In this document: piece after piece, positions 1 to 64,000 of the stretch
Layout: the number at the start of each line of letters is the position of its first letter
Position numbering within the stretch: the first letter of the stretch is position 1
Program-made: the position numbers and the translations under genes
The notes under the pieces: generated by a model
What the model was told of the DNA's origin: nothing
Database searches by the model: none
Seen by the model: only the letters and a program-made list of their open reading frames with translations
From: Candidatus Aminicenantales bacterium
GTDB taxonomy: Bacteria; Acidobacteriota; Aminicenantia; Aminicenantales; UBA4085
Assembly: GCA_049515535.1 (NCBI GenBank)
Contig: JBEKTZ010000013.1
Span: forward strand, 1 to 64,000
Direction: 5' to 3'
DNA: 64,000 bases

Positions 1-993
1 CCCGCAGCCAGCGCTGCCGGAACTGCGCACAAGCTCTATGTCGACGTCATCGACGGAGTCAATAATTTGGTTGTCTTTGACCTCGGGGGTGCGAACGCGA
101 CGTTCTTCACCAATTATCTTGAATTTGTGGCCACCCTCACGGCCGTCAACAGCACGATCGACGTTAATCTGCAGAGAAAAGGCTTCACCCTTGCGCAGAT
201 CTATCATTCCGGCGCCGGCTCCGCCAACAACATGCTCACAACGCAAGACGCCACCCGGGATTATTGGACGGGAACCGCCGGCGGAGTCACGGCTACTGAT
301 TACTTCACGCACACCGTCACCGGCGATATGACCGGAATTTCCTACGCTAAGTTCTACGCCACAACGAAGACGCCGGGAGCCAGCTCAGTTCTCGTCAATG
401 TCCCCGCGACCACAGCCACCTTCGGCGTTGCGGGCTCGGCCGTGATTGTTGTGAATGGAACCACGGCCCTGAACAACAGAGTCCTCGCCGACGCTTGCGC
501 TTTCCTCCCCGACCCCCTCGGCAGAGGCTTCTATGGAAGATCTCTGTACGGCGCGACGACGGGCTGGACGTGGGATACGAACGGCACGGTTTTCCGGTCG
601 GTCTGGATGACCACGGCGACGGTGGACGGCAATTACTCCGCCTTCCGGTTTGCCAATCATGCCGCACTCGGAACGCCGGACGCACAGGTCTTTGCGGAGA
701 TCTGGCTGGATGATGGAACGCACACAGATGCCGCCCACCTTCTCATTCCGGTCGGAGTCATTCCGGCCATGGGGCATCTGAGCATTAGAGCCGATGAGGC
801 GGCCACCAATAACGGGCTCGCGCCCGCTACGACGATGGCCGCATCGGGCGCTTGGAAAGGCAGAGTGGTTTTCACTATCTGGTCTCCTGCGCCTACGACC
901 TTCGGGACAGAGCTGCAAATTATGAATGGCGGCTACACCGAAATCTCTCTCGAAAAACAGATGAATGCCGGCGTAGCCTGGTGGGAGAAGTAA
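1..993 (+). CDS. 3' part of a Thr/Ala/Gly-rich secreted protein, probable S-layer/major surface protein (5' end outside window)
   Basis: Frame is open from base 1 (PAASAAGTAHKLYVDVIDG...) to TAA at 991-993. Composition is T/A/G-rich and beta-strand-like. It is followed by a strong terminator and a glycosylation cluster. Confidence 0.5.
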   Translation, partial: PAASAAGTAHKLYVDVIDGVNNLVVFDLGGANATFFTNYLEFVATLTAVNSTIDVNLQRKGFTLAQIYHSGAGSANNMLTTQDATRDYWTGTAGGVTATDYFTHTVTGDMTGISYAKFYATTKTPGASSVLVNVPATTATFGVAGSAVIVVNGTTALNNRVLADACAFLPDPLGRGFYGRSLYGATTGWTWDTNGTVFRSVWMTTATVDGNYSAFRFANHAALGTPDAQVFAEIWLDDGTHTDAAHLLIPVGVIPAMGHLSIRADEAATNNGLAPATTMAASGAWKGRVVFTIWSPAPTTFGTELQIMNGGYTEISLEKQMNAGVAWWEK

Positions 994-1033
994 TCCACGA
1001 GCAGCTGAACAAGATCGAACACAACACCTGATG

Positions 1034-1074
1034 AATCGGGAAGGGTCCAGGAGGACCCTTCCCGATTTCTTTCT
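1034..1074 (+). terminator. Intrinsic terminator
   Basis: Perfect 15-bp stem AATCGGGAAGGGTCC-AGGA-GGACCCTTCCCGATT followed by TCTTTCT, 40 nt after the stop. Confidence 0.85.
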
Positions 1075-1163
1075 CAGTAAGCCGGCGGCAGAAAGCTTTT
1101 ACGTATTGCCGCGGCGCTCAAGCAAGAGAGTCTAAAATTTTTTTTCCATTTTCCTAACCTAAG

Positions 1164-3362
1164 ATGACTAAAAACCAAAAGCTCTTTTTTTTATCCGGCC
1201 TCGTTTTTATCATCCTCATCTACGCGAACGGCGTCCGCGCTCCCTTTTATTTTGACGACATCGAAGTCGTCAACGATTCGCTGAAAGTGGACAGCCTTTC
1301 GCCGAAGAACATCGCTCACGCCTTGCGCGTTTCCAACGTCAATCACCGGCCGGTCGCCGTGTTTTCCCTGCTCGTGGATTATCATGTCTCCAAAGCGGCG
1401 AAGACCGGTCTCTTTCATATCGTCAACATCGCCATCCACCTCCTCGGTTTCGCCTTCATCTTTTTGTTTCTCCGGACTCTATTAGGGCTGCCGTCCGTTC
1501 CCCAAAAATATAAAGATCGGACTTTTCCTCTGGCCTTTATTGCGGCTTTCCTTTGGGCCGTCCATCCCCTCCAGACGCAAGCCGTGACGTATGTCGTTCA
1601 GCGGATGACCTCGCTCTGCACGCTCTTTTATTTCATGTCGCTCTATTTTTATCTTAAAGCCAGGAAACAAAAGAACGTCTGGCTTTATGCGGGGAGCGGC
1701 GCGGCCTTTCTCTTGGCCCTCGGTTCCAAAGAGATTGCTGTGACCTTGCCTGTCGCCATCATTCTGATCGAAGGACTTTTCTTCCGGCCGAACAAGAAAA
1801 AGTTCACGGCCGTTCTTCTCCTCGCGGTTATCATCATCGCGAGCGTCGGCTATGTTTTTTTCGGAAATTATGCGAAGGGCACGATCCAAAGCCTTAAAAA
1901 CAATAAATACCAGAATAGAGAATTTCTCATTTCCGAACGGCTCCTCACCGAGCCGCGCGTCTTCGTCCATTATATCTCCCTCGTCCTTTTTCCTTTTTAT
2001 ACGCGGTATATCTTGGATTATGATTTTCCTCCGTCCCATTCTCTCTTCGATCCGCTGTCGACATTCTTCAGCCTGCTTTTTCTTTTAACGACCGTGGCCG
2101 TCGCGATCTTTCTCGCAAAGAAAAACAACGTTCTCTCCTTCGCTATCCTGGGCTTCTGGCTCGGCCACGCCGTCGAAGGTTCCTTTCTTAACCTCGAGCT
2201 CGCCTTCGAGCACCGGATGTATCTGCCCTCGGTGTTTTTCATATTTATTGCGGTTATCCTCGGCGCGGATCTTTTCGAAAAAGTCAAAGTCCCCCGACGG
2301 GCCGTCACGGTTTTCCTCGGCGTCCTCGTCGTTTATTTGGGAATCAATACGATTCTCCGGAACGAGATGTGGGCCGATCCGATCCGATTTCTAAGCCACA
2401 ACGCGGCTAAAACGCCGAAAAATTTCCGCCCGCTTCATAATCTGGGTGTCACATACGGCATGCGCGGTGAATACGAGACGGCCTTGCTCTATTTTCAAAA
2501 AGCCCTATCCCTGTACGACAAAGCCCCGATCGTCTATTCGGGGATCGGCCAGAGTTATTTCGCCTTAAAAAATTATGAGGCGGCTATCCCTTATTATCAA
2601 AAAACGTTGGCCATGGGGTTGGCCTATCCCGACGTCTACGCCAATCTGAGCATCAGTCTTCTCCGGCTGAAGAAATTCGACGCCGCCGTCGAAATCGCCG
2701 CCCAAGGCTTGGCGAAACATCCGGATGATCCAAAAACCGAACTTACCGTCGGGAGCGTTTATTATTTCACCGTGCAGGAAATGGGTCCCAAGGGCGGCGA
2801 GCTGCTCAAAAAATACGGGTTCGATGAAGACCGGGCCTTTGCCCTGCTCGACGCCGCGTATACCGGCGGGAATCGGGATGTCGATGTTTATGTTAATTTG
2901 CCCCCGGCCTGCGTCAAGGCGGCCTTAAAAGAGAGCTCCCCGGAGCGCCGAACGTCCTGGCTGACGAAGGCGGAGCGCATCGCCGTCGAAGGAACGAGAG
3001 CGTTTCCTCAAGATCCCGACATCCGGAACAATCTCATCGGCATCTATCTCATGACGGGGCGATGGAAAATGGCCGCCGATCTCCCCGACGCCTCCCCGGA
3101 TGACCTCAATAAGCTTTCCGTCTATCTTATTAACGTTGGCAAATTCCAAGAATCCCTGGGCGTTTTAAAAAAGGCCGAGGAGAAATTCGGTCCGGACCAA
3201 GTGATCGAATTCAACAGGGCGGTTTGCTATTATCAGACCGGTAGGGAGCCGGAAGCGGTGGTCACTTTCAAAAAAATCATGGCCAATACGTCTTCATCGT
3301 CCATTAAGTTCCAGGCCAATTATTTCATCCATGATTGGGAAGTCGTCCATGGTCGAAAATAA
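1164..3362 (+). CDS. TMTC-like GT-C membrane glycosyltransferase with C-terminal TPRs (putative protein O-glycosyltransferase)
   Basis: FYFDD luminal motif, RPV, HPLQTQAVTYVVQR, SKE and EHRMYLPS motifs, many TM segments, then TPR repeats. Confidence 0.8.
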   Translation: MTKNQKLFFLSGLVFIILIYANGVRAPFYFDDIEVVNDSLKVDSLSPKNIAHALRVSNVNHRPVAVFSLLVDYHVSKAAKTGLFHIVNIAIHLLGFAFIFLFLRTLLGLPSVPQKYKDRTFPLAFIAAFLWAVHPLQTQAVTYVVQRMTSLCTLFYFMSLYFYLKARKQKNVWLYAGSGAAFLLALGSKEIAVTLPVAIILIEGLFFRPNKKKFTAVLLLAVIIIASVGYVFFGNYAKGTIQSLKNNKYQNREFLISERLLTEPRVFVHYISLVLFPFYTRYILDYDFPPSHSLFDPLSTFFSLLFLLTTVAVAIFLAKKNNVLSFAILGFWLGHAVEGSFLNLELAFEHRMYLPSVFFIFIAVILGADLFEKVKVPRRAVTVFLGVLVVYLGINTILRNEMWADPIRFLSHNAAKTPKNFRPLHNLGVTYGMRGEYETALLYFQKALSLYDKAPIVYSGIGQSYFALKNYEAAIPYYQKTLAMGLAYPDVYANLSISLLRLKKFDAAVEIAAQGLAKHPDDPKTELTVGSVYYFTVQEMGPKGGELLKKYGFDEDRAFALLDAAYTGGNRDVDVYVNLPPACVKAALKESSPERRTSWLTKAERIAVEGTRAFPQDPDIRNNLIGIYLMTGRWKMAADLPDASPDDLNKLSVYLINVGKFQESLGVLKKAEEKFGPDQVIEFNRAVCYYQTGREPEAVVTFKKIMANTSSSSIKFQANYFIHDWEVVHGRK

Positions 3363-4341
3363 AACCCTGGGCGTCGTCGTCCCCGCCTATAACGAAGAGC
3401 TGCTCATCGGCGAAGTCCTGAGGACAATGCCCGATTACGTCGACAAGATCGTCGTGGTCGATGACCAAAGCAAGGACGGGACTCGACAAATCGTCCGGCA
3501 GCATATGGAAAAAGACCGGAGGATCCTTCTCCTCGAGCAGAAGAAAAACGCCGGAGTGGGAGCCGCCATCGTCGCCGGATATAAAAAATGCGTGGAGCTG
3601 AATCTGGATATGGCCGCGGTCATGGCCGGAGATCATCAAATGGATCCAGCCGAGCTGCCCAAGCTCCTTCGCCCGATCCTCGACGATCGCGCCGACTATG
3701 TCAAGGGCAACCGGCTGATCACGGGCGAAGCCTGGAAAATCATCCCCCGGGCAAGATATTTAGGGAACGCCTCCTTGTCTCTTTTAACGAAAATCGCCTC
3801 GGGCTACTGGCAGATCGCGGATTTTCAATGCGGGTACAGCGTCATCACCGGGGACGCTCTCCGCATTCTCGAGTTGGACAGGCTCTATCCCCGCTACGGC
3901 TATCCCAACCATCTCGTCGTCATGCTGAATATCTTCAACCTCCGGGTCAAAGACGTCCCCGTCCGGCCGATTTACAATATTGGCGAAAAATCCGGGATCA
4001 AGTTCCGGAAAGTCATTCCAAAGATCAGCTGGCTGCTCCTGAAGTGCTTTTTTTGGAGGCTCAAGGAAAAATACGTCATCCGCGACTTTCATCCCCTCCT
4101 CTTCTTCTACCTGTTCGGCTTTTTTCTCCTGCCGCTCGGAATGCTGTATGGGTTCTTCATCTTTTTCACCCGGGTCTTGCTCCGGGATATCGTCGCCCCG
4201 TCGAAATTCGTGAATTTCGCCATGACCTTGAGCACGCCCTTCGGGATGCTGATCGATATCATTCTCATCCTGGCCGGCCTCCAGTTCCTGCTGTTCGCGA
4301 TGTGGATCGACATGGAGTACAACCGGAATTTGAATTCGTGA
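3349..4341 (+). CDS. GT2 glycosyltransferase (DPM1/polyprenol-phosphate glycosyltransferase-like, two C-terminal TMs)
   Basis: VVPAYNEE, VVDDQSKD, AGDHQMDP motifs. Start set at MVENK, overlapping the upstream gene. Confidence 0.85.
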   Translation: MVENKTLGVVVPAYNEELLIGEVLRTMPDYVDKIVVVDDQSKDGTRQIVRQHMEKDRRILLLEQKKNAGVGAAIVAGYKKCVELNLDMAAVMAGDHQMDPAELPKLLRPILDDRADYVKGNRLITGEAWKIIPRARYLGNASLSLLTKIASGYWQIADFQCGYSVITGDALRILELDRLYPRYGYPNHLVVMLNIFNLRVKDVPVRPIYNIGEKSGIKFRKVIPKISWLLLKCFFWRLKEKYVIRDFHPLLFFYLFGFFLLPLGMLYGFFIFFTRVLLRDIVAPSKFVNFAMTLSTPFGMLIDIILILAGLQFLLFAMWIDMEYNRNLNS

Positions 4342-5495
4342 AAGTTCTCTTTCTGACCACGTCGTTCCCCCGCGCTCCCGGCGATTACGCCGGCGTTTTC
4401 GTCTACCATTTGGCCGAGCACCTGGGCCGGCGCGGATGCCGGATTTCCGTCGTCACGCCCAACGACGGGCGGCAAAGAAGGGACGAGGTCCGGAACGGGA
4501 TCGAGATTCACCGCTTTCCATTTTTTTTAAATAAAAAAAGGAGCTTTCTCTTCGAGGGAGGAGGGATACCGGCGCATCTTCGCCGGAATAAATTCCTTCT
4601 TCTTCTGATGCCCTTTTTCCTGGCGGCGTTCCTTAAGGCGGCGCTCCGTGAAGCGAAGCGGGCCGACCTCGTCCATTGTCAGTGGCTCCCTCTCGGCCTC
4701 CTCGGCCTGATCGTCAGGCGCGTCCGGAACAAGGCTTTCGTCGTCACCGTCCGGGGAAGCGACAAGACGTTTTTCCGACGGCCGCTGCGTTTTCTCCTTC
4801 GGGCAATCCTCCGGGATGCGGGCGCCGTCGTCTTTGTCGGCCAGGAACTCATGGCCGGCCTTCCAGCCAACGCGAAATTTTTTGTCATCCCGAACGGCGT
4901 GGACGTCGGCGTAAAGAAACATTATCCTCTGAATGTCCCGGGCAAGATCATCCTCTATGTCGGAAATTTATCCCGGAACAAATCCGTTGAAACTCTGGTC
5001 CAGGCCGCGGCGTTAATGAGAGACGAGATGGATTTCTCCGTTGTGATCGTCGGCGACGGCCCGGAACGGGGACGCTTGGTGTCTCTCGTCAAAGAGAACC
5101 GGCTCGACGGCCGGGTGCTGTTCTTGAAGATTCTGGCCCAGGAAGAGATCTTCTATCTCATGGACAAAAGCACGATTCTGGTCATGCCAAGCCTCAGCGA
5201 AGGGCGGTCGAACGTCCTCCTGGAGGCTTTGGCCTCCGGGTTGCCGGTCGTCGCCTCGAGAATCGCCGAGAATGAGGAACTCATCCACGACGAACAAACG
5301 GGATTGCTCTTTGAACCTCAAAACAGCAGGGATTTGCGGGATAAAATCAGCCGCTTGCTGACGGATCCGGCCTTGAGAGAAACCATGTCGAGAAATGAAA
5401 AGCGCTTTATCCGAGATAGCGGGCTGACTTGGGAAGCCACGGCCCAAGCTTACCTCAACCTCTATCACGACACGCTGCTCAAGGAGGCGTCATGA
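4338..5495 (+). CDS. GT4 glycosyltransferase
   Basis: GTG start overlaps the upstream stop (GTGA). KVLFLTTSFPR N-terminus, EGRSNVLLEALASGLPVV motif. Confidence 0.85.
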   Translation: MKVLFLTTSFPRAPGDYAGVFVYHLAEHLGRRGCRISVVTPNDGRQRRDEVRNGIEIHRFPFFLNKKRSFLFEGGGIPAHLRRNKFLLLLMPFFLAAFLKAALREAKRADLVHCQWLPLGLLGLIVRRVRNKAFVVTVRGSDKTFFRRPLRFLLRAILRDAGAVVFVGQELMAGLPANAKFFVIPNGVDVGVKKHYPLNVPGKIILYVGNLSRNKSVETLVQAAALMRDEMDFSVVIVGDGPERGRLVSLVKENRLDGRVLFLKILAQEEIFYLMDKSTILVMPSLSEGRSNVLLEALASGLPVVASRIAENEELIHDEQTGLLFEPQNSRDLRDKISRLLTDPALRETMSRNEKRFIRDSGLTWEATAQAYLNLYHDTLLKEAS

Positions 5496-6553
5496 ATCTC
5501 AAAAAAAAGCTTATCATCGAGATTCCGCTCGTCATTTTTATCCTCGCCGCGGGGTTCTTTATTCTTCGAACGATCTCCGCCCGCTCCATGTTTCCGTTTA
5601 AAGAGCAGCCGGACGTGACGGAAATGACCAAATTTCTCCTCGCTGAGAAGGATCCGGCGAAACAGATCGCCTATCTCAAACAATTCGTCAAGGACCATCT
5701 CAACGTCACGGAAGTTCAGCGGGCTTATCAGGATATCATGCTCCAGTTTGGCCGGGGCGAGGAAATCGCCAAAGAATACCGCGAATACCTAATAAGAAAT
5801 CCCGAAGATCCGATGTTCAATTATCTCTTCGGAAGGCTTGCCGTCGGCAGCGCCGCCGAAGGGTGCTATAAAAAATCGCTGGAGACCGACGAAAACTATT
5901 ACTGGGGGCATCTTGGCCTGGCTTATTATTATTTCAACGATGCGGCTCCAAGGAAGGCCGACCTGGCCAAAGACCACTTGGCCAAAGCCCTCAAAATCGA
6001 CAAATCCAAGCCGCATGCCTACTTTAGCCTATTAACCATCTACCGAGCGGAAAAGAATAAAACAAAAGCGCTTGAGATGCTGGAGATTTTGACCAAATTC
6101 TTCCCGGATAGGGATTATCTGTTCCTCGAATACGCCGATTTGAAGTTCCCGGATAAGCTGGAACACAAGAAAGCTTTGGAAAAGAAGCTCATGAAAATCC
6201 CCCATAGCTCGTTGATCGAAAAGGCCCTGGCGGATTTAGCCCTGGCCGAAGGGCAGTGGGATGAGGCTCAGCGGTATCTGGAATCAACCTTGAAAGATGA
6301 AAAATTTGATCATCAGCTATGGATGATCGCTCATTATCAGCTCGCTGAAATTTTTGGGAAAAAAAAAGATTCGGCCCAAACCCTGGCCCATTTAAAGGAC
6401 GCTGTAAAAAACGGCTGGCAGGAATATGCCGGGACCCGAGACAACCCCAATTTCTCCTTTCTCCGGGACAACGCGGAATTCAAAAGCCTGCTCAAAGGCA
6501 TAGAGCCCAAAAAAACCGAGCCTTCAAAGACGGCCCCGGTGGAGAAAATATAA
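5492..6553 (+). CDS. Membrane-anchored TPR protein
   Basis: AAGGAGG RBS and ATGA overlap. N-terminal TM, helical TPR-like repeats, C-terminal 'LKDAVKNGW...DNPNFSFLRDNAEF' TPR cap. Confidence 0.7.
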   Translation: MNLKKKLIIEIPLVIFILAAGFFILRTISARSMFPFKEQPDVTEMTKFLLAEKDPAKQIAYLKQFVKDHLNVTEVQRAYQDIMLQFGRGEEIAKEYREYLIRNPEDPMFNYLFGRLAVGSAAEGCYKKSLETDENYYWGHLGLAYYYFNDAAPRKADLAKDHLAKALKIDKSKPHAYFSLLTIYRAEKNKTKALEMLEILTKFFPDRDYLFLEYADLKFPDKLEHKKALEKKLMKIPHSSLIEKALADLALAEGQWDEAQRYLESTLKDEKFDHQLWMIAHYQLAEIFGKKKDSAQTLAHLKDAVKNGWQEYAGTRDNPNFSFLRDNAEFKSLLKGIEPKKTEPSKTAPVEKI

Positions 6554-6586
6554 GCTTCGGAAGCTGACCGGGGTTTATAAGCATCC

Positions 6587-8458
6587 ATGTGCGGAATCTG
6601 TGGAATTCTCAATCTGTCCGATCGACCGGTCGATTCCCCTCTTCTGGAGCGGATGGCGTCCTCTCTGACTCACCGAGGTCCCGATGATGCCGGCTACTAT
6701 GTCCATGACCGGATCGGCCTCGGCCATCGCCGGCTGAACATCATCGACCTGGACACCGGGCACCAGCCGCTCTTCAATGAAAACGGGCGATACGTCCTCA
6801 TATTCAACGGAGAGATCTACAATTATCTCGAGCTCCGGCGGGGCCTGGCCGAGCGCGGCCACGTGTTTTCGACGAAAACGGACACGGAGGTCATCCTTCA
6901 TCTTTACGAAGAAAAACAAGAACGCTGCCTGGAGGACCTCCGGGGGATGTTTTCCTTCGCCCTCTGGGACGATGAGAAAAAAGAGCTCTTCTTCGCCCGC
7001 GACCGGCTGGGGAAAAAGCCGTTCTTCTATTATATGGACGGCGAGCGATTCCTCTTCGCCTCGGAAATCAAGGCCATCCTCAAGAACGAGATTTCCCTCG
7101 ACCTCGACCCGGACGCCGTCTTTGATTTTTTCAAGTATCAATTCATCCCCTCTCCCCGGACCATTTTCCGGAAGATCCGAAAACTCCCCCCCGGGCATTT
7201 CGGCAAAGTCTCGAAAAACTCGTTCGTCCTCAAGAGGTATTGGGATATTCCGGTCAGGGAAGACGGCTTCCAGGGAAGGTCTTTAGCCTCCCTGGAGGAC
7301 GAGCTTGACTCCCTTTTATCTGAAGCCACGAAAATCCGGTTGATCAGCGACGTGCCCTTGGGGGCGTTTTTAAGCGGAGGGCTGGATTCCAGCCTGGTCG
7401 TGGCTTTGATGAAAAAATATTCGAACGCGCCGGTCAAAACGTTTGCCATCGGATTCAAGGAAAAGTCCTATGACGAGAGCGGGTTCGCGGCGCGCGCCGC
7501 CCAGGCGATTCAAACCGACCACAAAAAATTCGATGTTGAATATCGAATCTTGGACATCCTCGAATCCCTCGTTGCGCATTTTGACGAGCCGTTCGGAGAT
7601 TCCTCGGCCATCCCGACGTATTATCTTTCCCAATTCACCAGAGAGAATGTGACCGTGGCCTTGTCGGGTGATGGTGGAGACGAGCTCTTCGGCGGCTACC
7701 GGAGATATATCGCTCATAAGCTCGGCCGGTTTTTCACCCGAATCCCGTCTGGAATCCGCAAATTCGCCTTCGAGAATCCGGTCAAAAAATTGCCCGTCCG
7801 CTCCGGTTACTACGGCAAAAGCCTCACCAAGAAGCTGAAATTGTTCGCTAACGCCAGCCATAGAATCGAGTCGGGACGCTTTTATCTGCCCCAGATTTTT
7901 GAAGAACCTGAGGTGAGAAGCGTTTTTGGGGACCGGCGCCTTCGCCTCCGGACTCACGCTTATGACGATCTCATGTATGCCGAGTTTCGGAAGGTCGATC
8001 GTTTTGACGATTTGACCAAGCTCATGTGGTTCGACCTCCATTACTATCTCCCCGACGATATTTTAGTCAAGGTCGATCGGATGAGCATGCGCCATTCGCT
8101 TGAGGTCCGGGCGCCGTATTTAGACCAGCGCGTCGTCGAATATGCGTTCAACCTTCCCCTGGAATTCAAAATCCATCGCTTGACCGGAAAATATATCCTT
8201 AAGAAAATCGCCCGGAACTATCTCCCCCGGGACATCGTGGCCAGGAAAAAACAGGGCTTCATGGTTCCCCTCGATGCCTGGTTCAAGGCGGAGCTCATTC
8301 CGCTGTTTACCGAAAAGGTTCTGAATAACGAAATGTTTGAGCGCGCCGTCGTCGAGAGGATCTTCCGGGACCACATGTCCGGCCGGGACGATTATTCCGT
8401 CAAAATGTGGCTCCTGCTGTCCTTTGCTATTTTTATGGATACTCAAAAGACATCGTAG
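6587..8458 (+). CDS. asnB: Asparagine synthase (glutamine-hydrolysing) family amidotransferase, probably glycan-modifying
   Basis: MCGICG N-terminal nucleophile, HRGPD, FNGEIYN, LSGGLDSS, SGDGGDELFGGY. Confidence 0.92.
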   Translation: MCGICGILNLSDRPVDSPLLERMASSLTHRGPDDAGYYVHDRIGLGHRRLNIIDLDTGHQPLFNENGRYVLIFNGEIYNYLELRRGLAERGHVFSTKTDTEVILHLYEEKQERCLEDLRGMFSFALWDDEKKELFFARDRLGKKPFFYYMDGERFLFASEIKAILKNEISLDLDPDAVFDFFKYQFIPSPRTIFRKIRKLPPGHFGKVSKNSFVLKRYWDIPVREDGFQGRSLASLEDELDSLLSEATKIRLISDVPLGAFLSGGLDSSLVVALMKKYSNAPVKTFAIGFKEKSYDESGFAARAAQAIQTDHKKFDVEYRILDILESLVAHFDEPFGDSSAIPTYYLSQFTRENVTVALSGDGGDELFGGYRRYIAHKLGRFFTRIPSGIRKFAFENPVKKLPVRSGYYGKSLTKKLKLFANASHRIESGRFYLPQIFEEPEVRSVFGDRRLRLRTHAYDDLMYAEFRKVDRFDDLTKLMWFDLHYYLPDDILVKVDRMSMRHSLEVRAPYLDQRVVEYAFNLPLEFKIHRLTGKYILKKIARNYLPRDIVARKKQGFMVPLDAWFKAELIPLFTEKVLNNEMFERAVVERIFRDHMSGRDDYSVKMWLLLSFAIFMDTQKTS

Positions 8459-8491
8459 CGCTTGGAAGATAGGAAAGGCAAGGAGGGCGGC

Positions 8492-9034
8492 TCATTTAAG
8501 CCGGCGGGTCGAAAAGCAAAGGCAGCCTTCGTCGTCAATGTATTGATAGATCGTGACCCGGGTCCGGATGATCGAATTTTCGTAAGCTGCCGCGATCGAT
8601 TTGATATAGTCTTTCGTCTCCGGATAGGGAGGAACGCCGTTGAATTTTTTCACGGCTTCCTGGCCGGCGTTATAAGCGGCCAGAACATAATCCCGCCGTC
8701 CCTCATAAAGGCGGACCAAGTCTTTCAGATATTTCGCTCCGCCTTCTAAATTATCCTGAGGATCAAAGACATCTTTCACGCCGTAGAGCTGAGCCGTCTC
8801 CGGCATAAGCTGCATCAAACCCGCCGCTCCTTTGGAGGAGACGGCGCGGCTGTCGTAAGCGGATTCAGTTCGAATGATCGCATGGATCAAGGTGGCGGGA
8901 AGATCGTGCCGGGCGGCGGTCTTGTCGATGAGCGCATTCAAGGATTCCCGCGATAGGGCAGCCCCCCAACCGGCGTTCTGTCCAAGAAGGAGCAGAAAAA
9001 GCGGCGCCAGAAGTGTTTTCACCGTTCGCTTCAT
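8492..9034 (-). CDS. Lytic transglycosylase (SLT domain) with signal peptide
   Basis: IRTESAY, GAAGLMQLMP, LAAYNAG motifs. Start is uncertain among several Met codons at 9034-9058; MKRTVKTLLAP looks like a signal peptide. Confidence 0.88.
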   Translation of the reverse strand: MKRTVKTLLAPLFLLLLGQNAGWGAALSRESLNALIDKTAARHDLPATLIHAIIRTESAYDSRAVSSKGAAGLMQLMPETAQLYGVKDVFDPQDNLEGGAKYLKDLVRLYEGRRDYVLAAYNAGQEAVKKFNGVPPYPETKDYIKSIAAAYENSIIRTRVTIYQYIDDEGCLCFSTRRLK

Positions 9035-9180
9035 GCTCATATTCATGCCGCTCATCATAATGCCAAAAAAACGCTGACTTTTCAAGAGGCAAAAGCTTTT
9101 GCCCGTTGAGCGCGCTCTGAAGGAGAAAAAGGGGACGGTCCTCTTATTATCAGATTGAAAGAAAAACAAGATGATAAAGT

Positions 9181-9208
9181 TTGACAAAGTTCGGCTTTGT
9201 TCTAAAAT
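9181..9208 (+). promoter_or_regulatory. Sigma70-type promoter for the 9284 operon
   Basis: TTGACA-16 nt-TAAAAT, 75 nt upstream of the ATG. Confidence 0.6.
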
Positions 9209-9283
9209 GAAAATCTTGTTTACTATTCGCCTTCGCCGCGGTTTTCCTGAGATGGTTTCGCGCGGAACAGCTTAGTAACTAAA

Positions 9284-10465
9284 ATGAAAAAAATCCTCTC
9301 CCTGTATTACCGCCCTAAGCCCGGCGGCTTTTGCAAGCGGCTGACGATGGCCTATGAGGCCTTTGCCGAGCAGGGATGGGAGGTGCATTATCTCAGCCTC
9401 GAAGAATTTTCCGTTCGTCATACGAATATTCATCATCACAAGATCCCGATGCCTTTCAAGAAGCGGGAGGATGTCTTTTTTTGGCTGAATTTCTTCGTGG
9501 TCTCCGTCTTCGCTTTGGCCCGGGCCCAGGCGCGCCTCGCCGCCGACGCTATTGTCGTTTTCGGCCCCTTCTATTCCTTTATCGCCGCCCCGTGCCGGCT
9601 TTTTCGGAAGGCACGGATCATTCTCTTCTCCCGGGGAGAGCTTCTCAAAAGCCTCGCGGAGACGCGAACCGGGATCGGCAAGCCATTCATCCTAATGGCC
9701 TATCGATGGGTCAGGCGGATCGGCTATCAAGCCTCCGACGCCATCATCTTCAACTCGAAAAGCCTGGCGGAGAAAGCCAAAAAGGAGTTCCCTTCCAAGA
9801 AGGACAATATCGCGGTCCTGCTCAACGATATTCCGCCCCTTCCGCCTCGCCTGAAAAGCGAAGCTTTGGCCGCGCTCAAGAAAGAATTCTCCCTGGGGGA
9901 CCATCCTTTTATCCTGATCTCGGTCGGCCGCCTTCATCCCGGAAAGAATTTGGAGTTTCTTTTGAGGATCTTTTTCCGGGTTCTCGAAAAAACCCGGGCG
10001 GAGAATATGTTTCTCTTCATCGTCGGCGACGATCCCTTGACCGGCGCTTCGGAAAAAGCGAAGCTCGCGTCCCTGATCGACGCGCGTGGCCGGGACCGGG
10101 TCTTCGTGACCGGCTGGCGGAGCGACGTGGACGCCTTCTATGCGGCGGCCGACATCTTTCTCATCCCCTCCAGGCACGAAGGCTCGCCCAATTCTCTCCT
10201 GGAGGCATTGGGCTATGATCTTATTTGCCTGGGAAGCACCATCGAGGAAATCAGGGAAATCCTCGATAACGATGAGCTGGTTTTTTCCCTGGATGACACA
10301 GGACTGGAAAAAGCGGCCAATTCCATGATACGATTTTATCAAGAGGAAGATTATCGGCGCCATCTTCAGTCGATCTGTTCAGGCATCAAGAAAAGATTGA
10401 CATTCGACTGGAAGAAAAGATTGTGTCAGATTGTCGATCAGACCCCCAAAAGCGCGGGGCCTTGA
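9284..10465 (+). CDS. GT4 glycosyltransferase
   Basis: VGRLHPGKN, EGSPNSLLEALG motifs. Confidence 0.85.
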   Translation: MKKILSLYYRPKPGGFCKRLTMAYEAFAEQGWEVHYLSLEEFSVRHTNIHHHKIPMPFKKREDVFFWLNFFVVSVFALARAQARLAADAIVVFGPFYSFIAAPCRLFRKARIILFSRGELLKSLAETRTGIGKPFILMAYRWVRRIGYQASDAIIFNSKSLAEKAKKEFPSKKDNIAVLLNDIPPLPPRLKSEALAALKKEFSLGDHPFILISVGRLHPGKNLEFLLRIFFRVLEKTRAENMFLFIVGDDPLTGASEKAKLASLIDARGRDRVFVTGWRSDVDAFYAAADIFLIPSRHEGSPNSLLEALGYDLICLGSTIEEIREILDNDELVFSLDDTGLEKAANSMIRFYQEEDYRRHLQSICSGIKKRLTFDWKKRLCQIVDQTPKSAGP

Positions 10466-10475
10466 AGAGGAGATC

Positions 10476-11480
10476 ATGAAAGACATGGTGGAAAATAGTC
10501 ATAAAGGCTCAAAAATTCTTGTCATCGGCGGGGCCGGTTTCATCGGCTCTCACGTCGTTGACGAGCTCCGTAAAGAGGATGTCGGCGAGATTGTCATCTA
10601 TGATAATTTCAGCCGGGGGTCTGGGGACAATCTCGAAGAGGCCTTGAAAGATCCGCGCGTCAAGGTGTTTGAGCTTGGCGGGGACATCCTCCAGACGGAT
10701 ATCCTGAATGAAGCCATCAAGGGCAAGGATTACGTTTTCCACCTGGCGGCCCTCTGGCTTCTCCACTGTTATGACTATCCGCGCAGCGCTTTCCATGTCA
10801 ACATCGAAGGGACGTTCAACGTACTTGAGGCCTGCGTCAGGCACCAAGTGAAGAAGTTGATCTATTCCTCTTCCGCTTCCGTTTACGGGGACGCCGTCGA
10901 GCTTCCCATGAATGAGGATCACGTCTATAACAATAAAACATTTTATGGCGCCACGAAGATCGCCGGTGAGCACATGAGCCGAGCATTTTTTCACAGGTAC
11001 GGGCTGAAATCCGTCGGCCTCCGCTACATGAATGTGTACGGAGCCCGGCAGGATTACAAAGGGACCTACATCGCGGTCATCATGAAAATTCTCGACCGGC
11101 TCGACCAGAATCTCCCGCCCATCATTTATGGCGATGGCTCGCAAGCATATGATTTTATTTATGTTACAGATGCGGCTAGGGCGAATGTCTGCGCCCTGAG
11201 GTCCCCGGCGCACGACGCTTTCTACAATGTCGGGTCGGGCGTCCAAACGAGCATCAAAGAATTGGCCGAAATGATTCTCGAGATCACCGGAAGCCGCTTG
11301 AATCTGCTGTATGAGCGGGCGGGCCAAACATTTGTGATGAATAGGATCGGCGATCCCCAAAGAGCCGAAAAAGAGCTGGGGTTCAAATATCGCATCGGGC
11401 TGAAGGAAGGCCTTCGGGCCCTCATCGACTGGCGGAACACCCATAAAGACATCGTCGCCAAGAGGAGAGCGAGGGGCTGA
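10476..11480 (+). CDS. NAD-dependent nucleotide-sugar epimerase/dehydratase (extended SDR)
   Basis: GGAGFIGS, SSSASVYG, YGATK. GAGGAG RBS before ATG 10476. Confidence 0.9.
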   Translation: MKDMVENSHKGSKILVIGGAGFIGSHVVDELRKEDVGEIVIYDNFSRGSGDNLEEALKDPRVKVFELGGDILQTDILNEAIKGKDYVFHLAALWLLHCYDYPRSAFHVNIEGTFNVLEACVRHQVKKLIYSSSASVYGDAVELPMNEDHVYNNKTFYGATKIAGEHMSRAFFHRYGLKSVGLRYMNVYGARQDYKGTYIAVIMKILDRLDQNLPPIIYGDGSQAYDFIYVTDAARANVCALRSPAHDAFYNVGSGVQTSIKELAEMILEITGSRLNLLYERAGQTFVMNRIGDPQRAEKELGFKYRIGLKEGLRALIDWRNTHKDIVAKRRARG

Positions 11481-13388
11481 ATGTGCGGGATTGTCGGCAT
11501 CTACCGACCCGGCGGGGAGCCGATTGCTCATAAGGTCATCAAAAAGATGAGCGATGCCGTCGCCCATCGGGGGCCCGATGGCGAAGGGCATTTTGTTGAC
11601 GTGGACATCGCCCTTGGCCACCGGCGGCTGGCCATCCTCGACCTCACGGCGGCCGGCAGCCAGCCCATGTCCACGACGGATGGGCAGTTCGTGATCGTTT
11701 TTAACGGCGAGATCTATAATCATCAGGATCTGCGGCATCAGCTTCGCGAGCACGGGCATCGTTTCGTTTCCCGAACGGATACGGAGGTTTTGCTCCACGG
11801 CTACAGGGAATGGGGCCCAGCGATCATCCCTAAATTGAACGGCATGTTTGCCTTCGCCTTATGGGATGCGAAGCAGCGCGAGCTCATCATCGCCAGGGAT
11901 CGCTACGGGATCAAGCCGCTGTATTTTTGGCGCAACGAGGGCGAGTTCGTCTTCGCCTCCGAAATCAAGGCTATCCTCCAGCATCCGCGATACCGGACCG
12001 AACTCAATTACGACGCGCTGAACGAATATTTTTCCTTCCAGAATCTTTTTCGATTCCATACGCTATTCAAGGGCATCGAGATGCTGGAGCCCGCTCGGAT
12101 CCTGCGCATCAAAAGAACGGGCGAGGTGGAATCGCTGACCTATTGGGATTTTGACTTCGCGAAACCCGATCCAACCATGACGGAGCAAGACGCCTACGAA
12201 GGGACGCTCCGGCTGTTCCAGGAAGCGGTCTCACGCCAGCTGATGGCCGATGTCCGGGTCGGTAGCTACCTGAGCGGCGGGATGGATTCCGGCTCGATCA
12301 CCGCCGTGGCCTCCCAGGACATCCCGAGGCTGGCGACCTTCACGTGTGGATTTGATATGTCGACGGTCTCTGGGCGCGAAGCCAACTTCGACGAACGCCG
12401 GGACGCTGAGCTGATGGCCAGCGCCTTTCGGACCGAACATTACGAGCAGGTCATCAGCGCGAGCGATCTCTCCTGGTCCATGCCCCGGCTCGTCTGGCAT
12501 CTGGAAGACCTACGGCTGGGGATGTCGTATCCCAATTTTTACATTGCCCGGCTCGCCTCGAAGTTTGTCAAAGTCTGCCTGAGCGGCGGCGGCGGGGACG
12601 AACTCTACGGCGGATATCCATGGCGGTATTACAGGATCTTGCGCTCGGTGAACCAGGAAGAATTTTTCCGAGAATACTACGGTTTTTGGCAGCGACTGGT
12701 TCCCGACGATGACAAAAGGGAGCTGTTCACGCCGGCCGCCTTTCATCGGTTGGGCGAGTCGCGAGATACTTATGACATCTTCCGAAGAGTCTTCACCTTC
12801 AATCCCAACCTGAAATATGACACCCCGGAGGACCATATCGCCAATTGCCTGTATTTTGAGGCCAAGACGTTTCTGTTGGGCTTGTTCATTCTCGGCGACA
12901 AACTGTCCATGGCCCATGGCTTGGAAGAACGCTTCCCCTTCCTGGACAACGACCTGGTCCAATTCGCCCAGCGCATTCCCATCCGATATAAATTGTCAAA
13001 CTTGGAAAAAATGAAGCGCATGGACGAGAACGAGGCGAAAAAACTCAGGAGATTCCAGCTTCAATTCGACGACGGGAAGAATGTCCTGCGCCAGGCGATG
13101 CGCCGGTTCATCCCCGATCATATCGTCAATCGGCAGAAACAAGGGTTCTCCGCTCCCGATGAGTCTTGGTACAGGGGGGAAAACCTTCATTATGTGAAAG
13201 AGATCCTCCTCAATCAGCGGGCTTCGTCCAGGGAAATCATCGACGTGAAATACATCGAGAAAATCATCGACGAGCACGTGAACCGGAACATAAACCACCG
13301 GCTGTTAATCTGGTCCTTCCTCAGTTTCGAATGGTGGTGCAAGATATTTCTCGATGGCTATGACGTCGATTCGGCTGGTCACATCTAA
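11481..13388 (+). CDS. asnB: Second AsnB-family amidotransferase
   Basis: MCGIVG, HRGPDGEG, LSGGMDSG, SGGGGDELYGGY. Confidence 0.92.
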   Translation: MCGIVGIYRPGGEPIAHKVIKKMSDAVAHRGPDGEGHFVDVDIALGHRRLAILDLTAAGSQPMSTTDGQFVIVFNGEIYNHQDLRHQLREHGHRFVSRTDTEVLLHGYREWGPAIIPKLNGMFAFALWDAKQRELIIARDRYGIKPLYFWRNEGEFVFASEIKAILQHPRYRTELNYDALNEYFSFQNLFRFHTLFKGIEMLEPARILRIKRTGEVESLTYWDFDFAKPDPTMTEQDAYEGTLRLFQEAVSRQLMADVRVGSYLSGGMDSGSITAVASQDIPRLATFTCGFDMSTVSGREANFDERRDAELMASAFRTEHYEQVISASDLSWSMPRLVWHLEDLRLGMSYPNFYIARLASKFVKVCLSGGGGDELYGGYPWRYYRILRSVNQEEFFREYYGFWQRLVPDDDKRELFTPAAFHRLGESRDTYDIFRRVFTFNPNLKYDTPEDHIANCLYFEAKTFLLGLFILGDKLSMAHGLEERFPFLDNDLVQFAQRIPIRYKLSNLEKMKRMDENEAKKLRRFQLQFDDGKNVLRQAMRRFIPDHIVNRQKQGFSAPDESWYRGENLHYVKEILLNQRASSREIIDVKYIEKIIDEHVNRNINHRLLIWSFLSFEWWCKIFLDGYDVDSAGHI

Positions 13389-13402
13389 GGAGAAGAGAAC
13401 AG

Positions 13403-14572
13403 ATGATTCCGATCACGAAACCGGTCTTTGATGAGACCGACCTGGCCATCATCCAAGAACCCCTGAAATCGGGATGGGTGGTTCAGGGACCTTACGTCAA
13501 ACAATTCGAGGATCTATTTTCCCGATTCACGGGCGCCGCCCATTCTATCGCTACGACTTCCTGCACGACGGCCTTGCACATCGCGATGGCCGCTCTGGGC
13601 GTGAAACCGGGAGACGAAGTCCTCGTTCCTGCCTTTACGTGGGTGGCCACGGCGAATTGTGTCGAGTATCTCGGCGCCAAACCTGTCTTTGTTGATATCG
13701 ATTTAGAAACATTCAATATCGATATCCATAAAATCGAAGAGAAGGTGACCCCTCGAACAAGAGGCATCATTCCCGTTCACCTTTTCGGTCTGGCGGCCGA
13801 TATGGAGGCCATCGGAACGATCGCCCGAAAACACGGCCTGTTCGTCGTCGAAGATGCCGCCTGCGGCTTCGACACATGGTTCCAGCAGCGACACGTGGGG
13901 ACCTTCGGCGATTTCGGCTGCTTTTCCTTCCATCCCAGAAAGGCCATCACGACAGGGGAAGGCGGCATGATCACGACGCAGGACCCTGCCCAGGACGAGC
14001 TCTGTCGAAGCTTGCGTGACCATGGGGCCTCCCGGTCTGATATGCAACGCCACAAGCAAAAATATTCGTTTTTGCTGGCCGAATATCGGCACCTTGGCTA
14101 TAATTTCCGGATGACGGACATCCAAGGCGCTCTTGGCGTCTCGCAAATGATGAAAGCGAAGAAAATCATGGCGGAGCGGAGAAAAACGGCTCACGCTTAT
14201 GACAGGCGATTAAAGGAGATGTGGTGGATTCAACGGCCCTGGAGGCATAAAGATTACATCCATGGTTATCAGTCTTATGTCTGTCTTTTCCGTCCGGAAG
14301 ATGCGAGCCTGAAAAATTGGAAAAAAATCTTCATGCGCCGAAATAAAATCATGGCGATCCTGGAAAAAGAGGGGATCATGACGAGACAGGGAACACACGC
14401 CGCCGCTCTCGCCGGCTACTACGCGGATAAATATTCCCTTCGTCCCGAAAATTATCCGAATGCATTTTTAGCAGAGAAATTGACAATATCGTTACCGCTC
14501 TATTTTGGGATGAATCCATCAGACGTGGATTTCATAGGAACGGCGTTGGATCGCGCGTTTAAGAGCCTCTGA
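13403..14572 (+). CDS. DegT/DnrJ/EryC1/StrS sugar aminotransferase
   Basis: TSCTTALH, VEDAAC, SFHPRKAITTGEGG (PLP lysine). Confidence 0.92.
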   Translation: MIPITKPVFDETDLAIIQEPLKSGWVVQGPYVKQFEDLFSRFTGAAHSIATTSCTTALHIAMAALGVKPGDEVLVPAFTWVATANCVEYLGAKPVFVDIDLETFNIDIHKIEEKVTPRTRGIIPVHLFGLAADMEAIGTIARKHGLFVVEDAACGFDTWFQQRHVGTFGDFGCFSFHPRKAITTGEGGMITTQDPAQDELCRSLRDHGASRSDMQRHKQKYSFLLAEYRHLGYNFRMTDIQGALGVSQMMKAKKIMAERRKTAHAYDRRLKEMWWIQRPWRHKDYIHGYQSYVCLFRPEDASLKNWKKIFMRRNKIMAILEKEGIMTRQGTHAAALAGYYADKYSLRPENYPNAFLAEKLTISLPLYFGMNPSDVDFIGTALDRAFKSL

Positions 14573-14592
14573 GAAAGGGCCGGAAACAAACC

Positions 14593-15537
14593 ATGTCCGC
14601 GCTCGATAAATTGAAGATTGACGTTTCCGCCATTCCTGAGACTTCAAAAGTATCGCCGGCTCAGTCTCAAACCGAAAAGAGTTTTGCCTTTAAATGGGCG
14701 CGGCGGACCAGCTATGAATCGGCGGCAATGAAAGACTTTTCAAAGAAATGGCTGATGGAGCGATATTGTGAGAATGATATGCGGCGGCTGGATCAATGGC
14801 TGGCCGGCGGCCGAAAAATCATCCTCGACGTCGGCTGTGGTTCCGGTTATTCGGCCCTTTTGTTTTTTGGAGAGCGCCTTAACGACCATGATTATCTCGG
14901 GATTGATATCTCCGACGCGGTCGAGGTCGCCAAAATGCGTTTTCGTGAGGCCGGTTATCCTGGAGATTTTTTGAAAATGGACATCCTGAATATCCCGATT
15001 CCCGAGAATTCGGTGGATATCATTTTTGCCGAAGGCGTTCTCCACCATACATCGAGCACGGAAGAGGCTTTAAAATATCTCTCTCGAAAATTGAAAAAGG
15101 GAGGGCGTTTCTTATTTTATGTTTACGCCAAGAAAGCCGTCATCCGGGAATTTACGGACGATTATATTCGCGGACAGATCCATCCCCTGGGCGACGACGA
15201 AGCATGGAAGGCCCTCGAGCCTCTGACACAATTAGGCAAATCCCTGGGAGACCTAAACATCGAGCTGGACATTCCGCAGGATATCCCCTACTTGGGGATT
15301 CATAAGGGGCGTCTGAGCATCCAGCGATTTTTCTATTGGCATATATGCAAGATGTTCTATCGCCCAGAATTCTCGATCGAAGAGATGAATCATATCAATT
15401 TTGATTGGTTTAGACCTTCGAACTGCCATCGCCACACGCCGGAGGAGATTCGGCGGTGGTGCCAAGAGGCGGGGCTGACGATTGAGCGCATGAATGTTCA
15501 GGAGTCGGGCATCACCGTTGTTTCTCGCAAATCTTGA
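14593..15537 (+). CDS. Class I SAM-dependent methyltransferase
   Basis: [16 protein letters not shown]. Confidence 0.85.
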
Positions 15538-15593
15538 TATATGTGTCCGTTACAGCCCAAGGGCGAGATGAATGCGGTTTGAGGAGGATTCCC

Positions 15594-16151
15594 ATGGATA
15601 AGAAATCACGGAGAAACTCCGACGAAATAAAAATCCGAATCGATGAACTACGAGATGATTGGAAACAGCTTCAAAAAGAGATCCATTCGCAATGGAAACG
15701 GACTCTCCCCTTTGGAGACTACATTGTCGACCGATGGGAAAAGGCCCGGTTGTTAGGGTTTGGGAGGGGAAGCAGTATTTATGACAGTTCGTTAGTTTTC
15801 GGGGACGTTAAAGTCGGCGAGAAAACGTGGATCGGTCCGTTTACGATTCTCGACGGCTCAGGCGGGCTCGAAATCGGGCAATATTGTTCCATTTCAGCGG
15901 GAGTTCAAATCTATTCACACGATTCTGTCAAGTGGGCTCTTTCAGGCGGTCAAGAGAAATATGAACTTGCACCAACAAAAATCGGCTCACGATGTTATAT
16001 CGGTCCTAATACGATCATCGTCAAAGGTGTCACCATTGGAGACGGCTGTATCATCGGGGCTAACAGTTTAGTATTGTCAGATATCCCTGCCGGTCGAAAG
16101 GCTTTTGGCAATCCCTGTCGCGTTGTCGACACGATATCCGCAGCGAAATAA
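15594..16151 (+). CDS. Hexapeptide-repeat (LbH) acyltransferase
   Basis: [29 protein letters not shown]...GNP. GAGGAGG RBS before ATG 15594. Confidence 0.85.
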
Positions 16152-16171
16152 TCATTCGATATCAAACATCC

Positions 16172-17227
16172 ATGAAGAAAGCGATTCTGAAATATCCTTT
16201 TTTGATGCAGATGGGCCACGGTTTTCTTGCCTTTTATCGCGGGATGTTCGGCCTCCTGCGGGGGCGACGAGGGTCATGGGATCATCTTCGATCATCGTGG
16301 TCCTTTGTCCGTAGATGTTCATCGATATCGGGTCATCCGATCAACGTCACCCTGGAACCGATTAACGCCTGCAATCTGAGATGTTCTGTGTGCGAAACGG
16401 GGGCGGGTATTCTGGGGCGATCCCCCCAAGCGATGACCTTCCCAGAGTTTCAAAGAATCATTGATAAAATCTCCCCCCACACGAATACATTGATGTTCTA
16501 TTTTATGGGCGAACCGTTCCTTCACAAAGACGCTTATCGAATGATTCGCTATGCCAAAAAGAAAAACATCCCCTTTGTCACCTCCTGCACGAACGGCGAT
16601 GTCGTGAATCCTGAGAAACTGATCGAATCGGAGATTGATGAAATTAACTTTCAAATCGGAGGCATCACTCAACAAACCCATCAAACGTATCGCCAGGGAA
16701 GCCGGTTGGATCGTGTTTTGGACAATCTCGAAAAGACGGTTCTCGCGCGAAATCAATCTGGGGCAAAAACACAAATCGTTTGTGGTTTTATTTTGATGAA
16801 GCATAATGAACATGAAGCTCAAGCGTTCCAGAGCATGATGGCGAAAATCGGAGTCGATCGGGCTTTGATTGTCGATCCCTGTGTTCGGAATATCGAGCAA
16901 GCGCAGCGCATGCTGCCGCGCGATCGGACGCATTGGGCCTACGATCCGGCCGCCTTAGAGCGAGGAATTTTAAAACCGCGAATATCACCAAGGAATAGCT
17001 GTCCCTGGATTTATTATTCCCTGACCGTCCAGGTGAACGGCGACGTCGTGCCCTGCTGCCGCGATCCGAAGGGCCAGTACATCATGGGCAATCTGCTCCG
17101 GCAGGATCTCGACGAAATCTGGAACGGGAAAAAGTTCCAGGACTTCCGAAAAAAATTGTTGACGGATCAAAAACATATCGACATCTGTCGCTTGTGTTCG
17201 GGCTTCGGCGTGAGCCGGGTCAAATAG
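16172..17227 (+). CDS. Radical SAM protein with SPASM/twitch domain
   Basis: CNLRCSVC, GEPFL, C-terminal CPW...GDVVPCC...CRLC. Confidence 0.9.
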   Translation: MKKAILKYPFLMQMGHGFLAFYRGMFGLLRGRRGSWDHLRSSWSFVRRCSSISGHPINVTLEPINACNLRCSVCETGAGILGRSPQAMTFPEFQRIIDKISPHTNTLMFYFMGEPFLHKDAYRMIRYAKKKNIPFVTSCTNGDVVNPEKLIESEIDEINFQIGGITQQTHQTYRQGSRLDRVLDNLEKTVLARNQSGAKTQIVCGFILMKHNEHEAQAFQSMMAKIGVDRALIVDPCVRNIEQAQRMLPRDRTHWAYDPAALERGILKPRISPRNSCPWIYYSLTVQVNGDVVPCCRDPKGQYIMGNLLRQDLDEIWNGKKFQDFRKKLLTDQKHIDICRLCSGFGVSRVK

Positions 17228-17229
17228 CC

Positions 17230-18453
17230 GTGCGCATCGCCAATTTCTTGAACTCCTGTCTCAAGGATCTCGAGGCGAAGGGGAACCTAGGGTCAGCTCC
17301 CAAGCTTTACAATCCCAAAATGTCCGCGGAGCATGTCGTTCTCTTCACCTTGTGCCCGGAGGATAAGAAATACGCCCAAGATTTTGGCCCTTGGAATATC
17401 GAGATCTTCCCTTTTGTCGATCTCAAGACCAAGGGATATAGTCCGCAGAATCTTGTCAAGATCCTAAGGGCCCCTTTTATCTCCTACAAGAAGATTAAAA
17501 AAGCGAGGATCGACGTGATCCGCGGCAGGCTTCCTTACTTTGCAAGCCTCGTCGGATGTCTGGCCGGAAGAATGTCGAAGACGCCGACGATCGTCTCTCT
17601 GGGCGGGAACAACCGTCTCCCGCAGGAACGGAGCAAAACATATCATTATGGCAGCAAGATGATCTCCTACACGATGGAAAAATGGACTCTCATTCTCTGC
17701 CACGTCATCCTGGCCCCCAATCAATACACGAAACGCTACGTGGCCTCGATTATCGGGAAAAGGAGAGCGGAGAAAAAGGTCCGGGTCATCCCCTGGATCA
17801 TCGATAGAGAGGGCTCGCTCGAGGACAGCCATGAGAACGTCCCCGAGCGGCTCGGTTTGAACCTCACCTTGCCCTTCGTTCTCGTCATCGGCTTCATCAA
17901 TCCATACAAATATTCCGACATCATGTTCAAGGTGGCGGAGGCCTTGTTCTCCGGCGGTCCGCAGGACCTCCAATTTGTTTTTTGCGGGGACGGCCCCCTT
18001 CGCGAAACGGGCGAATTCCTTCTCCAACGATATGAAAACGCCCGCTTTCTAGGCTGGCAACCGTATCCCGTCGTGCAGGCCTTGATAAGAAAAGCGGCCG
18101 TGGTTTTGGTTCCGATGTCGGGCTTCGTCCTGCTCGAAGCCGCAGCGGCGGGCCGGCCCGTTGTTGCTTCGAATATCGAATGGCATGGCGAATTAGTGGA
18201 AGACGGTGTCAGCGGATTCCTGGTCAAGCCGGTATCCGTAGACGACTGGGTCCGGAAGATCAGGCTCGTGTTGGGAAATCCGGAGCTGGGTCGGACGATG
18301 GCCGAAAACCTGGGAAAAAAATTTCGCTCGAAATACGATCCGGATATCCTGATCGACGAGGAGATTGAGCTTTATCGAAGCCTCGTTCAAAAAAAGCGAA
18401 AGATCAAGCTCCCTTCCTCGTATCCCTCAAAAAAGTCTGGAATCCTCCGTTGA
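17230..18453 (+). CDS. GT4 glycosyltransferase
   Basis: GDGPLR, GFVLLEAAAAGRPVVAS. GTG start just after the upstream stop. Confidence 0.82.
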   Translation: MRIANFLNSCLKDLEAKGNLGSAPKLYNPKMSAEHVVLFTLCPEDKKYAQDFGPWNIEIFPFVDLKTKGYSPQNLVKILRAPFISYKKIKKARIDVIRGRLPYFASLVGCLAGRMSKTPTIVSLGGNNRLPQERSKTYHYGSKMISYTMEKWTLILCHVILAPNQYTKRYVASIIGKRRAEKKVRVIPWIIDREGSLEDSHENVPERLGLNLTLPFVLVIGFINPYKYSDIMFKVAEALFSGGPQDLQFVFCGDGPLRETGEFLLQRYENARFLGWQPYPVVQALIRKAAVVLVPMSGFVLLEAAAAGRPVVASNIEWHGELVEDGVSGFLVKPVSVDDWVRKIRLVLGNPELGRTMAENLGKKFRSKYDPDILIDEEIELYRSLVQKKRKIKLPSSYPSKKSGILR

Positions 18454-19316
18454 CGAACTGGAGCGCGGAACAGGATCGGCGAGTGGATGCGTCTTTAGAG
18501 CGGTTGGATGCCATCTTCCGTGATCCGTGCGTTCTGCGACGCATTTGGGGGCATCTCGATGAGATGATCCTCCAGCACCATGTTTACAACGGTCTGGTCG
18601 CGTATAAGCCCGAGGATAGGATCACGATCGTCGATATCGGTTGCGGGGGAGGCGAATTGATCCATATGCTGTCTATTTATTTCAAGAACGCTAAATTATT
18701 CGGTATCGATTACAATCAACGATCCATCATCAGGGCGCAAGACCTTCTCGGCCATCGTGCCTCGTTGGTGGCAGGGGCATACGACGACGTTTTCTCGGAG
18801 GTCCAGGAGGCCGATCTGGTCTTTTGCTCCGAGGTCTTCGAACACGTGGAAGATCCCAGCCATCTCTTATCCACGCTTTCCCGGCTTGTCAAACCCGGCG
18901 GTTATCTGTCGCTTTCAACGCCGTCCGGATGGATGTGGTGGCTCCCGAGCCTATCCGGATTTGTCAAGCTGTTCCGATCGCCCAAAAAATTCCACGATCT
19001 CTATCTGACGCCCGAGACACATTGGAAAGCGGCGCTATCCATCCACCCGGCCGTGCGGCCGAAAAAGCTAAGGGCGCTTTTAAAGCGCGAAGGGTTCCGC
19101 ATAAAACTCCGCAGGAGCGCGCTGTGGAGGATGAACATTAACGGCGTCATTTACTGGTTTTTTTCGTTATATGCCCGGAAGCGTCCAATTCACGCTTCCC
19201 GGGTTTTTGAATCCTATTACCGATTTCTGGACGCCTTGATGAACATCTGTCCCTTATTCCGCGTCTTCGAAACGCGGATCATCTTATTGGCGCAAAAAGA
19301 ACCCGACAAGATCTAA
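18450..19316 (+). CDS. Class I SAM-dependent methyltransferase
   Basis: IVDIGCGGG, SEVFEHV, KPGGYL...STP. Confidence 0.85.
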   Translation: MTNWSAEQDRRVDASLERLDAIFRDPCVLRRIWGHLDEMILQHHVYNGLVAYKPEDRITIVDIGCGGGELIHMLSIYFKNAKLFGIDYNQRSIIRAQDLLGHRASLVAGAYDDVFSEVQEADLVFCSEVFEHVEDPSHLLSTLSRLVKPGGYLSLSTPSGWMWWLPSLSGFVKLFRSPKKFHDLYLTPETHWKAALSIHPAVRPKKLRALLKREGFRIKLRRSALWRMNINGVIYWFFSLYARKRPIHASRVFESYYRFLDALMNICPLFRVFETRIILLAQKEPDKI

Positions 19317-20944
19317 TGGACGTCCTCATCCTCGCCCCAAAAGACGCCCTAGGGGTTATGGATCCTGGCGTATCCCAATATGAATTCCATGGAGCCGGCG
19401 GCTTGATCTCGTGGCCGAGAGATTTTCACGCCCATTTAGGTCCCGTCGGAGCTTGGAATTTCTTTTTGAGACTTGGCTATAGGCCTCGATGGATCACTTG
19501 GAGCGCGCTCGCCGCAGAGAAGCCTGCCGAAAACCTCTTGGTCGTCTCCTCGTTGGGGCGATGGACATCGACCCAAGTCACTGCGCTTCAGCAATGGACG
19601 AGGAACGGAGGGACGCTTCTCGCGGCCGGGGTTTCCCCCCATTGGTTTGAATTCTGGGGTTTCGACGCCGAGAGGGCGTCGTTCCAGACCATCGGGCGTC
19701 CCGAGGGCGCTTTGGGAGTCCAATATTGCAAGGAGGGGGACGCTTCCGTTTGGGCGCCGGCCGAACAGCCTTATCTTCGTCCGGGATGGGAGGAATTGCC
19801 AGCCGGAGTCAAACCTTATGGACGTCTACTCTTGATCCTAGGGGAGCGATCTTCCCCTAAAAGAGCGCTCAAGACAGACTTGGGGGTTCCGGTCCTATGG
19901 CAAAACGGCAATGCTTTCTATTTGAACGGGAATCCCTTCGCCGGATTTCAAGCTTGGCTCCAGGGCCAATCAGACCTTTCTTCCTGGCTCGGGTGGCGCC
20001 ATCGGCTTTTCTGGCTTGATCAATGGGTCGCGGACCTTCAAAAACTCCTTCTGGATGCGGGCATCTTATCCTTGGTGCGGCCCAAACAACTTGAGGGTTT
20101 TTCGCGGATTTCGATCGTTTTTCGCCACGACGTCGATGCGTCAAAGGACAGGACGTATTTGGAAGTCGAAGAAAAATCCCACGTCCCCGCGACCTATGCG
20201 ATTCTCAAAGATCTCCACACGCGCTTTTGGACACGGGCTCTCAAAGCTTCCTCTACCGCCGAAAGCGCTCTTCATTACAATACGATTCAGAACGATCTCT
20301 TTTCGCAAATCGCCCGCAGGTTCCAGAAGCGGACGAATACATATCATCCGGCCCGTCGCCAAATCGCCGGAAAAGGCATCCTCCGTCAGGTCGGCTGGGC
20401 CAGGAGACAAGGAATCGGCGTTCAGACACTCCATCGGCATGGCCCCTTTCTGATCTATCCAGAATGGATCGACGCCATGGATCACGTTTTCAGCCAGAAT
20501 CCGGATATTTCAGGATCCTCCTCCTTGTTTCGATCACGACTTTTGAGATATGGACAAGAGGATCTAGCCAACGGGGATGGAGCCCTGCCTCCATTATCCG
20601 AAGTCCAATTTCCGTTGTGGTTCCCATTTAAGCTGGCCCATGCCGGATATCAGGGCCGGCCTTTGAGAGGCTGGGAAAGCGCCCATGTGATGGAAGTTGC
20701 TCCCGAGGCCTTCATGGAAATGATCGAACAGACGGAAGAGTTGGACCTTCCGTATTTTGTTTTCACTCTAAATTTTCACCCGGCCCATGCCTTGCGGCCC
20801 ACGTTCGCGCCGGGGGGATGCATCGCATGGTTCAAAAAGATCCTCGAATTCATTCAGGAGCAGCGATACGACATATTTACGCTTCGCGGCGTCTATGAAA
20901 AATTAAATCATATATTCCATGCCGATTATGATCGCGCAGGGTAG
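19316..20944 (+). CDS. Hypothetical protein with C-terminal polysaccharide-deacetylase-like domain
   Basis: VFRHDVD, ALHY, LHRH, LNFHP metal-binding-like motifs. TAATG coupling to the upstream gene. Confidence 0.55.
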   Translation: MDVLILAPKDALGVMDPGVSQYEFHGAGGLISWPRDFHAHLGPVGAWNFFLRLGYRPRWITWSALAAEKPAENLLVVSSLGRWTSTQVTALQQWTRNGGTLLAAGVSPHWFEFWGFDAERASFQTIGRPEGALGVQYCKEGDASVWAPAEQPYLRPGWEELPAGVKPYGRLLLILGERSSPKRALKTDLGVPVLWQNGNAFYLNGNPFAGFQAWLQGQSDLSSWLGWRHRLFWLDQWVADLQKLLLDAGILSLVRPKQLEGFSRISIVFRHDVDASKDRTYLEVEEKSHVPATYAILKDLHTRFWTRALKASSTAESALHYNTIQNDLFSQIARRFQKRTNTYHPARRQIAGKGILRQVGWARRQGIGVQTLHRHGPFLIYPEWIDAMDHVFSQNPDISGSSSLFRSRLLRYGQEDLANGDGALPPLSEVQFPLWFPFKLAHAGYQGRPLRGWESAHVMEVAPEAFMEMIEQTEELDLPYFVFTLNFHPAHALRPTFAPGGCIAWFKKILEFIQEQRYDIFTLRGVYEKLNHIFHADYDRAG

Positions 20945-21081
20945 AGCGGACGACGGATAATTTTCTGTTGGAAAGGGAATTCGCCCCCGGAAATTAAGCT
21001 CGGTCGTTTGCTGAAACATAGTATACTGAGATAGCGAAATGCCAAGGATCGCGCTCGTTGTTGCTCCAAAGGATTCCTAAT

Positions 21082-22161
21082 ATGGATGTTCAATTTGTCG
21101 ATTTTCATGATATTCCCGTACCGATCTGGAACACATTTGTGGATTCATGCGACGAATGCTGGGCCTATCATAAAGCCGAGTATATTCAAGTCGATATCGC
21201 CAACTCCCATTCCTTCGCCATTCTCGAAGGGGGGAAAATGTGCGGGGTTTGCGTGCTTTATTCAGGACGGGAAAGATTTGGACGAATCTTGAGGGGTCCG
21301 GGCTTGTCGCTTGATAATTCCGTGTCAAAGAAAAAGCTCTATCCGATTATCAAAGATTATCTGAAATCCCTGGCGAATCGAAATCGATGTTGCGCGATTC
21401 AATTTTCCTTCCCTATTCTTGCTCCCGCTTTTTCCAGGCTGGGATTTCTGAATTCCCATCTGCTCAATTTGGGATTTTCTTCCTCGTTGAGATGGGGTTA
21501 CGGAATTCATTATCTTCCCTCCTACACGAATGTGTTGGATCTGAGAGGAACCGTCGAGGACATTTTTTCTGGATTTTCGAAGGGGCACAAGTGGGACTGT
21601 CATAAATGTGAAAAAATGACTCCATCATACGAATATCATGATGGCCATCTTGAAGACCGTTTATGGAACGATTATATTTCAATTCATCTCGAAACCTATG
21701 AGCGGACGGGAACGAAACCTTTTTCACGCGAATATTTGAACCGTCTCCGTTCATTCATAGAGCGGGGCTTGATGGCGCTGGGGAATCTTTACATCGGCAC
21801 GGAATGCATCGCCAGTGTTCTATTAGTAACTTATAAAAAAAGGGCTTTTTATTTGGCGGGCGGTATTCGGGAGAATAAGGAGATAAGACATTGCGGAACT
21901 TATATCCACCTTCTGACGATAAAAGAGCTCAAGAATCGAGGATACGAGTATTATGAGCTCGGGCAATCGTATCCTTCGATTAAAGAAAGCAAGATGGGGA
22001 AGATCGGTGAATTCAAAGGGACGTTTGGCGGTGAAAAATGGCCAATTTTAGCGGGAGAATTGGTTGTTAATGAATTGGCTTATCTCCTCAGAATTATTTT
22101 TCCCAATTCAGCAAGACGAATTCTTCAAATAGAAAAAGCAAAATGGGGTCGAAAATCGTAA
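21082..22161 (+). CDS. GNAT / FemAB-like acyl- or aminoacyl-transferase
   Basis: WNTFV N-terminus, VLDLR..EDIFSGFSK, GYEYYELG...FKGTFGG FemABX-like pattern. Confidence 0.7.
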   Translation: MDVQFVDFHDIPVPIWNTFVDSCDECWAYHKAEYIQVDIANSHSFAILEGGKMCGVCVLYSGRERFGRILRGPGLSLDNSVSKKKLYPIIKDYLKSLANRNRCCAIQFSFPILAPAFSRLGFLNSHLLNLGFSSSLRWGYGIHYLPSYTNVLDLRGTVEDIFSGFSKGHKWDCHKCEKMTPSYEYHDGHLEDRLWNDYISIHLETYERTGTKPFSREYLNRLRSFIERGLMALGNLYIGTECIASVLLVTYKKRAFYLAGGIRENKEIRHCGTYIHLLTIKELKNRGYEYYELGQSYPSIKESKMGKIGEFKGTFGGEKWPILAGELVVNELAYLLRIIFPNSARRILQIEKAKWGRKS

Positions 22162-22501
22162 TGATAAAAACGGAATTGAATTCATTGAGTAAGTATTTTG
22201 ATCAGCGCAATACGATCTCAAAAAATCCGGCTTTTATCAATGCTTATGCATCGAGCATGGATCTCGATGAGAACAGCATTTATGATCCCATCGTCGAGGA
22301 AATTCAACTTCTTCTTTGCATAAAACCTTCCGACGCGGTCTTGGAGATTGGATGTGGAACGGGGGAAATCCTCAAAAGAATGAATGCCGATCCTATATCG
22401 CAAATATATATTCCGTCACGGCAAGAACAACCTTAGGCGAAGAATTAGAAGAAAACTTCGCTAGATTAAGATTAAAAGTTAGAAAGAAAGACAAGATATG
22501 A
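22161..22501 (+). pseudogene. Internally deleted SAM methyltransferase
   Basis: ORF ends shortly after motif I (VLEIGCGTG). Its N-terminus resembles the 23623 gene (INAYAS). A different frame supplies a possible C-terminal remnant ending at 22501. Confidence 0.6.
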
Positions 22502-23583
22502 TTTGCTCAATAAATAATCAAAAGGCCGTGAAATATGTCCGAACCCTCAAAATGAGAGAGTTGAACAAGGTTCTGGGGGCCAAGAAAAACGATATAGAAA
22601 ATGCCCAGTTTTTCCTGACGAACGAGTTTAATAAAGACGCTCTAGTGCTTATCTCTGCTCGAGTCGGTATATATCTAGTTTTAAAAGCATACAATTTTAG
22701 GAAAGATGACGAAGTGTTGGTTCCCCAATATATAAGTCATTGTGTAATTGATATTGTTAAGAAGGTCTGCAGACCAGTTTACCGACTAACGGATAAGACG
22801 AAAGCGATTATTCTATTCCATCAATTTGGTTATCCGCAGAAAATGGATGAAATATATAAAATTATTGGGGGAAAGGATATTTTGGTAATTGAGGATTGCG
22901 CCCATTCTTTTTATTCCAGATATAAAGACAAACGGATTGGCTTATTTGGCGAAGCAGCAATTTTTAGTTTCCCCAAGATCTTTCCTACTATTTTGGGCGG
23001 ATGCCTGATAACAGATAATACACGAATATTGAATTATGCCTACAATTATTTAAGACGCAATAAGTCATTTTGGAAAGAAATATATCATAATTTCATTTTA
23101 ATCCCTACATTTATAAATGGGGCGGTTAAAAATCGTTGGATTAAATATGTCGCCGCTCTAATGGTGGCAAAAAACTGGAAGCTATTTCATAAGTTTCCCA
23201 ATCCCAACGAATTAGTATGTCATCTTCTGGAAGAAAATATTAAAGATGTTGAATACCATGCCAAAAAAAGACAAGCTAATCTCAAACTTATTAAACAGAG
23301 ACTTAAAGATTGTCAGTATCTCGATAAACTTGAAGAGGAATGTGAGGTGGTTCCCTTTGCGGTCCCTTATTTTTGCAGAGAGCCGGAAAGGATATGTGAG
23401 GAAATGGGAAAATTTAACATTTTGACCGGAGTTAACCAATTTGATATGAATCGAAATATCTTTTCCCCCCGTTATGAAAAAGTTATTGCTTTGCCAGTCC
23501 ATCAAGATCTTTCAAGCGAGGAGATTAACTATATGTTGGAAGTTTTAAAATATGTGGAAAGTAAGATAAATAAAAAACATTAG
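22498..23583 (+). CDS. Divergent DegT-family PLP-dependent aminotransferase
   Basis: SARVGI, DEVLVP, HQFGYP, IEDCAHS, FSFPK, LPVHQ. Confidence 0.8.
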   Translation: MICSINNQKAVKYVRTLKMRELNKVLGAKKNDIENAQFFLTNEFNKDALVLISARVGIYLVLKAYNFRKDDEVLVPQYISHCVIDIVKKVCRPVYRLTDKTKAIILFHQFGYPQKMDEIYKIIGGKDILVIEDCAHSFYSRYKDKRIGLFGEAAIFSFPKIFPTILGGCLITDNTRILNYAYNYLRRNKSFWKEIYHNFILIPTFINGAVKNRWIKYVAALMVAKNWKLFHKFPNPNELVCHLLEENIKDVEYHAKKRQANLKLIKQRLKDCQYLDKLEEECEVVPFAVPYFCREPERICEEMGKFNILTGVNQFDMNRNIFSPRYEKVIALPVHQDLSSEEINYMLEVLKYVESKINKKH

Positions 23584-23622
23584 GATATTTATTTGCATCG
23601 GAAATATAATTTTCAAAACAGT

Positions 23623-24414
23623 ATGCATTATACAATAGAAAATTTAAAAGTCCATTTTGATAAACTGGCCGAACAATATAATGACGCACTTATAATAAAT
23701 GCATATGCGTCCCCATGCTCTAAGGGTTATTTGACGGAGGAAGTCGTAGAGAATACGATAAGCGATGTAATTAATAAATTATTATTGGACCCTGCAGCGT
23801 CTTTGCTGGATTTGGGCTGTGGGAGTGGTTTTTGGACAAAACGCCTTGCAAATATTATTAGAGAAACTGTCGGCGTTGATATGTCGAAGAAAATACTTGA
23901 AATCGCCAAGAAGCAAAAGATTCCCAACGCAACTTTTATCTGTGGCGCAGGTCACAATTTGCCATTTCAAGAAAATTCATTTGACAGGATATTAAGCCTT
24001 TCTGTCTTTATGAATTTTCCTGATTATCATTATGCCAGGTCGGTTTTAAATGAAATGGTAAGGGTTACCAAGCCTGGGGGTATCATTTTGATAGCTAATA
24101 ACCCCTCTTTGGAGAAGAAAGAAGAATTCTTGAAATATGTTGATTTGCAGCAATTGAAATTTGCAACTTCGCCAAATAGAGATGGTTTAGCCGCGGCGTG
24201 GCGAAAATTATCAAACTTAATCAGGCGAGTAAGAAATAAAATGATCAAAAACTGGGTAACCGTGCCTGCCATAAATGTCATCTATTATCCGGCAAGTATT
24301 TTTGAAGATTATTGCGCAGCTAAAAAACTGAATTGTGAAATACTCGAACGGAAAATTGAAGGCGATATTTACGCGCCTTTCAGGTTCGATGTCCGCATAA
24401 CGGTTATTACATAG
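23623..24414 (+). CDS. Class I SAM-dependent methyltransferase
   Basis: LLDLGCGSG, LPFQENSFD, RVTKPGG. Start could also be TTG 23593. Confidence 0.85.
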   Translation: MHYTIENLKVHFDKLAEQYNDALIINAYASPCSKGYLTEEVVENTISDVINKLLLDPAASLLDLGCGSGFWTKRLANIIRETVGVDMSKKILEIAKKQKIPNATFICGAGHNLPFQENSFDRILSLSVFMNFPDYHYARSVLNEMVRVTKPGGIILIANNPSLEKKEEFLKYVDLQQLKFATSPNRDGLAAAWRKLSNLIRRVRNKMIKNWVTVPAINVIYYPASIFEDYCAAKKLNCEILERKIEGDIYAPFRFDVRITVIT

Positions 24415-24607
24415 CGAATTCGTTATGGTTAGAGATTCGGCGTCCAAAACTCAGCCTCATCTGATGGGAGTAAAATTTTCTTTTTGGGATTATGATGAAA
24501 TTGGTTTTTCGAATCTGGCTTTTTACCCCTGCCGGCTTCCGTGGAGCAGCGCAACGACGAAATATCATGTGATTTTGGTCAAATAAGACCGATCCGGTTC
24601 AATAACA

Positions 24608-26086
24608 ATGCATAAAATTATTCGAAATTATCTATATTTGATTATTTCGTATGGGGCGACATCGATCTTAAACCTCTGCGCTTTGACCTTGCTCTCGCGC
24701 CTGCTTTCCCCCGATCAGATGGGGCGATACTCTATGGCGAATGCTGTCGTCGCCCTCTTTTACTCCATGTTCTTAAGCTGGATGGTCAACGCGAATGTTC
24801 GCTTTGGATGCGAAGAAATAAAGAAAAGCGGGACGATGGCGAAAACCTGGACGGCCCGGCAGACGTTCATCGTCCCCGGATTGGCCTTAGCGTTTGTTCT
24901 TTTGTATTTGCAGCCCTTTCATTTCCTTGAGAAAATTTACAATATTCCTTCGAACTGGTGGATCATCCTCTTTGTTCTCTTATTATCGAAGTGGATCATT
25001 CCGGAAGCCCAAAGCCTTTTTCAAGCGACGGGAGACGTTAAGTCGCTCGTTACGCTTCCGTTTATGAATGCGGCGGTTGTAATTCTTTTTTATGGAGCCC
25101 TCCTTGCCCTGGATTCCGGTCATGAAAAAATCATCTTGGTTCTCATCGCCCCCGCGATTTTTGCGTTCGTTCTTTGGGCGGGCTCCGCTTACACGAAATA
25201 TTGGAAAAGCAAGATCTTTTTTTTACGGCCGGAAACAGACTATATCAAACAGATTTTCCAGTATTCCTATCCGCTTTTATTAAGCATTTTCGTCGCGTAT
25301 TTATCTGATTGGGGCGATCATATTCTGATCCGGATATTTTATTCAAATCATGAAGTCGGTCTTTTTCAAGTCGCCTACCAGGTCATGTTTGCGATCCTCG
25401 GCATATCTTCCCAGATCATTATTCTTCTCTTGCCGAAGTTGATCCACGAGGAAAATGTCGATGGAAAATTTTTTCCGAGGTATCTAGAACGGATTGTTCC
25501 CACGTTTGGGTCTTTTTGGTCACTGGGAATTGTTTTCGTCATAACGTTTCTTCCTTATATCTTTTTATTGGTCGTCGGGAAAAAATACGCAGGGGCGCTC
25601 GTTCTTGTTCTTATCATGTCTTTCTCCTTTTCTGCTTCTTATATTGCGAGCACGTATAGCGTCTTATTCAGTCTTCAGAAGCGCTTGGGTCGTGCCATGA
25701 TCTATAATGCTATTGGAACAGGAATCAACCTTGCTTTTTCTTTCTGCTTCGTTCGGAAAATGGGGATCATCGCTTCCGCGATAGGGACAGCGATGGGCTA
25801 TTTGTCGACACAAGCCATGTACTTATTTGATCAACATCGGTATTACAGAATTCGAATTCAAAATATTTCCATTCTTACGAGCATCGTAATCATTTACACC
25901 CTGAGCCAAATATTTGTCCCAACAAACCTGATTTTCCGAATCTCCCTTGGCGCGATAGCGGCGATATCATTGATTCATGTGATTAGAAAATATTCGTTAG
26001 TCGACGCCGACGTTCTGGCGACGATATTTGCGGGACGGCATTCTCGAGTGGAGAATCTCTCCCGCCGTTTTTTTGTAAAGGATTGA
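24608..26086 (+). CDS. wzx: Wzx-type oligosaccharide flippase
   Basis: About 12-14 TMs, RLLSPDQMGRYS, D...I...Y...EVGLFQVAY. Confidence 0.85.
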   Translation: MHKIIRNYLYLIISYGATSILNLCALTLLSRLLSPDQMGRYSMANAVVALFYSMFLSWMVNANVRFGCEEIKKSGTMAKTWTARQTFIVPGLALAFVLLYLQPFHFLEKIYNIPSNWWIILFVLLLSKWIIPEAQSLFQATGDVKSLVTLPFMNAAVVILFYGALLALDSGHEKIILVLIAPAIFAFVLWAGSAYTKYWKSKIFFLRPETDYIKQIFQYSYPLLLSIFVAYLSDWGDHILIRIFYSNHEVGLFQVAYQVMFAILGISSQIIILLLPKLIHEENVDGKFFPRYLERIVPTFGSFWSLGIVFVITFLPYIFLLVVGKKYAGALVLVLIMSFSFSASYIASTYSVLFSLQKRLGRAMIYNAIGTGINLAFSFCFVRKMGIIASAIGTAMGYLSTQAMYLFDQHRYYRIRIQNISILTSIVIIYTLSQIFVPTNLIFRISLGAIAAISLIHVIRKYSLVDADVLATIFAGRHSRVENLSRRFFVKD

Positions 26087-27597
26087 AACGAGTGAATCCA
26101 GAGATGCAGATGATATGCTTTTTAGCTATAATCGGTTTGACCCTCGTCATAAGATTATTCCCTCGTCTTATATCCAAACGGGAACTCGGGGTCGATCACT
26201 GGTTCTGGAAATCGTATGTTGAGACTTATCGGCGCGACCGGAAATTCCCTCCTTCACTTCCACAATATGTCTTGGATGAACATCAATGGTATCCCCCCGT
26301 ATTCCCACTTCTCCTGGCCCGGATTCCGGAATCCCTTTTCGACCGGTTCTGCCATACTTTCTCCGTCCTGATCGACGGCTTGCGATTGATCCTTCTTTTA
26401 GGAGTCGCATCCTGGCTCTCGCAAGGCAGCGTCTATGCAATTGTCGCGGCCGGGCTTGTCTATGCCACGGTACCTATCTTGAATACGTACAATATTCAAC
26501 TCAATCCCCGCGGATTGGGAGCCCTTTTTTTAGACGGGTTGATGGCTTTATGGCTCTGGCTTTTCCAGTTCAATGGACCGGTCTGGATCTGGGTTGGGAT
26601 CATTCTTCTCTCCGGCTTGATCCTGCTCACGCATAAGATGACGACGCAGATTTTTTGGTTCTTATGCCTGGGAGCCGGAATCCTAACCGGGGATTGGCGG
26701 TTTTTAGCGATGATCCCCGTATCGGTTTTAGCGGCTCTTCTTCTGAGCAAAGGATTTTATTGGAACGTCATGCGCGCCCACTGGGATATCGTCTCTTTTT
26801 GGCATAGAAACTGGAGATGGCTCCAAGCCCATCCCGTGAAGGAATCTCCTATTTACGGCGATCCCGGATATGAAACACCCACAAAGTTTTATCGAAAAGG
26901 CTTGACTGGAAATGTTAAACATATCGTTTCGCTTTTCGCATTGAATCCAATGGCTTGGAGCCTCCTGGGATTTTTAGCCGTTCTGTTTTTCAGAAGTCTC
27001 CGGCTGGAAGCGGCGGAAAGCTTCTTTCTGTGGTCTGCCCTATTGACAATTTTGTTTGTCCTTCTGACGGCCTTTGTCAATGTCTTCAAAGGCCTTGGAG
27101 CGGCCTATCTTTATCTCTATAATATCTCATTCCCCGTCGCGGTCCTCTGGGGTTTAACCTTGAGCCGGAATAAAGCCGACGCGGTAGGATGGCTCCTGTT
27201 CGGCGCCGGCCTTGGATCCTGTCTTCTCGCTCTTTATTTCTTCTATCGCAAAATCATTCGCTCTAAAACCCTCGCGGCCGATGTCCATTTGGAAGCGGTT
27301 TTTGCCGATCTCAAGCAGGCTCCCAAAGGCGTCGTTTTATGTCTCCCTCAACAATGGTACGACGTGATCGCTTATAAAACAGATCAATCCGTGCTCTATG
27401 GAGGCCACGGCTACGGATTCAAAAGACTGGAGCCGCTCTTCCCAAGGTTTTTGCTTTCCGTAGGCGATATCGTTCGTAAATATCATGTCCGTTATATTGT
27501 CGCTCTCGATGGCTACCTTCCTTCGCATTTCATCGAGGAGATCCCTTATAATCTCATCAAGGAATATGGCCCCTACCGCATCTATGAAATATCCTAG
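26083..27597 (+). CDS. Polytopic membrane protein, possible GT-C-fold transferase
   Basis: GVDHWFW...YPP after the first TM, THK motif, many TMs, soluble C-terminal domain (KYHVRYIV). Confidence 0.55.
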   Translation: MKRVNPEMQMICFLAIIGLTLVIRLFPRLISKRELGVDHWFWKSYVETYRRDRKFPPSLPQYVLDEHQWYPPVFPLLLARIPESLFDRFCHTFSVLIDGLRLILLLGVASWLSQGSVYAIVAAGLVYATVPILNTYNIQLNPRGLGALFLDGLMALWLWLFQFNGPVWIWVGIILLSGLILLTHKMTTQIFWFLCLGAGILTGDWRFLAMIPVSVLAALLLSKGFYWNVMRAHWDIVSFWHRNWRWLQAHPVKESPIYGDPGYETPTKFYRKGLTGNVKHIVSLFALNPMAWSLLGFLAVLFFRSLRLEAAESFFLWSALLTILFVLLTAFVNVFKGLGAAYLYLYNISFPVAVLWGLTLSRNKADAVGWLLFGAGLGSCLLALYFFYRKIIRSKTLAADVHLEAVFADLKQAPKGVVLCLPQQWYDVIAYKTDQSVLYGGHGYGFKRLEPLFPRFLLSVGDIVRKYHVRYIVALDGYLPSHFIEEIPYNLIKEYGPYRIYEIS

Positions 27598-27627
27598 TCA
27601 CATCAAATAGAGCCCAGCTAGGACGAA

Positions 27628-28449
27628 ATGATCGTGGATTCAAAAGGTTCGAGTTCGGATCGCCGTTTCAAGTTCGGCAAGAACTGGAGCCGGTTTCTTA
27701 AAGTTCTTAACGAACACAGAATCCATGAGGCGGAAAAATCCCTTCAAACAATGCTTGCGATCGGGCGCCTTGAAGGAAAATCCTTCCTGGATATCGGCTC
27801 GGGGAGCGGGTTGTTCAGTCTGGCGGCCAAGCGTCTGGGAGCGCAGGTCTATTCCTTCGATTATGACCCTCAGAGTGTCGCCTGCACTCAAGAATTGAAA
27901 CGCCTCTTTTATCCGCGAGATGACCTTTGGACCATCAGGCAAGGGTCCGTTCTTGACCTCGAATTCATGAAGTCGCTCAGGAAGTTCGACATCGTCTATT
28001 CCTGGGGCGTTCTCCATCACACGGGAAATCTCTGGCTGGCGCTTGCGAATGCGGCGGTCCCGGTGGCCGAAAAAGGCCTTTTGTTCGTCGCCATTTATAA
28101 CGATCAAGGCTTCCGATCCAGGATTTGGAAAAGGATTAAGAAGCTTTATGTCTCAAGCCGGCTGGGTCGAATCTTTGTTTTAAGCGCCTTTCTTCCCGCG
28201 TTCTTCATCGAGGGACTTTTCCATGATATCAGCCGCGGGAAAAACCCGGTTCATCGGTACCGCGAATATCAACAACAGAGGGGAATGTCCGTTCTCTATG
28301 ACTGGATCGACTGGCTGGGCGGCTATCCTTTTGAAGTCGCCACGCCGGATAGAATCGTTGATTTTTACTGCCAAAAAAGCTTGGCGCTAAAGAAATTCGT
28401 CCCCGCCCGCGGCCTGGGGAACAACCAGTTTATCTTCGAAAAACCCTGA
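27628..28449 (+). CDS. Class I SAM-dependent methyltransferase
   Basis: FKFGKNW, FLDIGSGSG, YSWGVLHHTG, DWLGGYPFE. Confidence 0.88.
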   Translation: MIVDSKGSSSDRRFKFGKNWSRFLKVLNEHRIHEAEKSLQTMLAIGRLEGKSFLDIGSGSGLFSLAAKRLGAQVYSFDYDPQSVACTQELKRLFYPRDDLWTIRQGSVLDLEFMKSLRKFDIVYSWGVLHHTGNLWLALANAAVPVAEKGLLFVAIYNDQGFRSRIWKRIKKLYVSSRLGRIFVLSAFLPAFFIEGLFHDISRGKNPVHRYREYQQQRGMSVLYDWIDWLGGYPFEVATPDRIVDFYCQKSLALKKFVPARGLGNNQFIFEKP

Positions 28450-28535
28450 CCCCGGCCTTCCCTCCAAAATCTCCCCCCTTTCTTTTATATCCGGAGATCT
28501 GCCTTGGAGCGGTTCCCATTTCATAATTTATTCTA

Positions 28536-28603
28536 TCGACAGCGGCTGGGGCCCCGGGCTTTGCCCGGGGGTCCGCTTCCGCCGCGAAGGCTCGTCCCTT
28601 GAC
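28536..28603 (+). repeat. 68-bp intergenic hairpin element, copy 1
   Basis: TCGACAGCGGCTGGGGCCCCGGGCTTTGCCCGGGGGTCCGCTTCCGCCGCGAAGGCTCGTCCCTTGAC. Matches 42578-42645 at 66/68 and the reverse complement of 38231-38298 at 63/68 (manual count). Confidence 0.9.
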
Positions 28604-28679
28604 AATTTCGACATTTGATTATTTCCTCCCTTTATGATACCACGTTGTCATAGGATGACAGGATTTTTAAGGGGGAAAA

Positions 28680-31600
28680 ATGATAAAAAAAATATGGTTT
28701 CCTTCCATCTGGCGAAAGGCGTTTTTTGCGCTTTTACTCTGCTTCGCCGTCTCGCTGCCGCTAACGGCGGCCTTTCTCCGAAATATGCCGGTCAAGGTCG
28801 TCCAGCCTAATGGAGAGCCGCTCAATCTCTTCGCCACCGGCGACGAATTTTACAACTGGCTCCACGACGCCAACGGCTACACGATCATCCAGGACCCCGA
28901 GACGGGCTACTATGTTTATGCTGTTTTAGAGAACGGACGGCTCGCATCATCCGCCTTTCCCCTGAGTTCTCTTTCCGCGGTCAACAACGCAAGCGTCAGT
29001 TATCTGAATATCCCCAAGTATTTGATCCAGCCTTGGGACAAACGAGCAAAACCCCGGGATATCAGGCCCGGCGGCTCGCCGGCCACTCCTGAAAAAATCC
29101 TGCGCGCTCCCAGAACGGGAACTCTGAATAACATCGCCATATTCATCCGGTTCAGCGATGAAAGCGAATTTACGGATCTCCTATCGCTCTACGGCGACAT
29201 GTTCAACAACAGCGCGCCGGGCGCGAACTCGATGCTCAACTATTACCGGGAAGTCTCCTACAATCAATTAACGATTGCGACCTCCTTTTATCCGAACGCC
29301 GCGACGACGGTCGTTTCCTATCAGGATTCCCGTCCGCGGAGCTATTACCAGCCCTATAATGCCACGACCAACCCCAATGGATATACCTCATCCAATATGA
29401 CGGATAGAGAGCACACGCTTTTGAAAGACGCGGTCGATGCCGTCGGCTCGCAGATTCCAGCTGGGCTGAACATCGACGGCGACGGCGACGGCAATGTGGA
29501 CAACGTCTGTTTCATTGTCTACGGGAGCTCGGGGGGCTGGGCGGAATTGCTCTGGCCGCACCAGTGGTCTCTCTACACCAAGACGGCCTATATCAACGGC
29601 AAACGCGTCTGGACATACAATTTTCAACTGCAGACGTTTTTAACGGCCAGCGGCGTCGGCGTCTTATGCCACGAGATGTTCCACAGCTTAGGGGCTCCGG
29701 ACCTTTACCATTATAACTACGATGGCCTTACTCCCGTGTCCTCCTGGGATATCATGGAGGATGATCAAAATCCGCCTCAGCATATGGGCGCATACATGAA
29801 GTTCAAATACGGACAATGGATCGCCTCGATTCCTCAAATCACCCTGGCGGGGAATTACTCGCTGACCGATCTGATCTCGGCCGCCAACAACTGTTATAAA
29901 ATCGCTTCTCCGAACTCGACGACGGAATACTTTGTCGTCGAACATAGGTATAAGCGGGGAACGTTTGAAAATTCGTTGCCCGGGTCCGGCCTTCTGATTT
30001 ACCGGATCAATCCGGCGGTTATGGGAAATGCCAACGGCCCGCCCGATGAGGTCTATGTCTATCGGCCCGACGGAACCCAGACCGTGAACGGCTCTCCCTG
30101 GCTGGCCAATTTCGGCTCGCATGTCGGCCGGACAGCCATCAATGACGCGACCAACCCGTCGAGCTTTTTAACTGCCGGCGACCCGGGGGGCTTGAACATT
30201 TCGAACATCGGCTCGCCAAGCGGCGCTCCGGAAATATCTGATATAGTCTATGCCCCTTCCTCGATATCTTTTTATGTATCGCTGACTCCAGTTATTACAG
30301 TTCCGACGGTAACGACAACGGCTGTCACAAACATATTAGCGACGAGTGCGGAGAGCGGGGGCAATGTCACGTCGAGCGGAGGGCCGGCGGTGACGGCGCG
30401 GGGCGTCTGCTGGAGCACGGCGCTGAACCCCACGACGGCCGATGCCAAGACGGTGGACGGCTTGGGGACGGGGTCCTATACGAGCGCCATCACGGGCTTA
30501 AGCCCGAGCACCACGTATCAGGTCCGCGCCTACGCCACGAATTCGGCGGGCACGGCCTACGGTAGTAACTTGAGTTTCACAACTCCTTCCATTATTTTGC
30601 TTCCGACGGTCAGCACGATGGCCGTCACGAACATATCGGGGAGTTTTGCGCAGAGCGGAGGCACGGTAGCCTCGGAAGGGGGGACGCCGGTGACGGCACG
30701 GGGCGTCTGCTGGAGAACGGTGCTAAACCCCACGACGGCCGATTCCAAGACAGTGGACGGCTTGGGGATGGGGTCCTATACGAGCGCCATCGCGGGCTTA
30801 AGCATGAGCACCACGTATCACGTCCGCGCCTACGCCACGAATTCGGCGGGCACGGCCTATGGCAACGACCTGAGCTTCATAACCGCATCGTCTTCTTCCA
30901 TACTTTTTAACGAGAATTTTTTGGGCGCAACGATTCCTGCCGGGTGGAACCAACAGAACATAGGCACTGGAATAACGAATAGATGGTCTATTTCGTTGAC
31001 AAGCCTTGCGGGCGGCTCTCCTAATGAGATGAGATGCGATTGGCAGAGTGTGAATCCGGGCACGTCACGGTTGGTGACGCCGCCCTTGAATACGACAGGC
31101 TATGCGGTTCTCTATTTGAGCTTCAAACATTTTTTGGATTCCTATGATACGGGAGGTCTGGTGTTAAAAGTACAAACCAGTCCTGACGGGACGACCTGGA
31201 CCGATGAATCGTGGTCTGTGCTGACATCGACTGCCAATATAGGGCCTAAGACAGAGTCCGCGGTGCTCACGCACAATTTGAATAGTTCGGCAACTTATGT
31301 GGCCTTTGTTATCACGGGCGACTTGTATAATTTCGATGCCTGGTATATCGATGATGTTTCCATCGCTATACAAAATACGTTCAATTCGGCGGGGAGCTGG
31401 ACCGGCGCGGGAAACGGGGCCGACGGCTGGCATTTGGGAGATTTCAACGGCGACGGACGGACGGACATCTTCCGCTATCGTCCCGGGGTATCCGGAGCCG
31501 AAGTCTTTCTCTCAAACGGGAGCTCATTCGTCGATGCGGGGAGTTGGACCGGCGCGGGAAACGGGGCCGACGGCTGGCATTTGGGAGATTTCAACGGCGA

Positions 31601-32552
31601 CGGACGGACGGACATCTTCCGCTATCGTCCCGGGGTATCCGGAGCCGAGGTCTTTTTGTCGGACGGAACGGAATTTGTCGAAGCCGGGAGCTGGACCGGG
31701 GCGGGCTGCGGCTCGGACGGCTGGTATGTGGGCGATTTCAACGGCGACGGGCGGTCCGATATCATGCGCTATAATCCCGGCGTATCCGGAGCCGAAGTCT
31801 TTCTCTCGAACGGGAGCTCATTCGTCGATGCGGGGAGTTGGACCGGCGCGGGAAACGGGGCCGACGGCTGGCATTTGGGAGATTTCAACGGCGACGGACG
31901 GACGGACATCTTCCGCTATCGCCCCGGGGTATCCGGAGCCGAGGTCTTTTTGTCGGACGGAACGAAATTTGTCGAAGCCGGGAGCTGGACCGGGGCGGGC
32001 TGCGGCTCAGACGGCTGGTATGTGGGCGATTTCAATGGTGACGGAAAAGACGATATTATGAGATATACCCCCGGTGTGGGGTCAGAGGTCTTTCTCTCGG
32101 ACGGGACGAAATTTGTCGAAGCCGGGAGCTGGACCGGGGCGGGGAACGGGACCGATGGCTGGTATGTCGGGGATTTTAACGGAGACGGGAAGGACGATAT
32201 TTTTCGCTATCTCCCCGGAGTCTCCGGGGCGGATGTCTTTCTTTCGAACTCTGCCGCTGTCGGCACTCCTCTCTCTGTTCTGGCCCTCAGTCTATCGGCG
32301 CTCGATGAGGAGATGATCTCAGAAAAAAATGTCCGGAGAGAAATGACTTATCAGGAAGAAGAAGTTTTTCTAAACTCTTTTCTCATGAGGCAGCTCCGGG
32401 GTGAAGAGGTCTCGATCTTTGAGGTCAAAAAAGCCTATGAAGATACGTTGGGGAGGAATGTCCGAAAAGCAGTCATCCATCAATTGCTCTTCAGGCATGG
32501 CTTTTGGAAACTCTTTGAGCGAGTCATCATATTGAACGAAGTAATAAAATAA
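28680..32552 (+). CDS. P1: secreted M6-family (immune inhibitor A-like) metalloprotease + 2 FN3-like domains + jelly-roll domain + 6 FG-GAP repeats + winged-helix-like tail
   Basis: Signal peptide, QPNG...GDEFYNW prodomain, LWPHQW, HEMFHSLGAPDLY zinc motif, WDIM, EYFVVE, VRAYATN x2, GDFNGDG x6. Confidence 0.88.
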   Translation: MIKKIWFPSIWRKAFFALLLCFAVSLPLTAAFLRNMPVKVVQPNGEPLNLFATGDEFYNWLHDANGYTIIQDPETGYYVYAVLENGRLASSAFPLSSLSAVNNASVSYLNIPKYLIQPWDKRAKPRDIRPGGSPATPEKILRAPRTGTLNNIAIFIRFSDESEFTDLLSLYGDMFNNSAPGANSMLNYYREVSYNQLTIATSFYPNAATTVVSYQDSRPRSYYQPYNATTNPNGYTSSNMTDREHTLLKDAVDAVGSQIPAGLNIDGDGDGNVDNVCFIVYGSSGGWAELLWPHQWSLYTKTAYINGKRVWTYNFQLQTFLTASGVGVLCHEMFHSLGAPDLYHYNYDGLTPVSSWDIMEDDQNPPQHMGAYMKFKYGQWIASIPQITLAGNYSLTDLISAANNCYKIASPNSTTEYFVVEHRYKRGTFENSLPGSGLLIYRINPAVMGNANGPPDEVYVYRPDGTQTVNGSPWLANFGSHVGRTAINDATNPSSFLTAGDPGGLNISNIGSPSGAPEISDIVYAPSSISFYVSLTPVITVPTVTTTAVTNILATSAESGGNVTSSGGPAVTARGVCWSTALNPTTADAKTVDGLGTGSYTSAITGLSPSTTYQVRAYATNSAGTAYGSNLSFTTPSIILLPTVSTMAVTNISGSFAQSGGTVASEGGTPVTARGVCWRTVLNPTTADSKTVDGLGMGSYTSAIAGLSMSTTYHVRAYATNSAGTAYGNDLSFITASSSSILFNENFLGATIPAGWNQQNIGTGITNRWSISLTSLAGGSPNEMRCDWQSVNPGTSRLVTPPLNTTGYAVLYLSFKHFLDSYDTGGLVLKVQTSPDGTTWTDESWSVLTSTANIGPKTESAVLTHNLNSSATYVAFVITGDLYNFDAWYIDDVSIAIQNTFNSAGSWTGAGNGADGWHLGDFNGDGRTDIFRYRPGVSGAEVFLSNGSSFVDAGSWTGAGNGADGWHLGDFNGDGRTDIFRYRPGVSGAEVFLSDGTEFVEAGSWTGAGCGSDGWYVGDFNGDGRSDIMRYNPGVSGAEVFLSNGSSFVDAGSWTGAGNGADGWHLGDFNGDGRTDIFRYRPGVSGAEVFLSDGTKFVEAGSWTGAGCGSDGWYVGDFNGDGKDDIMRYTPGVGSEVFLSDGTKFVEAGSWTGAGNGTDGWYVGDFNGDGKDDIFRYLPGVSGADVFLSNSAAVGTPLSVLALSLSALDEEMISEKNVRREMTYQEEEVFLNSFLMRQLRGEEVSIFEVKKAYEDTLGRNVRKAVIHQLLFRHGFWKLFERVIILNEVIK
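30301..30885 (+). repeat. Tandem FN3-like module (300-bp period); third copy at ~40385-40680 (minus)
   Basis: PTV.T.AVTNI...VTARGVCW...VRAYATNSAGTAYG twice, with high nucleotide identity. Confidence 0.85.
31380..32243 (+). repeat. Six FG-GAP/VCBS repeats (144-147 bp)
   Basis: GSWTGAG.G.DGW..GDFNGDG..DI.RY.PG...EVFLS units, near-identical at DNA level. Confidence 0.95.
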
Positions 32553-32703
32553 GCCAAGGGCGGCACAACTCATATTTCGTCAGTTCTGTCTCCAGAGAAG
32601 CGTCGGCAAATGTGAAGGGATCTTGAATCCTGCGTGAACCGGCGCTAAGACAAAATTAGTTCATAACCCCCTGAAATTTCCCGATCTGGTCACGGTGGGA
32701 AGT

Positions 32704-33297
32704 TTAAAACAGCACCTTAAAATTCATCCCGATCGAAAAACCGTCGAGATTCGTCACGAGATTATTGGGATTATTGAAGACGTTCGCGTTGTTTGTGTTG
32801 AGAATTCTGTATCCGAGATCGATATCCAGTTTGGAATGGAAAAGCTTATCTCGGCTCTCAATAGTCGTGATTGTGGCCAAGAAGCCGGCCATGAGACTGC
32901 TGTCCTCGATTCCGTTCGAATAGCTGGCGTTGCCGATATCGATCCCGATATGAAGGAAATTCGAGATCCTCCGCATGATCCTGATTCCCGTGATGTTGCA
33001 GTCGACGTCGACCTCGACCCTGCCCCCTGTCGCCGGCACGCCGCTCCCGTTCATTTTGATCTCTTCCCGTAGGAGTGAGATGTCGAAATCCTCGGAGAGT
33101 TTAAATGTCAGAAGAAAAAGATTGCCGTTTCCGGAAAAGCGGCTGTCCATTCCTCTATAGAGGTTAAATCCGAATCCGAATCCGAATCTTTTTGTCTCCT
33201 GCGCTGAATCCTGGGCGGATGCCGTCAGAGTGCCGAGGAGCATAAAGATGAGCAGTAGGCTCGAAACGCCGATGACTCGAAAAGCTCGTTTCTTCAT
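32704..33297 (-). CDS. Small outer-membrane beta-barrel protein
   Basis: Signal peptide ending ASA, alternating amphipathic strands (FGFGFGFNLY, IDLGYR), terminal strand MNFKVLF with C-terminal Phe. Confidence 0.75.
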   Translation of the reverse strand: MKKRAFRVIGVSSLLLIFMLLGTLTASAQDSAQETKRFGFGFGFNLYRGMDSRFSGNGNLFLLTFKLSEDFDISLLREEIKMNGSGVPATGGRVEVDVDCNITGIRIMRRISNFLHIGIDIGNASYSNGIEDSSLMAGFLATITTIESRDKLFHSKLDIDLGYRILNTNNANVFNNPNNLVTNLDGFSIGMNFKVLF

Positions 33298-33378
33298 AAG
33301 GCTATCCTCTCTTTCACTGACAAGGCCATCTTAAATGAACCATAACTGGTTATAGATAAACTGAAACACGATGAGGTA

Positions 33379-33407
33379 TATTTATATATAAATTGATTTC
33401 TTGTCAA
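33379..33407 (-). promoter_or_regulatory. Sigma70-type promoter for the beta-barrel gene
   Basis: TTGACA followed 15-17 nt later by the AT-rich TATAAATA on the minus strand. Confidence 0.45.
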
Positions 33408-33427
33408 GGATTAATTGAACTGACCTT

Positions 33428-35408
33428 GAATCCTTCACTCCTTCGAGATCAATCGAAAATCATGTTTCTTGAGCCAGCGGAGGAGGACGGCCCGAGTCGG
33501 TTTTTCCCCCGTGGCGTTTTCATAGGCTTGCTTCAAGTCCATCAACGCTACGGGCTCGCCCCTAACGGCTTTCTGCCGGAACGGCTCGAGCCATTTCTCT
33601 TCCATCCTCCAATAGGCCGCATCAAAAAGGATCCCGACACTGGAAGACGCGTTGCTTTGAAATACGTCGAATTCGGAGACCGATCCGGAAACGCTTCCGG
33701 CAAGAAAAACATCCGCTCCGGACACCCCCGGCAGATAGCGGAAAATATCGTCCATCCCGTCTCCGTTGAAATCTCCCACGTACCAGCCGTCAGCGCCGTT
33801 CCCAGCGCCCGTCCAGATCCCGGCTGAGACAAATTGCGTCCCGTCCGAGAGAAAGACCTCTGACCCCACGCCGGGGGTATATCTCATAATGTCGTCTTTT
33901 CCGTCGCCGTTGAAATCGCCCACGTACCAGCCATCCGCGCCGTTCCCGGCGCCCGTCCAGATCCCGGCTGAGACAAATTGCGTCCCGTCCGAGAGAAAGA
34001 CCTCTGACCCCACGCCGGGGGCATATCTCATAATGTCGTCTTTTCCGTCGCCGTTGAAATCGCCCACGTACCAGCCGTCAGCGCCGTTCCCGGCGCCCGT
34101 CCAGATCCCGGCTGAGACAAATTGCGTCCCGTCCGAGAGAAAGACCTCTGACCCCACACCGGGGGTATATCTCATAACGTCGTCCTTCCCATCTCCGTTG
34201 AAGTCGCCGACATACCAGCCGTCTGATCCGTATCCCGCCCCGGTCCAGATCCCAGCTGAGACAAATTGCGTCCCGTCCGAGAGAAAGACCTCTGACCCCA
34301 CGCCGGGGGCATATCTCAATATGTCGTCCTTCCCGTCGCCGTTAAAGTCGCCGACATACCAGCCGTTTGATCCGTATCCCGCCCCGGTCCAGCTGCCGAC
34401 GGAGTTGAACTTCGTCCCATCGGACAGGAACATGTCCGCCCCCGAGACCCCCGGATAATAGCGGAAGATATCCTTTTTCCCATCCCCGTTGAAATCGCCG
34501 ATAAACCAGCCTGCGCCGGCTTTTCCCGCCCCGGTCCAGCTCCCCGAGTAAACGAAGGCCAGCGACGTTTCGCCCTTCCCTTGCAAGTTCAGGTTGTACG
34601 GGTTATTGACCGGGTCATTGTTCAGCAGCGAAATCGACGCCGTCTTCTGCCCCACGGAGGTCGTCTTGAACTCGATGATGAACGTCGTGCTCTGGTTGGG
34701 AGCCACCGGCGACGTCGGAGCTTGGATGACGCTGAACTGGTCCGCGTTGGCTCCGTTGATCACCAGGTTCGTCTGCAGCGTCAGATCGGAAGGCCCCATG
34801 TTGTTGATCGTGAAGACGGCCTGGGAGCCGACATTCACCACCTGCATGCCGTAATTATAGGTCCCGCCCTTGGGGATCGTCGTCCGGCCCTGGACGAGCG
34901 TCATCCTCGGCGCCGTTAGGTTCGTCCCCTGGAAGTCCTGGTTCGGCTCATTCGAGGTAATGTGGGCCAGCTCGCGGACGGCCGGCGTCCAGGAGCCGTA
35001 GCCCGTCTTGCTCGGCGTGATGCTCGTGCTCGAATACGGAGGCATATTATAGGAATAGGTCCCATCCGCCGCCGTGGTCTCCGTATGCCCGTAGAACGAG
35101 AACGTGATCGTCACGCCCCCGACCGGGTTCGTCCCGTCCGTTACCGTGCCCGAGATCCGGTACATTATAGGCGTGCCCTGGAAGTCCTGGTTCGGCTGAT
35201 CGGCCGTGATGTTCGTTATGGTCCGGCTGGCCGGGGTCCACGAGGGATAGGCCGCATGGCTCGGCGTGACCGTCGTCGTCGTCCCCCGGGGAACCGTATA
35301 CGAGTACGTCCCGTTCGCCGCAGTACTCTCCGTGTGGCCGTCGTGCGAGAACGTTACCGTCACATTCTGGACAGGGTTTGGCCCGTCCGTCACCTTCCCC
35401 GAGATCGT
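33428..35408 (-). repeat. ~1.98-kb direct repeat, copy A (3' part of P2)
   Basis: Aligns by eye with 38396-40379 from GAATCCTTCACTCC to GAGATCGT. Confidence 0.93.
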
Positions 35409-37481
35409 TAGCGTATCAGGTGGCAGTGCGAAATCAAGGTAGAAAATCGAGCCGTCAGCTGATGCGCTTGAATAGAGCCTTCTGGTTTCTTGCGCGGCTA
35501 CTGGAAGATAATTTTTCGAAAGAACGCCTTGGCCGAACAAACCAGGTTTTCTTATCGACGGACTCATCGCCCCAGACTCCTGACGGGCAAGACAAAGGCT
35601 CCAGATTCGCGATGCCACCAGATTGTTGTTTATGGATGTCCAGCTTGCCCCTCCGTTTTCGCTCTTGAATACCCCCCCCTGATCCGTTCCAACATAGAGC
35701 GTCGCCGGACTATCCTGATCGATGATAAAAGATGAATTCGGCGTGCCTGAAATGCCATTATTTATTTGCCCCCAATTGTCGCCGCTGTTTGTGCTCTTAT
35801 AGATTCCATTATTCATAGTGACGGCATAAACAATCGAAGGAGTCAGCGGGGCGATGGCCACGGCGCGAATATTTTGCTGCACGAGTCCTGTTTGGATCCA
35901 GGTCGCTCCGCCGTCAGGGCTCTTAAAAACTCCGTACAATGTCGTATGATTCATACTATTTGCGCCGATGTATAGGGTCGTCGATGTTTGAGGATCGATG
36001 GCGATAGCGGCAATCCGATAAATCAGGTTGCCTTTGATATCCGTCCAGTTGTTGCCGCCGTTTATGCTCTTATATATCGACAGGCTGGAGCCCGCATAGA
36101 CAGTGGACGGGTTTTGTGGATCAACCACAACCACCCAGGTGTCATCCTTTCCTCGAGGCAAGCCAGTGTTAATCGCCGTCCAGCTTGCCCCACCGTTCAC
36201 GGTTCGATAAACTCCGCCCTTTGATATAGGGCCCTGGTCATAAATTTTAGCCTGTGTCCCGGCATAGACGATGGATGTATTCTGGGGATTGATGGCCAGG
36301 CTGTTGATCATGAAACTCGTCTCGGGAATTCCGTTATTGTATTTTTCCCACGAAGCTCCCGCGTCCAAGCTTTTATAAATTCCGGCACCGAGAGTCCCGG
36401 CATAAATCGTCGATTCGGCATGGGGATCGATCGCCAGTTTATAGACCGGCGTTGCCCTCATGTTTGTGTTTGAAACTTGCCAGGAATTACCGCTGTCCAC
36501 CGATTTATACACTCCCATGTATTGGGCGCCGATATAGAGATTCAAAGAAGAAATCGGGTCCAGAGCAAGAGATAATACCGAGGGCGGCTGGCCGGTACCC
36601 AAGGGATCCGTCCAGGTTTCCCCGCCATCCGCGCTCTTGACGAGCCGTCCATAAGAAGCATAAATCGTGCCCGGGCTATTCGGATCCAGCCAGACCCGGC
36701 CTAAAATGAGTCCAAAACTTTTGATCGATGCGAAATGGGCTCCGCCATCTATGCTCTTCCATAAATCTCCATTATAGCCGCCGGCATAAATGATGAGGGA
36801 ATTATGGAGATCTATAGCGACGGCTTCCCAGTGGGGGATAAAGTCTACCGGCGGGCTTCCCGCGAGGCCTGTGGGATTCCAAGATACGCCGCCGTCCGTG
36901 CTCTTAAACAATCCCAGATCATTTTCCTCAAGATAGACAACGGAAGAATTGTTTGGATCGACGACAAAAAAACCGGGGCTAGCAAATCCATCAGCGATTT
37001 CCGTCCAGGTCGCTCCGCCGTCCGAGCTTTTCATTGCAGCAGTATATGACGATAAGACAACGTACAGATTATCGGGCGTTTGGGGATCGATCGCCATGCT
37101 GTAAACAGGATCGCTGAGTCCGGTTAAAGTCCATGTTGAGCCGCTGTCGGTTGTTTTGTAAACACCGGCGTTGGCCGACAGCCCTGACCAAACGTAGAGA
37201 GTGGAAGGCATTTTGGGATTTATGACGATTCCGTCAAAGGACAAGTAAGGAAAACCCTCGTTAATCGTATTCCAAGTTGCAGCACCATTTGTGCTCTTAT
37301 AGACTCCGCCTGTTTTCGTGGCGGCATAGAGGATTAAAGGATTGCCCGGATCGATCACTAATCCTGACATCGAAGCCCCTTCCGGTCCGCAAGGCGTCCA
37401 GACATTCGTCTGGCTAAGAGCGCAGAGCGATGAAACGAAAAAGACAGCCAGAAAGAAAATAATTTTAGATTTGTTCAGCAT
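33435..37481 (-). CDS. P2: secreted BNR/VPS10-like beta-propeller + 2 carboxypeptidase-regulatory-like Ig domains + choice-of-anchor-D/ASH-like Ig + 6 FG-GAP + winged-helix-like tail
   Basis: Start MLNKSK (RBS AGAGGGAAG), signal peptide, many 'IDP.....Y....G.YKS.DGG.TW' Asp-box repeats, GDFNGDG x6. Confidence 0.88.
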   Translation of the reverse strand: MLNKSKIIFFLAVFFVSSLCALSQTNVWTPCGPEGASMSGLVIDPGNPLILYAATKTGGVYKSTNGAATWNTINEGFPYLSFDGIVINPKMPSTLYVWSGLSANAGVYKTTDSGSTWTLTGLSDPVYSMAIDPQTPDNLYVVLSSYTAAMKSSDGGATWTEIADGFASPGFFVVDPNNSSVVYLEENDLGLFKSTDGGVSWNPTGLAGSPPVDFIPHWEAVAIDLHNSLIIYAGGYNGDLWKSIDGGAHFASIKSFGLILGRVWLDPNSPGTIYASYGRLVKSADGGETWTDPLGTGQPPSVLSLALDPISSLNLYIGAQYMGVYKSVDSGNSWQVSNTNMRATPVYKLAIDPHAESTIYAGTLGAGIYKSLDAGASWEKYNNGIPETSFMINSLAINPQNTSIVYAGTQAKIYDQGPISKGGVYRTVNGGASWTAINTGLPRGKDDTWVVVVDPQNPSTVYAGSSLSIYKSINGGNNWTDIKGNLIYRIAAIAIDPQTSTTLYIGANSMNHTTLYGVFKSPDGGATWIQTGLVQQNIRAVAIAPLTPSIVYAVTMNNGIYKSTNSGDNWGQINNGISGTPNSSFIIDQDSPATLYVGTDQGGVFKSENGGASWTSINNNLVASRIWSLCLARQESGAMSPSIRKPGLFGQGVLSKNYLPVAAQETRRLYSSASADGSIFYLDFALPPDTLTISGKVTDGPNPVQNVTVTFSHDGHTESTAANGTYSYTVPRGTTTTVTPSHAAYPSWTPASRTITNITADQPNQDFQGTPIMYRISGTVTDGTNPVGGVTITFSFYGHTETTAADGTYSYNMPPYSSTSITPSKTGYGSWTPAVRELAHITSNEPNQDFQGTNLTAPRMTLVQGRTTIPKGGTYNYGMQVVNVGSQAVFTINNMGPSDLTLQTNLVINGANADQFSVIQAPTSPVAPNQSTTFIIEFKTTSVGQKTASISLLNNDPVNNPYNLNLQGKGETSLAFVYSGSWTGAGKAGAGWFIGDFNGDGKKDIFRYYPGVSGADMFLSDGTKFNSVGSWTGAGYGSNGWYVGDFNGDGKDDILRYAPGVGSEVFLSDGTQFVSAGIWTGAGYGSDGWYVGDFNGDGKDDVMRYTPGVGSEVFLSDGTQFVSAGIWTGAGNGADGWYVGDFNGDGKDDIMRYAPGVGSEVFLSDGTQFVSAGIWTGAGNGADGWYVGDFNGDGKDDIMRYTPGVGSEVFLSDGTQFVSAGIWTGAGNGADGWYVGDFNGDGMDDIFRYLPGVSGADVFLAGSVSGSVSEFDVFQSNASSSVGILFDAAYWRMEEKWLEPFRQKAVRGEPVALMDLKQAYENATGEKPTRAVLLRWLKKHDFRLISKE

Positions 37482-37642
37482 TGTCTTCCCTCTATAATAA
37501 GAACATAATTGCCAGTAACACTGCATTTAGAACACGGCGGAAAGCGTTCCCCTTTCACAAAAGTAATTTCATTTCCACATCTAGTGCATTGGTAAATTCC
37601 AGATTCAGGAACGATGTTGCCGGCTGAATATGACTTGGCCAA
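37475..37642 (-). CDS. Small zinc-ribbon protein (YjzC/DUF1451-like)
   Basis: YSAGNIVPESGIYQCTRCG...FPPCSKC with two CxxC. Probable TTG start after AAAGGGAGG. Stop overlaps the P2 start by 7 nt. Confidence 0.65.
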   Translation of the reverse strand: MAKSYSAGNIVPESGIYQCTRCGNEITFVKGERFPPCSKCSVTGNYVLIIEGRQC

Positions 37643-37676
37643 CCTCCCTTTAATTGATCCATTATCTTGGAGTGGA

Positions 37677-37705
37677 AATCTGACGCCAAATATATATCTT
37701 GTCAA
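37677..37705 (-). promoter_or_regulatory. Possible sigma70 promoter for Zn-ribbon/P2
   Basis: TTGACA-17 nt-CAGATT on the minus strand. Confidence 0.4.
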
Positions 37706-38151
37706 GAAAGGCGTTAGATCTCCCAATCGTTTCATATCTATTCCCCAATCGATTTGAATCGAATCTTAATCGAACTTATTTGACTAAATTATCACGCCGA
37801 TGAAGCAAGAATGTCAAATGTTTTGCTTGAGCCGCGTTTGACCCTTGTAGGAATACTTCAAGAATATATGAACACTTCTGTTTTATTCTTAAGCAAAATT
37901 CAATTTACGATTTGATTTAATGAATTATATTTCATCTTTACAGCAAAGAGTCTCTAAGATTTTCTCAGATCAGACAATATCAACAAATCTCAGTAACACA
38001 AATCGATTCTCATACGATTTTTTCATTTTTAACCCCCCGATTGCCAACTGAGACTATAGTGATCCTTCAATGACAGACTACTCCCCGTGTGCCAACGGTG
38101 TGCCAAAATGTGACTAAAAGCGCTGAAATTATGGTATCGGGATTGAAACGC

Positions 38152-38197
38152 AAAAAACAGTCAATGACCCCGCGGCTTGCCGCGGGGTCATTGACTG
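38152..38197 (-). terminator. Perfect palindrome / intrinsic terminator downstream of P3
   Basis: 19-bp perfect arms CAGTCAATGACCCCGCGGC-TT-GCCGCGGGGTCATTGACTG, followed by T6 on the minus strand. Confidence 0.8.
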
Positions 38198-38230
38198 ACC
38201 TCCCCCCACATTTCCTCTACCACCGGTGAA

Positions 38231-38298
38231 GTCAAGGGACGAGCCTTCGCGGCGAAAGCGGACCCCCGGGCAAAGCCCGGGGCCCCGGCCGCCGTGAA
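38231..38298 (-). repeat. 68-bp intergenic hairpin element, copy 2 (inverted)
   Basis: Reverse complement matches copy 1 at 63/68 and ends in the same TTGAC. Confidence 0.9.
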
Positions 38299-38395
38299 AG
38301 TTCGAGGCGATGAGCCGGGATTCGGGGAGACAAAACGCCTCCCCTGAAACCGGCATTATACAAAATGCTTCGACTCGGGGAAGTCCCTTCTCATG

Positions 38396-40379
38396 GAATC
38401 CTTCACTCCTTCGAGATCAATTGAAAATCATGTTTCTTGAGCCAACGGAGGAAGACGGCCCGAGTCGGTTTTTCCCCCGTGGCGTTTTCATAGGCTTGCT
38501 TCAAATCCATCAACGAGACGAGCTCGCCCCTAGCGGCTTTCTGCCGGAACGGCTCCAGCCATTTCTCTTCCATCCAATAGGCCGCATCAAGAAGGATCCC
38601 GACACTGGAAGACACATTCCTTTGAAAAGCGTCGAATTCGGAGACCGGTCCGGAAACGCTTCCGGCAAGAAAAACATCCGCCCCGGAGACACCCGGCAGA
38701 TAGCGGAAAATATCGTCATTCCCGTCTCCGTTGAAATCCCCGACATACCAGCCGTCAGCCCCGTTCCCGGCGCCCGTCCAGATCCCGGCTGAGACAAATT
38801 GCATCCCGTCCGAGAGAAAGACCTCTGACCCCACGCCGGGGGTGTATCTCATAATGTCGTCCTTCCCGTCGCCGTTGAAATCGCCCACGTACCAGCCGTC
38901 TGTCCCGTTCGTCTCCAGCGTCCAGATCCCGGCTGAGACAAATTGCATCCCGTCCGAGAGAAAGACCTCTGACCCCACGCCGGGGACATACCGGAAAATA
39001 TCGCATTTTCCGTCGCCGTTGAAGTCGCCGACATACCAGCCGTCTGATCCGTTCCCGGCGCCCGTCCAGCTGCCGACCGAGACGAACTGCGTCCCATCGG
39101 ACAGGAACATGTCCGCCCCCGAGATCCCCGGGAGATAGCGGAAGATGTCGTCCTTCCCGTCGCCGTTGAAGTCGCCGACATACCACCCGTCTGATCCGTA
39201 TCCCGCTCCGGTCCAGCTGCCGACGGAGTTGAACTGCGTCCCGTCGGACAGGAACATGTCCGCCCCCGAGATCCCCGGGAGATAGCGGAAGATATCGGCT
39301 TTCCCGTCGCCGTTGAAGTCGCCGACATACCAGCCGTTTGATCCGTATCCCGCCCCGGTCCAGGTGCCGACGGAGTTGAACTTCGTCCCGTCGGACAGGA
39401 ACATGTCCGCCCCCGAGACCCCAGGATAATAGCGGAAGATATCCTTTTTCCCGTCCCCGTTGAAATCGCCGATAAACCAGCCGGCGCCGGCTTTTCCCGC
39501 CCCGGTCCAGCTCCCCGAGTAAACGAAGGCCAGCGATGTTTCGCCCTTCCCTTGCAAGTTCAGGTCGTACGGGTTATTGGCCGGGTCATTGTTCAGCAGC
39601 GAAATCGACGCCGTCTTTTGCCCCACGGAGGTCGCCTTGAACTCGATGATGAACGTCGTGCTCTGGTTGGGCGCCACCGGCGATGTCGGCGCCTGGATGA
39701 CGCTGAACTGGTCCGCGTTGGCTCCGTTGATCACCAGGTTCGTCTGAAGCGTCAGATCGGAATGCCCCGTGTTGTTGATCGTGAAGACGGCCTGGGAGCC
39801 TAGATTCACCATCTGCGTGCCGTAATCATAGGTCCCGCCCTTGGGGATCGTCGTCTGGCCCTGGACGAGCGTCATCCTCGGCGCCGTCAGGTTCGTCCCC
39901 TGGAAGTCCTGGTTCGGCTCATCCGAGGTAATGTGGGCCAGCTCGCGGACGGCCGGGATCCAGGAGCCGTAGCCCGTCTTGCTCGGCGTAATGATCGTGC
40001 TCGAATACGGAGGGACATTATAGGAATAGGTCCCATCCGCCGCCGTGGTCTCCGTATGCCCGTAGAACGAGAACGTGATCGTTACGCCCCCGACCGGGTT
40101 TGTCCCGTCCGTCACCGTGCCCGAGATCCGGTACATTATGGGCGTGCCCTGGAAGTCCTGGTTCGGCTGATCGGCCGTGATGTTCGTTATGGTCCGGCTG
40201 GCCGGGGTCCACGAGGGATAGGCCGCATGAGACGGCGTCACCGTCGTCGTCGTCCCCCGGGGAACCGTATACGAGTACGTCCCGTTCGCCGCAGTACTCT
40301 CCGTGTGGCCGTCATGCGAGAACGTTACCGTCACATTCTGGACAGGGTTTGGCCCGTCCGTCATCTTCCCCGAGATCGT
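38396..40379 (-). repeat. ~1.98-kb direct repeat, copy B (3' part of P3)
   Basis: See copy A. Confidence 0.93.
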
Positions 40380-42356
40380 AAAGGTGCTCGCGCTTGTGCC
40401 GAAGGTCAAATCATCGCCGTAAGAAGTTCCCGCCGCGTTGGTGGCATAAGCTCTCACATGATAAGTCGTGCTCGACGTCAATCCGGTTATCGAACTCGTA
40501 AACCCTCCCGAGCCTGAGCCGTCTGTCGTTTTGCTATCCGCGGTCGTGGGGTTTGCCGAGGTGCTCCAGCACACACCCCTGGCCGTCACCGCCGCTCCGC
40601 CTTCCGCGGTCACGTTCCCTCCGCTAGTGGCGGTGGAGAAGGCTATGTCAGAAACGGCTGTCGTCGTCACCGTCGGGATATCAGCGGAGATCTTGGCTAT
40701 GAAAACGTCCCACCCCGTCTGATCTGTCTGGTACTGGTTCAGGGTCGGAAAATTCGTGCTTTGCGTCCATCCGGTCACATAAGCATTGCCGCTGCCGTCC
40801 ACCGCTATTCCTTCGCCATAGTCGGTGCCACTCCCACCCAGGTAGGTGGAGTAAACCAGGCTGTCATTGCCGCTCTTCGTCGTGTCGATCTTTGTCACGA
40901 AGGCATCAGTGCTCGCCTGATCTGTCTGGTACTGGTTCAGGGTCGGAAAATTCGTGCTTTGCGTCCATCCGGTCACATAAGCATTGCCGCTGCCGTCCAC
41001 CGCTATTCCATAGCCATAATCGGTGCCACTCCCTCCCAGGTAGGTGGAGTAGACCAGGCTGTCATTGCCGCTCTTCGTCGTGTCGATCTTTGTCACGAAG
41101 ACATCGTAGTTTCCATCTCCTGGATCTGTCTGGTACTGGTTCAGGGTCGGAAAATCCGTGCTAGACGTGTATCCGGTCACATAGGCATTACCGCTGCCGT
41201 CCACCGCTATTCCATAGCCATAATCCTGGCTACTCCCGCCCAGATAGGTGGAGTAAACCAGGCTGTCATTGCCGCTCTTCGTCGTGTCGATCTTTGTCAC
41301 GAAGACATCCGTATTCGCCTTATCTGTCTGGTACTGGTTCAGGGTGGGAAAATTCGTGCTTAACGTGTATCCGGTCACATAGGCATTGCCGCTGCCGTCC
41401 ACCGCTATTCCTTGGCCATAATCGTCGCTATTCCCACCCAGGTAAGTGGAGTAGGCCAGGACCACGGGATCGATGACCAGCTCCAGGCCCGCATCGTAGG
41501 CCCCGACTTCGAACCCGTAGGCGTTCTCGCCGATCATCTTGAAGGCCGACTCGACAGCTACCCGTGTCCCGTTCCCCGATCGGCCTTCCACTGACAGCTT
41601 TGCCCCGGCCTCCTGATAGGCCGCCGGCTTCTTGTGCACGAGCTCCCCGAACCCCGTCTCGACGAGCAGGTTACCCGCCTCATCCACCCGCGTCCCTTTC
41701 ATATTCCTGTATTCGAACCGGATGTCCCGGGGATTCCCCCCGGGACGGACGATCCAGTCATACTCGATCCGGCTTTCGATCCCGTAAACCTTCAGATCGA
41801 TCCGATCATAGATATTCCTGTAGAGAACGGCCCCTGACGTGGGCACGGCCGTGTGCCATTTCGCCGGATCGTTGCCGATGAAATAATTGACCTTGAGGGC
41901 GGTCTCATCCACGGGGACAATCTCCGGATGTTTGGCGGCATTTAGAAAGACGAGCCTGGAGACATCCCGCTCGTATCGGCGATCCTCACGCTTTTCCGGC
42001 CGGAGAGAGGGCTCTTTTCCGGCGGCCGGAGCCTCCGCGCGCTCGGACTTGAAACTGTCGAAGACAAGCCCTTTCTCGGTCAGCCAGAGCGTATAGCGGG
42101 CCGCTTTGGCATAAAAGAGCGCCCGGCCGTCGACCTGACCCCGGTTAGCCGTGAAATAAAGGGGAAGGCTCCCGAAATCGAGGTGAAGACCGGAGGGATT
42201 CCCGGTCGGCTGAGGCTTGAGGTCGGGGACTTGGGCTGGCCGCCCCGGGGGGAAAGTCCGCGGGCTAGATGACCCTGGATGGGGCGCGACGGGGCTCACG
42301 GTCATGCCTGCACAGAGCAGAATGCCAATGAAGAGGACAAAAAGCGTCTTTCTCAT
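38403..42356 (-). CDS. P3: secreted SBBP beta-propeller-repeat protein + FN3-like + same C-terminal half as P2
   Basis: GGAGGGGGAG RBS, signal peptide, LPLYFTANRGQ...VNYFIGNDP...LVIDPVVLAYSTYLGG, four YSTYLGG...IAVDGSGNAYVTG repeats, GDFNGDG x6. Confidence 0.9.
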   Translation of the reverse strand: MRKTLFVLFIGILLCAGMTVSPVAPHPGSSSPRTFPPGRPAQVPDLKPQPTGNPSGLHLDFGSLPLYFTANRGQVDGRALFYAKAARYTLWLTEKGLVFDSFKSERAEAPAAGKEPSLRPEKREDRRYERDVSRLVFLNAAKHPEIVPVDETALKVNYFIGNDPAKWHTAVPTSGAVLYRNIYDRIDLKVYGIESRIEYDWIVRPGGNPRDIRFEYRNMKGTRVDEAGNLLVETGFGELVHKKPAAYQEAGAKLSVEGRSGNGTRVAVESAFKMIGENAYGFEVGAYDAGLELVIDPVVLAYSTYLGGNSDDYGQGIAVDGSGNAYVTGYTLSTNFPTLNQYQTDKANTDVFVTKIDTTKSGNDSLVYSTYLGGSSQDYGYGIAVDGSGNAYVTGYTSSTDFPTLNQYQTDPGDGNYDVFVTKIDTTKSGNDSLVYSTYLGGSGTDYGYGIAVDGSGNAYVTGWTQSTNFPTLNQYQTDQASTDAFVTKIDTTKSGNDSLVYSTYLGGSGTDYGEGIAVDGSGNAYVTGWTQSTNFPTLNQYQTDQTGWDVFIAKISADIPTVTTTAVSDIAFSTATSGGNVTAEGGAAVTARGVCWSTSANPTTADSKTTDGSGSGGFTSSITGLTSSTTYHVRAYATNAAGTSYGDDLTFGTSASTFTISGKMTDGPNPVQNVTVTFSHDGHTESTAANGTYSYTVPRGTTTTVTPSHAAYPSWTPASRTITNITADQPNQDFQGTPIMYRISGTVTDGTNPVGGVTITFSFYGHTETTAADGTYSYNVPPYSSTIITPSKTGYGSWIPAVRELAHITSDEPNQDFQGTNLTAPRMTLVQGQTTIPKGGTYDYGTQMVNLGSQAVFTINNTGHSDLTLQTNLVINGANADQFSVIQAPTSPVAPNQSTTFIIEFKATSVGQKTASISLLNNDPANNPYDLNLQGKGETSLAFVYSGSWTGAGKAGAGWFIGDFNGDGKKDIFRYYPGVSGADMFLSDGTKFNSVGTWTGAGYGSNGWYVGDFNGDGKADIFRYLPGISGADMFLSDGTQFNSVGSWTGAGYGSDGWYVGDFNGDGKDDIFRYLPGISGADMFLSDGTQFVSVGSWTGAGNGSDGWYVGDFNGDGKCDIFRYVPGVGSEVFLSDGMQFVSAGIWTLETNGTDGWYVGDFNGDGKDDIMRYTPGVGSEVFLSDGMQFVSAGIWTGAGNGADGWYVGDFNGDGNDDIFRYLPGVSGADVFLAGSVSGPVSEFDAFQRNVSSSVGILLDAAYWMEEKWLEPFRQKAARGELVSLMDLKQAYENATGEKPTRAVFLRWLKKHDFQLISKE
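40700..41456 (-). repeat. Four SBBP repeats (180-186 bp)
   Basis: Near-identical YSTYLGG..DYG.GIAVDGSGNAYVTG.T.STNFPTLNQYQTD units. Confidence 0.92.
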
Positions 42357-42408
42357 CTCCCCCTCCTCCAGATAAAAATACTATCGCAGAAGAAAACAGC
42401 GTGGAATA

Positions 42409-42438
42409 ATAATAAATCTTTAAAATTAAAAAAGTCAA
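42409..42438 (-). promoter_or_regulatory. Sigma70-type promoter for P3
   Basis: TTGACT-18 nt-TATTAT, 52 nt upstream of the ATG. Confidence 0.55.
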
Positions 42439-42577
42439 GGATTTGCCCTCGTAATTTTAGGGCGGTTTTGGCATAATGCATGCAGGTTCTCCTCTGGTAT
42501 AGCTACCGTATGCCAGCTTTCGGGCTGGGCATCTGGAGACCCCATTGGGGACAGGGGACCGCGTCCCCGAAAACTGT

Positions 42578-42645
42578 TCGACAGCGGCTGGGGCCCCGGG
42601 CTTTGCCCGGGGGTCCGCGTCCGCCGTGAAGGCTCGTCCCTTGAC
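42578..42645 (+). repeat. 68-bp intergenic hairpin element, copy 3
   Basis: 66/68 identical to copy 1. Confidence 0.9.
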
Positions 42646-42705
42646 GGTCAGTTAATAGGGATGTATCAGCGCAATATGATGAAGTCCGGCCTTGCTATTT
42701 GGTCG

Positions 42706-44778
42706 TCAGCGGTCTTGGTAGGTGATATTTCCGACGGCGACGCCCAAATCGCGTGGGTCTGGAACGCCCGCCGTTTTCAGGGGATTCCAAGTCCGGTCGA
42801 TCTTGATGAGCAGGATGACATCCTGGCCGACCTCTTCGGGGACGGCCAGGACAACGTCTTGCCATTCGTTCCGGGCAAGAGTGATTTCTTTGACGAGCCT
42901 TTTCTGCCGGAAAAGATCTTTCACGAAATAAAGCCGAATCGTGATGGGTTTTTTCTGGATGTCCGGATGGGACGCATGGAGAGGAAGGACGAGAATCGGC
43001 TTTTCGATCTTGAGGGTCAAACCTCCATAGTTTCGCGTCCAGCGGAATTCCCGCCCCTCATTGTCCTTTTCGGCGGGATAAAGACCGAAATCTTGTTTCA
43101 AATGAAACCTTTCGGTTCGGCTTTGCAAGGACAAAGAATGGGCTGAATTCCAGAGGTGGATACCCGCCAGGAGCACGACGAGAACAACCGTCCAGGCCCG
43201 GACTCGTTTGGAAAGCCCAGCCTTCCGCGGGGGCTCTGCGGGCGCCGGAGTGTCATCCGGCCCGGGCTGGACGAACATGCTTATGGCTAAGAGCCAGAAC
43301 ATATATTTCACTTCGTAGCTTCCGATATACGTGTGAAATTGGATGTTCACGAAATAGGAGATGAGGCCGGCGATCGCTGCAAGCTGCACGAATCTCCATC
43401 GGCCCGACCAAGGATTGGAACGATACGCCCGCCTCATTTGGCGGATGAGTTCCCAGAAAATCCAGAGGACGAGAATGACACCGGGCAAGCCAAGCTCCGA
43501 ACCGGTCTGGAGAAGGTAGTTCTCGGCGGATTCCCCGATCGGCCAGCTTTTTTTGAGGGTTTCGGCGTAATTCGAGATTTCAACGGTGTAGGCTCCGATG
43601 CCGACGCCGGTCAAGGGATAGTCTTTCATCATGACGACGGCGCTTTCCCAGTTGTCCGCCCAGCGCTTGTGAATGAGATTATCTAAAGAGCTTTTCTTCT
43701 GGAGGTCGCTGACCTTGAGCCTGAGCTTGTAGAAGAGCTTCGAGTCTTTTGAGATCATGAGGCTCGCCGTGAGGAGGAGAACGCAGCCGAGGACGACGGC
43801 GGCCAGTCGAATGAGCTTTCGCCGGTGCGCCGGATCGGCCGTTCGGTTTTTCCTGATTTGTTCGAGATACATCAGGAAAAAGGCCAGAAGAGCCACGAGG
43901 ATTCCCAGGAAGCCGCTGCCCGATCCCGTAAAAGGAAGAAGGAACAGACTGGCGACGAGGATCGTACCCGAAAAGATTTTCGCCGCCGGCTTGCGGAGAA
44001 AAAGAATCCCGAGCATCAGGGGAAGCATCATCCCGAGAAAAGCGCCGAAGGAGTTGGGGTCTTTGAATGTCGCGTTGAGCGTCCCCATGCTCACCCGGAG
44101 CGGCGTGTTGCCGAAATCGATATGGCCGAGACGTTGATAAAGCCCGACGCCAATGGCCGCGGCCGTGCCCGAGAACAGCGCGGCCCAGAGGAGACGGAGA
44201 TTTTTAAAAGAGGACGTCAAATGGAGAAGGATGAACAGAAACGCCATTGCGCTTAAATAATTCAGGGCGTAGAAGACGCTGCTCATGACCGCTCCGCCGG
44301 CCGTTACGTGGACGACGTTCGTGACAAGCTCATAGAAGGCGTCCGATAGAAAGGGAGGGAAATTCGCGAAGCGAAGGATCGTGATGACGGCTGACACGCT
44401 CACGAGCAGGGCGAAGAGGGCCATGGGCTTCAGAATGCCGGGACGGTCGGGGAGTTCGGTTCGGTCAAAACAGCGGTGGATGAGCCAGCCCAGGAAAAAA
44501 AATAGGAACAGAACGAGCGCCGTGGGAGCGTGGGGAGTTGACTCGAAAATCTTGAAAAAATACGGAAGACTGTTGATGAGGGGAAAGAGAAAGCAGAAAA
44601 CGGCCGTTCCCCAGAGCGGCGCGGCCGCGGTGAGGACGGCCGTCAGCGCCAACAGCGGAGCGAGGACGGCTTGGAACGGCCCGGCGAGCGGCACATAGAT
44701 GAAGTAAAATTTGGCCAGGGCAAGAGTGTAAACCGCCGTGAGGACGATCGTCGGCCAGGACGCTTTTTTAGAAGCCAT
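42706..44778 (-). CDS. O-antigen ligase / O-oligosaccharyltransferase family (Wzy_C) protein with C-terminal soluble domain
   Basis: ATFKDPNSFG, YPLTGVGIGAY, AENYLLQTGSELGLPG, many TMs. Confidence 0.82.
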   Translation of the reverse strand: MASKKASWPTIVLTAVYTLALAKFYFIYVPLAGPFQAVLAPLLALTAVLTAAAPLWGTAVFCFLFPLINSLPYFFKIFESTPHAPTALVLFLFFFLGWLIHRCFDRTELPDRPGILKPMALFALLVSVSAVITILRFANFPPFLSDAFYELVTNVVHVTAGGAVMSSVFYALNYLSAMAFLFILLHLTSSFKNLRLLWAALFSGTAAAIGVGLYQRLGHIDFGNTPLRVSMGTLNATFKDPNSFGAFLGMMLPLMLGILFLRKPAAKIFSGTILVASLFLLPFTGSGSGFLGILVALLAFFLMYLEQIRKNRTADPAHRRKLIRLAAVVLGCVLLLTASLMISKDSKLFYKLRLKVSDLQKKSSLDNLIHKRWADNWESAVVMMKDYPLTGVGIGAYTVEISNYAETLKKSWPIGESAENYLLQTGSELGLPGVILVLWIFWELIRQMRRAYRSNPWSGRWRFVQLAAIAGLISYFVNIQFHTYIGSYEVKYMFWLLAISMFVQPGPDDTPAPAEPPRKAGLSKRVRAWTVVLVVLLAGIHLWNSAHSLSLQSRTERFHLKQDFGLYPAEKDNEGREFRWTRNYGGLTLKIEKPILVLPLHASHPDIQKKPITIRLYFVKDLFRQKRLVKEITLARNEWQDVVLAVPEEVGQDVILLIKIDRTWNPLKTAGVPDPRDLGVAVGNITYQDR

Positions 44779-44855
44779 GGGTCAATAATGATTTATTTCG
44801 GGATGGAGCCTTTCGCCAGGAAATATCCGGTTGCTGGGCGTTGGCCGGAGAGCCA

Positions 44856-46814
44856 TCAGTGAACGAATTTGGGCGGAAGCTCTCTCGTTGCGTTTTTGTC
44901 GCGATAGCCAATGTTCATCGCCTTCAGGAATTCGATGATTCGTTTTTCATCGCCGGACTCGGCGGCCCGCATGAGCCCGGACAGATTCTTGGCGAACTCC
45001 GCAGTTTTGACTTCGAGCGGAGGGGCGATGAAGATCTTTTTGAAATGCGTGACCTTGGCCCTCTCTTCGTCGACCAGGATCTCTTCGAAGAGCTTCTCCC
45101 CGGGTCTTAGGCCGATGTACTCGATCTCAAAGTCATCTTCGGAATATCCCGAAAGCTTGATCAGGTCTTTGGCTAAATCGAGGACCCGAATCGGCTCTCC
45201 CATGTCCAGGACGAAGATCTCTCCTTTATGGCCGATCGTGCCCGCCTGGATGATAAGCTGAACGGCCTCAGAGATCGACATGAAATAGCGCATCACCTCG
45301 GGATCGGTGACCGTGATCGGCCCGCCTTCGGAAATCTGCTTCTGGAAGAGCGGAACGACGCTGCCCCGGCTACCCAGAACATTGCCGAACCTGACGCAGG
45401 AGAACCGGGTCGAACTTCCGGCGGCGATGTCCTGGATGATGATTTCGCCGATCTTTTTCGTGGCGCCCATCACGCTGGTCGGATTCACAGCCTTATCCGT
45501 GGAAATGAAGATCATATTTTTGGCGCCCCACCGTTCGGCGAGCCGCGAGATGTTCTGGGTTCCGGCGACATTGTTCAGGATGGCTTCGGGAATATTGTAC
45601 TCCATGAGAGGCACGTGCTTATGAGCGGCCGCGTGAAAGATGATATCCGGCCTGTAGCGCTCAAAAATGGAATTCATTCTCACGAGATTCCGGACATCGG
45701 CGACGAGCGGGCGAATGGGGATCCTATGATCTTGGCGGAGTTCATGATCGATCTCGTAGACGCTGTTTTCGTCCTTGTCAAGCAGAATCAGTTCCTTCGG
45801 CGGAAACATGGAGAGCTGGCGGCACAATTCCGAACCGATTGACCCTCCCGCGCCCGTCACCAGAATCTTCTGGTTCAGATAATGGGACGTGATCTCGGGC
45901 AGATAGTTCTTAAAAAGGACGACGCTCCGGCCGAGAAGATCGTCGATATTGATCTCCCGGATCTTTGTGATCTTGATCTTGTCATCGAACATTTCAAACA
46001 GCCCGGGGACGATTTTAACCTTGACCTGGGTCCCTTCACAGACCTCGACGATCCGCCGAATGTCCTTGGACGAAGCATTGGCGATCGTGATGATCGCCTC
46101 ATCGATGTTCAGGGCCGAGACGATCGCCGGGATATGGTCGGTGTTGCCTAAAACCTTAACGCCCTGGACGAAGGTCTGGCGCTTCCCCGGATCATCGTCG
46201 ATGAATCCGACTACGTCCAGTCCCAAATCCGCCCGTTGACGCAGCTCGCGCATGACCATGTTCCCGGCATTTCCGGCGCCGATGAGGATCGCCCTTTTTC
46301 TTTGGACTTGGATCCCCTTGTCCTCAAAATGGGTCCGCTCAGAGTGCTCAAAAACAAGCCGGCGGATCATCCGGATGCTTAGGGTTGCAAGCAAGACGAG
46401 GAGGAAATCGAGGGCGATGACGCTGTAAGGGAAGCGGAAAAGCTCGAGACGGCGCGGAAGGACGAGCCGTCCGATAAACAGGAGGGACGGCACGGGAAGA
46501 CAGGCTTTGAAGACGGAGACCGTGTCCAGGATGGAAATATACCTCCAAGCGATCGAATACACGGAAAAAATCTGAAAACTCAAATGACGGGCGAGGGCGA
46601 TGAAGGGGAAAAAGATGAGCATTTGTTTGAGATTGATTGGATCGGGCAGGCCCTCGAACCTGATAAAAAAAGCGAGGAAAAACGAAAAAATAAAAATCGA
46701 GAGATCGATCAGGATTTGATTGATTTTTTGCGAAAAAATCCCCTCAGTGCCTGCGAAATCATTCCTCATCTTACTCATACCTGGTTGTCGTTGCGTTCTC
46801 ATATACTTTACCAC
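44856..46814 (-). CDS. PglF/CapD/WbpM-like membrane nucleotide-sugar 4,6-dehydratase
   Basis: Four N-terminal TMs, IGAGNAG, GAGGSIGSEL, HAAAHKHVP, STDKAVNPTSVMGATK. Start uncertain. Confidence 0.92.
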   Translation of the reverse strand: MVKYMRTQRQPGMSKMRNDFAGTEGIFSQKINQILIDLSIFIFSFFLAFFIRFEGLPDPINLKQMLIFFPFIALARHLSFQIFSVYSIAWRYISILDTVSVFKACLPVPSLLFIGRLVLPRRLELFRFPYSVIALDFLLVLLATLSIRMIRRLVFEHSERTHFEDKGIQVQRKRAILIGAGNAGNMVMRELRQRADLGLDVVGFIDDDPGKRQTFVQGVKVLGNTDHIPAIVSALNIDEAIITIANASSKDIRRIVEVCEGTQVKVKIVPGLFEMFDDKIKITKIREINIDDLLGRSVVLFKNYLPEITSHYLNQKILVTGAGGSIGSELCRQLSMFPPKELILLDKDENSVYEIDHELRQDHRIPIRPLVADVRNLVRMNSIFERYRPDIIFHAAAHKHVPLMEYNIPEAILNNVAGTQNISRLAERWGAKNMIFISTDKAVNPTSVMGATKKIGEIIIQDIAAGSSTRFSCVRFGNVLGSRGSVVPLFQKQISEGGPITVTDPEVMRYFMSISEAVQLIIQAGTIGHKGEIFVLDMGEPIRVLDLAKDLIKLSGYSEDDFEIEYIGLRPGEKLFEEILVDEERAKVTHFKKIFIAPPLEVKTAEFAKNLSGLMRAAESGDEKRIIEFLKAMNIGYRDKNATRELPPKFVH

Positions 46815-46820
46815 ATTTTA

Positions 46821-47606
46821 TCAGCGGCGCGCTATAACATAGAAGATCTTGACCTGAGGATTCGGAGTATCGATCGCAAGAGGCGCCTGCGGGGTGTCTA
46901 GGGCGCCGTCAACCGCGAGCTCCGGCGGGATCGGAACCAGCCGGCCGAAAAAGATTCTTTTAAAGAGCTCCTTGCCTTTCATCGTTTTCGGCATCAGGCG
47001 GAGCTTAATCGCGATCCGTTTGAAGAGCGAGACGATCCGGTCTCGCGGCGTCGCGGCCCGGACGGAGAAGGCTCCGAAAGCCCGAATCTCGCGAAAATGC
47101 GGTCGAAGCTGTTCGGCGACCTCCGCGGCCGTAAAATATTTCCGGCTGAACGGCGAGGGGTTGAAATCCAGCCATTCCTTATTGACCGAGCCGATGATCA
47201 GCCGGCCCCCAGGCCTCAAGACGCGTTTGGCTTCCTGGACGAATTTCTCCGGGCTAGCTAAATAGTATATCGCTTCATACAGCAGGACGACGTCGAAACT
47301 TTGGTCGGGAAAGGGCAATTCTTGGGCATCGAATTTTTTGACGATGATATTGGGTCGGCCTTGATACTGGTTTTGGGCGATGGCCAACACGATTTCGTTG
47401 ATATCCCCCCCGACGACCGTCCGGGCGGTGCGGGCCAAATAACCAAGGCCCATGCCCGCGCCGCAGGCCGCTTCCAAAATATCCCGGTCGCGGCAGAAAG
47501 CGGCAGCGAAATGGTAGCGGTCATAAAGCCGTTCCAATTGTTCCCGGGACGCTTTGTTTCCCGGGATCTCCGTCACCGTCACGAATTCCGCGGTCTGTGG
47601 GATCAA
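46821..47606 (-). CDS. Class I SAM-dependent methyltransferase
   Basis: ILEAACGAG, LPFPDQSFD, RVLRPGG. Confidence 0.85.
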   Translation of the reverse strand: MIPQTAEFVTVTEIPGNKASREQLERLYDRYHFAAAFCRDRDILEAACGAGMGLGYLARTARTVVGGDINEIVLAIAQNQYQGRPNIIVKKFDAQELPFPDQSFDVVLLYEAIYYLASPEKFVQEAKRVLRPGGRLIIGSVNKEWLDFNPSPFSRKYFTAAEVAEQLRPHFREIRAFGAFSVRAATPRDRIVSLFKRIAIKLRLMPKTMKGKELFKRIFFGRLVPIPPELAVDGALDTPQAPLAIDTPNPQVKIFYVIARR

Positions 47607-48760
47607 CGCAGCGTCTCCAGTCTCCGGCAGGCTTCGTCGAGGTCATGATCCTCCTTGGCGAAGCAGAACCGGACGAGAGGAGGATCGGCAGGCTCATGGA
47701 AGAAGGCTTCGTCGGGAACGCCGGCCACTCGCGTTTTGGCCAGAATTGTCATAGCCTTGTCCTTGCTTGTGGCGCCGGGGACGGACGCGGCGTTGGCTAG
47801 GACGTAATAGGCTCCCTGAGGAATATAGGGCATCAGGCCCGCTTTGTGCAAGGAGCCGCAAATTTTGTCTCTTTTGACGGTGTACTGGGTGCGGAGCTCG
47901 TGGTAATAAGTCGGGGGCAATTCGAGGATGCCCTTGGCAACGCCGGCCTGAAGCGGAGCTGGAGCGCAGACATAGATAAGGTCATTGAGATAACCGATCA
48001 TCTGGGCCCATCGGGCATCGCTGACGGAGTAGCCGATCCGCCAGCCGGTGATGCTGAAAGTCTTGGAATAGCCGGAAATCGTGATAGTTCGCTCCCCGAG
48101 GCCGGGGAGAGTCGCCGGACTGATATGCCGGTGTCCATCATATAAGAAATATTCATAGATTTCATCGGTGAAAACGAAAAGATCATGGTCCACGGCGATA
48201 TCCCGGATTGCCTCTAACTCCTTGCGACTGAAGACTTTCCCGGACGGATTGGCGGGCGTGTTGACAAGGAGGCCTCGGGTCCGCGGCGTGATCGCGGCCT
48301 CCAGATCCGCGAGGCAAAAACTCCACTCCGGAGGCTGGAGGCGGACATAGATCGGGCGCGCCTCCAGGGACAGCAGCGTATTGACATGGTATCCGTAATA
48401 GGGCTCGAACAGGATGACTTCGTCCCCGGGGTTTAAAAGGGCTAGACAGGCGCAGTAAAAGGCTCCGGTCGAGCCGCTGCTGACGACGATCTCGTTTTCC
48501 GGGTCGGCGGCGATGCCGTTGTAAGACTTCATCTTTTGAGCGATCGCTCCTCGCAGTTCGGCCAGGCCGTCATAGCGCGTATAGCTGTTGACTCCGTCTT
48601 CGACGGCGTTTTGGGCTCCGCGCCGCACCGGCAGGGGCACTTCGGTGTCGCAAACGCCCTGGGACAAATTGATGCCCTTGACCTTTTCGCATTCAATGTG
48701 CATCGCCCGGATTTCGGATTGGACGATGCGGTCGACCCGTTCGCTGATGTGAAGCGTCAT
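47603..48760 (-). CDS. Class I/II PLP-dependent aminotransferase
   Basis: NTPANPSGKV, DEIYE, SKTFSITGWRIGY. Confidence 0.92.
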   Translation of the reverse strand: MTLHISERVDRIVQSEIRAMHIECEKVKGINLSQGVCDTEVPLPVRRGAQNAVEDGVNSYTRYDGLAELRGAIAQKMKSYNGIAADPENEIVVSSGSTGAFYCACLALLNPGDEVILFEPYYGYHVNTLLSLEARPIYVRLQPPEWSFCLADLEAAITPRTRGLLVNTPANPSGKVFSRKELEAIRDIAVDHDLFVFTDEIYEYFLYDGHRHISPATLPGLGERTITISGYSKTFSITGWRIGYSVSDARWAQMIGYLNDLIYVCAPAPLQAGVAKGILELPPTYYHELRTQYTVKRDKICGSLHKAGLMPYIPQGAYYVLANAASVPGATSKDKAMTILAKTRVAGVPDEAFFHEPADPPLVRFCFAKEDHDLDEACRRLETLR

Positions 48761-48784
48761 GGTTGTTCCTTTTGGCCGGCGCGC

Positions 48785-49894
48785 TTATCTCAGCCCGTAG
48801 AAGGCCCGGACCGTCCGGATGACGAACTCGACCTCGGCGTCCTCCAGCTCGACATTCATCGGCAGCGAACACACTTCCCGGCTCAGGGTCTCGGTTTCGG
48901 GAAAGCCCCGATCGACGAGGCGGAGCCCGGCATGCCGATAATATGGCTTCCGGAACTGGACAAGGACTTCGATGCCGTTGTCCTTCAGATAGTCCGAGAA
49001 GCGATCCCCCTCCTTCGACCGGACAACGTAATTCTGATAGACATGGTCGAAGCCCGGTCTGTCGTAGTGCGGCAGGACGAGGTCGGAGATTCCGGACAGG
49101 GCGGCTCGATAGCGTTCGGCGATCTGTTTGCGCCGGACGATCCAGGCTGGCAGATGCTTCAGCTTGACATCAAGAAAGGCCGCATGAAGATTGTCCAGCA
49201 GGCAGGTGAACCCGTGGCCGTGGTATTCGCCCGTCTCGCGGTCTTCACCGTTGTAGCGCATCCGAGTCGCAAACACAACTACCTCAGGGTCGTTCGTGGT
49301 GATGGCGCCGCCGTCTCCGTATCCGCCTAAAATCTTAAAGGGATAGAAACTCCAGCAGCCGGTCAAACCCCAGGCACCCGCTTTTTTCCCCTGGATATGG
49401 CTGCCGAGGCTCTGGCAGGCGTCCTCGATGACCTGAAGACGGTATTTCCGGGCAATCTCCATCACTCGGGGCATATCGGCCATAAAGCCGTTGAGATGGA
49501 CGGGAAGAATGGCTTTCGTTTTGGGCGAGAGGGCCTCTTCGATTCTATCGACATCGATGTTGAAATCCTTGGCCACATCGACGAGAACCGGCGTCGCTCC
49601 GACGTTCGCGACGGCGGAGCAGGTGGCGACGAATGTGTGTGCGGGAACGATCACCTCGTCTCCCGGACCGATTCCGGCCGCTAGCAACGAGAGGTGGAGG
49701 GCATCATAGCCGCTGTTGACGCCGACCGCGTATTTTGTCCCGACGAACGCGGCCAGATTTTTTTCAAAGCGCTTGAGTTGGGCACGATCGATGAGATCTC
49801 CTTTGGCCATGACCTCCCGATAAGCGGCATCGATCTCTTTCTTGATCATGGCGTAATTCTTCGCAGGGTTCACAAATGGAACTTTATAGCCCAT
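48785..49894 (-). CDS. DegT-family sugar aminotransferase
   Basis: NSGYDAL, IEDACQ, SFYPFKILGGYGDGG. Confidence 0.92.
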   Translation of the reverse strand: MGYKVPFVNPAKNYAMIKKEIDAAYREVMAKGDLIDRAQLKRFEKNLAAFVGTKYAVGVNSGYDALHLSLLAAGIGPGDEVIVPAHTFVATCSAVANVGATPVLVDVAKDFNIDVDRIEEALSPKTKAILPVHLNGFMADMPRVMEIARKYRLQVIEDACQSLGSHIQGKKAGAWGLTGCWSFYPFKILGGYGDGGAITTNDPEVVVFATRMRYNGEDRETGEYHGHGFTCLLDNLHAAFLDVKLKHLPAWIVRRKQIAERYRAALSGISDLVLPHYDRPGFDHVYQNYVVRSKEGDRFSDYLKDNGIEVLVQFRKPYYRHAGLRLVDRGFPETETLSREVCSLPMNVELEDAEVEFVIRTVRAFYGLR

Positions 49895-49960
49895 AACTGC
49901 CGTCCTTTCCTCTCAGCCGCGCTTCAATTAATCTCTTTGGCCGCCCGGAGGGATTCACTT

Positions 49961-49989
49961 ACCATATTCGACATGGCGGCCAGAGTCAA
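49961..49989 (-). promoter_or_regulatory. Sigma70-type internal promoter
   Basis: TTGACT-17 nt-TATGGT upstream of the 49894 gene. Confidence 0.55.
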
Positions 49990-50041
49990 ATCGCCCCTGT
50001 GAAAACGTTTGCAGAGTACACCGCGACTTGCCGCAGGGTAT

Positions 50042-50968
50042 TCACTTGTCGTAGAGCACCCTTTCAGCGGCAGCGGCAATCCCGGTTGCGTCTAGACCAT
50101 AGATCGAACGTAGGTAAGTTTGGTCTCCCACAACTGAAGAAAAGCCTTGATCGAGACCGATACGCTTGAAACGAAAAGCACGGGCTTGGCTTTCGAGAAG
50201 AATTTCGGCAACGGCACCGCCAAGTCCACCATAGATCGTATGTTCTTCCACCGTGATTATAGCCTTCGTTTCCATGGCCGCGGCAATGACCGCAGTAGCA
50301 TCCAGCGGTTTTATGGTCGGGATGCTCAGAACGCGCGATTTTAAGCCTTTTTGGGCTAAAATATCCGCAGCCTGCAAAACGTTATACAAAAGACCCCCCG
50401 TCGTCATTAAAGTGAGGTCTCTTCCCTCTCGCATCAGGATGGGTTTGTCGATGTCCAGAAGGGAGTCGGTTTTATGAATAGTTGGTTCTCCAGACCGGCC
50501 CAACCGCAAATAATAGGGGCCTGCGTTCAAAGCTGCAGTGCGGGTTGCTAGTCTTGTTTCCACAGGATCGTTTGGCGCAATAATCTTGATCGAAGGCAAC
50601 GCTCGCATGATTGCCAAATCTTCAGTAGCGTGATGGGTCACTCCCACGGCGCCATATGCCATTCCGCCCCCGACGCTGACAACCTTGACATTGGCATTGT
50701 GATAACAAATATCATTTCGGATCTGTTCTAAGCAACGCAGTATAGGGAAATTAGCGATGGAGTATGTAAATACGATCTTGCCGCTAAGGGCCATACCGAC
50801 CGCCAACCCAGTCATATTTTGTTCGGCGACACCTGCGTTTAAAAACTGCTTAGGGAATGCAGTCCTAAAAGGCTCAACTACGCCGAAGCCTAAGTCACCC
50901 ACGATCAGCATAATACGGTCATCGCTTTGGGCAAGCTTAAAAAGCGACTCGATAAAAGCGGTTCTCAC
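50042..50968 (-). CDS. Transketolase-like, C-terminal (pyrimidine-binding) subunit
   Basis: NAGVAEQNM, EQIRND, THHATED, YLRLGR, TVEEH. Confidence 0.9.
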   Translation of the reverse strand: MRTAFIESLFKLAQSDDRIMLIVGDLGFGVVEPFRTAFPKQFLNAGVAEQNMTGLAVGMALSGKIVFTYSIANFPILRCLEQIRNDICYHNANVKVVSVGGGMAYGAVGVTHHATEDLAIMRALPSIKIIAPNDPVETRLATRTAALNAGPYYLRLGRSGEPTIHKTDSLLDIDKPILMREGRDLTLMTTGGLLYNVLQAADILAQKGLKSRVLSIPTIKPLDATAVIAAAMETKAIITVEEHTIYGGLGGAVAEILLESQARAFRFKRIGLDQGFSSVVGDQTYLRSIYGLDATGIAAAAERVLYDK

Positions 50969-51801
50969 GCCTTTTTCTCCAACTCCGCCAAGGCAAGCTC
51001 GAATTCGCCTTCATGCGGATAACGATAATGCCATAAAAGGTTATTCTCCATGAAGCTCACACCTTTTCCTTTTACGGTATGGGCGATAATGCAATTTGGG
51101 AGTCCCACTTCAAACGGGACTTCCGATAAAACGCTGAAGATCTGATTCATATCATGTCCGTCAATTTCCTGAACCGCCCATCGAAAATCGGTCCATTTTT
51201 TTCCGAAAGGATCAAGATCGATAACTTCCCGTGTCGTGCCCAAGCTTTGGATTTTGTTGTAGTCTACAATTGCCGTTAGATTATCCAGTTTGTGTTGAGG
51301 GGCGAATAGGGCAGCCTCCCAAGTCGATCCTTCATTGCATTCCCCGTCGCTAAGTAGGCAGAATACTCGATATGACCTGCCGTCGCGTTTTGCCGCAAGA
51401 GCCATTCCCGCGGCAATCGATAGACCATGCCCCAACGCACCGGTCGAGACTTCTATCCCGGGCACGGTATGAGTGGCATGCCCGGCTAGGGGAGAACCAT
51501 TGAGACAAAATGTATCGAGCCATTCAACCGGGAAAAACCCCTTTTCTGCCAATATGGCATAGAGGGCTGCACAAGCGTGGCCCTTGCTTAGGATAAAACG
51601 GTCACGGTCTGCCCATTCTGGCTGCGCGGGGTCTATATGCAAGATCTGATCATAAAGAACCGCCAGTATTTCCGTAATCGAAAAATTAGACCCTATATGG
51701 GAGCTCTTAGCACGTTTCGTCATCATAAGAACATGATAGCGGATACGATAGGCTAATAAACGCAGTTTGGCGAGATCAGTCTTAGAATGATTATTTTTCA
51801 T
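50965..51801 (-). CDS. Transketolase-like, N-terminal ThDP-binding subunit
   Basis: SHIGS, DRFILSKGH, STGALGHG, SDGECNEG, HTVKGKGV. Confidence 0.9.
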   Translation of the reverse strand: MKNNHSKTDLAKLRLLAYRIRYHVLMMTKRAKSSHIGSNFSITEILAVLYDQILHIDPAQPEWADRDRFILSKGHACAALYAILAEKGFFPVEWLDTFCLNGSPLAGHATHTVPGIEVSTGALGHGLSIAAGMALAAKRDGRSYRVFCLLSDGECNEGSTWEAALFAPQHKLDNLTAIVDYNKIQSLGTTREVIDLDPFGKKWTDFRWAVQEIDGHDMNQIFSVLSEVPFEVGLPNCIIAHTVKGKGVSFMENNLLWHYRYPHEGEFELALAELEKKA

Positions 51802-52424
51802 CGGCCTTCTCTCAGGAATATCTTCATGAGTGTCCGCCAGATGATGGAAAGATCGTTTCTCAATGATCGTTCATTTATATATTTAAGCTGCAATCGAATT
51901 TTTTCCGGCCGGATTTTTTCAAAATAATCCTTATCTGGATCTTGGCTTCCAGCTAGAACAGCTCCCTCGTCTGTATTCCACAAAGATGCCCAGTCCGTAA
52001 TCCCTGGCGGCACCTTTAGGATTTTTTTTTCTTCATCTGTGAATAAGTCGACGAATTTTCTAACTTCCGGACGAGGGCCGACAAAACTCATTTCCCCCTT
52101 CAGAACATTTATGAGTTGCGGCCACTCGTCGATCTTATATTTGCGCAAGAAATGTCCTACCCGAGTGATTCGCGGATCATCATTCGATGTCGATGCCGGG
52201 CCGAGCTTATCTGCATTTAGAAACATCGTCCGAAACTTAAGCATATTGAACAGGTTGCCGTCCTTCCCCACGCGTGTTCCACGATAGAAAGCGGGACCCT
52301 TTGAATCGAGGTGGATGAGGAAAGCGATGAGAAGAAAGAAGGGCCATAACACAAGCAAGCCCATAAAAGAAAATATAAGATCGAAGAGGCGCTTAATGAA
52401 AGGATAAAAATTGACATGGATCAT
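51798..52424 (-). CDS. Small monotopic phosphoglycosyl transferase (bacterial sugar transferase)
   Basis: KRLFD, KFRTM, DPRITRVG, DEWPQLINVLKGEMSFVGPRPE. Confidence 0.92.
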   Translation of the reverse strand: MIHVNFYPFIKRLFDLIFSFMGLLVLWPFFLLIAFLIHLDSKGPAFYRGTRVGKDGNLFNMLKFRTMFLNADKLGPASTSNDDPRITRVGHFLRKYKIDEWPQLINVLKGEMSFVGPRPEVRKFVDLFTDEEKKILKVPPGITDWASLWNTDEGAVLAGSQDPDKDYFEKIRPEKIRLQLKYINERSLRNDLSIIWRTLMKIFLREGR

Positions 52425-55400
52425 TGAAAATTCAAGTCCTTTCGTTTTACGCCTGGAAAATCATTCTTAAGTCCGTTATCGCTTGAAGCTCCATGTCGGA
52501 ATATAGCAGAAATTTCTATCGGTTCCAATGCACGCCTGAAGGAAATGAACTCGGCCATGGAACCATGCCACGTTTCTTCTTCACCCTGAGGGTAACCGAT
52601 CCATCCCAATGACACCAGGCCGATCCGACTCTGGTCCGCTGGTCGGTGAATGGATAAAGCAAGCTTGCCGTCGATATAAAACTGCTGAGCGTCCGCTCGC
52701 CATGTCAGCGCGTAATGATGCCAGCCATCATCCGTGATGGTTTGTGACGTCGGGATAGCTTGGGATCCTGAGTTATAGGAAACCATGAATCTGCCGCTGG
52801 CTTCATGATAGATATAGATGTGAAACGTCAAGCTCGAATAAGGTGGCGAACCCCCATGGACGGCAATCAAATCGGCATAAGTCTTGGATGGCGTGGCGAG
52901 TTTCGCCCAAACCGAAAAGGAACCTTCAGCTGATCGAAAAGATTCACGAGGCAGGAACAGATGCGTTTTTATGGGCGCCATTCCTTCGATGAAGACGGCT
53001 TTCATTCCAGGCCGCGGCCCGTTCTCTAAACGAATGGGTCCTTCAGCTTTTATTTTCTTTCCGGATTTTGTCAATATAAGTTTGTCACGACTTTCCTCGA
53101 CGATTTTTTGGCAATCCAAGATGATCAATGCATCCCGGAGTGCGTATTCAACTAACGTGGAATCGAAGTTTTGATGCACAGCTTCTCCAAGTAAATTATC
53201 ATTTCTATCTAAGACGGCGGCTCGACCAAGAGCTTCTTTAAACCCTGCATATTGATTTTGTTCGAGAGAGACCTGCGCTAACGCATAGTAAATCTGAGCC
53301 AATTCAGCCGTAGTGAAGCGAGAGCCTTGTTCCATAGCCGATTGGAGACAAGACATCGCTATGGAGGCCCGTCCGGTTCTCATATAAGACAAGCCGAGAA
53401 GGAAGTTTGCCCTAGGGTTGGTTGGTTCTAACCCTAACCATATCCGGAGAGGATCGACGGCTTCCTGGTATCGTCTCAGGGAAAAAAGTGCCAGTCCCAG
53501 ACCTGAATATCCATCGGTGCTTCTGGGGTCCAAATCGGTGGCTTTTATAAAAGACACTACGGCGTCTTCATATTTCTCAGTTCGAGATTGCAACCTTCCC
53601 ATTGTAAGCCAGGCTTGAATATTGTTTGGCTGGGCCTTTATCCAATTTTTGTACGTTTCGAGCGCGTTCTGCCAATTTCCTTGGCTTTCATAACATGCCC
53701 CCAACCAGAGCCAAAAAATGCCAGTTTCTTTTGCCCCTGAACCAAGCGCTTGTTCATATCGCAATGCTGATTCTTGACAATCACCTCTTTCGGCAAGGAT
53801 TTGGGCCTTCAATAAAAGCCTGGATCTAAAAGATGGCTTGAAGAAGATCATCGACCCGAGGACTCCGCTCAACAAGATGAAGATGATCAAAAAAAATAAC
53901 CTTCCGTGTTTTTTTATAAAATCTTTTAGGCGAATTGTTTTTAAATTGTAGCGCGAACAAACCGTGAAAAGAAAAATGGGAATTATGAAGGCTAATGCGG
54001 TTAGCGCAATCCCCATATAAACATCCAAAGGTATATATCTGAAGGTGATAGAATGTTGCCCCGAAGGAACCTGCACCGCCATGAATCCTCCATAGGCCCG
54101 GTAAACCGGCAAATTCATTTGATGATCAAGGCGTGCCCTCCAATGTCGGCGATATAAATAGCTTAGCACTAGAAATTTATCTGCCGGTGCGCGCACAGAA
54201 ACCTGAAATGAATTGAAAGCTTCCTTGACAATTTCAGCATGACTTATAAATCCGTCTTCCGCCCTTTTGCCTGACGACCTATTTTGAAATGGGGTCAGGA
54301 TTTCGGGATCCTTTTCTAGATAGACGCTCCCACGCATCCAGGGAAAGTCTGATTTTTTGAATAACGTTTGAAATGATTTGATCTGGCTGTGGATTTCGAA
54401 ACGTTCCGCTAAGAAGGCAATGCCCGTTGGGTTCTTTAGCTCGTAGATATAAACGGGACCACCTTCACGTCCCTCCAACCCATCGGCTAATTCCAATGGC
54501 CCTTTCTTAGTTTGGCATACTCCTCTTGAGCTGAGACGCGGATCTTCGATTTTTTCATCGCCACTCACAATATAACGAACACCCATGAGCCGGAGATTTT
54601 CGATATTTGAAGTCACGGCTCCGCTCAAGGGGGGCCAAAAGCTGTCCCGCCAATATCTTTGATCAAATGTCCCGCGCAGAAGACCGGTGAATGGATGGGC
54701 CATCTGTTTACGCGAAAAGAGGGCTTTCTCTCCATCGCGTACACCCAATTCCAGTTCAGCGATAGTTTTCCAGTTTCTTCCCGTGCCATCAGTCAAGGAA
54801 TCCATACCAACATAAAGAGTTCTATAGTTGGCGTCTCCTCGTTGTATGATTTGATCGAGACAGGCTTTCCGACTTTCATACGTTCTTAGGCGGTAGCTAC
54901 TTTGTGTTAACCATTGCCAGCTACGATGTTGATACAATCGCAAGTCATTGTGCAGCGAGATATTAAATAACGGCACAAGAATAGCGATCGAGATAACCAT
55001 CGGCTTTAATAATTTATTACGTCGTCCCTTCATTTCGAAAATAAATACGGATGCGATCGTCAATAGAATGAACATCTGGTTCACCCATGGCAAAAGTTGC
55101 CACATGTCACTTATCATGTGTATGGAAATTCGGTTCGAGCTTGAAAACGGTGCCGTGACGGCATGGCTGATATAGCTGATCAGATCTCTGGAATTCGCTG
55201 GCTGAGGATGGGGTAAACTGAACAGCCATAGATCAACGACAGCAGAGATCATAGCTATTAAGACGAAAAGACGCATCCTCATTTCTTTTTGTCGCTTTAT
55301 TGCCGCCAAACAGATAAAACCGGCTAGGATGCTTGTGAAAGGAAGAAGGTTGATGTGATGCCGGAAAAAAGATTCACCGCTGCTTGCGCCCGAAAGCCCG

Positions 55401-56488
55401 GGAATTGAATAATAAAAAACACTCCCTGCGAACATAAGCAGCCCAAGGAAGACAAGTGATGCCGGCACGAATGCCTCTCTCGGGTTTGTCTTAAAAGTAA
55501 ATTTGCCTAGAACCAGCGAAATGGCAAGAGTGATATAGATAAAACAAGGTACATAGAGGAGTAATCCGTGACTTTGATTAGGGGTGAAAAGGCTGCCTAA
55601 ATTGTTGGTCTGAAAAAAATTTAAAAAATTCGTGAGCTTAAAGCCTGCGCCGGGCTGGTATACGCCAGCTGCTCGCAAGCTTTCCAGGGTTGTCGAGATC
55701 TCCCTGAGATTGGCAAACAATGGAATAATATAAAAGAAGCCGGCGAGAATACCCAATATTGTTATGGCGATTGCTTTTTTAAAAGCAAGCCAAAACCGCT
55801 GCCGCAAATAGCCCGAACCGATCAATAGAGAATAGAAAAAAATTGTCGGCAGCACAACGACCAGCGAGTAAAGGCCGCCCGAACTAATGGCTAACACGGT
55901 GATAGCTAAAAGGATGGCGATGTTCTTTGCCGTTACGCGTTCCATCGTTCTGTGAATTAAAATGAGCAAAATAGGGATTAAATAGAACACGTAAAACTCT
56001 TCAAAAAATTGAAACTCCGGCATAATTACAATCGGGAGACTAATATAGGTCAGCCCGCCGAAGAAAGAAATAAAACGATCCTTTGTGATCTTCTTTAAAT
56101 AGAAATACGCCCCAACTGCGCCTAAAATTAAAAATCCGGCCAAACGGATCAGCATGACTGTTTCAACAGGGAATACGAGTATCAAATAGTTGAACGGGGA
56201 AAACAAAGAAACCGGGTCTTTTATATCACCGGCAATATTGGATCCAAACTCGTTATAAGGGCTGATGGTTGGCCATTCCCCTCTGGTCAGCGCTTGCTTT
56301 AAGGTTAGGAGTTTCCCTGCGATCCGTGAATCTTCCCAAAAAGCATCCCATCCAGGATACCTTTGTAGAGGAGGGAGGTTAATTTGGTAAAGGAAAAGGG
56401 CTACGTAGAGAATGATCAAAACGATAAAAACAAAATCGCCCTTGAAAAAAGGAGCAATTCGATTATTTTTATCGTGAGGCTTTTGCAT
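52421..56488 (-). CDS. YfhO-like GT-C membrane protein fused to TPR repeats and a LamG/concanavalin-A-like domain
   Basis: GEWP...PYNEFG, multiple TMs, LVLSYLY..HWRA...VYRAYGGFMAVQVPSGQHSITFRY (YfhO C-terminus), TPRs, DDGWHHYALTW...FYIDGK. Confidence 0.72.
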   Translation of the reverse strand: MQKPHDKNNRIAPFFKGDFVFIVLIILYVALFLYQINLPPLQRYPGWDAFWEDSRIAGKLLTLKQALTRGEWPTISPYNEFGSNIAGDIKDPVSLFSPFNYLILVFPVETVMLIRLAGFLILGAVGAYFYLKKITKDRFISFFGGLTYISLPIVIMPEFQFFEEFYVFYLIPILLILIHRTMERVTAKNIAILLAITVLAISSGGLYSLVVVLPTIFFYSLLIGSGYLRQRFWLAFKKAIAITILGILAGFFYIIPLFANLREISTTLESLRAAGVYQPGAGFKLTNFLNFFQTNNLGSLFTPNQSHGLLLYVPCFIYITLAISLVLGKFTFKTNPREAFVPASLVFLGLLMFAGSVFYYSIPGLSGASSGESFFRHHINLLPFTSILAGFICLAAIKRQKEMRMRLFVLIAMISAVVDLWLFSLPHPQPANSRDLISYISHAVTAPFSSSNRISIHMISDMWQLLPWVNQMFILLTIASVFIFEMKGRRNKLLKPMVISIAILVPLFNISLHNDLRLYQHRSWQWLTQSSYRLRTYESRKACLDQIIQRGDANYRTLYVGMDSLTDGTGRNWKTIAELELGVRDGEKALFSRKQMAHPFTGLLRGTFDQRYWRDSFWPPLSGAVTSNIENLRLMGVRYIVSGDEKIEDPRLSSRGVCQTKKGPLELADGLEGREGGPVYIYELKNPTGIAFLAERFEIHSQIKSFQTLFKKSDFPWMRGSVYLEKDPEILTPFQNRSSGKRAEDGFISHAEIVKEAFNSFQVSVRAPADKFLVLSYLYRRHWRARLDHQMNLPVYRAYGGFMAVQVPSGQHSITFRYIPLDVYMGIALTALAFIIPIFLFTVCSRYNLKTIRLKDFIKKHGRLFFLIIFILLSGVLGSMIFFKPSFRSRLLLKAQILAERGDCQESALRYEQALGSGAKETGIFWLWLGACYESQGNWQNALETYKNWIKAQPNNIQAWLTMGRLQSRTEKYEDAVVSFIKATDLDPRSTDGYSGLGLALFSLRRYQEAVDPLRIWLGLEPTNPRANFLLGLSYMRTGRASIAMSCLQSAMEQGSRFTTAELAQIYYALAQVSLEQNQYAGFKEALGRAAVLDRNDNLLGEAVHQNFDSTLVEYALRDALIILDCQKIVEESRDKLILTKSGKKIKAEGPIRLENGPRPGMKAVFIEGMAPIKTHLFLPRESFRSAEGSFSVWAKLATPSKTYADLIAVHGGSPPYSSLTFHIYIYHEASGRFMVSYNSGSQAIPTSQTITDDGWHHYALTWRADAQQFYIDGKLALSIHRPADQSRIGLVSLGWIGYPQGEEETWHGSMAEFISFRRALEPIEISAIFRHGASSDNGLKNDFPGVKRKDLNFQ

Positions 56489-56505
56489 TGGATTATTGAT
56501 TCCTG

Positions 56506-57576
56506 TTATCGGTTTTTGACCATGGTCCTAAGGTTGGCCCAAAACGACCCGACAAAGGCGGACTTGACGATCCCCCAGAGAGAGCCGAGACCGTAGCTGA
56601 TGTGGAACGAGGCGAAGACGACCGGCATCAGGAACAGGAAGCGAGGCTGCTGTTCCCTCAGCGCGATTTTGACAGAAAAAAAGAGATCGGCGAGAACATA
56701 GGCCGCGGTGAGGAGGAGGGGTGCGATCGCCAGGGCCGGGACGAATACCGTCAGCAGCAGGGATCCCATCAAGCTCGTGACGAAGGCCAGGGGGATCAGA
56801 TGCCGCCAGGCCACGGGCAGGGTGGTCGTGTGTTGAAAAGGGAGGATGACCCACATCCCGTTTAAGAAATTATGCCGGACGAACGATTGCAGATCCGATC
56901 GGGCGGAATAATGGACGATGGCATCGGGGATGAGGAGTGTTTTATAGCCCTTCTTTTTCAAGCGGTAATTGAATTCCATATCTTCGCCGCGGAGCAGGCG
57001 CTCGTTGTACAGGCCGACTTCGTCGAAGACTTTTCTCTTCAGGCATCCGAAAGCCCCCGTATCGACCCACGTCGGCCGGCGGCAGAGGCCCGTTCGATAG
57101 GAAGCATTGCCGACGCCGAAGGGGTGGGACATAGCCAAAACAATCGCCCGCGCCGGCCATGTCGGCGTGCGGGGCTGGATCTTCATGACCCCGACGACGT
57201 TATCGGCGTTATACGCGATCGACGCTTCGACGCAGCGGCGAATGTAGTGCCGGTCGTAGGTGGCGTGGGCGCTCATGATCATGACCAGATCACCGCAGGA
57301 ATTCTGAATCCCGACATTATAAGCAAAGGGGATGAACTTGCGCAAATTGTCCACGCGCCGGATGTGAGCGTGGGCCCGGGCGTATCCATCGATGATCTCG
57401 CGCGTTCCATCGGTGCTCATCCCGTCTACGACCAGGACTTCCAGGCGCTCGCTCGGAAAATCCTGGCCGATGATCGATTCCAGGCAGGCTTCGATGAAAT
57501 CCCGTTCGTTGCGGCATAGGACGAGGGCAGAGACCTTCGGGAGGCCGGGGCGTTCGATGGACGGCTCGGTCATCAT
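56506..57576 (-). CDS. GT2 glycosyltransferase (ExoA-like)
   Basis: CRNERDFI, VVDGMSTDGT, GEDMEFNYRL, C-terminal TMs. Confidence 0.88.
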   Translation of the reverse strand: MMTEPSIERPGLPKVSALVLCRNERDFIEACLESIIGQDFPSERLEVLVVDGMSTDGTREIIDGYARAHAHIRRVDNLRKFIPFAYNVGIQNSCGDLVMIMSAHATYDRHYIRRCVEASIAYNADNVVGVMKIQPRTPTWPARAIVLAMSHPFGVGNASYRTGLCRRPTWVDTGAFGCLKRKVFDEVGLYNERLLRGEDMEFNYRLKKKGYKTLLIPDAIVHYSARSDLQSFVRHNFLNGMWVILPFQHTTTLPVAWRHLIPLAFVTSLMGSLLLTVFVPALAIAPLLLTAAYVLADLFFSVKIALREQQPRFLFLMPVVFASFHISYGLGSLWGIVKSAFVGSFWANLRTMVKNR

Positions 57577-57580
57577 CCGT

Positions 57581-58708
57581 TCAGACCCTTTTCTCTATAA
57601 GGAGATCCTGGTAGAGGTTCAACAATTTTTTGGCTTCATTGTCCCAGTTGTATTTCTCGAGAACGCTCTTTTTCCCGTTGATCCCCATCTCCAGCCGTAG
57701 GCCGGGATTCGACCGAAGATTGGAAAGCGCCGCAGCAATATCCCTGGGTTTCAGCGGATTGACAGTCATCCCGCAGCGGTTCCCTTCGACGATCTCTTTC
57801 CAGAGAGGAAAATCAGAACTCAAGACGGCGATCCCGGCGATCATGTACTCAAAAAGCTTGTTGGGCATGGCCTTCATATGATTTTCTTCGGGATGGTAGC
57901 AGACGAGGCCGACATCCGCTTGACCCATTTTCTGACGGGCCTCCATGGGATTCACCCAACCGACAAACTCGACCCGATCGGATACGACGAGACTGCGGAG
58001 GCTCTTCTCATAAGACGGCGGGCTGAATTCGCCGCAAAGGATTAACCGGACCGATTCCGGAGCTTCAAGATATTCCAGCGCTTTGACAATTTCAGTAATC
58101 CCCCGTTCGGGAGACAGCAAGCCGACATAGATCATGGTGAATCGTCCGTCGTCTTTCCGCGGGGGAAGGTCGGGAAAATTCAAGGCCGGATAATTCCGTA
58201 TGGCTACGCTTCTTCTATGGTTCTTGAAGTTGTTTGCGATGTCATCCGTGGCTGCAACGATGGCGTCGAAAAAGCGGGACCCCAGGCGTTCCATTATTCT
58301 CGTGCCCCACGCTATGGGTCTCCGGAGCGGCCACGGGATCCAGTCCTTGGACATGATGTCTTTGGCCAAATCCTCGTGAACGTCATAGATGACCCTCTTC
58401 CGGGTCAAAACCTTCAGCAGGATCCCGGCGGGGATGAGTTCGGGATCGTGAAAATGATAGATGTCGGCTTGTTCGCGGAGCGCCCGTTGAAAAACCTTCA
58501 GGCTCGAGAGAGCCATCCGCTGGAAACGATTTGTGGCTTTAGGCAGAGCCACGATCTTTACCCCCTCGCGGACTTCGTCGCGATCATTTTGAATGATGAG
58601 AGTCAGGGAGTAGCCGGCGCGGATCAAGGTCCGGCTTTCTTTGTAATAGATGCGAATGTCCTGGGAGGTATGGACGCTGCTGAGGAGGCAGGTTAGGGGC
58701 ATCGCCAT
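57581..58708 (-). CDS. GT4 glycosyltransferase
   Basis: DIRIYYKE, HFHDPEL, YDVHED, PNKLFEYM. Confidence 0.88.
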   Translation of the reverse strand: MAMPLTCLLSSVHTSQDIRIYYKESRTLIRAGYSLTLIIQNDRDEVREGVKIVALPKATNRFQRMALSSLKVFQRALREQADIYHFHDPELIPAGILLKVLTRKRVIYDVHEDLAKDIMSKDWIPWPLRRPIAWGTRIMERLGSRFFDAIVAATDDIANNFKNHRRSVAIRNYPALNFPDLPPRKDDGRFTMIYVGLLSPERGITEIVKALEYLEAPESVRLILCGEFSPPSYEKSLRSLVVSDRVEFVGWVNPMEARQKMGQADVGLVCYHPEENHMKAMPNKLFEYMIAGIAVLSSDFPLWKEIVEGNRCGMTVNPLKPRDIAAALSNLRSNPGLRLEMGINGKKSVLEKYNWDNEAKKLLNLYQDLLIEKRV

Positions 58709-58714
58709 GCTGTA

Positions 58715-60031
58715 TCACGAAGCCTGTGGCGGCGGAAGCCTTTTCGCCGCCGCGGATAAAAATCGGCTGGTGAGGTTCACCAGCCAAACCAGGATGAAGA
58801 CGAACACGACGCCGTTGGACAGGAGAACGACCGGCAGGCTCATGGAGTGCAGGAGCCAAAACGTGTAGGTTATAAAAACGAATAAGACCATCGTCAGGAT
58901 CGTTTTCCGGCGCCGGCAAAGATAAATCTGAATGCCCTGCATGATCAGGCCGGCAAGGATCCCCCCGGCGAGAACTCCCGGAATGCCGAAATCCGCGTTG
59001 AGATCGCCGATGAATCCCGCGTTCATGTTGATCGTTTCCACGAACTCCGGATGAGCATAGCGGCCGATGGTGTTAGGCGTGTCGAAATATTCTTGGCCTG
59101 TCAGCCAGGCGATTTTTCCCATCGAGCGTCCGTGAAGATAGTCATGCTGATAGGGAAAGTACTCGAAATAGTAGTAAATGTCCTCGGTGGGGTAATAGAA
59201 TAACCTTTGGCCGATGCTGAGCAATGCCCTGCCAGTCGTGACGCCTTGGCCGAATTGTAAGGATAAAATGACGACCACCGGCCAAACCAGGAGAAGGATG
59301 ACGGCCGTGACATAAAACTTTCTTTTGACCCGGCCTTTGAAAAACACATAAAACAAAAGGGACATAAGGAGGATGGCGGCCACGGGCATTTTCGCGGTGG
59401 AGAGGGCGGCGTAAAAAAGGCCGAACCCTAAAGAGACGAGAAAGAAAATCAGCCATTTCCTTTGGCGCGAAATAAGGAAATTGCCGAGGGCGAACAGAAC
59501 GAGAAAGGGGAAAACGAGGCCGCGGAAGACAAAATAGGCGTGAGAGAACGGGGAATTGAGGAGCTTAAAGGATTCTTCGCGAAGCTGGAGGAGCTCGGGA
59601 TAGCTTCCGGGATTGCGGATCATATAAAAGAGAGGGATGCTTTTCACCTCCCGAATGTACAGAATGATCAAACCGATGGCCGCGGCCAGGATCAGGGCAT
59701 AGACGAGGGCGAATGAGACGCCGGCTGTTGTGCCTTGAACGGGCTTATCCCAAAACTCCTTAATTTCATTCTTCCGGAAGTTCGTCATGATATTCATGGC
59801 GGCGACGCCCAGGGGCACGGTGAGCAGGACGCTCATGACCGAAAGAAAATAATGGGATTTGGCGGGATGGACGTGGTTGGCGAAGACAAAAAAGGAGGGG
59901 GCGAAAATCATGGTGACGTACGTCCACCAGAACACCATGGGAATCGTCCACCGCCTCAAGCTGAGGCCGGTCGCCGCCCGCATCAGCGGAACGGATATAC
60001 AAAAGGCGAAGCCGGCGAAGACGGTCAGCAT
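58715..60031 (-). CDS. wzy: Probable Wzy oligosaccharide polymerase
   Basis: About 10 TMs with a late periplasmic loop (HGRS...NADFG), adjacent to Wzx. Confidence 0.68.
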   Translation of the reverse strand: MLTVFAGFAFCISVPLMRAATGLSLRRWTIPMVFWWTYVTMIFAPSFFVFANHVHPAKSHYFLSVMSVLLTVPLGVAAMNIMTNFRKNEIKEFWDKPVQGTTAGVSFALVYALILAAAIGLIILYIREVKSIPLFYMIRNPGSYPELLQLREESFKLLNSPFSHAYFVFRGLVFPFLVLFALGNFLISRQRKWLIFFLVSLGFGLFYAALSTAKMPVAAILLMSLLFYVFFKGRVKRKFYVTAVILLLVWPVVVILSLQFGQGVTTGRALLSIGQRLFYYPTEDIYYYFEYFPYQHDYLHGRSMGKIAWLTGQEYFDTPNTIGRYAHPEFVETINMNAGFIGDLNADFGIPGVLAGGILAGLIMQGIQIYLCRRRKTILTMVLFVFITYTFWLLHSMSLPVVLLSNGVVFVFILVWLVNLTSRFLSAAAKRLPPPQAS

Positions 60032-60121
60032 GATATTGTCTTTAGCGGCAGCGAGGGTCGACTCGCGACCGGCCTGAGCTCCGTCCCGATGAATCCGGAG
60101 ACACTTCCGTTCTTTCGGGTC

Positions 60122-61372
60122 TTAGGAAAATGCGGCATCGTTTTTAAGGATTTTCCGAGTCTGACGGACCGTTAGGAAGCCGAGCACCCATAAAGCCAGG
60201 ACAAATCCGATCATGATCAGAACAGGATTTCTTGGCGAAACGACGGCCAAGAGAGCGAAAAGGCCGAAGACAAGAAGGGAGATGAAAATGTTCAAGGTAT
60301 TGATCGCTTTGACGTAATAAGCGTCGATGAGACTGCGCAATGAAACATAGACCGTGTAAGCCAGGCTGCCGATAACGATGATTCTCGTTGCGACGATAAG
60401 ATCATCGTAGCTTTTGCCGAGATATAAGGTGATGAACCGTTCTGCGAAGAGTTCGAAAACGAGCATTCCGGCTCCGGTTATAAAAACGGTCGCCGTCATG
60501 ATGCGGCGGACATAGTATCGGAGAAGGGGCGCGTTTCTTTCCGCGAGCATCTGACTGGCCTTGGGCAGAAGGATGAGGCCGATCGGGGCAAAGGCCGAGC
60601 CGGCCATGTTGAGAAGGGACACTCCGAAGGCGACCGCTCCGCCCTTCCGGACGCCGGCGAGATGGGTCGTGAAGATGGCCGGAAGGGACATCAGCGCGGC
60701 TAATCCGAAATCGCCTGGAACACGCTGGAGCCCATAGGCCAGGAGTTTTTTGGCCATGGCTGGGATCTCTCGCCGATGCCAGGAGAGGCTTTTCAGGATC
60801 GTTGCGAAGAACAGAGTGGAACAGATGATCCAAGCAACGCCGGTCATGGTCAAGAGGCCGCGAAAATCTTTAGCGACGAGAAGCGCGGGGAGGGGAAGAA
60901 CGGCCATGTTGAGAAACTGAAGGAGGTTGGCCTTTCCCATCTGCAGCCGACCCCGATAATGACTGTAGGCGACCGCGTTCAGGATCATGCCGGCGAGCAT
61001 CAGGTCCATCGGCAGAATGAGCGAGGCGTAGGCGGGATCTCCGAATAAGAGATAGGCGAAGAATTTTTTAAATATGACGAAGAGGATCCCGAACGTCAGG
61101 GTCGTAGGCAGAAGCACGGCCACAGCGGCGGCAAAAAAGGCATTCGCGGTCTCCGGACGCTCGGATTTCAGAGAAAAGGACATATAGCGGGGGATGCCGA
61201 CGCTGAGGCCGAGGAGGAGCGCGGGGAGAAGGAGAGAAAGGGCCCGTCGGATCAGAGCGTATTCGGAAAAATGGTCCTGTCCAAAGACTTGGGCGACGAG
61301 CCTAAAAACCGCGAGCCCGCTGACCAGGACGAGGAATTCGGTGATGAACGTCCGGAGAAAATCTTTTCTCAT
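60122..61372 (-). CDS. wzx: Wzx-type flippase
   Basis: About 12 TMs, FGQDHFSEYALIRR, LLPKAS. Confidence 0.78.
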   Translation of the reverse strand: MRKDFLRTFITEFLVLVSGLAVFRLVAQVFGQDHFSEYALIRRALSLLLPALLLGLSVGIPRYMSFSLKSERPETANAFFAAAVAVLLPTTLTFGILFVIFKKFFAYLLFGDPAYASLILPMDLMLAGMILNAVAYSHYRGRLQMGKANLLQFLNMAVLPLPALLVAKDFRGLLTMTGVAWIICSTLFFATILKSLSWHRREIPAMAKKLLAYGLQRVPGDFGLAALMSLPAIFTTHLAGVRKGGAVAFGVSLLNMAGSAFAPIGLILLPKASQMLAERNAPLLRYYVRRIMTATVFITGAGMLVFELFAERFITLYLGKSYDDLIVATRIIVIGSLAYTVYVSLRSLIDAYYVKAINTLNIFISLLVFGLFALLAVVSPRNPVLIMIGFVLALWVLGFLTVRQTRKILKNDAAFS

Positions 61373-61406
61373 TCCTTTCGGCCGCCGGCGGCCCTCGTGC
61401 CCATCA

Positions 61407-62510
61407 TCATGTGACGAAAAATTCCCTGATTTTATCGCAGACGAACCGGATTTCCTCTTCGCTCAGTTCGGCATACATCGGCAAGGACAAAATATCATCG
61501 GCCTGCATCTCGGAAATGGGCAGGGATGGCCTCGGCGAGAGAGAGGCATAGGCTTTCTGGAGATGGCACGGAACGGGGTAATGAATACCGGTGAAGATGT
61601 TGCTGTCCTGGAGAAACGCCTTCAAAGCCTCGCGCCGGTCGACGCGCACGACAAAAAGATGATAGACGTGCCGGGCGTCCGGCATTTCCTCGGGACAGAT
61701 CACTTGAGGTATGCCGACCAGATACTTGCGGTAGAGCGCGGCGTTTTTTCTGCGCATCTCCGTCCAGTGCGGAAGATATCTCAGCTTGACGTCCAGCACG
61801 GCCCCCTGGATTCCTTCCATCCGGTAATTATGACCGACGACGTCGTGATAATACTTTTGGGATGAGCCGTGATCTCGCAGGGCCATCATCTTCCGATAAA
61901 GCGTCTCGTCGTTGGTCAGGACGGCCCCGCCCTCCCCATAGGCCCCGAGGTTTTTCCCCGGATAAAAACTGAAGCACCCGGCGACGCCGAAAGTCCCTAC
62001 GGGCGTCCCGCGAAATTCCGTCAGATGGGCCTGGGCGCAGTCTTCGATCACGAGCAGGTTGTTCCGCTTCGCGATGGCCAGGATCTTGTCCATCTGGGCG
62101 GATTGGCCGTAGAGATGAACGGCGATAATGGCTTTGGTCTTCGATGTGATGGCGCGCTCCACCTGTCCGGGGTCGATATTGAAGTAGTCGGCTTCACAAT
62201 CGACGAAGACAGGGCTGGCCCCGCACAAACTCACCGCCTCGGCGGTGGCGAAGAAGGTATTGGTCGGGACGATGATCTCGTTCCCGGGCCCAAAGCCGAG
62301 GGCCCAGAGGGCGATATGCAGAGCAGCCGTTCCAGAATTCACGCCTACGGCATATGTAGCCCCGTGCGCTTGGGCGAAATGATCCTCAAAGGACTTAACA
62401 AAGGGGCCCGCGGAGAAGGCTGTCTTATCAAGGACTTCCTGGATGGCGTGGTTGATCTCGTCCTTGATTGTCAGGTATTGCGCTTTTAAATCGACAAAGT
62501 TGACTTTCAT
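61407..62510 (-). CDS. DegT-family aminotransferase (WbpE-like)
   Basis: MKVNFVDLKAQY start at 62510, IEDCAQAH, SFYPGKNLGAYGEGG. Confidence 0.92.
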   Translation of the reverse strand: MKVNFVDLKAQYLTIKDEINHAIQEVLDKTAFSAGPFVKSFEDHFAQAHGATYAVGVNSGTAALHIALWALGFGPGNEIIVPTNTFFATAEAVSLCGASPVFVDCEADYFNIDPGQVERAITSKTKAIIAVHLYGQSAQMDKILAIAKRNNLLVIEDCAQAHLTEFRGTPVGTFGVAGCFSFYPGKNLGAYGEGGAVLTNDETLYRKMMALRDHGSSQKYYHDVVGHNYRMEGIQGAVLDVKLRYLPHWTEMRRKNAALYRKYLVGIPQVICPEEMPDARHVYHLFVVRVDRREALKAFLQDSNIFTGIHYPVPCHLQKAYASLSPRPSLPISEMQADDILSLPMYAELSEEEIRFVCDKIREFFVT

Positions 62511-62518
62511 GATGAGTC

Positions 62519-62998
62519 TCACAAGGATCTTAATTTTTTGGCCGGATTTCCGGCCCAGACTTCGCGAGGCGGGATGTCCTTGGTCACGACGCTGCCGGCT
62601 CCGACGAGGGCCTCGTCGCCGATGCTGACCCCCCCTAAAATGGTCGCTCCGCTCCCGATCGAGACGTTCCGGCCGACCCGGGTTGTCACGAAGCGGTCGG
62701 CCCAATCTTTTTCGGTTTCCAGCCCGCCCTCGGCATTCACCGACCGGGGATAGTTGTCATTGATAAATACGACGCCGTGTCCGATGAAGCAGTTATCGCC
62801 GATCGTCACTCCTTCGCAGATGAACGTATGCGAGGAGATTTTGCAGTTTTTGCCGACGGTTGCGTTTTTTTGGATTTCGACAAAAGCTCCGATCTTGGTT
62901 TGGTCCCCGATCTCACACCCGTAGAGGTTGATGAATCGGGCGAGTTTTACGTGGGTCCCGAGCTTGACATCCGGGGCGATCGCTTGATAATCGTTCAT
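62519..62998 (-). CDS. Hexapeptide N-acyltransferase (WbpD-like)
   Basis: [37 protein letters not shown]. Confidence 0.9.
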
Positions 62999-63999
62999 AA
63001 TTTCACCATTCTTCCGTTGTTTTTTATGGATAAGTCGGATGCTTCGAGGATCTTGACGACGCGCAAACCCGCCTCGCCGTCGTTGAGAGGGGTCTTGTTC
63101 TGAAGGATGCAGTCGACGAAGTAGTCGGCCTCGAGTTTCAACGCCTCCCGTTTATCCACTGTCGGCGTCCAGATGTCGCCGGACCGATAGCTGATCAAAA
63201 GGTCATAGATGCCTTCTTTGGTTTCGATGTTGACGCCTTTTTCGTAGACTTTCACCTTTTCGTCGGATTCCAGGTCGTTCCAGACGATCATCTTTTTTTC
63301 GCCGCCGATCAGCGTCATCCGGATCTTGACCGGAGACAACCAGTTCACGTTGAAGTGAGCGATCTTGTTGTCGTCAAAATAGACGGTGATATAGGCTATA
63401 TCCTCGAGCGATCGGCCGAAATGGCCGATGCCCGTCGCGACGATCGCCGCCGGCTTTCCCGGAATGAGATAATCCATGATCGAAAAGTCATGGGGCGCCA
63501 GGTCCCAGACCACGTTGACATCATGCTGAAAGAGCCCCAGGTTGACCCGGGTGGAGTCATAGTAATACAAGTTGCCCAGGAGGCCTTGATTGATCAATTC
63601 TTTGATCTTCCGGACGGCGCCGGTGAACAAAAAGGTGTGATCGACCATGATTTTAAGGTTTTTTTTCAGGGCCAGATCGATGAGGCGTTCGGCTTCGACC
63701 GTCGATGCGGTGAAGGGCTTTTCGACAAAAATGTGTTTGCCGTTCTCGAGGGCTGATTTGGCCAGTTCAAAATGGGTGTAAACGGGAGTGACGATGGCGA
63801 CGGCATCGATGTCGGGGGACGTCAAAATCTCCCGAGGATCTGCGACCACTCTCGTATTGGGGTACTGTTTGTGAGCTTTCAGAAGAGCCTGCGGATTCAT
63901 GTCGCAAATCGAAACGACTTGGACCCCTTCGGATAGGGTGAAATTCCTGACGACATTAGGACCCCAATATCCAAAGCCGATGACACCGAGATGAATCAT
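62995..63999 (-). CDS. Gfo/Idh/MocA oxidoreductase (WbpB-like)
   Basis: [18 protein letters not shown]. Confidence 0.9.
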
Positions 64000-64000
64000 G

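Follow-up and report, generated by a model that had tools for sequence, protein, structure and literature searches.

On sequence comparison, the C-terminal tail shared by several large proteins of a Candidatus Aminicenantales bacterium is clearly homologous to the DNA-binding part of IS630 OrfA. We put at roughly 0.6 the probability that this tail is a conserved three-helix domain of ~60-65 residues, descended from the second helix-turn-helix (HTH2, the HTH_33 region) of the OrfA of one IS630 subgroup, and that it now serves, as the last module of a cassette with FG-GAP repeats, in extracytoplasmic binding or docking. The tail is no longer part of a transposase. Three of the proteins (P1, P2 and P3) are encoded in the window, by which we mean the whole stretch analysed (64,000 nt, contig JBEKTZ010000013.1, below C13), where the following features are found:

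24608..26086, plus strand: Wzx-type polysaccharide flippase (Polysacc_synt), in the polysaccharide locus flanking the tail genes
28680-32552, plus strand: P1 open reading frame, 1290 aa; from N- to C-terminus a signal-peptide-like N-terminus, M6 metalloprotease, choice-of-anchor J, six FG-GAP repeats, linker and tail (Pfam and NCBIfam)
31371..32249, plus strand: P1 FG-GAP cassette, six ~49-aa repeats with DxNGDG calcium-loop motifs
32250..32330, plus strand: P1 linker from last blade to tail (pLDDT <50 in residues 1-18 of the tail model)
32331..32540, plus strand: P1 tail core, an IS630-OrfA HTH2-like three-helix domain with a P1-specific fourth helix
32704..33297, minus strand: open reading frame of a 197-aa exported protein, between the convergent P1 and P2 genes
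33435-37526, minus strand: P2 open reading frame, 1363 aa, true start likely the Met at 37481; signal-peptide-like N-terminus (from that Met), BNR/sortilin-like propeller, CarboxypepD_reg, choice-of-anchor D, six FG-GAP repeats and tail
33438..33611, minus strand: P2 tail core (P2-type HTH2-like domain), from alignments and the OrfA profile match
38158..38197, minus strand: terminator-like hairpin, 19-bp perfect arms and then a T run, ~205 nt past the P3 stop
38403-42356, minus strand: P3 open reading frame, 1317 aa; signal-peptide-like N-terminus, DUF7948, SBBP propeller repeats, choice-of-anchor D, six FG-GAP repeats and tail
38406..38579, minus strand: P3 tail core (P2-type), from alignments and the OrfA profile match
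42706..44778, minus strand: 690-aa Wzy_C membrane protein (O-antigen ligase/polymerase family), directly upstream of P3

The three open reading frames and the tail peptides quoted in the original prediction are all present, with positions correct to within ~4 nt: RREMTYQ starts at 32334 instead of 32330, and the Met of MEEKW in P3 lies at 38573-38571 and not at 38575. P1 is matched by TIGR03296 (E 1e-42), NF038128 (E 1.5e-8) and FG-GAP_3 (E 8e-26) in Pfam/NCBIfam, and its DxNGDG motifs occupy residues 920-1164. The 197-aa protein matched no Pfam family and looks, from its sequence (ending in ...NFKVLF), like a small outer-membrane beta-barrel.

The tail, of ~60 aa in P1, P2 and P3, aligns between P1 and P2 without gaps (BLASTP, 18/52 identical and 33/52 positives, where a hand count had given 18/50; E 1e-11 in this single comparison), and a MAFFT alignment of the three tails has 21 invariant columns. 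The tails of P2 and P3 differ by only nine nonsynonymous and six synonymous changes in 80 codons and are near-identical recent copies, so that there are two independent tail types in the window (P1-type, P2-type) rather than three. Beyond the window, on contig C5 (C5:233479-233718), a fourth tail (P4) of P2 type closes a 1032-aa open frame encoding a papain-like peptidase; P2, P3 and P4 share the tail through recent duplication of the whole cassette. As had been claimed, no DDE domain comes after the tails and no IS ends surround them: contig C13 has no match to the NCBIfam IS630 model, and IS-like terminal inverted repeats were not found flanking the tails.

The descent of the tail is best seen in profile searches. 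A profile of the four tails (A2), searched against 1.84 billion representatives, gave 181 matches at E<=1e-3, the best 150 of which comprise 17 FG-GAP proteins or fragments, one false Sel1 match and 132 small proteins without FG-GAP motif; HTH_33 of Pfam matches 111 of these small proteins, and transpos_IS630 of NCBIfam 117. When 17 tails (A4) were aligned by hhalign to 29 OrfA-like proteins (A5), tail residues 18-87 corresponded to OrfA profile columns 80-151 with a probability of 99.6% (E 1.3e-23, 72 columns, 35% identity), the E-value being optimistic because the A5 sequences had been picked by their similarity to the tail. On the genome, the A5 OrfA profile finds the P1 tail (32325-32513, E 4.1e-15) and, with E-values between 7e-10 and 6e-9, the other three (P2, 33444-33605, E 5.5e-9; P3, 38415-38570, E 4.1e-9), and nothing besides these four. 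After one OrfA of the A5 type (L008, 1267-1773) comes an overlapping DDE_3 frame (E 5.7e-25), which makes this OrfA part of a real IS. HTH_33 clusters also rank first (score 0.94, 168-172 shared features) when P1 residues 1215-1290 are searched with a protein language model. The two resident IS630 copies of the genome have no detectable likeness to the tail (hhalign probability 0.2%).

The IS630 motif given in the original prediction is almost the same as the consensus of the profile matches. Tails and IS630 OrfA (HTH_33 PF13592; transpos_IS630 NF033545) have a common pattern over ~65 residues and a three-helix prediction in both, the tail consensus being msyQEEeefL.PF.eRv..GEevsIyEIKkAYE..vG..VR.v.irqLL.RHgyW. 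and that of OrfA mt.eEE.efL..F.ekA..G.il.v.eik.AYE..vG.kv.kstiYrlL.RHgWRK. The proposed profile match to HTH_33/IS630 is strong through the tail profile and hhalign but indirect. The Pfam HTH_33 model itself does not reach the tails: it matches none of the three in the window at E<=10, one of the 17 at E 0.013, and none genome-wide at E<=1. This may be why source records label the tail proteins hypothetical.

Structure prediction agrees with this relationship. The AF2 model of the P1 tail has helices at residues 24-39, 46-57, 63-72 and 76-89, with a core pLDDT of 88-92. Its top fold matches are mostly HTH and winged-helix DNA-binding domains, including residues 72-131 of CENP-B (Z 5.5, rmsd 2.2-2.5 over 53-54 residues), but they are weak: the VIA Z values of 5.0-5.8 are, by the tool's own description, common among helical models, and the best Foldseek match is calmodulin (E 0.81).

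The tail differs from OrfA in what has been lost. It is without the first HTH, the DDE_3 domain and the frameshift partner, and also without the basic arm WRKi.PRp.HPK...KK that comes after HTH2 in OrfA; in the 20 residues after the core, mean net charge is +0.5 in tails versus +5.5 in OrfA. On the third (recognition) helix, the S, T, Y and R conserved in OrfA are replaced in tails. The tail core itself is slightly acidic (mean net charge -1.5, range -6 to +4), and this acidity and the missing basic charge count against DNA or another polyanion as ligand. Of the winged-helix domain originally proposed, the HTH relation to IS630 thus stands, whereas the wing or basic arm is not kept. Unlike OrfA, the tail is found C-terminally on proteins with signal-peptide-like N-termini, and it stays below the Pfam HTH_33 threshold.

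The order of the cassette is FG-GAP calcium-loop repeats, a Ser/Thr/Ala-rich linker and then the tail. In this genome the tail is present in all four open frames that have two or more FG-GAP calcium motifs. The tail-bearing proteins seen elsewhere all carry FG-GAP repeats too, and the number of repeats runs from 2 (P0165) to 6. The N-terminal partners are diverse (M6 and C1 peptidases; BNR/sortilin-like, SBBP and RCC1-like repeats of propeller type; lectin-like domains). In line with the conservation expected in the original prediction, FG-GAP proteins of other genomes and metagenomes also bear the tail C-terminally: it ends 0-21 aa from the C-terminus in all 17 FG-GAP matches among the best 150, and is C-terminal also in P0165 and in the G267 protein. 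In G301:C152 it is internal, with ~170 further residues after it, which counts against a strictly terminal role. The tail-bearing proteins of this peat bacterium are four large enzymes, apparently exported according to a hydrophobicity heuristic. Export of the carriers in general also appears probable, as a basic N-region followed by a hydrophobic stretch was seen in 15 of 16 tail proteins checked. None of the 16 has a TM-like segment in its last 150 aa (maximum KD19 1.40). LptD is encoded near P4 on contig C5, which indicates a diderm cell; signal-peptide-like N-termini and the missing C-terminal membrane segment would together place the tail outside the cytoplasm of this diderm.

The original prediction had offered an export or sorting signal, a folding cap and an extracellular-DNA tether as candidate roles. 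On the first of these, the tail would be a novel signal for export or sorting at the C-terminus, read by outer-membrane secretion or anchoring machinery and perhaps cleaved like the T9SS CTD or PEP-CTERM. Choice-of-anchor domains occur on proteins with alternative C-terminal anchors (NCBI naming), and NCBIfam places choice-of-anchor J on P1 and choice-of-anchor D on P2 and P3. The terminal position and the attachment of one tail to several unrelated cargo domains would fit such a role, all the more as these large proteins must cross or attach to the outer membrane, yet carry no known sorting signal; no NCBIfam or Pfam sorting model matches the tail. As a module shared by otherwise unrelated exported proteins, some with choice-of-anchor domains, the tail resembles T9SS CTD, PEP-CTERM, LPXTG and GlyGly-CTERM. 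However, sorting signals usually join any cargo, whereas the tail never occurs without FG-GAP repeats; it is once internal, lacks a hydrophobic or TM segment, is rare (of 301 genomes sampled from the phylum, 2 have FG-GAP plus tail) and has no conserved partner gene beside it in the four contexts examined. To our knowledge, the sorting signals described so far take the form of beta-sandwich domains or TM-plus-basic tails and not of folded helical bundles like this one. We regard a sorting function as unlikely.

Equally doubtful is an intramolecular role, in which the tail would cap or plug the FG-GAP domain, or act as an oligomerisation element helping incomplete repeat sets to close into a propeller. 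The strict coupling to FG-GAP speaks for it, as does the variable number of repeats, too small in some proteins for a closed propeller of their own. Between P1 and P2, the last blade is 87% identical at the DNA level (199 nt), but the adjoining tail only 35% identical at the protein level, indicating that the tail type is kept distinct from homogenised repeats. Against this role, a linker of 20-40 residues, of low complexity and low pLDDT, separates the last blade from the tail, and P2-type tails come after nearly identical cassettes but P1-type tails after quite different ones, so that no blade-to-tail co-variation is evident.

The original prediction had argued for selection from in-frame retention in all three window copies. 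With two types only in the window, the main weight of that argument passes to the ~20 divergent tails elsewhere (27-57% identity), which retain the core residue pattern; apart from one TAA in the G267 match, no frameshift or stop was found inside the tail matches read. Contigs of two runs from different studies span blade, tail and stop codon, one of them with 24 substitutions and no indels, its HTH core changes, read from the listed changes, being only E28D, V49I and two synonymous ones. The dN/dS of the P2, P3 and P4 tails is 0.25-0.74, below 1 in three of three pairs, but from very small counts. In a subsampled tree (23 tails, 43 OrfA) the tails fall on one side of a branch (SH-aLRT 87), grouped apart from OrfA, in keeping with vertical retention over a long time. 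With all 157 rows in the tree, they need four label changes, one due to a mislabelled fragment. It is thus very improbable that the tail is a neutral relic, left at the 3' end of an ancestral cassette by an early IS630 insertion and duplicated with that cassette, or an assembly or annotation artefact, even though the domain is plainly of mobile-element origin and P2, P3 and P4 share it through duplication, since the divergent tails keep their core, the dN/dS pairs lie below 1, the tails form their own group and independent assemblies from two studies span the blade-to-tail junction.

Our preferred reading is the binding or docking module. Domesticated proteins of the CENP-B type are nuclear and still bind DNA. 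Like the tail, CENP-B (PDB 1HLV), derived from IS630-Tc1-mariner/pogo, keeps a transposase HTH without transposition, and the part matched in the fold search is its second HTH, at a Z too low to prove a specific relationship; the tail differs as a single HTH on apparently exported bacterial proteins, with DNA binding unproven. Recurrent domestication is described for pogo elements (PMC7386202). We found no description of such an IS630-derived tail on exported proteins in the published literature. The tail is a variant of a known domain family. Its homology, architecture, cross-lineage conservation and loss of transposase parts are established by the sequences.

Of the four contexts flanked by 8 kb or more, three are polysaccharide or sugar-nucleotide loci (the window, C5 and MAG G301), and tandem tail genes occur in the window and in L033 and L034. 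The G267 protein is encoded among toxin-antitoxin, PFOR and sigma-54 activator genes, which counts against a fixed link to polysaccharide loci. Bap1 and RbmC of Vibrio cholerae are FG-GAP beta-propeller biofilm-matrix adhesins, and we know of no HTH-like tail in either. Both are named as matrix proteins in PMC10865864. Likened by description only, they share with the apparently exported tail proteins secretion and FG-GAP-type repeats, and their exopolysaccharide link has a counterpart in the polysaccharide loci of three gene contexts here. The cassette here is joined to peptidases and other propellers. On this reading the tail would bind or dock extracytoplasmically, with nucleic acid, acidic polysaccharide or a protein receptor as candidate ligands, and may help to keep these hydrolases and adhesin-like proteins on the cell surface or within the polysaccharide matrix, an unusual re-use, on apparently exported proteins, of the DNA-binding part of a transposase.

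Three proteins of the window, P1, P2 and P3, end in a similar domain of about 60-65 residues, called the tail below:

28680-32552, plus strand: P1, open reading frame of 1290 aa
33435-37526, minus strand: P2, open reading frame of 1363 aa
38403-42356, minus strand: P3, open reading frame of 1317 aa

Judged by Pfam and NCBIfam domains, their N-terminal parts are mutually unrelated: that of P1 contains an M6 metalloprotease domain (TIGR03296, E 1e-42) and the NCBIfam 'choice-of-anchor J' domain, that of P2 BNR/sortilin-like repeats (NF045728, E 1e-54), CarboxypepD_reg and 'choice-of-anchor D', and that of P3 DUF7948, SBBP propeller repeats and 'choice-of-anchor D'. Common to all three are six FG-GAP repeats of ~49 aa with DxNGDG loops, followed by a short Ser/Thr/Ala-rich linker and the tail, directly after which stands the stop codon. 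The P1 and P2 tails share 18/52 identities without gaps (BLASTP, E 1e-11), and 21 columns are invariant across the three tails (MAFFT). Since the P2 and P3 tails are near-identical, the window holds two tail types and not three independent ones; the original prediction of three tails was thus right about their presence on P1, P2 and P3, and counted one too many as independent. In the 3.45-Mb genome, the tail profile finds exactly one further strong copy (C5:233479-233718), which ends P4, a 1032-aa open frame encoding a papain-like C1 peptidase that also carries a lectin-like domain. Genome-wide, the tail terminates all four of the open frames (4/4) that carry at least two FG-GAP calcium motifs.

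The junction between blade and tail is not an assembly chimera, because contigs of two runs from different studies, both labelled peat metagenome, each extend from the last blade through linker, tail and stop codon into the downstream gene. Record 7 of run X1 spans 32114-33400 with 0 differences; record 15 of run X2 spans 32121-33400 with 24 substitutions and no indels, so that even a diverged strain preserves the reading frame. According to our reading of the listed changes, the HTH core of the X2 variant carries only E28D, V49I and two synonymous changes. The metagenome runs containing the window's stretch stem mostly from peat, soil and sediment; the comparison covered the peat runs X1-X3, and no RNA run was among those listed for the stretch.

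Searching 1.84 billion representative proteins with a profile of the four tails (A2) yielded 181 matches at E<=1e-3, the best 150 of which were classified by type. Seventeen of these 150 are FG-GAP proteins or fragments in which the match lies 0-21 residues from the C-terminus, and the tail thus recurs at C-termini elsewhere. Another 132 are small proteins without the FG-GAP motif, most commonly of 160-180 aa and in many cases matched at about residues 85-145; Pfam HTH_33 is found in 111 and NCBIfam transpos_IS630 in 117 of the 132. The one Sel1 protein among the best 150 is spurious. The consensus of the small matches, GGRxxxxMTxEEExxFLxxFxxxAxxGExxxxxEIKxAYExxxGxxVxxSTIYRLLxRHGWRKxxPRxxHPK, is nearly identical to the IS630 motif given in the original prediction. 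When 17 tails (A4) and 29 proteins resembling OrfA, the N-terminal DNA-binding part of IS630-family transposases (A5), were compared by hhalign, the two profiles aligned with a probability of 99.6% over 72 columns at 35% identity, with an E-value (1.3e-23) that is optimistic because the A5 rows were selected for similarity to the tail. In the whole genome, nothing but the four tails matches the A5 profile (P1 tail, E 4.1e-15). Behind the A5-type gene at 1267-1773 of the related locus L008 lies an overlapping frame with DDE_3 (E 5.7e-25), which indicates that the reference set comes from real two-frame IS630 elements. A protein-language-model search with P1 residues 1215-1290 also ranked HTH_33 clusters at the top (0.94). 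The similarity to HTH_33/IS630 is therefore borne out by profiles, and on these comparisons the tail is very probably homologous to the second HTH (HTH2, the HTH_33 region) of IS630 OrfA, so that an origin from this domain appears firmly established.

The direct route to the same assignment failed: the curated Pfam model PF13592 (HTH_33, gathering score 25 bits) matched 0/3 window tails at E<=10 and at best 1/17 tails (E 0.013), short of the gathering score, and no tail was among its genome-wide matches at E<=1. Tails run against the Pfam and NCBIfam models gave nothing usable, and the A4 profile found chance-level matches only among PDB sequences (proteasome alpha-4 and L23a, E>=0.018). Homologue searches retrieved P1's own cluster alone with the P1 tail region, at least six longer proteins with A4, two loci on metagenome contigs with the further tail alignment A7, and one relevant MAG on genome contigs with the related protein P0028. 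Two IS630-family elements reside in the genome (C7:108649-109537 and C32:87-982), each with separate frames for OrfA and DDE; the second takes up nearly all of contig C32 (1066 bp). With an hhalign probability of 0.2%, neither copy qualifies as the tail's source.

Comparison of the tail consensus (msyQEEeefL.PF.eRv..GEevsIyEIKkAYE..vG..VR.v.irqLL.RHgyW) with that of OrfA (mt.eEE.efL..F.ekA..G.il.v.eik.AYE..vG.kv.kstiYrlL.RHgWRKi.PRp.HPK) shows agreement at what appear to be hydrophobic-core positions and in the AYE and RH motifs, whereas the S, T, Y and R positions of OrfA helix 3 differ in the tails. The basic arm behind the domain is gone, with a mean net charge over the next 20 residues of +0.5 in tails versus +5.5 in OrfA, and the core charge is -1.5 in tails and -0.6 in OrfA. 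R/H residues are still present in helix 3 of the tail, which remains basic. Upstream, the first HTH (HTH_23/28/29) is absent, the hhalign alignment spanning only OrfA columns 80-151 of 175; FG-GAP repeats and linker stand in its place. As had been anticipated, no DDE domain or IS ends follow: NF033545 matches are confined to contigs C7, C32, C3 and C1, with none on the window's contig C13 or adjoining the C5 tail, and no IS terminal inverted repeats were found flanking the tails. Inverted repeats around them are limited to a terminator hairpin and the stretches coding for FG-GAP repeats in P1 and P2, two convergent genes. Lacking a first HTH, a DDE domain and flanking IS inverted repeats, the tail is neither a transposase nor a fresh insertion, in agreement with the earlier view that it is no insertion scar.

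An AF2 model of the tail, built with the 17-tail alignment (mean pLDDT 76.8, core 88-92), has helices at 24-39, 46-57 and 63-72 and a P1-specific extra helix at 76-89. No beta wing is predicted, and the 'winged-helix' part of the original prediction is accordingly not upheld. Foldseek found nothing in the PDB at E<=0.001, and its best match, calmodulin at E 0.81, is taken as noise. In an exhaustive VIA search the top ten chains reached Z 5.0-5.8 with both models, a range common for helical models; the top rows are mostly HTH/winged-helix DNA-binding proteins (sigma-54 RpoN domain, CENP-B residues 72-131, ArgR/AhrC, OmpR family, MarR-like), which would fit an HTH fold.

Tail-bearing FG-GAP proteins are known from several metagenome collections, mostly under the name 'hypothetical protein'; in the naming source records, this holds for all but the M6 peptidase ones. 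Their N-terminal domains are diverse (CARDB/TIG/Big_7, Peptidase_C1, Peptidase_M6, DUF7948 with SBBP, Kre9-like, RCC1 with fn3). Among 301 genomes sampled from the window's phylum, 9 have a match, and only in two of the 9, the window's own and G267 of the same class, does it lie on FG-GAP proteins. Three of the other seven were read and proved to hold two OrfA-like frames and one TniQ-like protein, and the last four have small frames of 95-179 aa. One 536-aa frame, at 91-1698 (minus strand) of locus L015 (G161:C1), has as its C-terminus an IS630-OrfA-like HTH2 ('...SAVYRFLMRHGWKPKPK'), so that the HTH module serves the C-terminus of another mobile-element protein too; we read this protein as probably a TniQ-like zinc ribbon from its CxxC...CxxC pattern. 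In the FG-GAP protein encoded at locus L032 (G301:C152; 1054-2649, minus strand), the HTH2-like domain has an internal position. The ~170 residues after it comprise a Thr/Ser/Pro-rich linker and the stretch '...YYYYMSDQVNTTRLMTDDTGN', in which one may see the beginning of an RHS/YD-repeat core; the sequence at the end of the frame is rich in proline, and the frame is possibly broken. In the 776-aa protein P0165, from a 180-kb ENA contig, for which no Pfam domain is recorded, only two FG-GAP repeats are visible between the N-terminal region and the tail, and repeat number before the tail therefore varies widely. A single Cys two to three residues past the last blade ('FL.xC') is invariant in the four A7 tails and present in most P1-type metagenome tails (P0006-P0041, A4 and A7); it is absent from P1, P2, P3 and P4.

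When 23 tails and 43 OrfA domains are placed in one tree, all tails fall on one side of a branch (SH-aLRT 87, not decisive). For this smaller tree every third OrfA row was kept and 16 rows were dropped, these being near-duplicate cluster members, a mislabelled fragment, two long-branch OrfA rows, P0001 and L033b. The full 157-row tree needs 4 label changes, one of them due to the mislabelled fragment. Taken together, the two trees favour a single capture of the domain but do not prove it. As regards the selection that had been proposed, dN/dS among the P2, P3 and P4 tails is indeed below 1 (0.25-0.74), which is weak alone, being drawn from 4-9 synonymous and 9-11 nonsynonymous differences. The stronger argument is that about 20 tails, 27-57% identical, keep the core pattern; the one stop codon inside a match is a TAA in G267. 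The last FG-GAP blades of P1 (32045-32243) and P2 (33702-33900) are 87% identical in DNA over 199 nt, and the tails adjoining them share only 35% protein identity. This suggests that gene conversion among FG-GAP repeats ends at the tail boundary, the repeats apparently being homogenised between paralogues and the two anciently diverged tail types staying distinct. The FG-GAP-tail cassette is also an example of domain shuffling.

In 15 of the 16 tail proteins, the N-terminus begins with basic residues that lead into a markedly hydrophobic segment, as scored by a hydrophobicity heuristic and not a signal-peptide predictor; the remaining one looks 5'-truncated. No TM-like segment occurs in the last 150 residues of the 16 proteins (maximal 19-residue hydropathy 1.40). 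An LptD gene near P4 indicates that the cell has an outer membrane. The P1, P2 and P3 genes are located within a polysaccharide locus (Wzx flippase, Wzy_C, Polysacc_synt_2, DegT aminotransferases, Bac_transf, methyltransferases). Two genes beside them concern us here:

37475-37735, minus strand: 86-aa zinc-ribbon protein (DUF1451, E 3e-7), between P3 and P2
42706-44778, minus strand: Wzy_C protein of 690 aa, directly upstream of P3

The Wzy_C family also includes PglL-type protein O-oligosaccharyltransferases and, speculatively, the Ser/Thr/Ala-rich linkers before the tails may be plausible glycosylation sites. The P4 gene lies among sugar-nucleotide genes, and in MAG G301 the neighbours of a P0028-like protein are glycosyltransferases, a sulfotransferase, a heparinase II/III-like protein, Bac_transf, Wzx and a Wzz-sulfatase. 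The G267 tail protein is not in a polysaccharide locus, and such loci make up 3/4 long contexts of tail genes. On two metagenome contigs tail genes stand in tandem. A strong terminator-like hairpin lies behind P3, and P2 has its own promoter-like site (37817-37788, 11/12 matches); the end of the DUF1451 gene is only a few bases away from the probable start of P2. No Rfam families were found in the window. A 197-aa neighbour, considered as a dedicated partner, was rejected because no ORF of that size and position lies beside the tail genes of loci L029, L033, L034 and L036, a judgement made on ORF size and position. In two genomes, genes of type IV toxin-antitoxin systems are found a few kb or less from a tail gene, which is probably a coincidence:

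9407-10306 of locus L035 (G000:C5, the window's genome): AbiEii/AbiEi genes
1413-2897 and 4504-4980 of locus L036 (G267:C9): AbiEii/AbiEi genes

As far as sequence comparison goes, an HTH2 of IS630 OrfA has been shown to be exapted in the tail. It now forms the fixed end of an FG-GAP cassette, and this cassette is shuffled among proteins whose N-termini resemble signal peptides. The tail would act outside the cytoplasm, and we favour, with a probability of roughly 60%, that this exapted domain serves there as a binding or docking module helping to retain enzymes at the surface or in the matrix. A more specific version, in which the tail together with the calcium-binding FG-GAP repeats would anchor peptidases and propeller proteins, once secreted, on extracellular DNA or on acidic or sulfated polysaccharide of the flanking locus, is put forward only tentatively. 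The lost basic arm and slightly acidic core would argue against strong, OrfA-like DNA binding, although helix 3 is still basic. That the tail is instead a new sorting signal seems unlikely: it is terminal in position and choice-of-anchor domains are present, but the domain occurs once internally (L032) and no partner gene was seen in the examined contexts. NCBIfam and Pfam sorting-signal models match neither the whole window proteins nor the tails. Equally doubtful is a cap or oligomerisation element for the FG-GAP repeats, for which both the strict coupling of tail and repeats and the variation in repeat number from 2 to 6 speak. A neutral relic, the reading opposed to selection on the core pattern, is very improbable.

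The HTH_33 family and FG-GAP repeats are each already known. What appears to be new is their fusion, and with it a transposase-derived HTH on apparently exported bacterial proteins; the parts of the literature consulted contained no account of FG-GAP proteins or exported proteins with an HTH_33- or IS630-like domain. Among eukaryotic nuclear proteins there are well-documented cases of domesticated transposase DNA-binding domains. On apparently Sec-exported bacterial proteins of a diderm cell such an HTH is unexpected, since extracellular DNA is its only obvious substrate outside the cytoplasm. We know of no earlier transposase-derived HTH acting as an extracellular matrix anchor; if the tail does so, it would be the first. 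The domain escapes curated HMMs, and with a dedicated profile, for instance A4, this small, scattered family could be annotated. The interest of the tail lies in an origin that these comparisons firmly establish and a function that can be tested: should it bind extracellular DNA, acidic polysaccharide or a surface receptor, it would represent a new retention module for secreted enzymes, and should it prove to be a sorting signal, it would define a new export tag.
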